From Botryllus schlosseri (taxonomy: Eukaryota): 64,000 bases of DNA. Shown here in pieces: positions 1 to 64,000 of the stretch. A program made the position numbers and the translations under genes. Below the pieces are notes generated by a model. The model made no database searches. It was given only the letters and a program-made list of their open reading frames with translations, and was not told the DNA's origin. Numbering within the stretch: the first letter of the stretch is position 1; each line of letters starts with the position of its first letter. Where the stretch lies: assembly GCA_051294905.1 (NCBI GenBank), contig CM119386.1, positions 11,098,001-11,162,000 of the forward strand, in the 5' to 3' direction.

Positions 1-1009
1 CTGTATACGGCTGGTGGTTCAGGTTCGTGTGAACGCGAACCTTTTTGAAAGGTTCTGTGTGAACGCGAACGTGAACCTCATGACGTCACGTGACGTCATA
101 TTGCTAATTTCAACCCTACATTTCAGTGAAGTGATAGCCTATAATAATGCACAGTTGTAAACGATACCTATAGCGACGACTCGGACCACATAATGCCACA
201 ATGCTGAAGTACATATTGACGTTTTAAACGTCGCCAAATGCATCAACTGGGACAATCAAATGATATAATAATCCCATAAAATCAATATCTTCCGTCGCTT
301 TATCAACAATTTCGACGAGGTCTTGGAAGGGAATATAAGCTTACACCTTAACGGTCTGGGCCAGACCGGACAATGTATTCGGCGTCTGAGTATTGCTACG
401 TTGATATTAGGCAGAGAATGAAACGGACTTCTGTACTTGCTACCGATATTACCCCTTTGACAAGTTATACAGCAGTAGCCAGCACCACAACCGCACGGAT
501 TTGATTTTTATGATACAATAAACATATGAAATCAAGATTGACCTCGTACCCTTGCTAGATTTTTTACAGCAGATAACGATATCAATTTCATTGGTTGGTT
601 GGTTGGTTGAATAAGCATCATTCGCTGACTACCTACATGTAGGTTATTTCGCTCTTGATTTTGTGTGATTGCGGGTCAAGCTCCCAGCAGAGTCATTAAA
701 TATTCACAAACGGAAAGCTGGAGATTTCGAGCAAACTTTTGGAACAAAGCAAGTAAAAGTTTTGAGATTGTCAAGGTGCATGCTTGTTTAGTGTTGATTT
801 TTTATGCTGCCAGCGCGATGCATAGAGTGGCCCGCTGTTGAAATGCAATAAATCTCAACCAAAGATGTTATAATGAAATGAAAATTGTAATAGATGAAAA
901 AGGTTCACAGTACAGAACCTACCAAGGTTCGTTTGTGAACGTGAACCTCTAAATTTCCGAGGTTCACACACAGAACGCCAACGTGAACCTCACGTTCACA
1001 CCATCCCTA
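1..1009. mobile_element. hAT-type non-autonomous element, family A; left end outside the window or lost
   Basis: Right end GTTCACACCATCCCTA at ~994-1009. Colinear along its length with the complete copy at 4796-5760. GTGAAC subterminal repeats. Confidence 0.8.
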
Positions 1010-1418
1010 GTAAATAGGCTACAGCAGCCTAAATATAATTGTTGGCCTCAAATACATGGTAATAATGTTCAGCGGCCCGCTGCGTCTTTTGCTGTTGAAA
1101 TGCGGCCCGTTATACAAGGGAAGTTGAGAACCCCTGGCGTAGAGTGATAAGATATCTTTGAAAAAAGCTCTATAGTCTATGTCATAGTGGCCGCCAGTCC
1201 AGTGTCAAGGACCAGGGGTAGGCCTACAAAAAGGTATTGGTTTTTATGAAAAGGGTATTAGGCCTACTTCACCAGAGGACGTCTGAGGTATTTTTTGGTG
1301 CAAACCACCACTTCTCTCTGATTCGTGGTTTTGTTGACATTTGCTTCCGGCGTAACCAAGAGTTAAATATGTTAGTTAGATCGACAGGCAGAACATACAT
1401 TTCCACTACACGGTATGG

Positions 1419-2258
1419 CAGGGGTGGGCAAACTACGGCCCGCGGGCCGCATGCGGCCCGCAACACCGTTCTGTGCGGCCCGCGAGAGTCTAAATAAATT
1501 TAATAAAAATATTGATAAAATGAGTACTAAAAATCGAATTAATGCAGGGACTTGATTAAACTTCTTCTTAGTATATTTCACCATGATAATTCTAAGGCAG
1601 TGGGTCTCAACCTGGGTGACGCGTGCCCCTGGGGGTCATGAAAGCATCAGAAGGGGATCGCGAAGCTGAGCCCAACTGAAATTTTTTTCGCGCTTCGCGC
1701 GATTTACTTCCAATTCATAATTTTTGCTCTGTATTTAGTATGAACTTCATATTTCAAAATCTCTCATCAATAGTCGTAACCTCCCATGCCACCAAACTAT
1801 CCGTCAGGTTTGCTATAGCATCCTGGTTACGTTTTGTGACATGCGTGTTTGAAGCTAACATGGTTATGATGCTGTCAGCATTGTGTGTCCTGGAACTGAG
1901 CCAAAGCGAAATTAATAAATCTATGAACAGATCACTGCTCACAGATTTAAATTTCAACCCTGTTCTAAGAATTGGGGTAACAGACTTTCATCTCTATAGT
2001 TTTGAGAAATTGGTTATTGAGGTCGACCAGCCTATGAAATCTCACCATTGTTTCTGGCGCGTGTACGATGTCATCATAGCAATGTTTGGTTTGTTTCAAA
2101 TAAGCATATACATTAACATTATCTCCATGTCCTCGCTATATAATCAAATACTAGCAATATTGCGTTTTGGTTTATGATATCAATTTGATATAGTGCGGCC
2201 CGCGAATGGATTCAGATGTTGAATGCGGCCCGCGAGCACAAAAGTTTGCCCACCCCTG
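1419..2258. mobile_element. hAT-type MITE (CAGGGGTGGGCAAACT ends)
   Basis: TIRs CAGGGGTGGGCAAACT / AGTTTGCCCACCCCTG. Perfect 8-bp TSD CGGTATGG (1411-1418, 2259-2266). GCGGCCCGC subterminal motifs. A second hAT-like end (CAGTGGGTCTCAAC, ~1598) lies inside. Confidence 0.9.
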
Positions 2259-2439
2259 CGGTATGGTATTCTCAATGACATATGTTATGTGAATTTGCTT
2301 TAACATTGATTTGACTCGGTCCGTCGGACGAAAAGCATTTGGTTGTGATAACCACCACTCTATCCAATGTTTTTATCAATAGCAGTAATATTAATAATAG
2401 GGGGAATTTGACGAATTGGCTACTAACGCATGCTGCCAA

Positions 2440-3110
2440 ATATCGAAACAATCTATTTTCCATTCGCGAAAATTATGCACATATATACGTTCTAATAAGA
2501 TTTTCATGGGGGTTTGGGGACCTGCTGCGAAAAAACATCTGCAGAAATTGCAAGTCTTGCACAAAACCGAACCATACGAATTCTCTGTCGGAAATCTAGA
2601 TATGAAAATTGTAATAGCATGTATCGAAGTGTTGGAATATTGAAAGTAGAACACATTTTCAAATTTGAGGTAATGAAATTTATGCATAGCTATCATCAGG
2701 GTGAACTGCCACTATATTTTGATAATCTGTTCAAGATACCTTCAGATACCCACCAACATCATACCATTAGATTTTCTTCTATAACTTGTCTGTGCAACAC
2801 CACTCTACCAGTCTAGTACAAAATTCAATCAGTTTTATTGGTGTCAATGTTTGGAATAAGCTGCCACCTAATCTCCGTAATTTAGAGTCTTGTGCTTTTA
2901 AAAAACAATGTCTTCATTCTCTTATCTCTAACTACCGCTAAATTGTATTTGGATTGTATTTCGAATTGGTCCATGATACTGTGTCTTGTTTTTCTTTTCG
3001 TTCGTTGGTAATTTTATTTTTATTTGTTAGTTATCGACTGTGAAAATTGCTCCTGTCCTGGGTGGCTCGGCTCTGAAGACTTTGTTATATCGAGCCTCCC
3101 CTCTACCTTG
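2440..3110 (+). mobile_element. Decayed 3' end of a non-LTR retrotransposon (L2/Crack-like ORF2 C-terminus plus 3' UTR)
   Basis: Frameshifted peptides: WGPAAKKHLQKLQV / QNRTIRILCRKSRYENCNSMYRSVGILKVEHIFKFEVMKFMHSY / GVNVWNKLPPNLRNLESCAFKKQ. These are typical of CR1-group ORF2 ends. GGCTCG...CGAGCC stem at ~3064-3096. Confidence 0.75.
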
Positions 3111-3164
3111 CATGTCGCATTTCACTGTTACATTTTTGTAGTGTAATGTTGATATGTAATGTAT

Positions 3165-3314
3165 NNNNNNNNNNNNNNNNNNNNNNNNNNNNNNNNNNNN
3201 NNNNNNNNNNNNNNNNNNNNNNNNNNNNNNNNNNNNNNNNNNNNNNNNNNNNNNNNNNNNNNNNNNNNNNNNNNNNNNNNNNNNNNNNNNNNNNNNNNNN
3301 NNNNNNNNNNNNNN
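3165..3314. other. Assembly gap (150 N)
   Basis: Run of N. Confidence 1.
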
Positions 3315-3401
3315 TCAGTGTTAACCTATGCTCTCATGTCAAATTCTAGCTATAGGACTATACAAATTTTACAAATAGAATAGGTTACACTCTTGATTGC
3401 G

Positions 3402-6400
3402 ATGGCTTGGCATATAGTACACGGTTTGTTGGAGCAGGTAAGACACCAGTCAACCTTTCCTGGTAAAATATGGATTGTAGTCATGTTCATATTCCGTATC
3501 GTTGTGGTGGCGAGAATTGGGGAAATGGTGTATCACGATGAACAGGTTGGTTACAGTGTGTCTCCTGATCATCGGTATCATTTCTAACATGACTGTTTAA
3601 TTTCAGAGCAGCTTTATATGCAACACCCTCACGCCAGGTTGCACGAACGTTTGTTTCAACAGGTTCAGTCCAATATCACAGTTAAGATACTGGTCGTTGA
3701 TGGTCTTGGTAGTGTCAACACCATGTGAGTATCAGTTAAGCGCTTTGCGTTGATAGTGACTATTACATGCTACCCTTCGTGAATAAACATATTGTAATGT
3801 CATGATGATAACATTTTCCACACTGTAAACAAGGATCGTGAATTTTCCATATTTTCGCCAAGGGGAATGGTGTAAATGAGGTTCGTAGCAATTTACCATA
3901 TTCAACTGTCACGCCAATACCACTAAATGAGTTGGATACAGTCATTCATATGATGCTATATGGCTACATAGGCTCCATTTACGTTTGTATCACCCCAAGC
4001 TGCTGGCGCAAGCTCGCGCTGAAACAGAACCCATCTGGCCACATAGGCCTACATATATAAACATTTCTATGGGTGTCTTTGGTTCATTTACAGCTTTATA
4101 CCAACTGACCAGAAATTGTCACTTATGGCCTGTACTTGATTAGAAACCCATATCATTTTTATTTCTAAATTGAAAGCAGTGAATTTTTGTTAACACAGGC
4201 TGCCGAGTGGGCGTGTTAATATTAAGTTGCGACCTGAGCACAATGCCGCCCAGGTCTGGTTTATGGTCTCTGGTACGGGTTTTATGATTTGTTCGTGTGC
4301 AGTGCACGTATGATGGCGCCTCAACTGATGGCGTGGTTTCTCACCCATTGAAAACGTGAGAGGGAGAAAAATTACTACTACGAGACAACGTTAAGGATAC
4401 AAAGAACATGTCATGACAGTCAACGATGATGTCACAATAGTCATAATCCAAATATAGGGGTAATGAAGGAATCCCCTTTTTCTGGATTTCCCCACCATAT
4501 TTCTATAACATATGGAGGAATTTCGAGGGGGGAAAGAGTATGGAGTCGATATCCCACCATGATCGTTACAGGATGGTGGAAAATCATTAGTCTGATGCAG
4601 TGGTCGAGAACCTATGGCTCGCGAGCCATATATGGCTATTTTGGGTATAATATATGGCTCTTTGACAAATTTATCAATATTGCAGCAACTTGTTAGTAAC
4701 TTTTCTTGGCGACCAGAATAATTATTCTAGTGGCAACATAAACATGTCTTGGAGATTTCAAGACGGTGGGGTATCCAGGGTTAAGGGCTCGTCACCAGGG
4801 ATGGTGTGAACCTCTGAAAGGTTCAGGTTCGTGTGAACGCGAACGTGAACATCATGACGTCATGTGACGTCATATTGCTAATTCCAACTCTACATTTCAC
4901 TGAAGTGATAGCGGTTGCGATACCTATAGCGACGACTCGGGCCACATAATGCCACAATGCTGAAGTACATATTGACGTTTTAAACGTCTACAGATATATC
5001 AACTGGGGCAATCAATTGACATAATCATCCCAGAAAATCAACATCTTCCGTCGCTTTGCCAACAATTTCGACGACGACTTGCAAGGGAATATAAGCTTGC
5101 GGCTTATCGGTCTTGTCCAGGCTGGGCGATGTATTCGGCGTCTGAGTATTGCTACGTTGATATTGAGCAGAGTGTAAAACGGGTATCTATATACTTGCTA
5201 CCGATATTATCGCATTAACAAGTTATACAGCAGTAGCCAATACCCCAATCGCACGGATTTGGTTTTTATGATACAATGAACATATGAAATCAAGATTGAC
5301 CTGGAAGCCTGCTAGATTTTTTACATCAGACAACGATATCAATTTCATTGATTGGTTGAATCAGCATCGATCGCTGACTACCTGCATGTAGTGTATTTCG
5401 CTCTTGATGTTGTGTGATTGCGGGTCAAGCTCACAGCCGGGAGTCACTAAATATTCACAAACGGAAAGCTGGATACTTCGAGCAAACTTTTGTAACAAAG
5501 CAAGTAAAATTTTTGTGATGGTCAAGGTGCATGCTCGTTTAGTGTTGATTTTTTATGCTGCCAGCGTCATGCATAGAGTGGCCCGCAATTGAAATGCAAT
5601 AAATTTCAACCAAAGATGTTATAATGTAGTGGAAATTGTAATATATAGAAAAGGTTCACAGTGCAGAACCTGCCAAGGTTCGTTTGTGAACTTGAACCTC
5701 TAAATTTCTAAGGTTCACACATAGAACGGGAACGTGAACCTCGCGTTCACACCATCCCTACTCGTCCCCCATTTTCAAAATCCTCAAGTATAAATTGCTG
5801 TCGCGTCGGCCACTAACACCACTCGCGAATTTGGTCTACCCGCCATCGCGTGCCTCGAAATCTTGGATTGCACGATACCTTGATTGGTCAAAGAGAATAG
5901 CAGACATGGCGAGGCTTGTGGGACAATGCAGTTTACAAACACACATTGCCTTCCAGATCTACGCCGCGAAATAAACTGCCTTGGAAGTGACATTCCAATT
6001 ACAAATTCAAATTGAAATTAGATGTTTGGAATCATCGCGACAATGACATTTGATTAATATAAGTGATTAGAAATTCTAAGCTATTTACGATGAGTTGCGC
6101 TATCACAGATGAGGCTTGGTACGCCTGTGCTTCATCCGTGCCTTACCTCTCCTTTCGAGCATCATTTATTAACAATAAATATGAGAATTCCGTGATTTTG
6201 AGAATAAAAGTGTTCATAAATATCGATAGGAAATACCAATAATCATGGAAGGTTTCACAATCTTCCTTCACTCACCCCTGCCCCTGCCCTGCCCCACTGC
6301 CTCGCTTGCCTCCCATAACCTCACGTCACTGACGTATCACACCCTGCATTGGGTATGTACTGGTGTAGTGACCCTGTTTAGCTCCCCCTACCCATGTGGG

Positions 6401-8262
6401 CCGAAAAATGTAGCGCACACTACGCATCCTCTATATTAGTGCTATCAATACGTCACGAATGTTCAATTGTGACGTAACAGTTGATTGACATGTATGGCTC
6501 TTTGGGAGTTACAATTTAATATAGTGGGCAAATATGGCTCTTCGGTCGAAAAAGGTTCCCGACCACTGGTGATATGGAAATCACTGCAGACACTATAGTA
6601 TTTTCCGATTGTAACATGAGATAAGACAGTGCTATAACCGGCCAAACCGGGATATATATTGCTCTATATCTAGCCTACCAGTGCTGTAAATATTTATTAC
6701 CAAACGGACAAAGTAATTCCAACTCCCTTACTCTAGTGCTTTTTAACTCCACGGGCTGTCCTCATTCTGAGCTCCATTGATTATAATCTGTATAGTGACG
6801 ATATCATCACGATTCACCTCAGTATTAGGGAGGTTTTGGTGAAAACCATCGGCATTTATCTTCTTTGATTTACATACACTAATACTTTGTATATATTTGC
6901 AGCTATCATATTTTACCTTTACGCCATGCACGTAGTTTACCACGCCGATGTCAAGTTTCCGGTGGAAGAGAATGGGAAAGAGGTGGTTAACAAATTAGCC
7001 ATGAACAAACAAGCGTATCCTCCGGGCAAGAAGCGTCGCCGAGATTCGGAAAGAAAGGGAGGGTCCGCTCCCCCGCTTTATGAAGTCACGAAGCTAGAAG
7101 ACGTAGACGACTGGAGCAAAGACGCGGCGCGGTATAGACGCAAACACAAGTCAAGTAGGGATGATGGTGGATATGGATCCAACACGGACAATAATGCATC
7201 CTTCGGAGGTGATATTAATCAGGGACGCAGGTGAGATGTAGATGCCTAATGCCCAGGAAACGAGTGCAAAGCATGATGAAAATTCATCCTTTTCTGTTTT
7301 CGCTCACGACCGGGTTATAAGCGTTACGAGTGAGGTTAGGTGGAAACAGAACGTATCGACGCAAGAGCATTATCGCGGTCGAAGTTTTCCGCGATCATGC
7401 GGTGGTCATTTTAGGCCAAGGCTGTATGGTATCGGTATTTTGAACCAGTGTGCTTTTGGCAGCAACCATCGGGCCACGGCATTTTTGCCTAATATGCTTA
7501 GTGTTTATATGTCCTGTCCAGGCACCAGAAAAAGAGTACAAACACTTCTAACGGTGTGACCTTTAGTAGGAAAACTCCAGTTTACAACCCGCGCACTCGT
7601 CGATATGAATTTTGGAATAGCGAAATGGCACCACAAGAGCAGCAGATCATGGAAAGAAAGTTTAAGAAGAAAATGCTCCAGCATCCAGAGTTATACCGCG
7701 CGTATTGGTGGCACGTATTTCTGCGGTTAGGTCTGGAGGTTTGTAACGCTACACGCAACGACAAATATACTAACCTGTGTCTAACTCATATTTTGATATT
7801 TTCAGGTGGCCTGCTTATTGGGTCAATATTACCTCTATGGATGGGAGGTACATGAACTGTACGAGTGTCCGTATTGGCCGTGTCCCAAAACGGTGGACTG
7901 TTTCGTGTCCAGACCGCAAGAAAAAACTTGCCTTCTGTGGTTAATGTATGGCTTGGGTATGTATACGGTGAATTCTAAGAGAATGCCTAGTCAATATTGA
8001 TGGGAGATGATATCTTTTCCAAGGCGTGTTCGCCACTATTCTCAGCTTATGCGAATTCCTGACGCTGGGACTCAAAAGAGCTAAAACAGCGTTTATGTGC
8101 TGTATGCAAACCGAGGAACCAGATGAAAGAAGGAAGAGATTAGCGATGTTACAGAGCGACGGACACGGTGGTGCGGCTCACGGAGGCGGTCATCTCAAAA
8201 GAGTCTTGAGTGCGATTAGTTTCGACAGTCAGAGCAGCGAAACTACAATAGAGAGTGTTTGA
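3402..8262 (+). CDS. Connexin (gap junction protein), 6 coding exons, ~383 aa
   Basis: Exons 3402-3545, 3607-3724, 6903-7230, 7567(or 7570)-7738, 7806-7956, 8024-8262. All introns are GT-AG and in phase. N-terminus [35 protein letters not shown]1 C-x6-C-x3-C ([12 protein letters not shown]) and EL2 C-x4-C-x5-C ([21 protein letters not shown]). Confidence 0.93.
4598..6568. mobile_element. Older hAT-type element in connexin intron 2, host of the 4796-5760 insertion
   Basis: Ends CAGTGGTCGAGAACCT / AGGTTCCCGACCACTG. ATGGCTC subterminal repeats at both ends. TSD only 5/8 (GTCTGATG / GTGATATG). Confidence 0.55.
4796..5760. mobile_element. hAT-type non-autonomous element, family A (complete, 965 bp)
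   Basis: TIR CAGGGATGGTGTGAAC / GTTCACACCATCCCTA. 8-bp TSD CTCGTCAC / CTCGTCCC (7/8). Confidence 0.9.
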
Positions 8263-9958
8263 CTCTGATATTTTCCAATGCACAAGATTCAACTGCCACG
8301 TTAATTTATCATCCCAATTTAAACTGTTCCCCAGTTTCAAGAAATGACAAGGACAGGAGATGATGTCGACTCCAATTGACATATCCAAGCAACGTGTAAT
8401 GTATAAATCAACTTTGTTCCCGCGTAGTCTGGACAGTGTTCATTTCAGGTGTCCATTTCTATGTAATGAAAACACACACTGTAAAAGAAAATCGTGTATT
8501 TCGCCGATTTTTACTCTACCGTATGGTGAAAATCAGGTAAACAGCATTTTCATCGCCATATTGTACTTTCACACCCTTTCAATGGCCGAAATTGAGTCAA
8601 ATATACGAATTCTTTTGGAGATATATTCCAGGGGTGTATTGCGTCATGTTTGCGTGAACCAATCCTAGAAATCCAAAAAAGATGGTTCACGTAAACACGC
8701 GTCTGACATATATCTCAATGAAGATTGGTGTAATTGATTCACCGGAATGCGATTTACCTTGTACCACGCGCTATGGTTAAAACCAGATAAAAGCTCCTAT
8801 TTTCCACCGATGGATTGACAGTGCAGGTATATTTATATGAGGCCTGGTATTTGTGTACCACAGTATTTCAGGTCCGAAATAAGCAGCACACAAATACATA
8901 TATTTTTCTATGCATTCAATCTCATACATATATATTGGCGATTGTGTGAACATCTCCGCGAACTAAACTTGTCATGTTACTGGTTATACAGTTATCGTCC
9001 TTTCTGTTCCCGGCTACGCCCATGGTAGTATCAATGCATTCGCTTATGATTGCATAGTTTTATGAAATATTATATGGTTATATAAGCAGATTACATGATG
9101 ATTGATTAATTCTTCAGCCCATTGCATTTTTCTAGAACTGTGCCATTTTTCCGCTTTGAAAGTAGTATTACCTTGTGAATTTTTTAATAAAAGGACATAC
9201 GTCATTAATCCGTTTTAAATTCACGGACGCTACAACGGGAAATATCAGGCATTTTTATTGATTGATTGGCGACGTTACCATCTTCATCAAAGATTGATGA
9301 TGGTCATTAGAAATTACTGCGAATAACAAGATCAGTGAGATGTTCTCAGGTTGTATATAATCGTAGCATGAAGTACAGATGGCGCGAGCACGAACTTCTA
9401 TGATAGGTTGGTTATGAACGCGAGCATTCAACCTCCTATCCATAGTTATCTGATTAGACTAATTGAGACAAAATGCCGGTAATCTAAATCTAATCTATTT
9501 TGTGATATCTTTCTATGATCTAATTTGAATTCTAGTCTAATTTCTGAAAATGCGAAACGAGCCAAGCATGTAGGTAGGCCTACAGACATTTGCCATTTCA
9601 TAAGAAAAAAACTTCGCATATTTGACATGAACTAAAGATGTTTTTTTTATAGGCCTATATCTCTTTCTAGTACGGAATTGAATTCAATTTCCAAGTTTTT
9701 TACGAATTCAGTAATTCAATGATGCTAATATAATTTGTATAAAAAAAAACAGCGTAGCTATAATTGTAATGCTAATCTATCCTAGGAAAACTCTGCAGCA
9801 ATAATCGTAATAAAAATTTTCTGGTTGTACAACTTCTTGTTCTATCTAGCTGTCAGAGAGAGAGAGAGAGAGATAAATGTTATTCATCATAACAAAAAGA
9901 GACAAGACTTCTCACAGACATGTCTTGCAGATTCGGGGGCTATATTGAAACGAAGCAC

Positions 9959-11219
9959 CAGAGGTGGTCCAAGTAGTAAAGAAAGCTACTCAAGTAGAAG
10001 TTGCGACGCAAAAATCTACTCAAGTACGAGTAGAAGTACTTCTTTTAAAAGCTGCTTAAAACTACTTAAAGTAGAAGTAGAATTGACCAACTTTAAATCT
10101 ACTCAAGTAAGTAAGTAGTTGCGAAAAAGATCGTAATTCGTTAAACTGGATTGTCAAAAGCTGCAAATTGAGCTATGCGAAAGGTGCAGAGCTTGATTCA
10201 TATTGACGCATCCCGGGAGGTATAAATTTTCGACATCATAAGCATTCGCCCGCATCATGGAATGAAAATGGTAGCATTAGTATGGAAATGCGATGCTAAT
10301 CCTCCGTTTACTCGAACACCCCGATTTAGAAAATATCATGGTATGGCGCCCTCCCGCATATTTTTAGGCCCGTAGTATTCGTCGAAGAGCAATACTAAAA
10401 AGCTGTGTCGGATACGGCGGTAACACTTTGCACGATTAGTAAACGTTAATAAAAATATGGCTGATCGTAAAAATGCCATACAGCGTAGCTTTATTTTCGG
10501 AAAATAGAGGCATTACTACAGTTGCTTTTTTGCTTCAACATGTATGTTCTCCAGACTAAAGAACTGAAACCAATTAGAACTCTAAGTATGATACTTGGAA
10601 TTGAAAGAGAAATATAAATACTTCTTCTAAAAAGCGGAAAATATATTTCATGTCAATTGTCCAGACAGTTTCAACAGTGGTCTGCTAAAACAGGTCTAAA
10701 GCTAAAAAAAAAGTCGGAGTCCACCTTTCTAGATTAGGGCGCGCCATGGGCTGCTAGATTACGATATGTTTGGTAAATGCTATTGCGAAACGGTTCAGAC
10801 GCTATGATGGGCCATATTAACTGTGATGAAATATTTCGTATGGGTGACAATGCGGTATGAACGGAACCATGCACGCAACCCTCTACCCAAATTTTATTCA
10901 TCGATACGTTCGTGAAATCATATTGGTCTACTGTGCGCGAATCGCGACGACAATTCTGGTCTTTACTCAACTTCTATGAAAGTTAATGTTGATACTCCGT
11001 GAAAACAGCCCCGATATTCCTCAGGCTATTTTTCTGATTGAAAGATTGAACTACTTCTACTTGGCGAACTGAAAATAACGAAAAGTAAGTAATTAGTTCA
11101 TAAAATATCACGAAGTAGAAGTAGAGGGAAATTAGATCTACTTGAGTAAGTACCCAAGTAGCGGAAAACTACTTGAGTACTTCAAAAAAGTAGAAGTACT
11201 TCGTTACTGACCACGTCTG
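9959..11219. mobile_element. hAT-type non-autonomous element (CAGAGGTGGTC ends, AGTAGAAGT repeats)
   Basis: TIR CAGAGGTGGTC / GACCACGTCTG. Perfect TSD CGAAGCAC (9951-9958, 11220-11227). Homologous, in opposite orientation, to 18288-19592. Confidence 0.9.
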
Positions 11220-11800
11220 CGAAGCACAGTTACAGACAGCAGCGAAGGTCAAATCAGAGAAGAAGAATAACACTTCCTCATTTTTCTGGATAGTATGGTA
11301 GGCAGTTTAGGAATGGTTCTGGCTCGTGTGAACGAGAATCTCATGCGAACGTTAACACGAACCTCTGACATCAGTCAAACATCACGAAACGTCGTAATGT
11401 TAATTTCAAACACATTTGGATGAGAATAAAATTGTGCGTGTACATCGTGCAATTTGAGAGACGAAATAGATTCGTGTCTTAAAACGCAGTAATAGCGGAT
11501 TGCCACTGTGAAGTTCGGAAATATCAAATCAAATGCATCCGCACGACTACATGTGCATTGTTATTATTCTGATTAATGGTCAATTGGTCATTCGCCTGCA
11601 TTCTTCAACCCACTTCTTGAAGTTAGCACCAATCCAGATTGAAATTTTCTAATTTACACATTTTAAAATCGTCATTTTCGAAAAGATTAAGGAGTAGTAT
11701 TGTAAAGCGTGTTTTGCCTCAGTTCGACGGATATTGGAGTCCTCACATATCTGCTTGTATTTGCGCGTACAATAACGACTTTTTATTTTACACAACAAGT

Positions 11801-13680
11801 GGCGAGTTAGCGTAGTGGTATAATCCACAGCTGCAACACCATTGGGTTGCGGGTTCGAGTTCGAGTCCGACCGCGATGTCGACTTCAGAATTTCTACCTA
11901 AGTGTTGGAGGTTTATCTAGGCTCCTTCTCGTCATCTCATCCGTGTAAGCCAGTGGTTCTTAACCTTTTTTCCTCCAGCGCCCCCTTTCGAAAATTATCG
12001 TGCTCTAGCGCCCCCCCCCCCCCCACACACACACACCATATCGTAAGGACTGTAATAAAGACAATGGGTAAGAGGGACAGCCGAAACAGCACTTCGTCAG
12101 CCCCTCTAAAACACGATTGTCTTGCGCACCCCTAGCGTAAAAAAACAAACATCTGGGGGCTTCGCCCCCAATAATCCCGTCGCGTGATTTCGATGGTCAG
12201 CAAAGTTTGTATGATGTGGTCGCCCTAGGCGCCCAAAATTTTCTATAATGCATGAATGAATAGGTGGTAATTGCATATATATGTCGCTATAAACTTTTGA
12301 TCCTCTCAGCCCACGTAATCAGATTTACCAGTAGCTCTGAGTGAGCTGTTGTCTCGGAAAATGAAGGCCACGTAATTGATACTTAAACAATAATAAACAT
12401 ATTCGGGCGTGCCTGTTGGTAAAATTACTTCGTTACATGTTGTTATCTTGTTCCCTCTTTTCCGCTATATTGTCAAAAGTTATTGAAACGCATAAACGTA
12501 CTAAACTATGGTATAAGCACAAGATTCCAAATTGGTATTTCTTCACTGGCAAATAATTTTTCTCTGATGGATGTTATTTGTCCTGTGGGGTGCAAATTGC
12601 GACAACATGATAATTCGGCACGAGCGATTTAAGCACCTATGGACAATTAGACGTATATAGATCGAGGTTTACGGTCAATATAAGGGCAATCCTCTTCGGC
12701 TAAGGTTTTCTCGCTGACGTTTTTTTTTGGCACACTTCTCGGAGTGCCATATTGGCCGGAACTTCATATGTCTTCATGCATCGTGGCATGGTAATGGCCA
12801 ACGCCGAAATACCTATTTCTACTTTCTATAATTATGCGTATTTTTTCGTGGGGGAGTCGTCAAAACATGATGTGTAATTTATGTTTATGTCAACTGAGAA
12901 TGGGATTCAGATATCTGCTCACATTGAATTTAGTACTACACCCAGTTAATAATATTAACATGAATGTATTCCAAACAAGGCAACTCATATCATATAACAC
13001 TCATGTAAGGTTGTGGACCACAACATTAGATAGTATCACCCTTTATGATACGATGAAAAACTATTCGCACGATTTAATCATAGCTCTCAAATACAAGTAT
13101 AGTAAGTTATTCATTTCGTGCACAAAGCTTCAAAACATATTCTATGTACAAGGGGCGCTCACTCTCAGAAGTGATATACAGTGTCTCCTTCTTCGATTCC
13201 CACACGCTGTGCGCTGCAGAATATAATACCCAATTCGAAACATTTTGTTGAAAATAACCCTAGCAAGCGTGACGGTAGTGTCTTAACGCTAAATTGACGA
13301 TATGAAAGTACGCGCAATTCATTTTACACGAATTATAATAACCCATTACATTTATGAAAACATATGTAGCAAACATCGTCGCGTAGCGCGACCAAAAACT
13401 TCGAGATTTGACATGTTTTGTGGAATGTTAATTTGCTCGGAATACTCATTAAGGATATGTCCTACTTCTACATCATCTACTGCGAAGCCATTTTTCTTCA
13501 GCGCCCCCCATATCGCCCCCCTGAGCCCAGCGCCCCCCATATCACCCCTGAGCGTTTCCGCCCTCTTCAAAATCGCCAGCGCCCCTTGGGGGGCGCTGGT
13601 GGCAAAGTTAAGAACCACTGGTGTAAGCGGTGTCATATAAAAAAACGCCTAGAAGTGGGCCGTGCTACAAGTCGGCAGCT
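11801..13680 (+). mobile_element. tRNA-derived SINE-like element, interrupted by the hAT insertion at 11951-13620
   Basis: A-box-like TAGCGTAGTGG and B-box-like GGTTCGAGT at 11801-11870, with no convincing cloverleaf. Right boundary is approximate. Confidence 0.5.
11951..13620. mobile_element. hAT-type non-autonomous element (1670 bp)
   Basis: TIR CAGTGGTTCTTAAC / GTTAAGAACCACTG. Perfect TSD GTGTAAGC. GCGCCCCC subterminal repeats. Internal segment ~12730-12815 is shared with ~63638-63727. Confidence 0.92.
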
Positions 13681-13925
13681 ACGGAATAAATATGAAGAAA
13701 ATTGGCCTGGTGTAAAGGACCATAGTAGTCGACAACTACCATGAATGCCACAAAACAAAAGCTTTACATAACGGTATATTATCTTCATCAATTGATTGTT
13801 GAGCCAGCGCAGCCCGCTGACTATCTTGCACCTACTCTGCGTCCTACGTGTAGTGTATTATGTTCGTGAATGAAGTGTGGCGGACCAAGTTAGCAGCGAT
13901 GACCGTGTGGACTCGGACTATAAAG

Positions 13926-14058
13926 CAGGGGTCACCAACGCGGTGCCCGCTGGCTACCGGTAGCCCGCGATAACCAAATGAGTCGCCAGCGGTAGCCCGT
14001 CGCATTAATCAATACACAACAAGTATAGCTCTTGGTTTCAAGAAGTTGGTGACCCCTG
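13926..14058. mobile_element. Small hAT-type MITE (133 bp)
   Basis: TIR CAGGGGTCACCAAC / GTTGGTGACCCCTG. TSD CTATAAAG / CTGTAGAG (6/8). Confidence 0.8.
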
Positions 14059-14289
14059 CTGTAGAGTGTCGTAAATATTCACAAACTGAAAAGCTGAATA
14101 TTTCAATCAAACTTTTGTAACACGGCAAATAAAAGTTTTGAAATTGTCAAGGAGCATTTTAGTTTAGTCCTGAATTTTATTCCATGCTGCCAACGCTATT
14201 TGGAGAAACATCCAAAATTAAAATTAAAATAATTTCAACTGAAGATGTTGAAATAACTTGAAAAATTGTAATTTTTTCATAGCGTAGAA

Positions 14290-16293
14290 CAGGTCTGGGC
14301 AATTATTTTCCTCCGCGGGACAAATGAGAAAAATTAATAAGTTGGCGGGCCAAGTGAAAACATTTAGCTATATTCTCCAGTGTATTTTAATTTTATTTCC
14401 AAACTACAATGTTATTAAATGCTGTTCAGTGAATGTGTTGATATTAGGTAATAAGAAAGTGGCAGTTAATTAAAAAAATATATACCAGCTGTCATAATTC
14501 GAAACAATGTTAAACATGATACATTTTAGCTCTCTTTAAACCCCTATCCAATTTCTTATATTAAGATTCTAAAACAGTGGGTATCAACCTTTTTTAGATA
14601 CTAATCCCTTTATGATAGTGAACAATTTCGCGCCCACTTATCATGATATCGCAAAATATTAAAAAGTGCAACCAGTATGCTAGCAATCCCAACGGATAGT
14701 TTGACGGCATGGAAGATTATGACTGTTGATGAGAGAATGATGAAATATTAAACTCGGACAATACACAGAGCAACAACTATAAGCTGGGGGTATATCGCGC
14801 CGAGCGCGAAATTTTTTTTCAATAAACTTCGGCTTCGCGCCACCCTTCTGATGCTTTCACGTCTCCCAGTTCGAGAACCACTGCACTGAAATGTATATGC
14901 AATAATACAAAGCTTATTTTCTTGGTCACTGCCTTCCGAGCAGTGTACACTAGGGCTCTTCAAAAATGACTTTTTTTCTCAAATCGTACTGGCTACTTGA
15001 TAAAATTGTTAGGTTACCTAATTTAAGCCTACACACAAAATTTGGTCCAATTCCAGCCAGTAACCGCTTTGCTACAGGAGAAAAAAGTTTCTATATATTA
15101 TATAAAAATAAATAATAAAAATTTGAAAATTTTCTGTTCACCCCATGAAAGTGTTAGGCTGTCTATAGGAACGATGCTTGCCAAATTTGGTTCAATTCCA
15201 ACCAGTGGAAGCGGAGTTATTGCCGTCGAAAAATTTGGATTAGAATAAAATAGTATTTACGGTGACCGATTCTTTGTTTATTTATTATGGTTGTGCTCAC
15301 CGTAAATACTATTTTATTCGAATCCAAAATTTTCGACGGCAATAACTCCGCTTCCACTGGTTGGAATTGAACCAAATTTGGTGAGCATCGTTTCTATAGA
15401 GAGCCTAACACTTTCATGGGGTGAACAGGAAATTTTCAAATTTTTCATTATTTATTTTCATATAGTAAATAGAAACTTACTTCTCCTGTAGCAAAGCGGT
15501 TACTGGCTGGAATTGAACCAAATTTTGTGTGTAGGCTTAAATTAGGTAACCTAACAATTTTATCAAGTAGCCAGTACGATTTGAGAAAAAAAGTCATTTT
15601 TGAAGAGCCCTAGTGTACACTCTACAGGTTAAATATAGCCTTTATGTTGAGCGAAGCTTGCAGTTTTTCTGAACTTCGCCCTCCCTTGACAGAGTGTTTC
15701 GTGCTTATGTCATAAGACCGACTTTAATTAAAATCCTTAATCTCGGCGACATTATCGGCTGAAACTGAAAGGATGGGTGTACCCCTGACTCCAGTATGCG
15801 AATATTTAGTGCTCTAAATTCAAAACCTAATCCTTCTTTGAATTTCAGTTTTCGGCATGCCCGTTAACCCTTTATGGGTGATACATATGATGTCATATAG
15901 TAATCGCGAGTACTGATTGACTTGTTTTACGAATTAGGGATTTGGAAACATATCACGTCACAAATTGAAACACATACCGTATAATGCGTAATGTGACAAT
16001 GTCAGCAAGGAAGGTGTGAACTAAACTATATGGAAAGAGTGATTTCTTGTGACTTCAATTGCTACTCATACTTTGCCATATTGCCTTTATTTTGAATCTG
16101 GATTAAGCATGCCAGGTACGTAGGAATCGTAATCGTGGCATATTAATGAACAGGCTTCAAAGTAAACGAATTTCCTGTTCATTTGATAGAGCCTATGGTT
16201 TTACTCATTCAAAAAGCAAGTTTTATGTTTTGAATTCCAAGCAACCTTTCGCGGGCCGCATTTGGCCCGCGGGCCGCACTTTGCGCAGGTCTG
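14290..16293. mobile_element. Older hAT-type element carrying nested insertions
   Basis: Degenerate ends CAGGTCTGGGCAA / TTGCGCAGGTCTG. GCGGGCC motifs near both ends. TSD GCGTAGAA / GTGGAGAA (6/8). Confidence 0.55.
14951..15612. mobile_element. Foldback (almost fully palindromic) hAT-type MITE, 662 bp
   Basis: Arms 14951-15265 and 15297-15612 are near-perfect reverse complements around a 31-bp loop. Ends TAGGGCTC / GAGCCCTA. 8-bp TSD GTGTACAC. Confidence 0.93.
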
Positions 16294-16932
16294 GTGGAGA
16301 ACCTACGCTTACTAAGGTTCGTTTGCGAACGAGAACCGCCTAATTTCTGAGGATCTCATTCGCACACCTAACCCTAGTACGCAATACGCATGTCTGGTCT
16401 TTCCAGCCGGAGACGAGAGGTTACACTTAGCAAAGTATACGCTTGGCGTCAGAGACTGGAGCGAAATGTCCTGTCGTGATTTCATTATATGACATCTTTT
16501 TGGTACAATTCCATTAGTTGGGCTATTCTTCGGCCCGCAACGGGCTATATAATTCAAGGATAATCCGAGGATTATCAACGAAAAACTCAAATAACTCCGC
16601 TTCTACTAGTTGGAATTGTCTCAAATTTGTTTTTCATCGTCTTTGAAGATAGCTCAACAATTTCATGGGGTTGACAACAAAATTTGAAATTTTTTATAAA
16701 AATAAATTCAATTAAAATTTTTAATGGGATCTGCAGAGTCTTATACTTGTTGGAATTGAACCAAATTTGGTGTGCAGCGTTTTTTGGGATAACCTGACAA
16801 TTTAATGAGTGAATGGCGGGAATCCGGGAAAAAAAGTTATTTTTGAACAGCCCTACTCCACAGCCTTGGCGCCTCACCTGTCGTCAGGATGAGTGAACGA
16901 AGTGTGAAACCTGCAATTACTATTGGTATTTT

Positions 16933-17738
16933 CAGTGTTGGGATCAAGTCACTACCTTCGAGTCACGAGTCATTTCGAGTCATTGCACATTTTGACTCGA
17001 GTCAAGTCAAGTCACTCGATTTTTGGAGGTGACTCGAGTCAAGTCAAGTCGCTAGTCAAGTCACAATTCAAGTCAAGTTGCCTTTTTGAAGTATGAGGCA
17101 TGACTACGTCATTGCATTTTGCTAGCTGTCTGAAATACAGATTGAGTGGTCATTGATTCTGAACCAATGAACGAATATATAGTTAAATACACTCGCAAGA
17201 AAACGCTGCATCGCTCACTTATACAGTAAAACTGCTAAACTACGTAATTGCACACTGCACAGCCTCAGTTTATAGTTACCAGTCAAAATAGAGAATAGAG
17301 AAACAAGTTGATAAGATGCAACTCATTACCCATTTACAAGTTGGTGTGATACAATTCGAGACCAATGGTTGAGGACTATATAAACTATATTCGAATTCGA
17401 AGAGGTTTGGTTAAGGTAGGAACAGGGAACAGAAATAAACATTTTGCTATTAAATTACTTTACTATACTAGTTTCCGGTCAATTAATTTATGAGAGAACA
17501 AAAGAGGCTCAGTAAAACGCATGATCATTGGATGATTGGTCGCTCTCACGGGTTACACCAGCATTTTGCGAACAATCTGACCATATGCAAGATACAGTGA
17601 TTTTTATCTTCACCAACTACTCGATGACTTGAAATTGACTGGTGAATTTTGCTCCGAGTCACGAGTCAATCTATATTTCTGATACGCCGAGTCAAGTCAA
17701 GTCATTTTTGTAAAGTGACTCGAGTCATCCCAACACTG
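16933..17738. mobile_element. hAT-like element with CAAGT/GACTCGAGT subterminal arrays
   Basis: TIR CAGTGTTGGGAT / ATCCCAACACTG. Flanking direct repeat GTATTTT (7 bp, or 8 bp GGTATTTT if it overlaps the terminal G). Second copy at 28180-29120. Confidence 0.88.
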
Positions 17739-18168
17739 GTATTTTCTATCGATGTTTATGAATGACTGGATTTTGAACATTTTTCTCCCAAAATTAGGCG
17801 ATTTACATATTTATTGTTCGAAAATAAAGCCCTAAACGAGAGGTAAGGCACAGACGGGCTAAGCCGTACCATTGATAGCTTAGAATTTATAATAACTGAT
17901 ATTGATCGAATGTGACTGTCGCAATGACTCCGAAAATCTAAATACTGAACGACTTCTCAATTCTCGAAGTATTCCGCGGTAATAACATATAACGTTGCGT
18001 TACACGCCTACATTCTATCGCCGGTACTACAAAGCTGCTTACCAATCAAGAACGTGGAAACTGGATAGCAATGGCGCTGTTTGTATTTCGACTTTGTAAT
18101 TGTGCATGTCACTTCCACGGCAGTTCATTTTGCTCTGGAGATCAGGAAGACAATGTGTATTTAATAAC

Positions 18169-19815
18169 CAGAGGTGGTCAGTAACGAAGTACTTCTACTT
18201 TTTTGAAGTACTCAAGTAGTTTTCCGCTAATTGGGTACTTACTCAAGTAGATCTATTTTCCCGCTACATCTACATCGTAGTGTTTTGCAGAGGTGGTCAG
18301 TAACGAAGTACTTCTACTTTTTTAAGTACTCAAGTAGTTTTCCTCTACTTCTGGTACTTACTCAAGTAGATCCGATTGTCGCTACTTTTACTTCTACTTC
18401 GTAATAATTTGTGATCTACTTACTTACTTTTCGCTATTTTCAGTTTGTCACGTAGAAGTAGTTTAATCCTTCAATCAGGAAGATAGCCTGAGGAATTTCG
18501 GGGCTGTTTTCACGGAGTATCAAAATTTAATTTTCATAAAAGTTGAGTAAACCCCAGAATTTTCGTCGCGCTTCGCCCGCAATGGATACGGAGTAACCAG
18601 TGTATTTTCACAATAGTATCGGTGAATATAATATAGGTAGCGGGTTGGTGTGGTTCCGTTCACACCACATTGTCGCCCTTCGCCCATATGAAATAGTTCA
18701 TCACAGTATATATGCCTCATTATAATGTTTGAAACTGATTTTTCGCAATCTAGCATTTACTTATCATATCGTAATCTAGCATGTACATGGCCTGTCGTAA
18801 TCCGGAAGAGTGGACCCTGACTTTTTTTAGTTTTAGAGCTGTTTTAGCATATCACCTTTAAAAATTACTGGACGAAAGACATGAAATACATGTTCCACTT
18901 TTATAAGTAGTATTTATATTTATCTTTGAATTCCCAGTATGATATACTTTGAGTTCTAATTAATATCAGTTCTTTTGTCTGGATAACATACATGTATACA
19001 AGTATACAAGTATAAAAGCAAGTGTAGTAATGCCTTTAATTTCCGGAAATAAAGCTACACAATATGGCATTTTTATGGTCCACCATATTTTTTATTAGCG
19101 TTTACTAATCGCGCAAAGTGTTTACACCGTATCCTATACAATTTCTCCGTATTGCTCTTCGACTAAACTACGGGACTTATAATATGAGGGAGGGCGCCAT
19201 ACCATGGTATTTTCTAAAACATGCTGTTCGAGAAAACAGAGGATTAGTATCGCATTTCCATATCAATACTATCATTTTCATTCCATGATGCAGACGAATG
19301 CTTATGCTGTCGAAAATTGGATACCTCCTGGTATGCATCAATATGAATCAAGTTCGACACCTTTCGCATAGCTCAATTTGCACCTTTTGACAATCCATGT
19401 GAACGAATTAGGATCGTTTTCACAACTACTTACTTACTTGAGTAGATTTAAAGTCGGTCAGTTCTACTTCTACTTTAAGTATTCTTAGATTGCTTATCGA
19501 ATAAGTACTTGTACTCATACTTGAGTAGATTTTTTTTGTCGCTACTTCTACTTTTACTCGAGTAGCTTTCTTGACTACTTTGACCACCTCTGGTATTTTG
19601 TAATCTACTTACTTACTAATCGCTAGTTCAGTTTGTTAAGTAGAACTAGTTTAATCCTCCAATCAGAAAGATAGCCTGAGGAATCTCGAGGCTGTTTTCA
19701 CAGAGTATCAACACTCAATTTTCATAATAGTTGAGTAAAGCCCAGAATTTTCGTTGCGCTTCGCGCACAGTATACTGATATGATTTCACGAACATATCGG
19801 TGAATATATTATATT
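18169..19815. mobile_element. Truncated outer copy of the CAGAGGTGGTC family, split by a younger copy of the same family
   Basis: Left end CAGAGGTGGTCAGTAACG at 18169. The sequence resumes after 19600, matching the 18410-18620 portion of the inner copy. Right boundary is approximate. Confidence 0.7.
18288..19592. mobile_element. hAT-type element (CAGAGGTGGTC family), inverted relative to 9959-11219
   Basis: TIR CAGAGGTGGTCA / TGACCACCTCTG. TSD GTGTTTTG / GTATTTTG (7/8). Confidence 0.88.
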
Positions 19816-20310
19816 AATATAATTAATAATTATACATTCCAGTAGGCATAGTTCACCATTGACCATTTGGGCACGGTAATTGAAGCAGTGGGTCACCACG
19901 ACCAGGCATTACAGTGCGATGCTGATCCAACATTTGTCGGTTAATTAAAATATGTGAAAAAATGCATTCCAGGGCAACAGCTCACTAACCTATCCTATCC
20001 CCGCCCACGTGTCACGGACCGTGCACGACTAAATCCAACCGCCGTGTACTCTCGCGAGTGAATTCTATTAATCACAATACGAAAGATAGCCACAGAGAAG
20101 CTCTGTTTATTCCATCACATTTTACACAACCACGAAGTCGCCAGGCAGATGACGATATGGAATTTTCAGGGAGCCCAATTCGATTTTAACCATCCAGATA
20201 AATATTGGTTAGTAAAACCGTTTCTTCTCGCACGGGTGCAGGAACGTAAGGGTCAGATCAAGAGCCTGTGCATAGTAGGCTACCAATACGACGGAGAACA
20301 CAGAAGTATT

Positions 20311-22470
20311 TTACGGAAGTTCCCTGTCTTCCAGGTATCGGTATTCGAATGTAAATCCCTCTTTTTTCCGCTGTCCCCATTTCTCATAGTCAAAGTAAAT
20401 ATACGTCCCCTGTTCATATTCGTCCGTAATAGTTTTGGGTTCTTCGTGCCTCTGAAACCACATCATATACTTGGTGTGGAACCTCCATGATTGTTTTTTC
20501 AAAGCCTTCGCCGCCAAATACTGCGCCTGGCTCGCCTCCATGTAGTAAAATATAAAGAATAACGTCTCCGTCGATAGCCGGAGATAAAAATCGATAGAAT
20601 GATGATGCGGGAGCGGGGTCTGGTGATAATAGGCCGGTGTAGGACAAGGGTTGCGCGGTAAGTAATGCCGCAATCTCTCCGAGTCGGATGGGTGCGGCAT
20701 ATGCCTCCAAGACGCGTCGAGCATGGCTTGCTGATACACGTTGTCTTTTCCAAGGGGAATCGGCCCTAAAGGGGCTACACCTAACAACGGCGTCATTCTC
20801 GTTTCTCCCGAGCCTGCCGGTGTCTGTCGTGACAAATTAGACTGCGTCGTCGTTTTCTGCTCCGTCTTCGCGTCGCTGGAATTTAGCGACAAATTAGCCG
20901 TGGATACCGCGAGCGCGTTTGTGCCGTTGCTGTCGGCTTGTCCCAGGCGCGCGTTTTCCAACGCCTTTTCCGCGATCGTCTTCAGACTCGCAAAGCTGGC
21001 GTTGAGATAGTTCCCGTACTCTCCGTGATTGGAATTTTGCAAGTCTGCGATCAGCGGAGACAGAGACGGCTTCGCGTGCTGCGTCGCGTCGTCGGGACTC
21101 GAATTCGTGAAACCCCCGTTCGTCAGTACCGCAGATTCAGTAGTCGTGACTGGCCCGTCAACGGGCATCGGATTCGGAGTGGCAGCCGAAAGCATGTCAT
21201 TCACCGCATTCTGCGCTTCTGTGTTTGATTCCGACATAGACCCGGCGTTTGTCTGCGTCTTCCAAGACATAACCTTCTCCGAAGACTTTTGCAAGGCGTT
21301 GGTCAAATTTTTAATGGCCGCTCTGCGGTCGACCGAACTGGAATGTGATTCATTCGACGCTGGCGTGCTGTTGATGTGATTGTGTACTTGGCCGCTGGCG
21401 GCCGCTGCGTACGCCTGGTTTGTCGTTTTCGGGGCGGCTTTACTCGGCGTGGCGCCGGCCGACTGACTCCTGGACACGGATTTTGAGGAATTGGCTGTGG
21501 TGGTGGAATATGATATCGAGCCTTTTCTCGGCGACAGTATATCGTCTGATGTACCCGACCTGTTTCTAGACCGCGCCTCCGTGGCGTCCTCCTTACCGTT
21601 ATGACTCGACGTAGAAGAATGACTGCTAGCGGGCAAGGGCGATGTCGAAGATGTAACATCGGTCTTACCCGCCTCTTCCTCGTCTCCCTTCACAGAAGAG
21701 TTATTCGTCATACTGCTGTTGAGATTTTTCTCGACAGGCGATGTCGCCGGCATGATCGTCAACGCTAGCGCCTCGTCCAAATTCAAATCTTCGTACAGAA
21801 ACTCGTTTTCTTCAAAGTCCGGGTCCTCGCAGTACTCCGTGTAATACTCCAAATCGTCTTTCAAGTCGTTAATCCTGTCCGGCGTTATCGTCTGATTGTC
21901 GAGCATTCGCATCAGCATTTCCAGCTTGTTGATGTGGTAGTTGTGACGATCGACTAAGTTCTTAAGCTCTTCGTTTTGTTTCTGCTTGTCTCCGTCTCCT
22001 TTCTTCTTTCTTGAACTCAACGAGCTACTCTCTATTCTGCTCTCGAATATGTCCATCTGCAACCTGAGTTTGTCTATCGTCTGCTGCAACCACTGCCTCG
22101 TTTGCTCTCTCTCTTTCTGGGCGGGATCGATTTTCGCCGCGAGGCCTAGGCCTTCTTTTGAATACGCTTTGGTCTTCGTTTCCCGTTCTACGACTTTAAA
22201 ACGCTCCATTTGCGTTTCAATTAACTTTCGGTTTTCCAGTAACGATTTTTTGTCTTTGATGTCATTGGAAGCCGCCCACGTCTTGATTTGATCCCGTAAC
22301 CGCTGGAGTTTTTTAATTTCCTTTTTCAAATCGCTCTCGTATTTGTCTTTCTGATTCGTGTTGGCAGCGTTGTGCAGCTTCTGCCAGATGTCTTCGAACG
22401 TTTCGACGCCCTCCTGCACCTTCTTCAAACACCGGTCAATCTCGCTTTGTAATTTTCGTTTATCAGCCAT
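20311..22470 (-). CDS. CNOT3: CCR4-NOT transcription complex subunit 3 (719 aa, CDS without introns)
   Basis: N-terminal Not3 domain MADKRKLQSEIDRCLKKVQEGVETFEDIWQKLHNAANTNQKDKYESDLKKEIKKLQRLRDQIKTW. Low-complexity linker. C-terminal NOT box FFIFYYMEASQAQYLAAKALKKQSWRFHTKYMMWFQRHEEPK...RYLEDRELP. One uninterrupted ORF. Confidence 0.97.
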   Translation of the reverse strand: MADKRKLQSEIDRCLKKVQEGVETFEDIWQKLHNAANTNQKDKYESDLKKEIKKLQRLRDQIKTWAASNDIKDKKSLLENRKLIETQMERFKVVERETKTKAYSKEGLGLAAKIDPAQKEREQTRQWLQQTIDKLRLQMDIFESRIESSSLSSRKKKGDGDKQKQNEELKNLVDRHNYHINKLEMLMRMLDNQTITPDRINDLKDDLEYYTEYCEDPDFEENEFLYEDLNLDEALALTIMPATSPVEKNLNSSMTNNSSVKGDEEEAGKTDVTSSTSPLPASSHSSTSSHNGKEDATEARSRNRSGTSDDILSPRKGSISYSTTTANSSKSVSRSQSAGATPSKAAPKTTNQAYAAAASGQVHNHINSTPASNESHSSSVDRRAAIKNLTNALQKSSEKVMSWKTQTNAGSMSESNTEAQNAVNDMLSAATPNPMPVDGPVTTTESAVLTNGGFTNSSPDDATQHAKPSLSPLIADLQNSNHGEYGNYLNASFASLKTIAEKALENARLGQADSNGTNALAVSTANLSLNSSDAKTEQKTTTQSNLSRQTPAGSGETRMTPLLGVAPLGPIPLGKDNVYQQAMLDASWRHMPHPSDSERLRHYLPRNPCPTPAYYHQTPLPHHHSIDFYLRLSTETLFFIFYYMEASQAQYLAAKALKKQSWRFHTKYMMWFQRHEEPKTITDEYEQGTYIYFDYEKWGQRKKEGFTFEYRYLEDRELP

Positions 22471-23307
22471 GATTTAATCACTAGGCTAGTTGCAAACGCG
22501 GAGAAACAGAGACGTTTGTTACATCGTTAAAGCAAGCTGATTGAAACCATAAATTGGAACGTATTAATCAAGGTCACAGGATTACTTAAATTGCTGAAGC
22601 AAGAGAAATAGGCGTACTTCATGTGCGGAATACAATGGTAACAGTGTTTAAAAAGTTTCAGTAGAGTAAAATGCTTGAGATCAATATGTGTATGTTATGT
22701 AATGCAAATGCTATAGATTTAACAGTGAAACTACTGCCTCTCTTCAAGGGTTAGTTACAACATATCCTTAGCTTGGAAACTGTTACAGCCTACAAGACGG
22801 CTTGTGGTGTAACAGGTCTGAACCCATTTTGCATGACTAATAGAATTTCACCGTCTATGTTGAGGCCTGCTTACAGCGATCAATCAATTATCACATATTA
22901 GACACCAAAAACGTTACGTTTTTATATTCCATACATGGTCAACCAATGCCAGTAACATCAGTTACCTGTAACTTGTAAGAAATCTTTTGAATGATCTGTA
23001 TCACATACACATGCTACGACTTCAGTAATAATATCAACAACCAGACACTGGGCTATTAAGTGTAGGTGAAACTACTTGAAGCTTGTGATCGAGAGCAGTG
23101 CTTTTAAACCAGGTGTACCAGAATTCTCTAAGCATGAACCACTTCAATGGGGCGTGCCAGATACTGAGACCATGATTCACCGCAGCAGCAACGTTATGAC
23201 CTTTTTAGTCACGACAATGCTAGTATGAGCGAGGCTATGACGTTATTTTTTGTTACGGTACGGTACTAATTACCCACTCAGGGTCAATGTTGAACACTCC
23301 CCCTGGC

Positions 23308-23430
23308 CAGAGTGGAATTGGTGGCAACATCACGCAAAACCTTCTGTTCAATTACTTATTCATTCTATGCAGAAAAGCTCTCATCACGCAAGATTGATTT
23401 CAAAAAATGAACCGAGATTCCAAAGGGGCC
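23308..23430. repeat. ~120-bp interspersed repeat, inverted homolog at ~60130-60252; possible hAT transposase remnant
   Basis: CAGAGTGGAATTGGTGGCAACATCAC...GAACCGAGATTCCA is present in both places. The antisense frame reads (R/C)DVATNSTL, resembling the hAT DVxTRWNST motif without RW. Confidence 0.6.
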
Positions 23431-25635
23431 CCTGGACTGTGGTGTCTAACTTTGGTGTAAACGTTAAATGTTGTACAATTCAGAAAAAGGCACGAGGTCA
23501 TTATATTCCTACTAGGCATTTTGCATTCTTTCTCTTTAAATATATCAATGAGGCTTTCTCTAATATGTTATTCTATAACTTTGATATTCCTTCTGATACA
23601 GTCGTCTGTGTGTGGGGATGCAAAACATCAATATCGCAATAAACCATATATCGGTATTACAATATAACATCTATACCGCACTCTAAATAAGGAGAATAGT
23701 CAGAAACAGCAGTAAAGTTCATATTTTAAGTTGGTTGATGAAATTTACTAACGTTGGTTCCTGATGAGAGTCAGGTAAAATGCTCAGAGTGAAATATATT
23801 TGGCAATATGATTATATCGTTTGTTGCGAGATTAATCCGTCAATCAAAGTACATACAATTTCTTCTCACAGCAGTTGTTGTTATTCATGTACACTTTATA
23901 CACGAACAATCATGAATAACACATTTCCACAGAGATCACACAAATATCGATACACGACATGGTCTACTGCTTGGACCGCTAATTTGTGAAATTACTAATA
24001 GTTCACTGCTTGAGAAATGTCATTTCTATATCAAATGTTTTCATTCCAAATTCGAAATTCCCAGTTCAATCCAGAGAATTTCACACATTGATAAGGAAAA
24101 TGTCACGAATACAGTAACCTGAAAAATTCAAGTGTTACATTCTGATTGAATCATTAAGTGGGTTAAGTTACCTATAGATGTGAAAGAGAAGATTAACGCA
24201 ATCACCCTGTATGGAATCGGTGTCCTGTGCTCACACTGTTTTATTTTTCAATCACTTTTTATTAAATTATTTCAACTTGGAAAATCATCGCTGCTCACCT
24301 GATATATCAGGCAAAAAGGCCAGCGATTCCAATCAGGGCAATCACTAATCGTATCACATATCAGAATATTTATACTGCATTTATCTTTCCAACAAGTCAC
24401 ATTCCTTTTTTCAAATTGTACTATCATGGGTCTATAATTCCCGTAGTTATCACTAATTAAGAGACAATAACGATATACAATTCATGATTACGGTGTGTAC
24501 TGTACATATGTATTTGAGAGTTTTTGTTTTGATACTCTTAGTAAGGTCTGGTGGGGATCGCACACTCATTGCTATGCATAAATTGTCTGGAATGAACACA
24601 CTATTTCCGTACGCAACGACTATGGATAGTAACAAGCCCTTTCTAGATAAAAAAAACTCTTTAACATATATTATCCTCTTTCCATTTAATTGAATAGTCA
24701 TGACTGGATTGGAATTCGTTCAACTGTCCGCTCTTCATACAAGCTGTCTGAATATTTTACAGTTAAATTATCGATGCCAGCTAGCTGACCGCAATCTGCA
24801 TTGCTCTACGTGCACATTACCGCAGCAAAAGTCAAAATGCCTTGCAAGATGCGGCCCATCAGCGGTGCTAGAAAGTGGGTTCTTACAAGTTCTTTCCTTG
24901 CCTATGACTCGAGCGCCCACTTGTATCGGATATAGTTCATTCTTGTTCACTGATCGATTTCTACCTAGAGATATCATAATATTCTCTAATATTGCCTTCC
25001 CCTAAGTAGTACGTACATTTGAACAAATTTTATTCGTAGTACTTTTATTAAACAGATAAATAAATGCTGTATTTTTGCATAGCCCTATCCTGAAAAACTG
25101 TTTCCATGGTCCAGTACTCCATTATATTCGCCGGAGACCGTGTTGGATACAATATGCGCTCCTTTTGGAGGATTTGTCCTCCATTTTCTGGAAATCAAAA
25201 ACGTCCTACGATGACGCCTGACTGCTCTCTTATTTGGAAATCCGTTCTCATTTACAGCTTTGACAGCCAGTGCTTAGATTAAGAAAAACCAGGCCAGGGA
25301 AAAATGACGCGGAATCTACAATGTGGACGTTTGAGCGGGTCATTCGGGAGTAGCACTGAAAAAACCTTTTTAGTCGACACCACAGCAATATAGGTAAAAC
25401 GGGAGTCGAATAATCTGACTTTTATGATTTGTAAAAAGTGTCCTCAGGATTCCAACCCTAGTGTTGGACGCTGTCGAATGTCCATTACATTCAATGTGCG
25501 CAACTTGGTATTGTTTTTATATAAGATATTCTTGCCAATGTAGCATATTTTTACTCCATTCCGTGGTATTTTCCCTTGTAAATCCACCGCCATCGACTGA
25601 GTTTACTGGACCATAACCTGACACAGCAGTCTCAC

Positions 25636-26231
25636 CAGAGTGTCCTATATGGTGTCGACACAAGCAAATCTCACGCCTCAGTGAAATTGTATCACGTCAC
25701 AATTTCCATTTGGCTACCGGCAATTTGACGGTAATTTTTGACCGGCTTGCCGAGGATTAAATTTGGTAAAACGGGTATCAATCGAAAGCTGAATCTGCAC
25801 TGATTACGAAAATAAAAATTTTATTCCGCTCGTGGCCCTGGAACTCCCACAATCAGCCTCGAATTTTTCATTGTTATGGAGATTGGCATTGGGACGCAAC
25901 AATGCTGTCTGGCGAAACGAGAGAGTAGCTCAAGAGAAAAAGCGCCAGGCAGCATTGTTCAGCATTGTTGCGTCCCAATGCCAATCTCCATAACAATGAA
26001 AAATTCGAGGCTGATTGTGGGAGTTCCAGGGCCACGAGCGGAATAAAAATTTTATTTTCGTAATCAGTGCAGATTCAGCTTTCGATTGATACCCGTTTTA
26101 CCAAATTTAATCCTCGGCAAGCCGGTCAAAAATTACCGTCAAATTGCCGGTAGCCAAATGGAAATTGTGACGTGATACAATTTCACTGAGGCGTGAGATT
26201 TGGCTGTGTCGACACCATATAGGACACTATG
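25636..26231. mobile_element. Foldback element, family P1 (P/Galileo-like), 596 bp
   Basis: 272-bp arms (25636-25907, 25960-26231), near-perfect. Ends CA(G/T)AGTGTCCTATATGGTG. 7-bp TSD GTCTCAC. Confidence 0.88.
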
Positions 26232-26239
26232 GTCTCACG

Positions 26240-27040
26240 TACAGTGTCCTACATAGTGTAGACTGAGCGAGATTGAACGGTTCACTGCGTTTGGTCTTCG
26301 TCATACTTTCCATTTGACCAAAGGTCGGGTTACCATGCGTCCTCTTTTAAGAGGATTTGTCCTCTTTTTGAATTTTTTGAAAGTGTCCTCGGAGGACGTC
26401 CAAATGTCCTCTTTTTGAGATTTGGTCCTTATTTTTGAAAATTTTGATTAATTATGGGGCAAAATTCGACTGAGATACATCAAATCTGCGCTGAAGTAAC
26501 GCTCCGCTTGCTATTTCGAGAACTGGGCCGGAAGGTTTACATTTATTTAGTCAACCTCCTTATGGCGTGTAAGAAAAAAATGTATTTTCGGGAGTTGAGC
26601 CAGAAAGTTGACCTTTTTTTGGTAATCACCTGATGATGTGAAAGAATACTGTATTTTTCGGGATTTGAGCAAGAGAGTTGACCTTTTTTTAATGAACCGA
26701 CCACGAGGTGGGAAAAATTTACCATTTTTTCAGGATTTTCCTCTGGTTTTGAAAGTTTTAAAATTTTGAAAAAGTGTCCTCTTTTCAGATTTCCGAAATA
26801 TGATAAGCCTACCAAAGGCAATTATTACGGCTATTTGTTGACCGGATTGGCAAGCGCTAAATTCGATAAAACGGGTACCAATGGAAAGCTGCTGATGATG
26901 AATAATCTATAATTTTTATTCTGCTTATGATCCTGGAACCCTCCAAAATCAGCCTCGAATTATGCATTGTGATCGAGTTTGGCATTGTGACGCAACAGTG
27001 CTGCCTGGCTTTCTTGTAGCTTCACTCTCGTTTTGTCTAC
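26240..27040. mobile_element. Diverged half-copy of family P1, interrupted by a hAT MITE
   Basis: ACAGTGTCCTACATAGTGT end. The sequence continues after 26819 colinear with the arm of 32444-33034. Boundaries are approximate. Confidence 0.65.
26326..26811. mobile_element. hAT-type MITE (GGTTACCAT / ATGATAAGCCTA ends, GTCCTC repeats)
   Basis: Homologous to 27172-27605. TSD CCAAAGGT / CCAAAGGC (7/8). Confidence 0.8.
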
Positions 27041-27171
27041 TCCAGCCTCAGCGGAGCGGAACGAAGCTGCAAAATCGGTCATTGCCGTTCCTCCGTGTTT
27101 ACATTCTATAATATCAGTAGGCGAGAAGATGAAAATCGATCAAGTATCATAAATTTCTATTCTATTTAAAA

Positions 27172-27605
27172 TAGGCTTACCATACGTCCTCTTTTAAGAG
27201 GATTTGTCCTCTTTTTGACTTCTTTGAAAGTGTCCTCGGAGGACGGCCTTTTGTCCTCTTTTTTGAGATTTTGTCCTCTTTTTTTAAAATTTAGGTCAGA
27301 TTTAGAGCAAATTGCCAGTGATATGCCGTAAATTGGTACAAAAGTGACGCTCCGGAGGGTATTTCGGAGCGAAAAACGCTATATTGAGCTCCGTGTGGAG
27401 AGATGACCTTTTTTTTATTTGTCATTCACCTAGCAATGCGGAGAAAAAAACGTTATTTTGAGCTCTGAGTGCGAAGCGATGACCTTTTTTTTAGTCAACC
27501 GGTCACAAAGTGGAAACATTTTTTGAGAATTCTACTCCAGTTTTGCAAGTGTCAAAGTTCTGAAAAAGTGTCCTCTTTTTAGATTTCCAAAATATGGTAA
27601 GCCTA
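27172..27605. mobile_element. hAT-type MITE (434 bp)
   Basis: TIR TAGGCTTACCATA / TATGGTAAGCCTA. Perfect TSD ATTTAAAA. Confidence 0.92.
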
Positions 27606-27868
27606 ATTTAAAATATATTGGGCAGATCCGGTTTAATATTTTTCCTAAAGTCCAGGATCCGGAACGCGGTCATAATATCATAAACATATCATAGCGTCAA
27701 CGGAAGGCATCTGTATTCTAAAATCGCCTCTAACGCTGGATGATAGTGAATTTTTACGACCGAAATTCATGGAATAAATTTTCTCTTGACAGCAAAAATC
27801 AAACCGGATTCGAAAATTGAAAATCCGCTCATCTCTGATCAGATATGATCGGAGTCAGATATGCTTAT

Positions 27869-29291
27869 CAGAGATGAGCATGGATTAGGATTAGGATTTT
27901 AAAAAACAAGATTTGTGAAATTTTGTCGGATTTGGATTGGATTTGGATTAGGGATTTTTTTCTGAACGGATTAGGATTTGGATTGGATTTACCGATTTTC
28001 TGTGAGATTAATATGTCGTGTGGTGAATGGCGACAAACTTTATTCAGATCAGTTATTGATTTACTGATTGTACACTACACTACGGTACACTCGGTGTAAA
28101 TGAACATGAGGTGCAGCCCGATGCTAAGTTATTCTAAATCAAGAGAATCATTGGTTGTGAAAGAAAATTTTCCAATCCCCAGTGTTGGGATCAAGTCACT
28201 ACCTTCGAGTCACGAGTCATCTCGAGTCATTGCACATTTTGACTCGAGTCAAGTCAAGTCAATCGATTTTCGAAGGTGACTCGAGTCAAGTCAAGTCACT
28301 CGTTTTTTGGATGTGACTCGAGTCAAGTCAAGTCAAGTCAAGTCGAGTCACGAGTCAAGTCTCAATTCAAGTCAATTGAATTTTCGAAGTATCAGTGACG
28401 ATTCAAAGTCATTACATTTTGCTATGGCTGTGTGAAAGACAGAATAATTTGCTTATCTTGCATCAAATAACTAATATAAAGTTAAATACGCATGCGAGAA
28501 GGCGTTTTATCACGCAGACGTAGAACCGCAAATGAAATACGCGACTAGCCTATGCTACAGTCTGTTATTATATCAGCCAAAAATAGGATCGAATACGATG
28601 CCTGGAGAAGTTGTAACAAATTGATATGGATTTGAATCATATAAGAAGGTTGGTAAAGGTGATCACTGCGCAATGTTAGCACTGAGCCGTCTAAGAAACA
28701 TGGATACGTTAATTGCTATTGTATTCCTCTTCTTCTTCTTCTGCTACTACTACTGCGACAACGTAACCTGTGATCATTTCGTTTGTGGTCAATATATTTG
28801 TGATGCAATAATGGAGGAGCATTCGAACGTTCATTCAGTGAATGCCTACGGTTAGTGGTTACTCTCACAAGTGACAGAGGCGTATCGCTAACAATACGAA
28901 CATATGCACAAAATACACTGATTTGATTAAGACCGTTTACTTGATGACTTGAAATTGACTCGTAAATTTTGCTCCGAGTCACGAGTCAATCCGCATTTTT
29001 GAAGCGCCGAGTCAAGTCAAGTCAAGTCATTTTTGCAAAGTGACTCGAGTCAAGTCAAGTCATACGAAAAAGTGACTCGAGTCTGACTCGAGTCAAGTCA
29101 TGACTCGAGTCATCCCAACAATCCCTCCTTTGCATAAATTAGCATTTTTTCTGAATTTCAAGTTGGAATCGGATTAGGATTGGACATGGTCTTGAATATG
29201 AAAAAGTTCTGGATTAAGTTTTGGATTTGGATTTTAGGCTTCGGATTTGGATTGGATTAGGACATAGATATTCCAAATCCGCTCATCTCTG
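27869..29291. mobile_element. hAT-type MITE with GGATT repeats, host of 28180-29120
   Basis: TIR CAGAGATGAGC / GCTCATCTCTG. Perfect TSD ATGCTTAT. Another right end of this family is at ~27826-27836. Confidence 0.9.
28180..29120. mobile_element. CAAGT/GACTCGAGT-array element (second copy), right end eroded
   Basis: Left TIR CAGTGTTGGGAT preceded by CCAATCCC. The right end reads ATCCCAACA-ATCCC, consistent with a small deletion across the TIR/TSD junction. Confidence 0.85.
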
Positions 29292-29406
29292 ATGCTTATT
29301 CTGCTTTGCAGATTTTGAAAGTGCAAACAGCTCACTTTCCAGTTGATTGACTCAGTCGGGTTAAAAATATCTGTAATATGTAGCGTTTACATAACATGAG
29401 TGTAAC

Positions 29407-31524
29407 CATAGTGTCCTATATGGTGTCGACACAAGCAAATCGCACGGTTCAATGAAATTGTATCACGTCACAGTTTCCATTTGGCTACAGGCAATTTAAC
29501 GGTGATTTTTGACCGGCTTGCCGAGCATTAAATTTGATGAATCGGGTATCAATCGAAAGCTGACTCTGCACTGATTACGAAAATATAAATTTTATTCCGC
29601 TCGCGGCCCTGGAACCCCCACAATCAGCCCCCAATTATTCATTGTCGAGTAGATTGGCAGTGTGACGCAACAATGCTGTCTGGCGAAACGAGAGACTAGC
29701 TCAAGAGCAAGGATGCGGCCGAGCGGCGAGAGTGGGATCAGCTGACGTCGCGGCAATAGCGATGTGCAAACGCGCCACAGAGAAACGCTGCGCTGTTGAC
29801 ACTTTTTCTATGCGTTTCGGTACAAGCGAGCACACACCAGCCTTTCCTTGACTTGTAAGGGTAGGACTGGGTCCACAGAATGTATTAGGGCCCTACCAAT
29901 TTTCGCGCAATATCCTTCAGCTGATAAAGATATGTAGGCTACGTCTAAGTAGTCTACATTGGATATGTCAGATTATTATGATATCGATTGCCTTAGCCCG
30001 CTTGTTGCGTAGGGCTCCAGAGACACGTCGCGCTGTTGATGGCGGGTGTCGATACTTTCTATAGTCGCTTTTATGGTTAAGTGTGAGGAAGGAGCATTGA
30101 GCATGAGCATACATTACAAGCTTTTATTTGATCCGTATGGGTAGGACTTGGTCCGCGAATGCAGCAGGTAAAATGTTGATTGTTGAATAAAGTGTAACAG
30201 TGTAACAGCAGGAGTGTCGAATTAAACTGGTATCGCTGTCCGGATTCAATCCGTTACTAGAAAGCTTGCGGGCCATACCTGCCAAATGATTCCAAAATGT
30301 TACCACCAAATTCATACCTTTGTTTTTCACTGGAATATATCTGATATCACTATAAACATTGACGTTGGAATTTGGTTTAGCATTTTTCAATCACCAAATA
30401 GTTTTTTTGAATGCCGGGCACCTTTTGCGTCAAAAGTAATACAGTGGTATCACAGATATTTGAAATATATTCATTCTATAGCCTGTATATATATTCCTAA
30501 TGTAACGTACGTAAAACGGATTTGCAGTATTTTTTTTCGCATCTGTGAATAACTGAATGTCCATTGTCCATTCGGCCCAACAGAGTTTGCACTTTCTCGC
30601 CTTCTCGGAATTTGGCAAGGTCACCGACGTGGTGCTTATGGGGACTAGAGTGAAAACTCAACACTGTAGTTGTATTACTACAATATGATATATTTATATT
30701 ATCTAAATTTGCTGTCTTGAGTGAATCTTATTACTTGAAAGTATATTTTTCTTACTAGAAATATCTCTAACAGCTGAAGGATTGCGCGAAAATTGGTAGG
30801 GACCAAATACATTCCGTGGACCCAGTTCTACCATTACAAGTCAAGGAAAGGCTGGTGTGTGCTCGCTTTTAGCGAAGCGCATAGAAAAAGTATCAACAGC
30901 GCCACGCATCTCTGGAGCCCTACGCTACAAGCGGGCTAAGGCAATCGATATCATAATAATCTGACATATCCGATGTAGACTACTTAGACGTAGCCTACAC
31001 ATCTCTATCAGCTGAAGGATATTGCGCGAAAATTGTAGGGCCCTAATACATTCCGTGGACCCAGTTCTACCCTTACAAGTCAAGGAAAGGCTGGTGTGTG
31101 CTCGCTTGTACCGAAACGCATAGAAAAAGTATCAACAGCGCAGCGTTTCTCTGTGGCGCGGTTGCACATTGCTATTGCCGCGACGTCAGCTGATCCCACT
31201 CTCGCCGCTCGGCCGCATCCTTGCTCTTGAGTTAGTCTCTCGTTTCGCCAGACATCATTGTTGCGTCACACTGCCAATCTACTCGACAATGAATAATTTG
31301 GGGCAGATTGTGGGGGTTCCAGGGCCATGAGTGGAATAAAATTTATATTTTCGCAAGCAGTACAGCGTCAGCTTTCGATTGATACCCGATTCATCAAATT
31401 TAATGCTCGGCAAGTCGGTCAAAAATCACCGTCAAATTGCCTGTAGCCAAATGGAAACTGTGACGTGATACAATTTCATTGAACCGTGCGATTTGCTTGT
31501 GTCGACACCATATAGGACACTATG
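29407..31524. mobile_element. Long foldback element, family P1 (2118 bp, ~630-bp TIRs with an internal direct repeat)
   Basis: Ends CATAGTGTCCTATATGGTGTCGACAC on both sides. Arms ~29407-30040 and ~30890-31524. An extra copy of a ~125-bp TIR unit sits at ~30770-30900. 7-bp TSD GTGTAAC. Confidence 0.9.
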
Positions 31525-32289
31525 GTGTAACGGTGTCGTCATAATAACTAGGGCTGGGCACAATGATTCGAGTACTCGAATCTGAATCGAGTAATTATTT
31601 TCATGATTCGAGTCGAGTAGCAAAAGACGATTTTTTCGAGTACTGAAATTATACGCTCCTCGATACTGAAAGTTATTTTATCAACGAGAATTATGGTTTT
31701 GATACCATTTTCCACTGCGAAAGCCTTGAAACTCTGATTTACCGTATCACAGCATACGAAGCATAGTACAAAACTACTAAGGTTACTGGAAAAAACATTT
31801 CCGAAGTCATGATCCTCCCACGACATTGTCACAAAGTGCAATGAAAGCGGTAGGGTCGGGGAAATACCGAAGTATCTTCAATGTGATGGATATCAGGCAA
31901 TATATTCTTTGCGTTGGCATAAAACAGTGGTTCCCAACCTGTGGTACGCGTACCACTAGTGGTACGCGAAGGTCTTCCAGGTGGTACGCGAGTAGATTTC
32001 TATTTTCTTTTTTTTAATGAAGAGAGTTATTAGTTCAGGTGGGGTTGATTTTGAGTTTTTTGAAGCCGTCGTCGTCGTGGGATGGTACGTCCGTGGTAAG
32101 GTACGTTTTTTCTCACCACTGTGACATGTTGTGCCTACATGACCGGTCTATTCTCTGTTGATCCAGCCGACCTGCCTGTCGGGACTGGGGAGCAAGAGGA
32201 GCTCATATATATCCAGGATGACCAGACACCAAAGACGAAACACTAAGATTTTTCTCGAATAAACTGCTGGCTTAGCATGGACTTCTCGT

Positions 32290-33092
32290 ACTCGGCGCTA
32301 GCTTCTCACGCTATTATTACCCAGATGCTAATTTCCCCTTCTACGTGGGAGTGGGAGCAAGGATTTTCATCCCTGATGACTATCAAGTCGAAGAAACGAA
32401 ACCGACATGTTGCGCTCGTGCATGACTTTCGATGCGCTGTCAGTGTAGTGTCCTATATGGTGTGGACACAAGCAAATCTCAGGGCTCAGTGAAATTGGTC
32501 TCCGCCACATTTTCCATTTGGCAACAAAGGCAACTTTACGGCCATTTTTGACCGGGTTGTCGAGCGCTAAATTCGATAAAACGGGTATCAATGGAAAGCT
32601 GTTGCTGTACTGATTACGAAAATATAAATTTTATTCTGTTCCTGGTCCTGGAATCCCGAAAACCAGCCTCAAATTTTGCATTGTAACCGAGTTTTGACAT
32701 TCTGACACAACAATTCTGTCCGGCAAAACGAGAGTGAAGTTAAGAAAGAAAGAGCCAGGCAGCATTGTTGCGTCACAATTCGAAACTCGATCACAATGCA
32801 AAATTCGAGGCAGGTTTTGGGGGGTTCCGGGACCAGGAGCAAACTAAAATTTGTATTTTCGTGTTCACTACAGCAGCAGCTTTCCATTGATACACGTTTT
32901 ATCCAATTTAGCGCTCGGCAAGCCGGTCAAAAATGGCCGTAAAGTTGCCTTTGACCAAATGGAAAGTGTTACGTCGACCAATTTCACTGAGCCGTGAGAG
33001 ATATGCTTGTTTCCACACCATATAGGACACTATGCTGTGAGTCACGCATCGACCAGCTAGTGAAAAATAAACAAATGCAGCCATCGCCTTAA
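32290..33092 (+). pseudogene. hAT transposase C-terminal (dimerization) domain remnant, split by a foldback insertion
   Basis: PSTWEWEQGFSSLMTIKSKKRNR...HDFRCAVS before 32444 and RIDQLVKNKQMQPSP* after 33035. This matches the Buster/Charlie-type ending (STyxCEqgFS..IKtKkRnRL...RI..LV..KQ..PSH). Confidence 0.8.
32444..33034. mobile_element. Foldback element, family P1 subfamily (591 bp)
   Basis: Ends (TG)TAGTGTCCTATATGGTG / CACCATATAGGACACTATG. Long imperfect arms. 7-bp TSD CTGTCAG / CTGTGAG. Confidence 0.85.
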
Positions 33093-33546
33093 ATTTCATT
33101 ATGTTGTTCTTCTTGTCACTGGTGGTGAATAAACAATGCCATGCACTCCATCAACCCTGGCTGATAATGCCTAGTTTAACAGAATTTGCGATTACACCTC
33201 GCATAGGTCAAATACGCGATTATGACATCAAAATTGTGGAACATATGTAGGTGGTACGCGAGCACTGCATAAAACCTCGAAATGGTACGTGGGTCGAAAA
33301 AGGTTGGGAACCACTGGCATAAAAGGTACATATTTGAACTTTGACATACTACATTTTTTCTGTGACGTCATAACGAGTGATACTCGAATACTCGACTCGA
33401 CTCGAAGCATAATACGTGATTCAGAATCGAATCACTCAGGTACTCGATTTTGCCCAGCCCTAATAATAACTGAGAGCAGTTGAATAAACTGATACATTCG
33501 TTGTCAAATTATATATTATATAGTCAAATGCGACCGTAGTTGTATG

Positions 33547-34548
33547 CAGAGATGCCACTACTGGGTTTTTCCACCCAGATCTGGGTTTTTCGGGCATCAC
33601 CTGGGTTTTTGTGCTTGAAATCTGATATTTTTTCCAACATCATGTGCAAAATCATGCGCAAAATGGATTAGTAAGATCTTCTTATGTCGACGGATTCCAC
33701 TGTGATTGAAACGGCAGAGTCCAAAGAGACCCATTAAAATTAGAGGTCTTGGCGTGATGCGATAGAGCTTCATTGAATACTGACTACTAGATCGCAGAAA
33801 GTCATGTTCACAGGGCAATTCTGATTTAGGACTTGAATGGTACCGGTAGCGCTGCAACAAATTCGTTGTGTGTCAGTAAATAGTATGTAAGTGCTGTAAA
33901 GTATGCAATTTATGCACATTGAAAGACCAATTGTTGATCCAACTAATTTACCATGTTGACATTAGAGTATATTCACTTTCAACAGGGACACTCGAAGAGA
34001 GACATTTTTTGCAACCGGGCAAGTTATTCAGAGAGAGAGGGGTTTGTTTAACGCAAATGTACTCTTAATTTCATGATTTGGCAGTTTCTTTTTCGACTAA
34101 ACATCCCAGATAAAAGTGTTTGTCCCAGGTTTAATGAAGCTATTTTCAAACTATCTGGTCAGCTCACAGTCACTAGAACTAGGCCTACCCTACAATCATC
34201 CTCACGATAGATGGGGATTAGCATTGTTACTAACATTGCGAATATATAATACACTACGTATTGACCCCCCCATACCGAATGCCTGGTAGCAATGTGTCGA
34301 GAGGAAAACATCATATTTCGATGGATTTGCTCATTTAACTATTATAGTAGGCTATGGAAATGAACCGTTGGGATTTCAATATCAAGGGCTAAAACTTCTT
34401 CTATGTCCGTATAACTGTGATTGATGACTCTCAGTCACTGTTTTACAGCTATATCATAGAAATTTGAGTGAAATAGAGGGTCTGAGTTTTTCTGTTTTTT
34501 TTAACGTCCAAATCTGGGTTTTTCCAAAATATCTCAGTGGCATCTCTG
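33547..34548. mobile_element. hAT-type non-autonomous element (1002 bp)
   Basis: TIR CAGAGATGCCACT / AGTGGCATCTCTG. Perfect TSD GTTGTATG. CTGGGTTTTT subterminal repeats. Confidence 0.92.
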
Positions 34549-34939
34549 GTTGTATGCTATACCGGCCACGTACGGTATGGGATTAACGGTGTCACGGTAC
34601 GGTCCAGGTATGGTACTGAATGGCAGACTGATAGGCGTCTAAACAATGTGATTTTACCTTTTTTATCCACCATTTTAAACTGTTATCTCTCAATCTTACT
34701 GCGATACTTGTCACGGCTATACAGTAAACATAAACAGTCAGCCAACCATAGGCACTATAAGCAAGGCAGGAATATATTATGTAATTGAATATTTTGCATT
34801 TTTCAGAACCCACCACACCCACACTAAATGTCATATTTGCCTTACAATGTATATGTGCAAAGTGTAAAATGTCCATAAAAGTGCTCTAAAAAAGTTACAA
34901 TAAACAATGCAATTTTTATTCTCTAGCTTCAATCAATAA

Positions 34940-37900
34940 ATGAATATGGATACAAAACAACACACCGCCGAAGAGGACGACTTTCTCGCTAAAGGCAACA
35001 TCAGAGACAGTTTTCAGGAATATGAAGAAACTGTAGCTTTGATAGAAAACTTACCGAAAGCATACCGCACACAGACAAGCTCCGAATTATCTGACGAGAA
35101 ATTCATCAGCATACTTGACAAATATCAAGAGCAACCACATTTATTGGACCCACATTTAGAAGACCTACTGAGAAGACTGATGAAATATGTACGGAAGGAG
35201 GATTCATCAAAGTTATTGCTGCACGCTTTCCGATATATGTACCTCATAACGAAAGTCCGAGGGCACAAAGTCATCGTAAGACTGTTCCCACATGAAGTCG
35301 CAGATTTGGAACCCATTATGACAATGTTAGCCAAGCAAGATCCGCATGACCGAGGATCGTGGGAAGTTAAGTACATGCTGTTACTGTGGCTGTCTATGAT
35401 ATGTCTGATTCCGTTTGATATGAAAAGATTTGATAGTTCAAAGAACGAACCGTTGATGGAGAGGATTATAAAAATCGGCAAACTATACCTTACCTTGAAT
35501 ACAGACAACTGTCAAGATGCTGCAGCTTTGGTGCTTGCTAAACTGTTGACCAGGCCCGATGCGCAAGGCGTTCATTTGCCTGCCTTCCTGGACTGGTGTG
35601 TGGAACAAATCAAAGAAGGGGTCCTTGATAAAGTCGCACTGTTGCGTGGCCCGCTTTTGGCACTTGTTGCAATATTCTCCATCGGAAAACGTAGCAACAC
35701 TGTGAGTTATGCTCCTACCATTCTTGAATGCCTGGAGAAGCATGATATTTTCAACAACACTCATTCCAATATGAGGAAATTGGCCGTTAAACTTGTTCAA
35801 AGAATAGGCACTACTTTGTTGAAGCCTATTTTGCCAAAATGGAGATATCATAGAGGATCGAGGTCTTTGAAAGACACCTTGAGTGGTCAGAATTTGAAAT
35901 CAAATGATGAGAAGATGGAGCCTGAAAAAGACGAGGAGGATGAATATGACATCCCTGACGAAATTGAATCAGTCATTGAACATCTTTTAAAAGCTTTATA
36001 CGATTCTGACACCATCGTCCGTTGGTCTGCTGCGAAAGGAATCGGCCGAGTCACTGGGCGTTTACCTCGTGAGCTTGCGGACGAAGTGGTGGGCTCTGTC
36101 ATCGATTGCTTTTCACAGCTTCAGTCTGACGGTGCGTACCATGGCGGATGTCTGACATTAGCAGAACTGGGGAGACGTGGGTTGCTATTACCAGAGAGAC
36201 TTGGTGAAGTAGTTCCGTTATTACTGCGATCGTTGGTTTTCGATGTAAAACGTGGGGCTTTCAGTGTTGGGGCTAATGTTCGTGACTCCGCCTGCTATTT
36301 GGCATGGTCGTTCGCACGTGCGTACGCGTCGGAAGCCATTGCTCCTTTTGTGGATAAGATCGCAGGATCGCTGCTTATCGTTACGGCGTTCGATAGAGAA
36401 GTGAATTGCCGCAGGGCCGCGTCTGCCGCGTTTCAAGAAAATGTTGGCAGACAGGGTCAATTTCCACACGGAATCGACATTCTGACAAAAGCAGACTATT
36501 TTGCTGTCGGCAACCGATCTGACGCGTATTTGGTGATAGCTCCTTATATCGCTTCGTACAAAGAATATACGAAATCCTTCATAGACCATCTGTGTGATCG
36601 CAAGATCGACCATTGGGATATAGACATACAGTGGCTCGCTGCCAAATCTCTCGCAAAGCTAACGCCGCTGAGTCCGTTGTATATGTCTACGGAAGTGTTG
36701 GAAAAGTTGTTACCCATGTGTACAGGAATTGACTTGGTAGGACGCCATGGTAGTATTATCGCTGTCGCTGAGATTATGCATGCACTTTTTGAAGTGGAAA
36801 CAGAAAAGGCGATTGTGGGTTTGATATCAAAGAATAAACATCTAAAGACGATTTACAATATCGTGAAAGTCGCGAGTGATGCGAAACTGTTCCGCGGTTA
36901 CGGTAACGAGCTGATGCGGTTGGCGTGTTGTCATTTAATCACCCGTGCGTCTCAATGCCGCGATTTGATCGCCCCGCCTCCCAGAACCACCGAAAGCTGG
37001 CTGGACATCATCCACGACACGCTTTCCAATCTGCATTTGTTTACAGAGGTTGAAAAAATGTGCGATTCTGCTGTCAATGCGCTGTCGGAGGTGAACCATA
37101 TTACGATACCCGATTTCACTGAAGTAGCCGTAAATAAGGATTCAGCCGGCGACGCTGGAAAGGTGCTGGATCAATATTTATCCAAGCTCAAAAGCTCATC
37201 GGAAAAAGAGAGAGTCGGATATTCCCAAGCAATATCAGCTCTGCCGAGGCATGTACTTCGAGGTAACTACAAAAAAGTTCTGTATACTCTAATGAGAGCT
37301 ACGAAGCCGTACGGCAATGAAACCTCGGCGTTTGCAGAAGCTCATATGCAAGCCGTGCAGGCGTTAGTGAAGATATCTCAATGCATGGAGATTGATGTGA
37401 CGGGCGACCCGGACACATACCTATGCCAGGAAACCCTTAACGATATTTTTGACACCCTTGTAGAGAGCTTGTCGGACTATACGAAAGATTCAAGAGGCGA
37501 CGTAGGATCGATGGTTAGACTTGAGGGTATCAAAGGTATCCGAGCTTTGACAAGTAACCTTGTCAAAAAGCAGTCTGCCATACTGGACGAAGAGATGGTT
37601 ACAAAAATAATGTGCTGTCTCCTGCAACATTCTGGTGAAAAAATACACCGTGTACGCGACGGCGCCAGAGACGCGGTGTACTTAGTTTTGTTTCACGAGC
37701 CAGAAATACCGCACATACCACACCGCGAGGAGTTGCGGCAAATATTTCACAGCGCGACACGTCAACCTGGTATGAAAGACCTTTTCGAAATGACCTCACG
37801 GGTGCTGGCATTCGACGTTTATTTGTACAATATGCTATTGGGACTTGTGGTGTCTGTGGGCGATTTAACGTTGTCGCTAGCTGCTGCAAGTGGTGAGGCT

Positions 37901-38497
37901 CTCTGTGCATATGTCGACAGAATACATAAGCAAGAGCAGCCATTGTTAAAGTTCATGAATACCTTGATTAAGATATTTGAGAATTACCAGAAAGTCACAA
38001 GAGTGTCTCTTCCGTTGCTGAAGACGATTCAATTACTCCTACAGCGAGGTTACTTCACCGGAATCTCTGAAATCATGGAGGACCCGTCGAAATCGGACTC
38101 GCCGATTAATAGCGTTCCCGATCGAATTTTCGCGCTCGTTAAAAACGAGATTGCGCGCACCAAAGACGCACAGAAGATACTGATTGGGCTGGAAGTGTTC
38201 TGTAATTTCTTTCAATTTCCTTCGCCGGAACTGCGTAAGCGCACCATGAGCCGGTTAGTGTGCATGCTGGGCCATCAGTTTCCAAAAGTTCGAAGGTCGA
38301 CCGCGACACAACTCTACGAAGCAGTGTTGACGTACGAAGACTTGGTGCCCGATTGTGAAAATCTCGATACGGTTATCGTGCTTCTCAGTGAGAATGAGTG
38401 GGACGGGCCAATTCAAACTGTGAGGCCAATCAGGAATGAGCTATGCCGGTATTTTGATGTTCCAATTCCAAAATCAATTGCTAAGAAGCCAGAATAA
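34940..38497 (+). CDS. TBCD: Tubulin-specific chaperone D (1185 aa, CDS without introns)
   Basis: Conserved TBCD motifs: [147 protein letters not shown]. One uninterrupted ORF. Confidence 0.97.
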   Translation: [1185 protein letters not shown]

Positions 38498-40353
38498 GTA
38501 ATGCATCCTACATGTTGATCCGTTTTCTGATGTTACTTTACATTTTGGGTGTCAAGACCTATTCATTCGTGTTTACAAGTATGCTGGTGATATGTCAATT
38601 GGTTAATTATGAGATATAAAGTAGTTGCACTGTTCCTGCAATTTATATGTGAATTTGTTGTATGAGCACTGTTCTTTTGTTGTAATTCGGCGGAATACAC
38701 TAGAATGACTAGATCATTTATAGTAAATGAATCTTGTGTATTTGTAAGGTGGTGAAGTCTGTCATGTAAGTGGCAATGTGCAGTCGATAGTAGAACTAGT
38801 GTCGAGCTGGCCTGGCACAGTTATGGCATTCAGCCCTACTAATTTGGTAGATTTACTGTATGATGATGGGTTGCATGCCCTGAACTACCAAAGTATAGCA
38901 TAAGGTACGTTTTGGTGAGGTCAACCCAGTTCTCGATGGAACTGTGAAGCAAAAATGTAGTGAACTAGGTTCTCTGGCAACAGGGGTCAACTAGCATGAA
39001 AACACAAGCACTGAAATTTCATTTAGCGTCATTAGGGGCAATGTAACTTGATGATTTCACTATCGACACGAAACTGATTTCCTCATAAAACCTCAAGCGA
39101 GAGCTTCTTAGAACAACTACCAGTGGCGAAAACCAACCATGCTTCGACAAAGTCGAGTTACTTTTATATTGACCACCGTAGTTCCAATCGACTCTACAGT
39201 TGGACCCAAATCAAGACTATATCAACGTCAGAAACTGACATTGGCCTCTACCCAATTGTTCAAACCTTTCAACAAACTCATTACAAGCAAACACTGAAAG
39301 CAAGGTTCCGACATAACTCGATCATGTCACGCAGATCTAACCGCTCCAGAATTCAACTAAACCCTACAACGGCGACAGCATTTTATCAATTTATTAAAGC
39401 ACTGTACAGAAGGAAATGGTACCTACAAAATCGTCACAGTAGAGCACTCCATCTACGAACGAAACGTTTTTCTTGTCATAAAAGCAACATCAAGTCGTAC
39501 ACACAGAGCGACGCAAGGCATCGCCCGACTCTTGCGATAATGACATTTTACAAACAATTTGAAACGCGAAGTAAGGTCTAGGTTTCAGGTGGCGATTGTC
39601 GGCCTCCGAGAACAAGAAAAACATCGAGGCAAAAGTGAGAAAATAAAAAAAGTATCTCAAACTTTACAGCGGAAGCAGCCACTGGAAAAACTGATGAAAT
39701 TAACCGTCATAACCGACTTTCGTTGAGTCAAACCAGTTGTCAGTCATGATACGAAATCAGACTTCCCCACCGACAGAAACAGAACACATAGACGAATAGT
39801 ACGAATTGCAAATCTGCCAGTTAGCTTCACCGTAACAAAGCCTTACATTCGAATAGCAAAGAATGAGGTGAATAAGTGACAGCAAACGCGCAAGAAATAA
39901 AATAAGGTTTCCAGGTTACGAATGACACCCGAATCACCAGAATTCTACAATACTTGGTGAGCTACACCCATATACAGAGCATTATCGGATTCTGTAATTT
40001 ACGGCATATTCAATTCGGTTCGTAGTAACTACATGTATCTGCGTTATAAATATAGGCAGTTCGAGTCTCAGAAAATCACACGCTACATCGTTATAATCGC
40101 ATGGATCACTTTGCCTTACACATCATTACCCGTTATCCACGAGTAACCAGGCTGTGACGAGTATAATCGAGTCAGCTGTACTCTCTATTCCCTTTCGGTA
40201 ATTCGATCGAATGTAAGTGCATGCGATGTGTATAAAATTCGTGTCTGGTGGTTAAGATCCTTCCGGAAATATCATCACAACCGCTAAACGACAGTATGTA
40301 GTTCCAATAAAATACGGCGTCGTGTTTCTTCTGGCGCTCTAGCCGCGATGTGG

Positions 40354-43300
40354 TCACTTTTTGTGTAAGGAGCGCGCGCTTACCATTCCCCCATCGTCAG
40401 GCCTTCGCATGTTGCTGGCGCCCGCGAGTCCAGACTGCATATGATGGTGTTGCTGTGAATTACATGAAAATGAAGACCAAAAATACACATTTTATTGCTC
40501 GGCACAACTGTACCAGGGTCGTCATTGTGCGAATCATTTCACACTGAGATGAGCCAAAATAAATTCTGATTTTGTCAATAAAAGGCATGACCAGCACACA
40601 GTTAAACCGAAAAATCAAATATAATCGCTAGCAGAACATATTCAAGTTATGGCAATATCATATGCAGGGTGTTCGACTCGTGCAAGTCACAATGCTGGAC
40701 TATTCCACCCAGTTGCTATGCCGATTTCACTAGAGAAAATCAATGGAAACATTTACCCAAAACTGCATTAGCCTCGCCCAAAATAACAGCCAAGAAGAAG
40801 TGATCTTAATATAGCCTAAAAACACTGCTACTTGAAAAAGTTCAAAGAAATCTATTTGAGTATTTAAAAAAAGTAGAAGTGCTTCATTACCGACCACCTC
40901 TGGCGAATACCCGGCGACAAAGTAAAACACACACGGTCGCTTTCGGGCATATCTCGCAGCAAAGGCACCGCAGCATAACACACACACACACACACACACT
41001 GTACTCACCAATCTGGGAATGCCGTCCGGCGTCATAGTAGCAGCGGCGCCTCGGTGCAAACGACTGCTCACGTGCCTCTCTCTTTCCGCTCGCGACATGG
41101 GCCTCGACGAGGATGATGCTGCGAATAAGATACGTACTCCGTCAGACAATACGTAACTCGGGAGAATTTTAGACAGACACCGATCATCTTGCGTTTCTCT
41201 TTCTTCTCCTTTACATTCCAACACCGCACAAGTCCAATTCGCTGCTGCTAGCGATAAAGCTCTACACGTATCTACGAGCGTGACACAGACACAGTTTGAT
41301 TTCATTTATTTAAATAAATCTCTCGCAATCGGCAGAGGCAAAACAGTCATATCGCTTACGTTTACACTAGATTTAAACATTTCATTTACGGAACAAAAAA
41401 GTGCATTAACTACTTATAGAACGGACATATTCCCGGACAGTGTACGGGACTTGGTGTGGCTTTGCAGACACGAATGGCGTCGCATAGAACCTGCGAGTGT
41501 TCGCGTTTGGAGACGGAGACCGAGTTTTCCTTGCGATACGATCCTTCGCGAGTTGCAAGGCGTCAGGTCCGCCGTGCGTAAGAGCACGATCCTTGGCACC
41601 GTAGCCACCAGAGTCGCCGACGTACGCGGTTTTCCGCGCCCATCTCACGTCACCTTGATGCTTCTTGAACAGTATGGAACGGATTATCGCTTCTTTCTCA
41701 GACGGCGGTATGTCATCCCCATTTTTCGTCGGTGGCGCTTTAGCCACGTCGCTTACACGCTCTTCAGCCACGTGCTTTCTAGCCAAGTCCTCTCGGCTTT
41801 TACGGCTTTCGGCCCGACTCTTGCTTCTAGACCTGGACACATGGACTATAGTTGCGTTTTTGTCTTCAGCCGCATTTCTTCGTTCATGCGACAGCCATTT
41901 TAGTGTTCTCTTCTGCATTTTGAGTCCTACAGGAGTGGCCTTACCTTTAGGCCATGCGTCCGCATAGTAGATGACGCCTTTGGCGTCAGCGTCCCCAGCC
42001 GATGTGGTCCTCGGCATTTCCGGCTTAGACTCACGTTCAGATATCGGCCTGGCGCTTTTAGGCTTCGTCCGCGTGGCAGGCTCTATTTTCCTCGTGTCAA
42101 CTTGACACTCCTTTTTCTCTTTATCATCTCTAGACGGTGATCGCGATCGGCTACTAGTGGATTTCCGAGATTTTCGGCCACTGTTCACGCTCGGCGATCT
42201 CTTAGACCGGTCCCCGGCTTTGGGGCGTCGGCTGAGGTGGCTCGGCGGCGGCGCACGGGGCGCGTTCGAATCGTACAGCTTCAAATAACCCCGAAAAACT
42301 TTTGCAAATTCTTTGCTAGACAGCACCGCGTTGTTGTCTTTCGATGGGTGATGTCTGCCATCAACAGGGTCGAAGAAATTAGCGACACGCACGATAGAGT
42401 AAGGTAAATTACGAGGGTCGTCACACCCTGGCGACACACTTTTCAGAGTGAGCATCTCTCGTGAGCTTAACGCTGTCCGGCTACGTTTGCTGCAGTCTGA
42501 GGGCGCCACCTTTTGCTTGAAAACCACTGAGGATCGGCGGTCGGTGCCTCGTGCACCTTGGAAGGATATTTCTCTATCGTTAGCGGCAGATTTTCGACGC
42601 TGCGCTAGTTTCCAGTTGCTGACGTGATGGCGTTCGCCGTCGGCGGCTGTTTTCGGCCTTTGATTTTTCTGCCTGGTCATATCGCTTTCGCTTTTTGCCG
42701 CGACTGTCCTCTGCTGGCTCCGTTTTTTCTTGCTCTGCGGGTCTGGCAATAATACGCACGTCAACCAAAAGCACACTTTCAATACTGACGTACGTCTGCT
42801 TATATCTATCTACTAATCTACCTACAAACTACCTTTTTCTGTGGACTCCAGCGACGATTTACATCTGGCTCTGGCGGCGTGCGGCTCGCTCTGCTTGGGC
42901 TCGTATCTAGTTTTCGAAGAGGTCTAAAAGTAGCGTTCTGCGTTCACACATATCTCATAGTTTGGCGCTACATACCCTGCCTACAGTGCACACTATGCCA
43001 TGAAATCTAAAAGTACATTCTAGATAAATCGCCTAGATGACATATGGACAATTGGACATTGCCTACCGACAAATGCTACTTTCGCTCTTGTTGTTTGTCC
43101 TTTTATGATATCTACTATTACTTTTCATTCACGCATGCCTTTTATTTACATGCCCTAGGTCAGTGGTTCTTAACCAGGGTTCACTGTCTCGAGGGTTCGC
43201 CAGAGGTCAAGCCACAGACCCGACTCATACAGTGGCAGGCCCACTGATCTCCAGCATTTATTCATTGTTGTCTGTTTCATGTGAAATCGTGTCTGGTGTT

Positions 43301-46300
43301 GTTCTTTTAACACTGGCATTGATACACAGCTCATTTTGTGCACCGGTAATATTTAGTAATGTATTAGATGTGCGATGTGGTGGACTTTTGGTTTTGCGAC
43401 TAGGAGAAAATTAGAAGTTCGCTGAAGGCTTGCAAATTAGGGTAAGGGTTTGCCAGGTTAGTAAAGGTTATGAATCACTGCTCTAGGCCAAGGTGGGCGT
43501 CTGATTAAACACTACTATTGCTCTAGGCCAAGGTGGGCGTCTGATTAAACACTACTATAAGTCCTTTGGACACTCTCTTATCTTCTCATTATCGCTATCT
43601 TGTGGGGTTTTTGAATCGACATAAACATTAAATACTGACTGACTGTTTGGCGATGTAAATGAATGTGAGTCAAAGAGCTCTCGACTGAATTAATCTGACC
43701 TCGAATGTCGAATCCCTCACTACATTTACTTTTTTCTTCCCGATCTGATCCAACGTCGACTTCGACACAATGTAGTTGACCAAACCGCCGTGATCCGGAG
43801 CCCATCTCGTTTTGGCGATGCCGTGGCTTCGCGAAAACAACAGAGTGCCTTTGCTCTCGCCTGCCTTCACGTAGCCTCGATTCTTGTTGCCTTTACCGAA
43901 GTATACACGGTTGGCGTTTCTATGCCTGTCTGCGTCACTCCTGCCATCTGACACTACAGTGTTGTGTATCGATTCCATGCTGCCGACAGAGGCGCAGTCT
44001 TTAAGCAGCCAGTTCAAGGCCTTGGTCTTGCAGCGTAGCTCGTATTCTGTGGTGATCTGTCTCATGAGCGGATGGCAGGTGAGCTGCAGGCTGGCTAGGG
44101 CGTGCGAAGTTTTCTCGTTCCCCTGTCCGACATCATTGTGTTTCGATGATTTTTCTTTCAGCGAAGTCCGGCTTGTACGCTTCGCTGGATGAGACAGAGA
44201 CAAGCATAGTATCAAGAGAGAGAGAGGGAGAGAGAGCAAAATGATAATCGCTTATTTAGCACACATGACATTGTGTAGGAAACCCAACATGAAATCGGTA
44301 AAACTATAGATAACTAACCTACGGATAGATACGCAACACCCGTCGTCACGCTTGCTTGCCCGGCAGAAATTACTGCTCAGCAATCTGAACGCAACATAAT
44401 TGCTAATCCCATAGCGGACGACCCGCGTGCTAAAATTCAATGAAGTTGATCTTATTTGAAAGCTACTGTCACACTGATTCCGAAAATATACATTACAATC
44501 TAATCAGGGCAATGGAACCCCCTTAAAATACACCTCAGAGTCTGAAAATCGGCATTGTTTTGAACAATCGCAACCATGCAAGTGCCATTGTTATGGGCAT
44601 TGGGATGCGTCGCTGCGATTGCTTAGAACAATGCCGATTTTCAGACTTTGAGGTGTATTTCAAGGGGGTCCCATTGCCCTGATTAGATTGTAATGTATAT
44701 TTTCGGAATCAGTGCGACAGTAGCTTTCAAATGAGATCAATTTTATCGTATTTAAGCACGCGGGTCGTCATCAATGGGATTAGCAATTATGCTGCCTTCA
44801 GATTGCTGAGCAGAAATTTCCTGCGGGCAAGCAAGCGTGACGACGGGTGTTGCGTATCTTTCTGTAGGTTAGTTATCTATAGTAAAACGGACATCTGTTC
44901 CGAAACGATCTCAGACGTCAATTTGGTCTACAGACAGTATTGATTTTTGCTGGCGAATATTACTTTCTATGTGCCTTCATTTCGGCGTGCAGGCAAAAGG
45001 ATTGCGGGATAGGCAACTAAAACGATTTTGCAAATCTAGTTTACCACCGACATTCACTTGCACGAGTCCAAGACACACAACACGTACAGTAGTGATACAG
45101 AACATATAGAGACATTTCAAAGACAATGAACACACCAATATCGACAGACGAGAGACGTTGAATACTGATACCATAACAACAACGGCAGAAATTCACAATC
45201 GGCTATGTACGCCATCGATAGCATTTCCTACAAGATATTATTGAATAATATATTCACATTGAAATAAACCAAATATTTTCGGCTGACACACGTCAGGGTC
45301 ATCGTCACCAATTAGTAGACCATTACCCCTTGACGAGTGCCAGCCGAAAATATTCGGGTTTATTTCAAAATGAATTTATATCATTCAATTGTATATCTGC
45401 ACATTCAAGAGTCTCAACAAGACATTATCGTGTCTAGCATCATGACATTATTCAAACGTGTGAAACTAGAAATCAGCGGTGCCATGCAAATAGAGAGTAA
45501 TGAAACAAATTAAGAAAACCAACATCAATTAAAGGGATTTTCCATGTGTGTGAAGAAACGTCACTACATTCAGACAGAATTCTATGGCATTTTTAGAATT
45601 TATCACTAGATCCACACCGAAGTAATAAATGATAAACATCTAATCAGTAACCTCCGACCTCTAAATTGAAATCAATAAGATGTGATTATCAATGGAAAAT
45701 TACTAAGCAGAAAGTGACGAACCACCTTCCAAGAAAACTCGTGTGGTTTCCAGTGTACACAGAAGGCTATTTATGATACTGTAATGGCTTGTGTTATTAT
45801 GTTTCAATACCATAAGATAATGTCTCAATGGGAGCAGTTTGTTTCCAACAAAGGAAAACACATCAAAAAGGGACTGCCTTGTTTACATAAAGGATCTGAA
45901 ATCACAACAAACGTTATAATTGTATTGTGTGAGGGTTGGATACATTTAAATGGACCGGGCCAAGGGAATTCGGCGTCATGACATCATATATTTAGCCACA
46001 TAACAAGTTTGTCGGAATCTCAAATTTCACAGGCATTCCATTCTTGTGAAGGTTTTCAGGGTGGAGAAACATGTCAAACTTGTATTCCTTTACATACCAA
46101 CATTACAATCAAACACCAGTCAAAGGGCAATTATTATGAAATAGTGTAACAAACCTATACCAATGAGGCTTGTTGCATCGGGATTTGAAAATATAGGAGG
46201 AAAGCAGTTCCTTTTTGCCATCACCATCAACATGCTTGGACAATTGGGATGCCGAGTGCCTATAGCGGGGAAGCCAACGAGTTTCTGGTCTAACCCTGGA

Positions 46301-49300
46301 CTGAAGCTTGACGTAGTACCACTATGGTAGGCCTACTTGGAACTTGGAAAGATTGCAACATGAGTATTGCTTTCCTAGACAACTCCAAGTCCTTTAGAGC
46401 CAAAGAGGCGCAAAGCTTGAATATGAATCATAGTTCACCAGAAAAACAGGAAGGGTTTAAAAAATTTCAGATGTTCTCGCCAAATCTTTATGAACAGAAG
46501 TGCAAAAATAACACTGAGTAAGTATTGCCAGTAAAATGACGATATGTAGTGTTAAGCTATGTTCAATTGTTCATGAGCAAGGCACACACAGCTGACTTAT
46601 AGACATTTTTAATGCAAAATGTCAACAGAAATGGTAAAATCGTAGTCGGACACACAACGGAACCCAGAGAGATTGATTTGTTGATCGCCGCAAAACAATA
46701 ATCGAATGTATCAACAACATGTATCGACACAGAATTGCACGAGAGCACTCCGCAACTTTCCACCATTGGGTAAACAATATTTCAAATGTATGTCCGTTAC
46801 TGTGTTTGCTCGTAGCGCAGTTGGTATAAGATAGCGTTGTAGGAAAACGATCGATAATACCGTTGACAGAAATACACGTGTAACAATGCGGCTACCACAA
46901 ACAGAGGCACAAAGACAAGCACATACTACATTGATAACGTAACCAATTCTTCTAAACGACATACACCTTCAACGGAGACGCATAGCTCATAAGATCCTAC
47001 ACTCTCAATGGTATCGGCTATCTACCACTGAAAACTGTCACACAGTCACACTATTCCTACGACACAGCAGACCGGTCTCCCTGCACAAAGTCTACATGAC
47101 TGCAGTTACCTTTTCTTGCCTTAACCTTCCGATTCTATCCTCAAAAAGGAGCTAACAAAAACATGCCTGAACTTGATTCGTGTGACCAATTTTACTAACT
47201 GTACCCCGCTGTTGCTTGACATATACGATACTATCATGTTGACGATGTCACAATATTAAATCTTACTTTGTCCGTGATGAGCAGCTGAGCTTTGCATTTG
47301 GCGAATGCCCGTGGCGGCAGTGCCGCCGAGCGCGCGGTTCGTGGATGAACGAGTATGCTGGGTTCGATCTTCCCGGTCCTTCCTATCTTTGTCTTGCCCG
47401 TCGGCGTTATTCCGGCTACTCTGTAACACAAACGCATGTGTAACAGACTTACGTTGTTGAATACCGAAGATATAATTCCGTGCACACGAGATAACCCGTT
47501 TAGAAATTACATCTTTGCGATGTAAATCAAAAACAAACAAGAGGTAGACAGCATAGTGCAACAGTAAAGATAGGCCTACGCAGTAGACAGATGACAGAGG
47601 AGTGGTAATAGATTTAAAATCCAAAATTCCAATCAATGGAAGGCTCAGAAAAATACCAGAGATGGTCAGGGTAGTCACTGCTGATGTAAAGCCGTAAATT
47701 TCTGCTCCATTAAAAGTAGAAGTATCTATTACAACGACATGTTTAACTAATTAAAGTAGAAGTAGGAAATGAAGATATGAAAATTATTCGAGTTAGTAGT
47801 TTCATAAAGTAGATTTGGTTGATCTGTCGCATACTTTAAGAAGATAATCGGAAACGGCCACTTTCCAAATTCAAAAGAGCATTCTCACGTCTGACTCAAA
47901 ACAATCGTTGACAATACCATAAATAGGTGCCAATGCACTGTTCGAAGATATTATACAGTTACCGTGATAAAGGGTCTCGTTCGCTTAGTTGTCATGATAA
48001 TTTCACTCATGAAAATGCCACAAGCACCTACTTTAAAAATCCAAGGTTAGAGAAATGAGTGGTTTTGCCTACAAAACTGCAAAGCAAGTTCGTAGCACTA
48101 GTAAACAAATCCCACTTGGGTACTCAAACCGACCAGTGACAAGTGACCACCTCTGGACAGGACATTATCGAAAATGTAGTAGGCCTACCGTACATGAATG
48201 ATGCAAGTGGCGCTAACGACCAAAGCTTGAATCGGAACATTTGTCTTGCGAAAAAGAATATCAACATTTCCAGAAGTAAAATCGCCATCGGGCGTAAAGC
48301 AAGATCAAAAAGTAACGGGGCGTGTTGTCAGGTTTGTTTGTTGTGAAACTGAGCATGGTTAAACAACCATCATCCAATCCAGGCTATATCGGAAGGAAAC
48401 GAAATATGTTGTATTGTGGCAATTTAATGGAACAAGCGAGACCGGCAACAATCGAAATACCACAGGAGATTACCAAAGATAAAACCTTTGACGGCAATAC
48501 TGCAGTTGGGATTATTCCATAAGAATGCAGTTGGTCAGCACAGAAAGGTCAACGACATTCCTGAACTCAAAATTAACGGTTTCCACTTGTAAAATAATGA
48601 ATTGCACCTTTATGAAGCTGTCACAATTAGTCACTAAACATTTCCAATTACCAGTGTCGGAATTCACAAAACGGACAAGGCAAGTAATAATATAGGGCCT
48701 AGGACAGCTGTTTGGGATAGAGGCTAATTAAATGGGGTTGAAGAGAAATAAAAGATGTTATCTTAGATACGGACCAACACAATGAATACATTCTCGGATA
48801 TGACGCAATGAAAAACATATTCATCTCATTGTATCAAGCACCCCCTCACGAAAAAGAAATGTCACGTTCAAAACATAATGGTCCTCAAGCCGCCAACGGA
48901 GTTGATTCCTCATTCAAATTTCTCAATGAGCGTCGGACCACGGGACGGCCGCGATTAATCATTCATGATTCCCATATAGAATTGAATTACCCAGACACAA
49001 AGGGTTGAATTAATCTTTGTTGAAATCGACAAAAAAAGCTGCTCAAGTATCCGCCTCGTGAGCATGTCACAATGGCGACCTACACTTTAATTTCAAGCAC
49101 ATACAAATGAAGCAATGTTTTTGTAGCATCTACGATAACTGATATCAGCCTATTATTCATACGCGGTTTGGGTGAGATTCAGGGTCCAAAAGACACAAAT
49201 TACTTCAACTAGACATAGTAATCATCCTGACAAGAATGAGATTGTCAATTCTCGCTCTATCTAAAGAGCTTAAAGACACACAAACATGCATTGCGGATGG

Positions 49301-52300
49301 GTATTGAATACAGTAAATTCGTGTCAACTCTATTAGGCTACGAGCAAAACACAAGATCCCTTTTATCGACATCAACACACTCCATTACTTATTGGGTATA
49401 ATCCGAAGAAAATACCTCTTCAAATTTCAACACCTGTCCATATTGTAACAATCATAATAAGATCACACTTACAAATTTCAACATATTCCAATCGAACACG
49501 TAGTCGTACGTGAAGCCTTGTCTGTGAAAGAGATTTCGGAACAACTGACGCAGGTAGGAGTAGTCGGGCTTGTCGTCGAATCGCAACGATCGGCAATAAT
49601 TTAGGTAAGTGGCGAATTCACCTGCGCAAGAATCGTTCGTAAGCATGTGAAGGAAACCACAGATGTTGTGAGAGAAGGTTTAGCCATTGGTCGATGGGGA
49701 ATAACAACGGTCTACGCGGCATGCAATGTTTTTCTCAAATCCAACAGTTTACGTTCATGAATTTTTTTAAATGTGATGAGTTTGAAGTAGGAAGATACGG
49801 CACATTTGCATTGTAAAAAATCGGACTATTATTTCATAAAATACAAGTATTGTAAACACTTGTAATCATGATGGAACATCAATATACACTTCCATACCAT
49901 AGTATAGTATAGCATAGCTTTACTCATTTCAATCAAGTCAGCTCCAAAATTTGAGAGATGTCTTTTACATGGATCATTCAAGAACATTCGATGATATTAT
50001 TAACATAATACACACAACCCACACAAAAATCTTTGCCTATCAGCAGATTCGTGTAGTGTCAGCACACGCAAGGAACCATTTTATCAGATACCACCACAGA
50101 TACACCAACTGACTCCGACGTATATCAATATCAAGCTCAATTTCCAAATTGCACGAGTGAAAATCCATGAATGTTACGTTTATCTTTTGAGCGTCAAAAA
50201 TCTGATAAAAGCTAGGAGTGGTAAGCCACAATTGTGCGGAATAGACTCGGATAGTCCTAGACACCGTATAAAGCATAGAGCGAGCGAATTTAGCTGGAGG
50301 GTTTGGTTACCGTAATTGCAACATGAGAAAAAGTCAGCGAACGACGGCAAAGGTTATCATATCAGAATGATTATCGCGCGGCTAAATCGGGAAACAGGAT
50401 ACGAAATTTGAGCTTGACTTTGGCGATGTAGGAGAAGATATAAAGACGCTTTGCGATACAACAGTCCATGTCGTTAACACACTAGAAGTTAACTAAGTTA
50501 ACTAACGATACACCATGTAATAAGAGCAATTACAACATAATCAGAATAAATCTGGTTTATTGCTGTGATTGTGTTAATAACAAGACTATCGCCAAAAACC
50601 AAATATCTAAACAACCAATACCGTGTCATCAGCCAATATCAGTGACGTCTCAATGCACTAACATTGGTGCTGAGCAGCCACTGCTATATGAAATGGTTCA
50701 ATGTTCATGTGTTTACAGTTATACAAAATTATGAAACTAGTGTTTATCATCAAATGACATCACAGATGGCCACAAGAGGAGGTTTGATTTTTAATACAGG
50801 CGAGACCAAACGCTCCACTGCAGACGGCTGCTTCACGTATTGGTCCGCTAACCCCAGATTTTCACAGAATTGGGTTACAGTTCAAAAATAGACAGATTCC
50901 TAACTGTCAAGAAAGCATAAAATCACAACAGCGGCACTCGACCTAAGGCGACTTCCAAGAAATGTGACACCGCAAAAGTGCACGTCACAACAAGACTGTG
51001 ACTTACACGGGAATCCTTTGCAGAGCAATTCGATCGGGGTTGACATTTTCTTTTCGCTGATCCTCTCGTACTTTTGCCGCTTGGTAGCAGCCTTTAAACC
51101 CTGCCACGGCAGGCTGCCAAGGTTGAAGTACATCATCACGTATCCCAGCGATTCCAAATCGTCCCGTCGACTTTGTTCTGAAATTAAATAATCACATCGT
51201 AGACCCAGGGTTGGCAGTGTATGAATAATAGACTGTACCAGTACTTGTGAGTTCAACATGCTGTGGCAAGGTAGGGTCAAAAAATAGGAAATGATGGTAT
51301 ATTGTAATATCGGTCAAATATAACAGCAAGGTTATGTCTATATTGTCTAAAGAGCATCTAATTCAAACAAGGCTGTGTAAGCATATGAGAATATTTAACC
51401 TGTCAGCCGAGAGATAATGATAATGTATCGACACAATTTTCCAGGAAATCTGATTAAACCCAGCAAAAAATTGAATCTGTCGTATGACGGAAAACAAAAC
51501 ACCAACTCTAGGTTTCACAGGTCAAAAAATATGAGTCATGTTTACATTATTTTGGTGGTAATATTGCGATGTGAGGATGAAAGTTGGGAGAAACTGCATC
51601 GGAGAGAAGACGTCACACAATTCACCATCTACGTCAGCCACACGGGGAAACTGCAGCACAATATTGTTAGAGTGAGATCCACCAATATCCAATAGGATTG
51701 CGGCAGAGTGTGTATAAAGTCATTTTATGGAAACAGACAGCCACCAACAAGCACACAAAACTAGCAAAATTAATGTTTACTGCAGAAAAAGGTTCTCCCC
51801 AAACTGGATTAATGTATAAGTATAACCAATTACAATGGACAAACAATGATTTAACCAGTGATGCTTTCAGGAGTGATTGATCACAATCAGATGAGAAGTC
51901 ATTGCCCCGAGGCATGGTGAGGTAACAAACCATGAACAGAACAGTGTCAAATTTCATTAACCATAATCGAAAACAGATATAAAACCTCTCGAGCATTCGA
52001 GAAGAAATACTTTTGGAATCAGCATTGTTAATAACGAATTCCAAACCTACCAATTCCCAAGTGCGTATTGATTGAGGCGTAACGAGCTGTCCCTGTCAAG
52101 TTCTTGTTCTCCCTGTACGGGATGTGCTGATGTGTCCTGGCGTCCCGGAACTTTTTCGCGAGACCAAAATCGATTATATAGACTAGGTTTCCCTTTTTGC
52201 CAAGACCCATCAGGAAATTGTCGGGCTTGACGTCGCGGTGGATGAAATTTTTGCTGTGGATGTATTCGATTCGGCTTATCTGAAGCAACAGATTGAGATG

Positions 52301-55300
52301 TGAGAGCCTATCCAGATCCAGATAGGAATCCATTGATTTGACATCTGTAGCCTACATCATTAGTGAGGCATACTGCTATTACATGCCAGACATATTACCT
52401 GTAGTAGGCTACCTTGCATAGTTTTGAACACGGAAACATTCTAGGCTAAATCAGGCACGAGACCGTCAAGTAAAAAACGTACAACACAAAAAAATTACCT
52501 ACCACCACTAGTTGCAATTCTGAAGTTTTTCATGAAAATTGATTGGATCTATAGCACGACATATTACAATCAACTTGTGGGAATATATGAGCAATCGACA
52601 GACGGATGTTTGTCGATAACGCCAGGACTTCCCATTAATGTTTAAACAAACACAGCAATCAAAATCTGATAGCTGCATTTACAAACATAGTCTTGACAAA
52701 GTCAACGAGTCCTGAGGAAATATTGGCTTTAATAATGGGGGAATGATGCCAACGTAAATTAGCCAAGCTCTAGAAGGCAGCAATTAAATTGTAATGATGG
52801 GAATCAATAGGTACGTATTAGATAGCATGGGTATGCTTTGTGGAGTTATGTTGCACTGTTGCATAATGATGGACTTGTCCTGATCACAGTACTATCCACT
52901 AATTGATTCAGAGATATTCCAAGTAGGCTAACCTCATGATAATAATGAAACGTGCTTGCTGCCTCAAAAAAAATAGTCACATTCATCGATTCGAGAGACG
53001 GAGTTAAAGTGTACATAACATTGTGATGGGGCTTTTCATGCAATAGAATTCAGGGCCGAAATAAACTGGACAACACGGGTCTAATGACCTGTCAAGTGGA
53101 ATGCCTTTGAAACACAATACCACTAACAAAACACACCTCGTTAATGGTTGGATACCCATTCCTATCACTATCATGGTTGGTGTAATTGCACTGAGCATCT
53201 TACAACCTAGTAAACATAATGACTCCTGACGCAATCAGAGGCTTGACACGCTCAATATATGTTTGATTGACAATTGATTCAACGAAATGGAGCATATTGC
53301 AGAAAGGGACCAGAAAGAAATCAAGCTGATACAAAGCTGTCAATATTTAATGTGCCGTACAAAAATATCGGAAGGTATCGCAAAAACAGCCACGGTGGTC
53401 GGTGATTGCTATACTAAAGCAGGGCATTTGATCACCAAAAGAATATCCCATAAAATCCACAATTGGAAAGGACACCTTCTAATTAGGAAATTGTGAAATT
53501 TTCTCTTGCATGCCGAAATGCTAATAAATCAACGCATAAGAGAACATCTAACATGTATGGATTCTGGAGTAGCAACACACTGTACAGTACCTACCGCCAA
53601 ATTTGATTTATAGAACCAGTGCAAAACCGGTATTAGATGATGCTACTCGTGATACGATTAGATATGAATCCCACCACGGTCAGTTACAGCATATTATAAA
53701 CCACTTGCGGGCATTCGACACCTATACCGTTATAAAACTGAAGTAGTTTCGTGTTCCTACAGTAGATAAATACCACGGGAAAACAAACGGCCTTTCAAAT
53801 AAGGTAGGCAGAGATATATTCAGGAGATTTTCCATTTTAAAATACAGAAAATATTTTGATCAAAAGTGCAGAACACTATTATTTACTTTATTCGAACATC
53901 AGATTGCATTTATGAGTCATGCGTATACGTCATTATAAACAATACTGTACCTATTGTATGAACATGAATCATACCCTGCTGCTTTCAACTGCATCACATA
54001 CACAAATGATTATTATTAACTGGATATTGGTGCATGTACAATGTACTACATTGATAATTAAATCACAGACCAGTATGTACCTACATACAGTGTCCATAAA
54101 ACGTAAAAAGAAGCACGTTTCTCATCATTGGAAAATGAAGTGGTTTATGTTTGGATGATAGGCTTGTTTAAATGTTACGTTAATCTCACTGCTGCGGGCA
54201 TCTGCAGAGGGGTTTGGCTTAAAACATGACGTCAAAGGTGTGACTGCCTTAACCGTAGAAAAGATGCAGCTGAAAATAAGGTCACCGACTCCCACAGATT
54301 GTTGACTACATACAGTCTGGCGACCTGAAATTACATATGCTAACTTACCAACTGATCCGCGAGCAGAAGGACTGTTTTCAGACTGAATTTTCTTGAACAA
54401 AAGTTGAACAAGTCTTCGAGACTTGGTCCTAACAGCTCCATCACGAGTACGTTATAATCACCTTCGGCACCACACCATTTTACCGTTGGGATCCCAACTG
54501 TAATAGTAACAAATCTTATAATCGCAGAACTACAAATTACACGATATGATGCAAATGGTCTACCATTCTACTACATATATGGAAATTCTCAAACTTTACA
54601 GACACAGACGAAATTCCCAAGAGGTTGTCTCATACTTGAGTCAAAATTACCAGTATTATCAATACATGGGCTGCTGCAACTAGAATTACTGTGTCTTTGT
54701 TAGATTATGCCGCAATTCTTGGTCCGCTAGCGATAAGATGTATAGCCAGCACCAGCATTAGCTAGACATTGACTAGCTTGCACGGGCAAAATCACAAAGT
54801 CGCTGCAACAAAGAGCGGGTATATTTTTTGATCAAAAGACATCAAATATTGGTAATTGTTAGGTAGATGAAATTATCACAAACTTGAGATGGAGATGACA
54901 GATTAGCCTTTTGCTGTTGGGATTTAAATTCAATTTAGATCGTGAACACTGGGGCGCAAAATTTGTCAATAAATATAATACCGTACGGAATTTTGTGTGT
55001 AGGCTCTATCTAATGATAATGCACTAACTGTGAGACATCATAAAAACAGCAAATACGCGCTTCTTTTCAATTTGCATACAACTATCAAAACACGAATTCA
55101 ACATGATCATTGCAGCAGCTGCATTCCCAGCAAGTAACAACGTGACTAATTCCATTAGTTTCTAGTTTCTACTTCAGTCACCAAGTCATGACATCAAGGG
55201 ACTGCTAGTTGTGGTATCTCCAAACAACTAGCACTGCTATTCAACCAGCACAATACAATTGTTAGTCACTTGATGACCACCTTTAAAATACAAAGCCGTG

Positions 55301-56891
55301 AGAGAAAATACGTGGCCAGGATAATTGTTACTGTAACATGAGCAGTAAGGTGTTTTTGAGAGGGATAACACTGAATCATTACCCACCCAGTATTCAAGAG
55401 ATTCAGCAGTGCTTCAAGTCTTAGAATGCACTTGTACGATGTACATTTTACAGGTTCTTACAGCTACCGATATCTGTGGGAAACATTGATAGTGATGCTC
55501 AGGTGTTGAATCTTTAATCACTTCATAGCACAGATACAGAATTATTCAACAAAATGCACTACGCCATACGGTGCACTGTGCACACCAATCAATCCCTAAT
55601 CGTAACAGGCTGTCTAGACACGGCCTTTGTTTTCCAACAATATTTATCACATGTACAAATTCACAAGACAAAAAAAGCCCATGCTTTACATGATTTGGCA
55701 TTTACCAAACGGTCTGTAATCAAAATAATTTTTATATCGGTCGAATTCTAGCAATTACAGCAATTGACATACAGCAATGACGATATCCATCATAAATATT
55801 GAATATATATATTGTTACAAGTTGGCATAGATAGCCTACTACTCTGAAATCAGCTTGTTGCTGTACAATACAGTACATTATTGAAATATGACTGCCATCA
55901 CAGTAGACATTTCAACACCACATTTTCACGTTGCCCGGCTTTGGTTTCCTGCTTTCAGCAAAACATTGATATAATTTAGCAAGGCGCCAGGGTGCTGAAC
56001 TGCAGGGTCAGGGGATTGATAGTCGGATTCAATTGTCAATAACTGACTAACGCACCTCCGCCTTGCATCATTTTATAAAATTTGCTTTCTATATGGAGTT
56101 GTGGATGCTTCGTCTTCACACATTCTAACTTAATCGCCACTTCTTCGGCGGTTGATATATTGGTACCTGAAAAAAGAAACAGTTGATCGCCATGCAAACC
56201 GTAAATTCGTTTTTCAACCAATCTACACCTCATTCTTGAAATACAACAAAAATACCCTATTCAGAAAAAAACAGACAGATCACCAATTCACCATGCAGCA
56301 GAATGTCCCCAGAGGCCTAGAAATTCTGATCGAGTTTCCAAGTAATCTAACAGATTCATAATTGCATATTGAATACCCAAACACTAATAGTGGACAATAC
56401 GCTACCTGCTAAAGCGCAATGCAAGGTATGAGCTTATGGAGCTATACTTATGATGTGATATTATTGCCCCCCCCCCCGGTTTAGAACGTTGATGTTTCTA
56501 CAATAAATATTTTCATACAGCTACATGAATATTGAATAACCATCGTCTAGGTGTCATTAACGTTCGGTAAAGACATACGGATATTCGCAGCTGCTGGAAA
56601 CCGTTACACAATAATGTGATCTCACAATAACAAAAACAAATTGAGAGAAACTGATAGATATGCATAAAGGACAGACTGAAGTTATACAACCAAGGTCTGT
56701 CACTATTGGAGACAGGTGTCCCAACCAAAGTCACCAATTGGGATATTAACAGGACCGACATTTCATTCATTTACGACTAGAAATAGTATAGTTGATATCA
56801 AAAAATCCAACCCACCAAGATAAATGTCACCAAACGAGCCGCTGCCAATCTTGCGGCCGAGTCTGTATTTGTTTCCGACGCGTAGCTCCAT
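40354..56891 (-). CDS. CSNK1D/E: Casein kinase 1 delta/epsilon, canonical isoform (~415 aa)
   Basis: Exons (minus strand): 56891-56816 (76 nt, [26 protein letters not shown]), 56166-56056 (111), 54497-54349 (149), 52279-52051 (229, HRDVKPDNF...DFGLAK), 51177-51007 (171), 49621-49473 (149), 47420-47267 (154), 41118-41009 (110, [22 protein letters not shown], like vertebrate [20 protein letters not shown]), and a putative last exon 40452-40354. All are GT-AG and in phase. The last exon is the least certain. Confidence 0.92.
40979..40999. repeat. (CA)n microsatellite immediately inside CK1 intron 8
   Basis: CACACA run a few nt from the exon-8 donor. Confidence 0.9.
41406..42742 (-). CDS. Putative alternative CK1 C-terminal exon B (444 aa, basic, Arg/Ser/Lys-rich)
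   Basis: Long ORF with coding-like GC content inside CK1 intron 7. Acceptor TTATTGCCAG| at 42743 is phase 1, matching the exon-7 donor. Stop at 41406, AATAAA about 100 nt downstream. Confidence 0.7.
43161..43480. mobile_element. hAT (Charlie-like) MITE, 320 bp
   Basis: Ends CAGTGGTTCTTAACC / GGTTATGAATCACTG. TSD CCCTAGGT / CTCTAGGC (6/8, NNCTAGGN-type target). Confidence 0.75.
43481..43560. repeat. 40-bp tandem duplication
   Basis: CTCTAGGCCAAGGTGGGCGTCTGATTAAACACTACTA occurs twice, starting at the right TSD of the MITE. Confidence 0.95.
43670..44184 (-). CDS. Putative alternative CK1 C-terminal exon A (170 aa)
   Basis: ORF with coding-like GC content in CK1 intron 7. A long (CT)n polypyrimidine tract precedes CATCCAG| at 44185. 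Phase 1, matching exon 7. Stop at 43670. Confidence 0.62.
44305..44881. mobile_element. Foldback element, family P2 (P/Galileo-like), 577 bp
   Basis: Arms ~44305-44560 and ~44625-44881 are reverse complements. Ends TATAGATAAC / GTTATCTATA. 7-bp direct repeat GTAAAAC at 44298-44304 and 44882-44888. Confidence 0.82.
45250..45378. repeat. Short imperfect hairpin (MITE-like)
   Basis: ~50-bp arms (ATTGAAATAAACCAAATATTTTCGGCTG / CAGCCGAAAATATTCGGGTTTATTTCAAAAT). No TSD recognised. Confidence 0.7.
47657..48155. mobile_element. Degenerate CAGAGGTGGTC-family hAT MITE in CK1 intron 6
   Basis: Ends CAGAGATGGTCA / TGACCACCTCTG. AAGTAGAAGT repeats. TSD not preserved. Confidence 0.65.
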
Positions 56892-57284
56892 CTCAGAAAT
56901 TATTTAGAAGATGCAAAACTAAAATATGCAACTATAATCACTCCATGCATTAATCTCGATTCGAATTTTTCTGAAAAATATATTTCCGTATTTAACAACA
57001 TGTCCTAGATGCAGACAGTATCATGTTGTCGACTCCTATGGATTGCATCAGCTACCATATTCCAATGACAGGACATATAGCGATACTGGAAAATGCAAGG
57101 TCAAGAAGAGAAATCACATATTTTCAGATTAGTGCTCCTCGTAACACTACAAAAGACATAGGCCTACCGCAGTAACATTACAATCCTAGCTACAAAATCT
57201 AATTAAAAGTTGAACGATATAAAGAGGCTACGTGCTTCCATGTGACAAGCTACTTGCTTCCAAGTGATAGTGTCACAAACTCTT

Positions 57285-57340
57285 CCAACACAACAAAATT
57301 TAAATATGCGATCCAACACAACAAAATTTAAATATGCGAT
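57285..57340. repeat. 28-bp tandem duplication
   Basis: CCAACACAACAAAATTTAAATATGCGAT occurs twice. Confidence 0.95.
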
Positions 57341-60300
57341 CTTTGTGTGTATTCACATCAAACTGACAATAATACCAAGCATGTTTTGACACCTGCCTCT
57401 ATCTAATGATACCTTCACAAATAAAAATGGTGGTACAAATAAAAACTGCTATAAACTGATATTTTATGACGCAGGAAGTTTCACACAGATTATTGTCAAC
57501 TCCTCTGCTACTGGGCAAGCATTGGTTTTCAAAAAATAGGAAATATACCTGAAAGCAGCCACCTGGACAGTGAGCTCTATGCTGCAAAAGTGCAGATTTC
57601 AACTAAAATATATCCTCTTAAACTCTAAAACCAGAATTAAAAATAACAGAAGCTATTCTAATTTACTGCACTCGTTCATACCTTGATTGAATGAAAGAGC
57701 TCACCTATCACCAAGATGTACACTTCAATGTTGCAATAATGTTTCACACAAGGAACCATGAACGACAAGCAGCATGGGCCTTGAACAACAAAGTTCCACC
57801 ACAAAGAGAGGCCGACTAACAAAAGCATTTTGGTCATGATCTCAAAAGATAGTCAACTCACACCACACCTTATGTTGAAAGGAAATATGCCGGTGTATTA
57901 TTCATGTCCTGCCTTGATATAGATTTGTCATGTTAACTTAAATGTTTTCAAAACATGGTATAGCTAACATTAATATATTCTACGCAGTACGCAGCATCAT
58001 ATAATTTGATACAATATGAGAATGATAGGAAACCAGCATAGTTGAAAGCTGAAAGGATTGAACACTCAAACAACATGTTTGGACAACCGAGTTCCTAGAA
58101 TCACCCACACAGGCTTAGGTCAGAGAGAGTGTAATCAAAATTGAAGGCCCGTCAAAACAAAAGCATTGTTCTAAGCAGTGAGACAATCACATTTATACAA
58201 TTCAAAGGAACGCAACACTTACTCCTAAATGAAGGATCTGGGATAAATTATCGAGCAAATTCATTCAATACGGTAATGACTTTTAGTACTGCCGTAGTCT
58301 AATATAGATCGAGCATAACCAGTGAAAAGAGGAAATAGTTTTTTCCGTAATGTAGGAAATATGAGCTTGGATGATTGCGTTATGTGATAGATATAACGTA
58401 GAACACATGAGCTTGCATCACATGTACATTGTCAAAGTATCTGCATGGTACACAGACAAAAATAAACTGTCTCCTATCCTTCCACCACTAGGAATCAGAG
58501 CTACAAACATGCAAGAAATATCAGAATTTACCCACACCCACACGGCAAGCAGGTTCCAGAAAAATCCTACGAAAACTTCAGCGTGTCAAACACCACACTG
58601 CAAGCAGATTTCAAATACAAGTATCCCAGGACTTGTTATAGCACAATACATTATTGTATATCAAGCTAGAAACATATAAAATGCTATAATATCTTATATC
58701 AATGTCTCCGGCATCGGATAACTCATGAGTAAGCAGTCAATTTCCAGATGTTGCATAATCCAAGTATGTGCAATGATTAAGAACTAGCAAGTTTTAAGTA
58801 ACCAAGCCAATCAAAGACAACCATGACATGATATAATGACATGAGTTGTAACGGCCATAAAATAAAAGTCAATGCAATCACACAAACTGCAGTGCAAGTC
58901 AAACTATCAGCCATGTTGTGTAACTAGACTCCTTCCAATTCAACCGTTATTGATAACAAACTTTAAGATCTCAACAACCAAAGAATAACAATTCCTTCAA
59001 ACAATCAATAAGTTGAATATTCAATTGGATATGTCAATATATACGTGTAACAAAGCAGACTGAGCAAACAACTCAGCAGTTACTTAAATAGCAAATTTTA
59101 CTTCTGATGACACCTTTTCAGGCTGCTCGAGTGAATGATTATGAAGGCACATTCTGGATAGCAATAGAGATTTATACATTGATTTTAAGATCAGGATTAA
59201 TAATATTATAAATGACGTAGCCGTAAAATCAATTTCATTTACACATAACCCAAATTATATCCGTGAAAAACGCGGGGATAATCTCCCGACTCAAGCATTG
59301 TAAAGCTAGACAGTCATACGGAACTTAAGAGCACTCTATAAGAGTAATAAGACCAAGAGTGTTGTTGTTTATCAACAGTCCAATTCGCTCTGTCAGGAGT
59401 GTAGCAGTGAATTACAAAAACACTTCTACATCACCAGCAAAGTCGCCAATTTACCATTAAAATACATTTGGTTGGAAACATAGCAGATTCATAATAGCAC
59501 ATTACAATACAGAACAAGGTATACCAAAGTGCATGGAGCTATGCTTAAGATGCCACTCCAAATAAAAGCATGCATGTGATAGCCGAATTGCAATTACGAA
59601 ACAACTACTTATCATCTACTGTGTCATTTCCGACCCTGTGATATTATATATCAAAATACTGTAGCTAATCGAATTAAATGGGTTATTAAGTGTTTCAAAT
59701 TTGAATAAAACTATCATTCCAACTTGTTCCTCAATGAGGAAGGAAACAAACCAACATATTCCGTCATTTCTACATCGTTGCAACACGAAAGAGTTAATTG
59801 GCATGAATCAGCGACCACTACTTGTCCTTGGAAGAGTGATGTTAAATGACCCGAAAGTATGTCATGGTGGACTCAAATCATTGTTGAATTCAAATTAAGT
59901 TTCCAAGAACATCTTCGTAGCACGAATGCGCCAGTTAAAGGTGTTCATTTCAGTCTAGCTCAAGTAGCTTATTTGACCAATTTCATTACCAGAAAATACT
60001 TTCAATGAATTTTCCAAGTGTTATTTCTATACAGATATATACTTGTCTTTTTTTTGATAATTAGTAAGCCTACATTATATTTGAATAGTAGGTTCTGGTT
60101 CTCAAGAACAGATACAAAAGACTACCGTAAGCCCCTGTGGAATCTCGGTTCAATTTTTGAAATAAATCCTGTGTGATGAGAGCTTTTCTACACAGAATAA
60201 TTAATTACTTAAACAGAAAGTTCTGTGTGATGTTGCCACCAATTCCACTCTGGACCGTAAGTACTTGGTCCGTCTGTTTTTTATTGAAAAGGTAGAAACA

Positions 60301-61174
60301 AGCCAATTTTATATTTTCATTGGTGGAATTTTCAGCTGAACCGATGAAGACGTATCCACACAACAGCCCAAGGCAGAAAGGCCCCAAGCCATGGGCGTGA
60401 GTGACGAATATCAGCGAACTACGTATAGGCCTACCTGCATCTTCTAACTTGTATCGCGTAAAATTTTTAGTATAAAGATCGGTAAGAATATATCAATCTT
60501 TCAACTTTGGTACAGCATCCAGATTTAAGGAAAGTAGTCCCGTACCATACCCACTAAACATTGAACTATTGAGTGTTTGTCCTGTACACGTACTTACAAC
60601 GGTATCAGTAGCATCGAATACTCTCTTGTTGGAAACAAGCGAGCTAATCATATGATATAATCAGTACCGTACTCGACATAATATCTATATTCAACATTGA
60701 TAGATACACAACAGAAATCCACAAATACCCTGTTCCATGGAAGAGCCAAAGTTCAAAGATTCTGAAACAACCCACATGAAAAGAAAACCTGGCCAACTGA
60801 TGCCAAGCCAGGACAAGCGAGATGCCGGTACGCGAGGTTGCGAGGCCTTAAAAACCTTTGTTGGTTGGGGTGTGTTGCTAACCAGCTGATAGCATGGTGG
60901 AGCTAGAGTTCAAACCGGCGTTGTGCTCGCTGTTGTGGGGCTTCCGTGACTTATGAAACCGAAAACCTTTCGGTGACTCTTGTTTGGTAGTATTTCCTTC
61001 CCATCGTCGTCGTATTTTACCTGCATTTTACGTGTATCCGATATCTTGTGTACTTTCATTTATTCTTGACGCGAGACTCGAGTTGAAAGACGCTTTTCTA
61101 CTCCATCGATGCAGCTGACTGGATGATCCGCGGGATCATATCAATACATCTTGTATTTTATTTTCGAATGCAAT

Positions 61175-63281
61175 GGGGCTGTTCCACTTCATTTTGAACA
61201 CGCGGTGGCGACAAAGGTAACTCGACCCAAATCTGTTTCGTTGCTATATACTTTACTATGGAACTGGGCTAAACATCGTCCTAATTTCGTCTCTTGACGT
61301 ACAACGAGGATGGTGAAAGTATCCATATCAACTTATATCATCCATATGGATATCAAATAGCTGTTAGATGACGAAATGATGCTATTTCTTGGCGTCTTGT
61401 CCTCGTGATGGAAGTGCTGAAATTATGATTCTATCGTTATCACCAACTGCAATCGTTCTATCATTATCATTTTCGCCATTTAGCGCCCAATACTACACCA
61501 GGTTGGACTGGGTTCAACACAAACCCGCTCTAGATATATTATTACCTTAACCAAATAGCTGTCTGGTTGATAGACTTAATGTCCTTCCAATACCTTCCTA
61601 TTCTTCAATCTCATCACTATCTGTTGGCTTTTTAAATGATAAAATACTAATAATACCAACTAGATCTCATCCTTTCTGATGATTGACAATTGAACAGGGT
61701 ACCAGTAGTATTGTAGCAGTTATAATACTAATAATACCAACTATAGATCTCATCCTCTCTGATCATTGACAATTAAAGGATGTACCAGTTGTATTGTTAC
61801 CGTTATTTTGTTGAATAAAATGGAACGGTTATAAACTGAAGTAGCAAAGCGTATATAGTCTATAAAGCAAAGGTTCTGGAATATTTTTTTGCCCGACCCG
61901 AAAATAAATAGTATGGTAAGCACATAAACATTGGATTATAACATTCTAAGCAACGGATTTATGCAGGCTCATTATTACACATTAACATAATTCTTAGGAA
62001 GAAGGAATGTCAACCTGCTATTTGAGAAACCCATGTATGGGACTGAGACAAAAAGCAAAATACTATGGTGTAAACCAAATTAATACAAATAGCATTACCA
62101 TATCCAAGAATTGTAAAACACAAATATGAGCTTGTGAGCCTTGGTCATTTTTGATCATCGAGTTTGTACTTGAAAATCTTGAAGGTTGTAGCAAAGTTCG
62201 TTGTGCTACCAACATAATAGGTATCAGATAATCAGATACGTATAATAAGAGTCCATGTAGTGAGCAACCGACAATAGTCCTGTTTTGTTGAAGTACCGGT
62301 AATATGAGATAGTTGTCTTACAACTAAGCCTGATTGCCAAGTCTTTCAGTTGGAAGTACACAAATGACGCCATGCTTTCAATATCCGACAGTGCTGAGTG
62401 TTCAGGATTTAAAATTGGAATGATGGTTGCTTTACACTATCAACTATAGAGTATGCTTCTTTCAATAACGGGTGAATCTCTGTAGATTCAGCTATCCCCT
62501 TTTCCGAATTGTTGAATTGTCAGAACAAGATGCCGTGACTTTTGACTTGTACGGTCAATTCTTTTGCAACAGCTTTTGACACTGACGTCTCTTCTGCAAC
62601 CTCTTTCATTGAGAACAGAATAGATGAGGCTGCCTTGACTGAACATTCATGTTCATCAGCTTCATTGTAATTCAAGCGCATGATTTTTATATGTTGTAGG
62701 ACCTCACAGCAGCAAATGTACAATGTACATTGTACATAGCATAATTTTCCACAACACACAACACTCATGGGGGTACTGATTTACTGCAGCCGAAGCAGGA
62801 TAAATCATGCTGGTGAAATGATATTCTGCAGACTACTTTTCCAGGAGAGGACCAGGCATCAATACCTCTTCTTCGTAAACGGAACCCATCCTCCCGATAA
62901 CTTTTTGTTTCTAATTCATGCATCTTCTGCGATCAAATGACCGTCATCCTTACACAATGAGGCATATAACACTTGCCATATCAACGACTCTCGGAAAATT
63001 TACAGCAATGTACCGGTAAGCTGCAACCTGCCAGGTGCCAATGTCCAGCACGAGGACAAGACGCCAGGAAATAGCCTCATTTTCGTCGGCTAACAGTTAT
63101 TTGATATCCATATGGTGATTTATATTGATATGGATACTTTCACCATCCTCGTTGTACGCCAAGAGACGAAATTCGGTCCATGTTTAGTCCATTCCCATAG
63201 TAAAGCATATAGCAACAAAACAGATTTGGGTCGAGTTACCTTTGTCGCCACCGCGTGTTCAAAATGAAGTGGAACAGCCCC
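61175..63281 (-). mobile_element. ISL2EU-like (PIF/Harbinger-related) DNA transposon with a decayed THAP transposase
   Basis: ~195-bp TIRs beginning GGGGCTGTTCCACTTC (61175-~61368, ~63090-63281). AT dinucleotide on both flanks. Broken minus-strand peptides: MPHCV (62965), W..PGKVVC/EYHF (THAP-like) and DLAIRLSCKTTISYYRYF (HTH-like, ~62300-62345). Confidence 0.75.
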
Positions 63282-63385
63282 ATTCTACTCGATAAAGCTG
63301 TCTCGTATTTTTCAATGTCGAACTTCTGAGAAATATTGTCTCACATTCATTCAGTGTGCATGCCTCCTCTTTACATCGCCGGGGC

Positions 63386-63984
63386 CAGTGTTCCCAACCC
63401 TTTTTGGCTCATCGCCCCCTTTTGAAGCTCAATACCGATAATCGCCTCCTAAATATTGGGAACCGAAAAATGGGTATACAAACTGGGATCACCGGCGAGT
63501 TGACTAATAACAAAAAGGTCAACTTTTCGGCTCGACCTCGAAATTAAACTTTTACAGCAAAATTTTCGTGAAAGTCATTTCTCCAACTTGACTCCAATCA
63601 GGACTCCAATAAGGTCTCCTCGCTGGTGATCGTTCTGGCACACTTCTCGGAGTCGTATGTTACATTGCCTATAACTTCATATGTCTTGGTGCGTTGTGGC
63701 GCAGTAGTGGCCGACGCCAAATTCTCCATTCCCATAAATCATGCAGATTTTAGTAGGGGAAGGGTACCCCCAAATCAAGATTTATGACAATATAGTAAAT
63801 CGCGCCTGAAAAAGTTGCATGAATTTCTAAACGGTCCAGACTCCATATAGCCGTGTTTTAACGCGTCATCGCCACCCTATCGCCCCCTTCATTGTTTTCG
63901 CCCCCTGCGTCCGTTTTCGCCCCCTCGCCCCTTCGTTATTTTCGCCCCCCAAGACCGCCAAATCGCCCACGTTGGGAACCACTG
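63386..63984. mobile_element. hAT-type MITE related to 11951-13620
   Basis: Ends CAGTGTTCCCAAC / GTTGGGAACCACTG. TCGCCCCC repeats. Shared internal segment. TSD only 5/8. Confidence 0.75.
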
Positions 63985-64000
63985 GCATAGGCCCAGGTGG

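What the first reader, a model, noticed from the sequence alone, without database searches (positions are those of the whole stretch)
41406..42742. Cryptic 444-aa Arg/Ser/Lys-rich exon that could give CK1 delta/epsilon a 791-aa isoform
Seen: the largest unexplained ORF in the window lies on the CK1 strand between exon 7 and the conserved exon 8. Its first plausible AG is in exactly the phase exon 7 needs (1039 + 1337 = 2376 nt, an open frame), and it ends with a stop and AATAAA. The peptide is basic and low-complexity ([28 protein letters not shown]). Known: the CK1 delta/epsilon tail is autoinhibitory by autophosphorylation, and small tail splice changes alter substrate preference and clock period in mammals. 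Inference: a much larger tail swap that drops the conserved RLHRGA segment and adds an RS-like, possibly nuclear-speckle- or germline-targeting domain.
Basis: partly seen in the sequence, partly recalled or inferred. Interest (0 to 1): 0.8.

Follow-up and report, generated by a model that had tools for sequence, protein, structure and literature searches.

The report
Long alternative tail of ascidian CK1
The big open reading frame inside the casein kinase 1 delta/epsilon gene of this sea squirt is a real, conserved coding exon. It is the last of three alternative exons that replace the kinase's usual short regulatory tail with a 627-residue basic tail of unknown function.

Summary
The ORF at 41406-42742 (-) is real and coding, and it belongs to CK1 delta/epsilon transcripts.

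- **Splice chain.** RNA contigs of one run show GT..AG joints: exon 7 (donor 47267) -> 7a (44184-43730, 455 nt) -> 7b (42923-42833, 91 nt) -> 7c (42742 to stop 41406). The chain is open throughout, which gives a 973-aa isoform (346 aa shared plus a 627-aa tail), not 791 aa. The direct 47267->42742 joint was not seen. The exon 7->7a joint has only a 29-nt anchor.
- **Conservation.** The three exons, their phases, a single AATAAA 76-97 nt after the stop, and the position just upstream of the RLHRGA exon are shared with contigs of other species, with coverage varying by contig. In Styela clava all of these are present, and a gene model there gives a 997-aa kinase product that ends at the 7c stop.
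- **Selection.** Synonymous sites are saturated (pS 0.86) while pN is 0.21-0.31.
- **Tail properties.** The tail has pI 10.4 and net charge +70, and gives no confident fold. It has no Pfam or PDB match, and its only relatives in about 1.8 billion proteins are these ascidian ORFs. The RS patches are not conserved, so it is not an RS domain.

Verdict: a conserved, lineage-specific tail swap by alternative terminal exons. The structure is well supported; the function is only inferred.

The parts
47267..47420 (-). CK1 delta/epsilon exon 7 (154 nt). It is the last exon shared by both isoforms. Its donor CAAA|GTAAGA is in phase 1.
   Evidence: Sequence. RNA contigs end or branch exactly at 47267. 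X1 continues into exon 8 letters; an X2 contig joins it to 44184.
43730..44184 (-). Alternative exon 7a (455 nt, 152 codons including the junction codon). It has a phase-1 acceptor (tctcatccag|CG) and a phase-0 donor (AAAAAA|GTAAAT).
   Evidence: Joints 47267->44184 and 43730->42923 in X2 contigs. Homologues are P0004 and P0005 at 64-65 % and S. clava at 37 %. It is the same 455 nt in L001. There is no in-frame ATG in the first 40 codons.
42833..42923 (-). Alternative mini-exon 7b (91 nt). It has a phase-0 acceptor (cttttag|ACC) and a phase-1 donor (AAAAAG|GTAGTT). It restores the phase that 7c needs.
   Evidence: One X2 contig of 437 nt spans 7a-7b-7c with 66, 91 and 280 nt on the three exons. 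Homologous exons of 94 nt (L001), 73 nt (L002) and 85 nt (S. clava) keep the phase and the R[CS]KS motif.
41406..42742 (-). Alternative terminal exon 7c, coding part (1337 nt including the stop TAA at 41408-41406; 444 full codons plus the junction codon).
   Evidence: ORF. Acceptor use: joint 42833->42742. RNA contig cover at depth 6-11 with no cover in the introns. Homologues: P0001 and P0002 at 51-52 %, P0003 at 25-27 % (E 1e-16), S. clava at 31 %. pN 0.32 against pS 0.87.
41305..41310 (-). AATAAA poly(A) signal of exon 7c, 96 nt after the stop. The presumed 3' end is about 41280-41295 and was not observed.
   Evidence: It is the only AATAAA or ATTAAA between the stop and exon 8. A single AATAAA sits at +76, +97 and +97 in L001, L002 and S. 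clava. RNA contigs end at about 41337-41351, so the cleavage site itself is unverified.
41009..41118 (-). Canonical CK1 exon 8 ([25 protein letters not shown]...). It has a phase-1 acceptor and is the alternative partner of the exon 7 donor.
   Evidence: Sequence. The loose end of the X1 contig at 47267 reads exon 8 letters. The same exon follows 7c in L001, L002 and L003.

Best explanation
The ORF is exon 7c, the last of three alternative 3' exons (7a, 7b, 7c) that lie inside what is intron 7 of the canonical CK1 delta/epsilon transcript.

**Shown.** The exon 7 donor at 47267 can pair with the exon 8 acceptor (41118), giving the ordinary short tail with the RLHRGA segment. It can also pair with the 7a acceptor (44184). 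In that case splicing goes 7a -> 7b -> 7c, translation stops at 41406, and the transcript is presumably cleaved after the AATAAA at 41305-41310, about 190 nt before exon 8. The product has the complete kinase domain, the first 51 tail residues (346 aa in all) and a 627-aa replacement tail, 973 aa in total. The exon chain, the open frame, its conservation and purifying selection are shown.

**Inferred.**
1. The same molecules carry exons 1-6.
2. The swap removes the distal part of the tail. In mammalian CK1 delta this part inhibits the kinase when autophosphorylated, so the long form should be regulated differently.
3. The very basic, apparently disordered tail, with its handful of conserved short hydrophobic motifs, acts as a docking or localising module. 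Candidate partners are nucleic acid, microtubules or a partner protein.

I put the structural reading at about 0.85 and the functional reading at about 0.35.
For: **RNA contigs (run X2).**
- Three GT..AG joints: 47267->44184, 43730->42923 and 42833->42742.
- One contig spans 7a-7b-7c.
- Introns have zero depth, while 7a-7c have depth 6-11 and exon 7 has 22-26.
- In X2 the exon 7 contig stops exactly at the donor, as expected at a branch in the assembly graph.
- In X1 the contig runs on into exon 8.

**Frame.**
- 1039+455+91+1337 = 2922 nt, open to the stop.
- There is no in-frame ATG in the first 40 codons of 7a, yet that stretch is open in four species, with an in-frame 15-residue gap in P0005. 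It must therefore be translated from upstream.

**Conservation.**
- L001 (a relative) has 7a (455 nt), 7b (94 nt), 7c (1400 nt) and then CK1 exon 8, with all phases kept.
- L002 has 7b, 7c and exon 8.
- S. clava has exon 7 with the same phase-1 donor, then 7a (440 nt), 7b (85 nt), 7c (1430 nt) and exon 8.
- The S. clava called gene has a 997-aa Pkinase product ending at the 7c stop. That equals (1039+440+85+1430)/3 - 1.
- A single AATAAA lies 76-97 nt after the stop in all four.

**Selection.**
- pS is 0.86, which is saturated.
- pN is 0.21 for 7a and 0.31-0.32 for 7b and 7c.
Against: - The exon 7->7a joint rests on one contig with a 29-nt anchor, below the tool's own 31-letter rule for bridging. 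It was seen in one run only.
- The two raw-read runs had no depth even on exon 7 and add nothing.
- No single molecule was seen from the kinase exons to 7c.
- The 3' end was not observed.
- An X1 contig runs 16 nt past the 7a donor, so some unspliced or read-through RNA exists.
- In L001 and P0005 an in-frame ATG lies just upstream of the 7a acceptor. A stand-alone product is therefore conceivable in those species.
- The S. clava model is an automatic annotation.
- Nothing tests the function. AlphaFold models have pLDDT 36, and Pfam, PDB and Atlas give nothing.
Confidence: 0.85

Rival explanations
1. One reading: exon 7 splices directly to 42742, skipping 7a and 7b, and gives a 791-aa isoform with a 444-aa tail.
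For: The phases fit. Exon 7 ends in phase 1 and 42742 is a phase-1 acceptor. 7a+7b = 546 nt is a multiple of three, so skipping both keeps the frame. Logan contigs drop rare variants, so a minor form is not excluded.
Against: No 47267->42742 joint is in any of the four runs. The only partner seen for 42742 is 42833. 7a and 7b are conserved, under purifying selection and phase-locked to 7c in the relatives. The S. clava model contains all three exons.
Confidence: 0.08
2. A separate nested gene: 7a-7b-7c make an independent transcript with its own start site, or a trans-spliced leader on the 7a acceptor. This would encode a stand-alone basic protein of about 590-630 aa. The exon 7 joint would be a minor chimeric by-product.
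For: The cassette has no detectable relation to CK1 tails elsewhere and looks like a captured gene. A methionine at 7a codon 41 is conserved in all four species. L001 and P0005 have an in-frame ATG just upstream of the 7a acceptor. Ascidians use spliced-leader trans-splicing (my own knowledge). The exon 7 anchor is only 29 nt.
Against: The window has no in-frame ATG upstream of the 7a acceptor or in its first 40 codons, yet those codons stay open in four species with an in-frame indel. The 7a acceptor is in phase 1 in all of them, matching the exon 7 donor. The X2 contig runs from 7a into exon 7 without a break at 44184, and no loose end was listed there. The S. clava model fuses it to the kinase.
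Confidence: 0.1
3. Not a gene part at all: a chance ORF, a transposon remnant or a decaying retrogene inside the intron.
For: Low-complexity basic composition and no Pfam family. Repeats and a foldback element lie nearby in the same intron.
Against: It is spliced in RNA. It is kept open over 440-475 codons in five species at saturated synonymous divergence. Its position, its splice phases and a poly(A) signal are conserved. Only one copy per genome locus was seen.
Confidence: 0.01

Closest known systems
Mammalian CK1 delta1/delta2 (and epsilon) C-terminal splice variants
   Same: Alternative 3' exons downstream of an unchanged kinase domain change the C-terminal tail. That tail is disordered and autoinhibits the kinase when autophosphorylated, and the variants differ in activity and in their effect on circadian period (PMC11474029).
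   Different: [quoted passage not shown] Here the whole distal tail, from the RLHRGA exon onward, is replaced by 627 residues from three exons with their own poly(A) site. No effect on activity has been measured.
Styela clava gene model next to TBCD on OZ123516.1 (GCA_964204865.2), 997-aa Pkinase product
   Same: Same gene, same neighbour (convergent TBCD) and same exon chain 7-7a-7b-7c. It ends at the 7c stop, and its length equals the sum of the exons I mapped.
   Different: It is an automatic gene call in another species. The tail is only 31-37 % identical. I found no paper that describes it. The protein did not appear in the two protein libraries searched.
CK1 family members with long non-catalytic C-terminal regions that localise the kinase (yeast Hrr25 central and P/Q-rich regions; plant CK1-like kinases whose C-terminal part binds microtubules). 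This is from my own knowledge and was not checked here.
   Same: A conserved CK1 kinase domain followed by a long, lineage-specific, non-catalytic region thought to direct localisation or partner choice.
   Different: Those regions are constitutive parts of separate genes. Here the long region is an optional alternative to a normal delta/epsilon tail in one gene. No sequence similarity was found.

Membership tests
CK1 delta/epsilon gene (host gene of the exon) | CK1 kinase-domain motifs in order on the same strand, and the delta/epsilon-type tail segment RLHRGA | tested here: met
   GSGSFG, VAIKLE, ELLGPS, HRDVKP, DFGLAK, SRRDD, KRQKYE, DDKPDY, FDWN and RLHRG were found in order on the minus strand from 56891 to 41062. 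Exon borders have GT/AG.
Alternative last exon(s) of a gene | The same upstream donor is joined in RNA to two different acceptors | tested here: met
   47267->exon 8 (X1 loose end) and 47267->44184 (X2 contig, 29-nt anchor). The short anchor is a caveat.
Alternative last exon(s) of a gene | Own in-frame stop codon and own poly(A) signal upstream of the competing exon | tested here: met
   Stop at 41406-41408. A single AATAAA lies 96 nt later and 187 nt before exon 8, at a conserved position in four species. The cleavage site itself was not seen.
Alternative last exon(s) of a gene | One molecule carries both the upstream constitutive exons and the alternative exon | not testable with these tools
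The S. clava 997-aa model is indirect support.
RS domain (SR-protein-like, speckle targeting) | A long run dominated by RS/SR dipeptides | tested here: not met
   At most 9 RS/SR dipeptides in any 50 residues and 28 in 627 residues.
RS domain (SR-protein-like, speckle targeting) | The RS run is conserved in orthologues | tested here: not met
   The SRSRSPSR and SRSRSKSR patches align to non-RS sequence or to gaps in P0003 and S. clava. Only the general basic, Ser-rich composition persists.
Independent nested gene | Own start codon at the head of the conserved coding sequence | tested here: not met
   There is no in-frame ATG upstream of the 7a acceptor or in the first 40 codons of 7a in the window. 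That stretch is nevertheless open in four species.
Independent nested gene | Own transcription start or spliced leader at its first exon | tested here: inconclusive
   No loose end was listed at 44184 and the contig continues into exon 7. Contigs drop rare forms, and six loose ends were not shown.
PP1-docking (RVxF) or CK1-docking (FxxxF) short motifs | Motif present and conserved in orthologues | tested here: not met
   RVYF/RVFF in 7a and FAKVF in 7c occur in the window and its two close relatives. They are lost in S. clava (YVSY) and in P0003 and S. clava.

The most novel reading that the evidence does not exclude
A formerly independent gene that sat in a CK1 intron was captured as alternative terminal exons in stolidobranch ascidians. 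This created a second, abundant form of the single CK1 delta/epsilon kinase. That form lacks the distal, autoinhibitory part of the tail and is permanently tethered, through a 627-aa basic disordered module, to a particular structure or partner. It would be a natural experiment in rewiring CK1 regulation and targeting, and a fusion clue to a CK1 partner.
Probability: 0.25. Interest if true: 0.6.

Novelty: new variant of a known kind. Interest (0 to 1): 0.45.

Why it matters
CK1 delta/epsilon is controlled largely through its short disordered tail. In mammals a 16-residue splice difference already changes kinase activity and clock period (PMC11474029). Here a chordate relative swaps the whole distal tail for a 627-residue, strongly basic, lineage-specific one.

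- The swap is kept under purifying selection in at least five species.
- By rough contig depth, the long form is about a quarter to a half of exon 7 depth in two RNA data sets. The tool warns that this depth is a poor measure of expression.
- If the long form is made as protein, it is a natural tail-less or re-targeted CK1 in an animal where electroporation and embryo imaging are routine.
- For annotation, the CK1 gene of this genome should carry a 973-aa isoform with exons 7a, 7b and 7c, not a nested gene or a 791-aa form.
- It is not a new principle. A gene model of the same shape already exists for Styela clava.

Tried and rejected
**Function searches with no result**
- Pfam on 7a, 7c and the relatives gave nothing above noise.
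- ESM Atlas on 7a and 7c gave scores of 0.70-0.76, in the range that shuffled sequences reach.
- PDB profile searches with the 7a and 7c alignments gave no hit at E<=1.
- AlphaFold2 of 7a and 7c, with 3- and 4-row alignments, gave pLDDT 36. I ran no fold search, because such models give meaningless matches.
- Profile-profile comparison of 7a with 7c showed no internal repeat.

**Searches for relatives**
- An HMMER profile of 7c against 1.84 billion representatives found only P0002 and P0003.
- A word search with 7a found only P0004 and P0005.
- I tried to widen the taxon range through TBCD synteny. In two more distant genomes CK1 is not next to TBCD, so the cassette's presence outside Stolidobranchia stays untested.

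**RNA and literature**
- The raw-read RNA runs X22 and X24 had no depth even on exon 7 and were uninformative.
- Paper searches for the SRA accessions, for ascidian CK1 isoforms and for Styela CK1 found nothing relevant.

**Readings considered and dropped**
- RS domain, PP1 RVxF docking and CK1 FxxxF docking: the motifs are not conserved.
- 7a as a terminal exon reading on to the stop at 43670: the read-through codons are not conserved in any relative.
- A 7a->7c splice without 7b: it would shift the frame.

Full report
**1.
- On the minus strand an open frame runs from 42782 to the TAA at 41408-41406.
- An AG at 42744-42743 behind a pyrimidine-rich stretch gives an exon start at 42742 in phase 1.
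- CK1 exon 7 ends at 47267 (CAAA|GTAAGA), also in phase 1.
- I rebuilt CK1 exons 1-7 from the kinase motifs and GT/AG borders.
- AATAAA lies at 41310-41305.
- GC rises to 0.52-0.545 over the ORF, against about 0.40 around it.
- The peptide is basic and Ser-rich.

**2. What RNA shows.** I had one read-laying run and used window 41340-47339 with two raw-read runs and two runs held as contigs.
- The raw-read runs had no depth even on exon 7 and are uninformative.
- The two contig runs behave as RNA. Introns have zero depth, while exon 7 has depth 22-26 and the ORF 6-11.
- Run X2 gives three joints, all GT..AG on the minus strand:
  - 47267->44184
  - 43730->42923
  - 42833->42742
- One 437-nt contig covers 66 nt of the upstream exon, a whole 91-nt exon and 280 nt of the ORF.
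- The contig covering 43730-44184 carries 29 further letters that match the end of exon 7. That length is what a k=31 assembly graph leaves at a branch point. It is below the tool's 31-letter rule, so I treat this joint as supported but not proven.
- In X2 the exon 7 contig stops exactly at the donor. In X1 it continues into exon 8 letters.
- No contig joins 47267 to 42742.

The chain is therefore exon 7 -> 7a (44184-43730, 455 nt) -> 7b (42923-42833, 91 nt) -> 7c (42742-41406). It is open from exon 7 to the stop. The total is 1039+455+91+1337 = 2922 nt, a 973-aa protein with a 627-aa alternative tail.

**3. Conservation.**
- A search with 7c found two ORFs at 49 % local identity (51-52 % in the multiple alignment). 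An HMMER profile over 1.84 billion proteins added one more at E 1e-16.
- Contig L001 is unspliced DNA-like sequence of a relative. It holds 7a (455 nt), 7b (94 nt), 7c (1400 nt) and then the CK1 RLHRGA exon, with every acceptor and donor phase as in the window.
- L002, a more distant species, holds 7b (73 nt), 7c and the RLHRGA exon.
- TBCD, the window's convergent neighbour, is 67 % identical to Styela clava and about 50 % to Ciona and Phallusia. The window therefore comes from a stolidobranch ascidian other than S. clava.
- Fetching the S. clava TBCD locus brought the CK1 3' region with it. It holds:
  - exon 7 with the same phase-1 donor;
  - 7a (440 nt), 7b (85 nt) and 7c (1430 nt);
  - exon 8.
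- The gene called there has a 997-aa product with a protein-kinase domain and ends at the 7c stop. That is exactly (1039+440+85+1430)/3 - 1.
- Between the window and L001, synonymous sites are saturated (pS 0.86). pN is 0.21 in 7a and 0.31-0.32 in 7b and 7c.
- A single AATAAA lies 76-97 nt after the stop in all four loci.

**4. Alternative tail or nested gene?**
- The window has no in-frame ATG upstream of the 7a acceptor or in the first 40 codons of 7a.
- Those codons nevertheless stay open in four species, and one species has an in-frame 15-residue gap.
- All three acceptors that can follow exon 7 (44184, 42742, 41118) are in phase 1.
- This fits translation from the kinase exons.
- What keeps the nested-gene reading alive, at about 0.1:
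  - a conserved Met at 7a codon 41;
  - an upstream ATG in two relatives;
  - the short exon 7 anchor;
  - the lack of long reads.

**5. What the tail is.**
- It is 627 aa, with pI 10.4, net charge +70, R and K at 10.8 % each and S at 12.3 %.
- No Pfam, PDB or Atlas relative was found. AlphaFold gives pLDDT 36.
- The five-species alignments show short conserved motifs embedded in variable basic sequence:
  - in 7c: VSP.C...PYS.VRVA.F, EC.V..KI.P, YADAWPK, EK..[IV]RS.LFK.H, and P..S.K near the C-terminus;
  - in 7a: HP.M..I..E..LR.K.K.L.WL..DCA and HGGLVNYI.
I reject the RS-domain reading and the two docking-motif leads.

**6. Mechanism.**
- Shown: a choice at the exon 7 donor between exon 8 and 7a, with a conserved poly(A) signal ending the long form about 190 nt before exon 8.
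- Inferred, from the mammalian work on tail autoinhibition (PMC11474029): the long form loses the distal tail and gains a docking or localising module.
- Contig depths suggest the long form is a substantial minority, roughly a quarter to a half of exon 7 depth. The tool warns that this measure is poor.

**7. Novelty.**
- Tail splice variants of CK1 delta/epsilon are known. A swap of this size is not described in the papers I could search.
- An automatic S. clava gene model already has this shape.
- I file it as a new variant of a known kind, of moderate interest.

Noticed in passing
window 34940-38497 (+) and L003 10001-13561: TBCD is a single uninterrupted ORF, convergent with CK1. The same intronless gene (1186 aa in 3561 nt) and the same TBCD-CK1 tail-to-tail arrangement occur in Styela clava. 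Two more distant genomes lack CK1 next to TBCD.
   Followed up: partly
window about 44490-44700: A perfect-looking foldback lies in the intron between exon 7 and 7a. About 44641-44700 is the reverse complement of about 44521-44580, which is MITE-like.
   Followed up: no
window 45240-45540 and 44299-44359: Short intronic stretches have very high depth in RNA contigs (up to about 400) with loose ends on both sides. They are a repeated, transcribed element rather than part of CK1.
   Followed up: no
window 43714-43729: An X1 RNA contig runs 16 nt past the 7a donor into the intron. This is either unspliced RNA or a minor read-through form ending at the stop at 43670. The read-through codons are not conserved in relatives.
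   Followed up: partly
window about 40975-41003: A (GT)n microsatellite starts directly after the exon 8 donor.
   Followed up: no
L001 164-176 and P0005 N-terminus: In two relatives an in-frame ATG (MFD...) sits 13 nt upstream of the 7a acceptor, inside the acceptor's pyrimidine tract. The window has none in frame. This could be chance, or a start for a stand-alone product in those species.
   Followed up: partly

What the first reader, a model, noticed from the sequence alone, without database searches (positions are those of the whole stretch)
40354..47420. Overall architecture: a CK1 tail-switching cassette (three phase-1 acceptors after one donor)
Seen: the exon-7 donor (phase 1) is followed by three acceptors, all phase 1 (44184, 42742, 41118), each opening a long frame. 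Read-through of exon 7 also stops cleanly (..HGQSKI*, 349 aa, nearly tail-less). The last exon holds a strong internal donor (ATG|GTAAGC, ~40383) that could yield another terminus. Inference: one kinase domain with four or more interchangeable regulatory tails, from constitutively active to RS-targeted, set by alternative last-exon choice and polyadenylation.
Basis: inference. Interest (0 to 1): 0.75.

Follow-up and report, generated by a model that had tools for sequence, protein, structure and literature searches.

The report
CK1 kinase with alternative giant tail
A sea-squirt casein kinase 1 delta/epsilon gene carries, inside its seventh intron, a conserved three-exon block that can replace the usual short regulatory tail with a tail of about 630 amino acids of unknown function, so it has two alternative ends rather than the four or more first proposed.

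Summary
The sequence facts hold. A CK1 delta/epsilon gene lies on the minus strand. Exon 7 (47420-47267) ends in phase 1, and AG acceptors at 44184, 42742 and 41118 each open a frame in phase 1.

Frames A (44184-43730) and B (42742-41406) are not independent last exons. The chain A-X-B reads open for 627 codons, ends in its own stop, and has AATAAA 96 nt further on.

The same A, X, B, CK1 exon 8 order recurs in other ascidian DNA, with the same phases and length classes. X, B and exon 8 are seen in three other pieces of ascidian DNA and A in two. A fourth contig has matching reading frames, but its DNA could not be read.

In Styela clava the annotated kinase gene has a 997-aa product whose coding sequence ends at the B stop. 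That equals exons 1-7 (346 aa) plus A-X-B (651 aa).

The best reading is two alternative 3' modules: the canonical exons 8-9 (415 aa) or A-X-B (973 aa).

- The "tail-less" read-through has no support.
- The exon-9 "internal donor" is probably just Val-Ser codons.
- No conserved RS domain exists.

No spliced RNA was seen here.

The parts
47267..56891 (-). CK1 delta/epsilon exons 1-7 (kinase domain plus proximal tail). Exons are 56891-56816, 56166-56056, 54497-54349, 52279-52051, 51177-51007, 49621-49473 and 47420-47267. Together they make 1039 nt, which is 346 codons plus 1 base.
   Evidence: All junctions are GT-AG and the reading is continuous. Exon 4 best matches solved CK1 delta and epsilon structures at E 2e-47, against 1e-38 for alpha and 1e-29 for gamma.
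47267..47420 (-). Exon 7, the last exon common to both isoforms. Its donor is AAA|GTAAGA, phase 1.
   Evidence: The same donor phase occurs in Styela clava (CAAA|GTATTA).
43730..44184 (-). Exon A, 455 nt. The phase-1 acceptor follows a long CT-rich tract, and the donor is phase 0 (AAA|GTAAAT).
   Evidence: It is 59-64% identical to P0003 and P0004 and 39% identical to Styela over the aligned 115 residues. Length is 455, 455 and 440 nt in three species, all 2 mod 3. The part before the first in-frame Met is conserved as protein only in this frame: score 63 against -6 +/- 8 for shuffles.
42833..42923 (-). The acceptor is phase 0 (ttttag|ACC) and the donor phase 1 (AAG|GTAGTT). It bridges A to B.
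   Evidence: Counterparts are 94, 85 and 73 nt in L001, Styela and L002, all 1 mod 3. The peptide carries a conserved RCKS motif. Window against L001 scores 56, reached by 0 of 5000 shuffles.
41406..42742 (-). Exon B, 1337 nt including the TAA stop at 41408-41406. It has a phase-1 acceptor and is the terminal coding exon of the long tail.
   Evidence: Homologues are P0001 and P0002 (49% identity, E 1e-102 to 1e-108), P0005 (E 1e-16) and Styela (31%). Lengths are 1337, 1400, 1430 and 1313 nt, all 2 mod 3.
41305..41310 (-). AATAAA poly(A) signal, 96 nt after the B stop and 187 nt before the exon 8 acceptor.
   Evidence: AATAAA lies 76-97 nt after the B stop in all four species examined.
41009..41118 (-). 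Exon 8, 110 nt: the canonical distal tail. Phase 1 in, phase 0 out.
   Evidence: Its only match among solved structures is residues 355-382 of full-length CK1 delta (6pxn_A). It lies just downstream of B in L001, L002 and Styela.
40354..40452 (-). Exon 9, 99 nt including the TGA stop: the canonical C-terminus ..[14 protein letters not shown].
   Evidence: The last nine residues are identical in Styela clava despite 7 silent differences in the last 30 nt.

Best explanation
The window comes from a stolidobranch ascidian and holds a CK1 delta/epsilon gene with two alternative 3' modules after exon 7.

Module 1 is the canonical pair, exons 8 and 9. It gives a 415-aa kinase whose distal tail is homologous to the tail of vertebrate CK1 delta.

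Module 2 lies wholly inside intron 7. It consists of three exons: A (455 nt), X (91 nt) and B (1337 nt). They splice in compatible phases (1 to 0, 0 to 1, 1 to stop) and end at their own stop codon and AATAAA. The result is a 973-aa kinase in which the canonical distal tail is replaced by a 627-aa extension. This extension is very basic (net charge about +70), rich in serine and mostly disordered, with short conserved motifs and helices.

The choice is most likely made by competition. One outcome is splicing of the exon 7 donor to the A acceptor followed by cleavage at the intronic poly(A) site. The other is read-through of that site and splicing to exon 8.

What is shown:
- the exon chain, its phases and the poly(A) signal;
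- their conservation across deeply diverged ascidians;
- agreement with an annotated 997-aa kinase product in Styela clava.

What is inferred:
- that exon 7 is the exon joined to A in this species;
- that the swap removes the canonical tail's autoinhibition and gives new targeting or docking.
For: 1. The junction codon plus A, X and B read open: 627 codons in the window, 649 in L001 and 651 in Styela. Exon lengths always fall in the same class modulo 3.
2. Protein similarity between species stops exactly at the A donor. The read-through tails that follow differ: VNVVRD..*, VQ* and VNAISS..*.
3. Replacement differences are far fewer than silent ones in every block: pN 0.15-0.38 against pS 0.81-1.0. 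This includes the first 40 codons of A and exon X.
4. In the window there is no in-frame ATG between the upstream stop and codon 41 of A. Yet those codons are conserved as protein in this frame only. An upstream phase-1 coding exon is therefore required, and exon 7 is the adjacent one.
5. X, B and CK1 exon 8 lie in the same order in L001, L002 and Styela L003, with A ahead of them in L001 and L003 (L002 starts 193 nt before X). The contig carrying P0002 and P0004 has matching reading frames but no readable DNA.
6. The Styela clava record lists a minus-strand gene with a Pkinase domain and a 997-aa product. Its coding range ends at 19178, the last base of the B stop. 346 + 651 = 997.
7. AATAAA lies 76-97 nt after the B stop in four species.
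Against: - No spliced RNA or cDNA was available for any species.
- The Styela model may be a computational prediction, and gene predictors can fuse a nested gene to its host.
- Only the length, Pfam hits and end coordinate of the 997-aa product were seen, not its sequence.
- The profile search for B found no long fusion protein. This may reflect how the library is clustered.
- Phase 1 is common in this gene (5 of 7 donors), so the phase match alone is weak.
- In L001 and Styela an in-frame ATG lies 8-11 codons after the A acceptor. A separate, possibly trans-spliced, mRNA could therefore encode nearly all of A-X-B there.
Confidence: 0.78

Rival explanations
1. A-X-B is a separate gene nested in CK1 intron 7 on the same strand. 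It has its own promoter and a short unseen 5' exon, or receives a spliced leader at the A acceptor. Its product is a free protein of about 600 aa that is never joined to the kinase.
For: - It has its own stop and poly(A) signal.
- In-frame ATGs lie soon after the acceptor in L001 (codon 11) and Styela (codon 8).
- Other notes on this genome suspect spliced-leader trans-splicing.
- No long fusion protein turned up in the profile search.
- A short conserved exon could escape detection, as X did in tblastn.
Against: - In the window the first in-frame ATG is codon 41. It is preceded by an out-of-frame ATGATG, yet codons 2-40 are conserved as protein.
- From general knowledge, not tested here: the spliced leaders known in tunicates carry no start codon.
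- No conserved block lies between exon 7 and A when the window is compared with Styela.
- The Styela product of 997 aa with a kinase domain ends at the B stop.
Confidence: 0.14
2. One reading: A, B and exon 8 are three independent alternative last exons. Adding intron read-through and an exon-9 internal donor gives four or more interchangeable tails.
For: - All three acceptors are phase 1.
- Exon 7 to B direct is in frame and gives 791 aa.
- A followed by read-through does reach a stop.
Against: - A has a conserved phase-0 donor, and similarity ends exactly there.
- Exon X links A to B in frame in every species where both were read, and X to B in L002 as well.
- There is no AATAAA or ATTAAA in the first 400 nt after the A stop (read).
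- The Styela model length fits only A+X+B. The alternatives would give 823 aa or about 500 aa.
- The exon-9 donor region is conserved as coding sequence.
Confidence: 0.05
3. A, X and B are conserved but untranslated or non-functional sequence, such as remains of a mobile element or a pseudogene. The Styela model would then be an annotation artefact.
For: - No Pfam family matches A or B.
- The structure models are poor, with pLDDT 36 and 43.
- A foldback element lies 119 nt upstream of A.
Against: - Frames of 627-651 codons are kept open in three lineages whose silent sites are saturated.
- Replacement differences are two to five times fewer than silent ones.
- Every exon keeps the same length class modulo 3 in all species read.
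- There is one copy per contig, always at the same place in the CK1 gene.
Confidence: 0.03

Closest known systems
Vertebrate CK1 delta splice variants delta1 and delta2 (and CK1 epsilon)
   Same: One kinase domain is joined to alternative C-terminal ends by choice of 3' exon. The tail governs autoinhibition by autophosphorylation (bioRxiv 10.1101/2023.04.24.538174, abstract; PMC9794997). Exon 8 here is homologous to CK1 delta residues 355-382.
   Different: By my own knowledge, the vertebrate variants differ only in the last 10-16 or so residues. Here about 69 canonical residues are exchanged for 627 residues from three dedicated exons with their own poly(A) site. These have no detectable relative outside ascidians.
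Insect doubletime (dbt) tail isoforms
   Same: [quoted passage not shown] Tail length varies from about 50 to more than 250 residues (PMC9794997).
   Different: The insect isoforms described there arise by skipping small internal tail exons (exons 9 and 10 in Pyrrhocoris). They do not arise from an intronic terminal module. No tail near 680 residues (exon 7 part plus A-X-B) is reported.
Alternative last exons with intronic polyadenylation (general mechanism, e.g. secreted versus membrane immunoglobulin mu chains; established knowledge)
   Same: A terminal exon block with its own stop and AATAAA sits inside an intron, upstream of the constitutive 3' exons. The outcome depends on splicing against cleavage and read-through.
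   Different: Usage, regulation and tissue pattern are unknown here. The module has three exons rather than one composite or skipped terminal exon.
Annotated 997-aa protein kinase gene of Styela clava (GCA_964204865.2, OZ123516.1)
   Same: It has the same gene neighbourhood, with an intronless TBCD convergent to the kinase gene, and the same exon order. Its product length equals exons 1-7 plus A-X-B, and its coding end is at the B stop.
   Different: It is a different species (TBCD 67%, A 39% and B 31% identical). Only the length, Pfam hits and coordinates of the model were available here, not its sequence, name or transcript support.

Membership tests
Casein kinase 1 delta/epsilon | The kinase domain is closest to CK1 delta/epsilon rather than to alpha or gamma. 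| tested here: met
   Exon 4 (76 aa) matches CK1 delta and epsilon chains at E 2e-47, alpha at about 1e-38 and gamma at about 1e-29.
Casein kinase 1 delta/epsilon | An intact coding sequence with a canonical C-terminal tail. | tested here: met
   Nine GT-AG exons give 415 aa with no internal stop. Exon 8 aligns to residues 355-382 of full-length CK1 delta, 6pxn_A.
Alternative last-exon / intronic polyadenylation isoform | The acceptor of the alternative block is in phase with the upstream constitutive donor, and the block has no start codon of its own. | tested here: met
   The exon 7 donor and the A acceptor are both phase 1. There is no in-frame ATG before codon 41 of A, while codons 2-40 are conserved as protein.
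Alternative last-exon / intronic polyadenylation isoform | Its own stop codon and poly(A) signal lie upstream of the next constitutive exon. | tested here: met
   TAA is at 41408-41406 and AATAAA at 41310-41305. AATAAA is at +76 to +97 in four species.
Alternative last-exon / intronic polyadenylation isoform | An mRNA that joins exon 7 to the alternative block. | not testable with these tools
   There is no RNA data. The indirect evidence is the Styela clava gene model of 997 aa, equal to 346 + 651, ending at the B stop.
Independent nested gene | Its own conserved start codon and 5' exon or promoter. | tested here: not met
   The window has no usable ATG, and no conserved block lies between exon 7 and A when compared with Styela. 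The power of this test is limited for very short exons.
SR / RS-domain protein | A conserved run of Arg-Ser dipeptides, usually together with an RNA-recognition motif. | tested here: not met
   RS/SR counts are 28, 20 and 16 in three species, against about 17 expected from composition. The RS runs do not align between species, and there is no Pfam domain.

The most novel reading that the evidence does not exclude
The locus has a double use. The A acceptor is spliced in cis to CK1 exon 7, giving a kinase fused to a 627-aa basic docking tail that lacks the canonical autoinhibitory end. The same acceptor also receives a spliced leader, giving a free A-X-B protein that could compete with or regulate the fused kinase. 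A+X (546 nt, a multiple of three) would be a cassette that can be skipped, allowing a graded series of 415, 791 and 973 aa. This would be a stolidobranch-specific gene capture by an otherwise very conservative clock and Wnt kinase.
Probability: 0.15. Interest if true: 0.7.

Novelty: new variant of a known kind. Interest (0 to 1): 0.5.

Why it matters
CK1 delta/epsilon is one of the most conserved animal kinases, with roles in circadian timing, Wnt signalling and DNA damage responses. Its activity is set largely by its short, autophosphorylated tail. By my own knowledge, the known vertebrate tail variants differ by only about ten to sixteen residues, and those small swaps already change kinase behaviour.

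Here a chordate lineage has kept, through divergence deep enough to saturate silent sites, a second ending that removes the canonical distal tail and adds about 630 residues with conserved motifs. If it is expressed, it is a natural experiment on how the tail controls CK1, and an example of a lineage-specific coding module captured as an alternative last-exon block.

In practice, gene models for this genome should carry exon X and the 973-aa isoform. A and B should not be treated as separate tails.

Tried and rejected
- Pfam scan of A, B, exon 7 and exon 8: only sub-threshold noise.
- BLASTP of A against B: no similarity, so they are not duplicates.
- ESM Atlas look-alikes of A: best score 0.73, uninformative.
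- AlphaFold2 of A (pLDDT 36) and of B (pLDDT 43, three helices): too poor for a fold search, so none was run.
- Profile search of B against 1.84 billion representatives: only P0002 and P0005, with no long fusion and no relative outside these contigs.
- Search for an exon 10 downstream of exon 9 by comparison with L002: nothing convincing. The internal donor was then rejected on coding conservation.
- Search for a conserved hidden exon between exon 7 and A, window against Styela and L001: nothing.
- TBCD synteny in two more distant ascidian-like assemblies, L004 and L005: no CK1 next to TBCD. The one weak A-like hit (E 0.007) was judged to be chance.
- Literature searches for the sequencing-run accessions and for ascidian CK1 isoforms: nothing relevant.
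- dN/dS proper could not be computed because silent sites are saturated. Raw proportions are reported instead.
- DNA of the contig carrying P0002 and P0004 could not be fetched.
Full report
**The gene**

The minus strand of the window carries a complete CK1 delta/epsilon gene.
- Seven GT-AG exons from 56891 to 47267 encode 346 codons plus one base.
- Exon 4 matches solved CK1 delta and epsilon structures at E 2e-47. That is better than alpha (about 1e-38) or gamma (about 1e-29).
- With exon 8 (41118-41009) and exon 9 (40452-40354) the product is 415 aa.
- Exon 8 aligns to one thing only among solved structures: residues 355-382 of full-length CK1 delta. Exons 8-9 are therefore the canonical distal tail.
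- The neighbouring intronless TBCD gene (34940-38497, plus strand) is 67% identical to that of Styela clava and about 50% to Ciona and Phallusia. The window therefore comes from a stolidobranch ascidian.

**Checking the observation**

- Exon 7 ends AAA|GTAAGA in phase 1.
- The AGs before 44184, 42742 and 41118 each open a frame in phase 1.
- The B frame is 467 codons from stop to stop, the third longest in the window.
- Phase 1 is not distinctive, because five of the seven upstream donors share it.

A protein search with frame B found two homologues, from assemblies of public sequencing runs (49% identity). Frame A found two from the same contigs (59-64%).

Contig L001 is genomic. It carries A, then B, then CK1 exon 8, in the same order as the window. 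At the DNA level only A, B and exon 8 align.

Reading both sequences side by side showed three things.
- Similarity in A ends exactly at a GT. This is AAA|GTAAAT at 43730 in the window and AAA|GTACAG in L001.
- A short block between A and B is conserved. It is bounded by ttttag| and |GTAG.
- This block (X, 42923-42833, 91 nt) enters in phase 0 and leaves in phase 1.

The chain of junction codon, A, X and B reads open for 627 codons in the window and 649 in L001.

**Conservation**

Silent sites between the window and L001 are saturated (pS 0.81-1.0). Replacement differences are much fewer in every block: pN 0.15-0.38, including exon X and the first 40 codons of A.

A more distant homologue of B (P0005, E 1e-16) lies on contig L002. 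There it sits again between an X-like exon with the same phases (73 nt) and CK1 exon 8.

Exon lengths across species always fall in the same class modulo 3.

| Exon | Lengths (nt) | Class mod 3 |
|---|---|---|
| A | 455, 455, 440 | 2 |
| X | 91, 94, 85, 73 | 1 |
| B | 1337, 1400, 1430, 1313 | 2 |

AATAAA follows the B stop by 76-97 nt in all four species.

**Is the module joined to the kinase?**

In the window the frame of A has no ATG between the upstream stop and codon 41. Codons 2-40 are nevertheless conserved as protein with L001, and only in this frame. The score is 63 against -6 +/- 8 for shuffles, and the other two frames contain stops. An upstream coding exon with a phase-1 donor is therefore needed, and exon 7 is the adjacent one.

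Independent support comes from Styela clava. Fetching the DNA around its TBCD gene (L003) showed, downstream and convergent, a gene on record with these properties:
- it has a Pkinase domain;
- its product is 997 aa;
- its coding range ends at position 19178.

In L003 I located exon 7 (its 5' end cut off by the end of the locus), A (440 nt), X (85 nt), B (1430 nt), exon 8 and exon 9. Position 19178 is the last base of the B stop. The A-X-B chain is 651 codons, and 346 + 651 = 997.

No other combination fits. Exon 7 to B direct would give 823 aa, and A with read-through about 500 aa. The check assumes that exons 1-7 of Styela also encode 346 aa. The ungapped 82% match over the part of exon 7 that is visible agrees with that assumption.

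**The other proposed tails**
- Sequence after the A donor is not conserved and stops at different places in each species. A is therefore an internal exon.
- The 349-aa read-through product is only the first stop in the retained intron. In Styela the intron stops after a different, unrelated peptide.
- The exon-9 'internal donor' ATG|GTAAGC is followed by VSARSLHKK*. Styela has the identical peptide with 7 silent differences in 30 nt. These are codons, not an intron.
- The Arg-Ser runs of the window do not align with the other species, and dipeptide counts fall to the level expected from composition in Styela.

**Nature of the long tail**
- No Pfam family matches.
- No relatives were found beyond these ascidian sequences.
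- Structure models are poor.
- The tail is 12% Ser and 22% Lys plus Arg, with net charge about +70.
- Conserved islands stand out in a five-sequence alignment. Three of them are predicted as helices.

It looks like a disordered docking or targeting extension. Its function is inferred, not shown.

**Mechanism proposed**

After exon 7 there are two outcomes.
- The donor pairs with the A acceptor, which has a long CT-rich tract, and the transcript is cleaved after B. This gives the 973-aa kinase without the canonical distal tail.
- The polymerase and spliceosome pass the module and use exon 8, giving the 415-aa form.

Because A+X is a multiple of three, an exon 7 to B form (791 aa) is also possible.

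**Rivals**

A same-strand nested gene, possibly trans-spliced at the A acceptor, is the main rival. Other notes on this genome suspect spliced-leader trans-splicing. L001 and Styela have early in-frame ATGs in A. I found no conserved extra exon between exon 7 and A, but short exons can be missed, as X was by tblastn.

No RNA data were available, so the exon 7 to A junction in this species remains an inference.

**Comparison with what is known**

Alternative tails are known for CK1 delta in tetrapods and for doubletime in many insects (PMC9794997; bioRxiv 10.1101/2023.04.24.538174). This case shares the principle. It differs in scale and in using a dedicated three-exon terminal module with its own poly(A) site.

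The searches run here found no paper on an ascidian CK1 tail isoform. The isoform does appear to exist already as a gene model in a public Styela clava annotation.

**Verdict**

This is a real and conserved feature.

Noticed in passing
window 44303-44883: A foldback element with 278-nt arms that are 90% complementary, separated by 25 nt. It lies in intron 7, 119 nt upstream of the exon A acceptor. No other copy exists in the window. It may be a different family from the foldback elements noted at 25636-33034.
   Followed up: partly
window 43479-43558: A perfect 40-nt tandem duplication in the intron between exons A and X.
   Followed up: no
window 34940-38497; L003 10001-13561; L004, L005, L006: TBCD is a single uninterrupted ORF of about 1180-1200 codons in the window, in Styela clava and in three further contigs that carry TBCD 49-62% identical to the window's. 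The intronless state is therefore shared by the window, Styela clava and those contigs, not peculiar to this genome. TBCD lies convergent to CK1 in the window and in Styela, but not in L004 or L005.
   Followed up: partly
window ~41000-40975: A (GT)n microsatellite starts a few bases after the exon 8 donor (TTG|gtgagtacagtgtgtgtgtg..), as read.
   Followed up: no
window 39600-40353: There is no AATAAA or ATTAAA within about 750 nt after the exon 9 stop. The poly(A) signal of the canonical isoform is therefore a variant or lies further on. By contrast the long module has a canonical signal.
   Followed up: no
window 20314-22473 (minus strand): A 720-codon open frame, the second longest in the window, lies in the most GC-rich stretch (GC 0.51). 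It was not examined.
   Followed up: no
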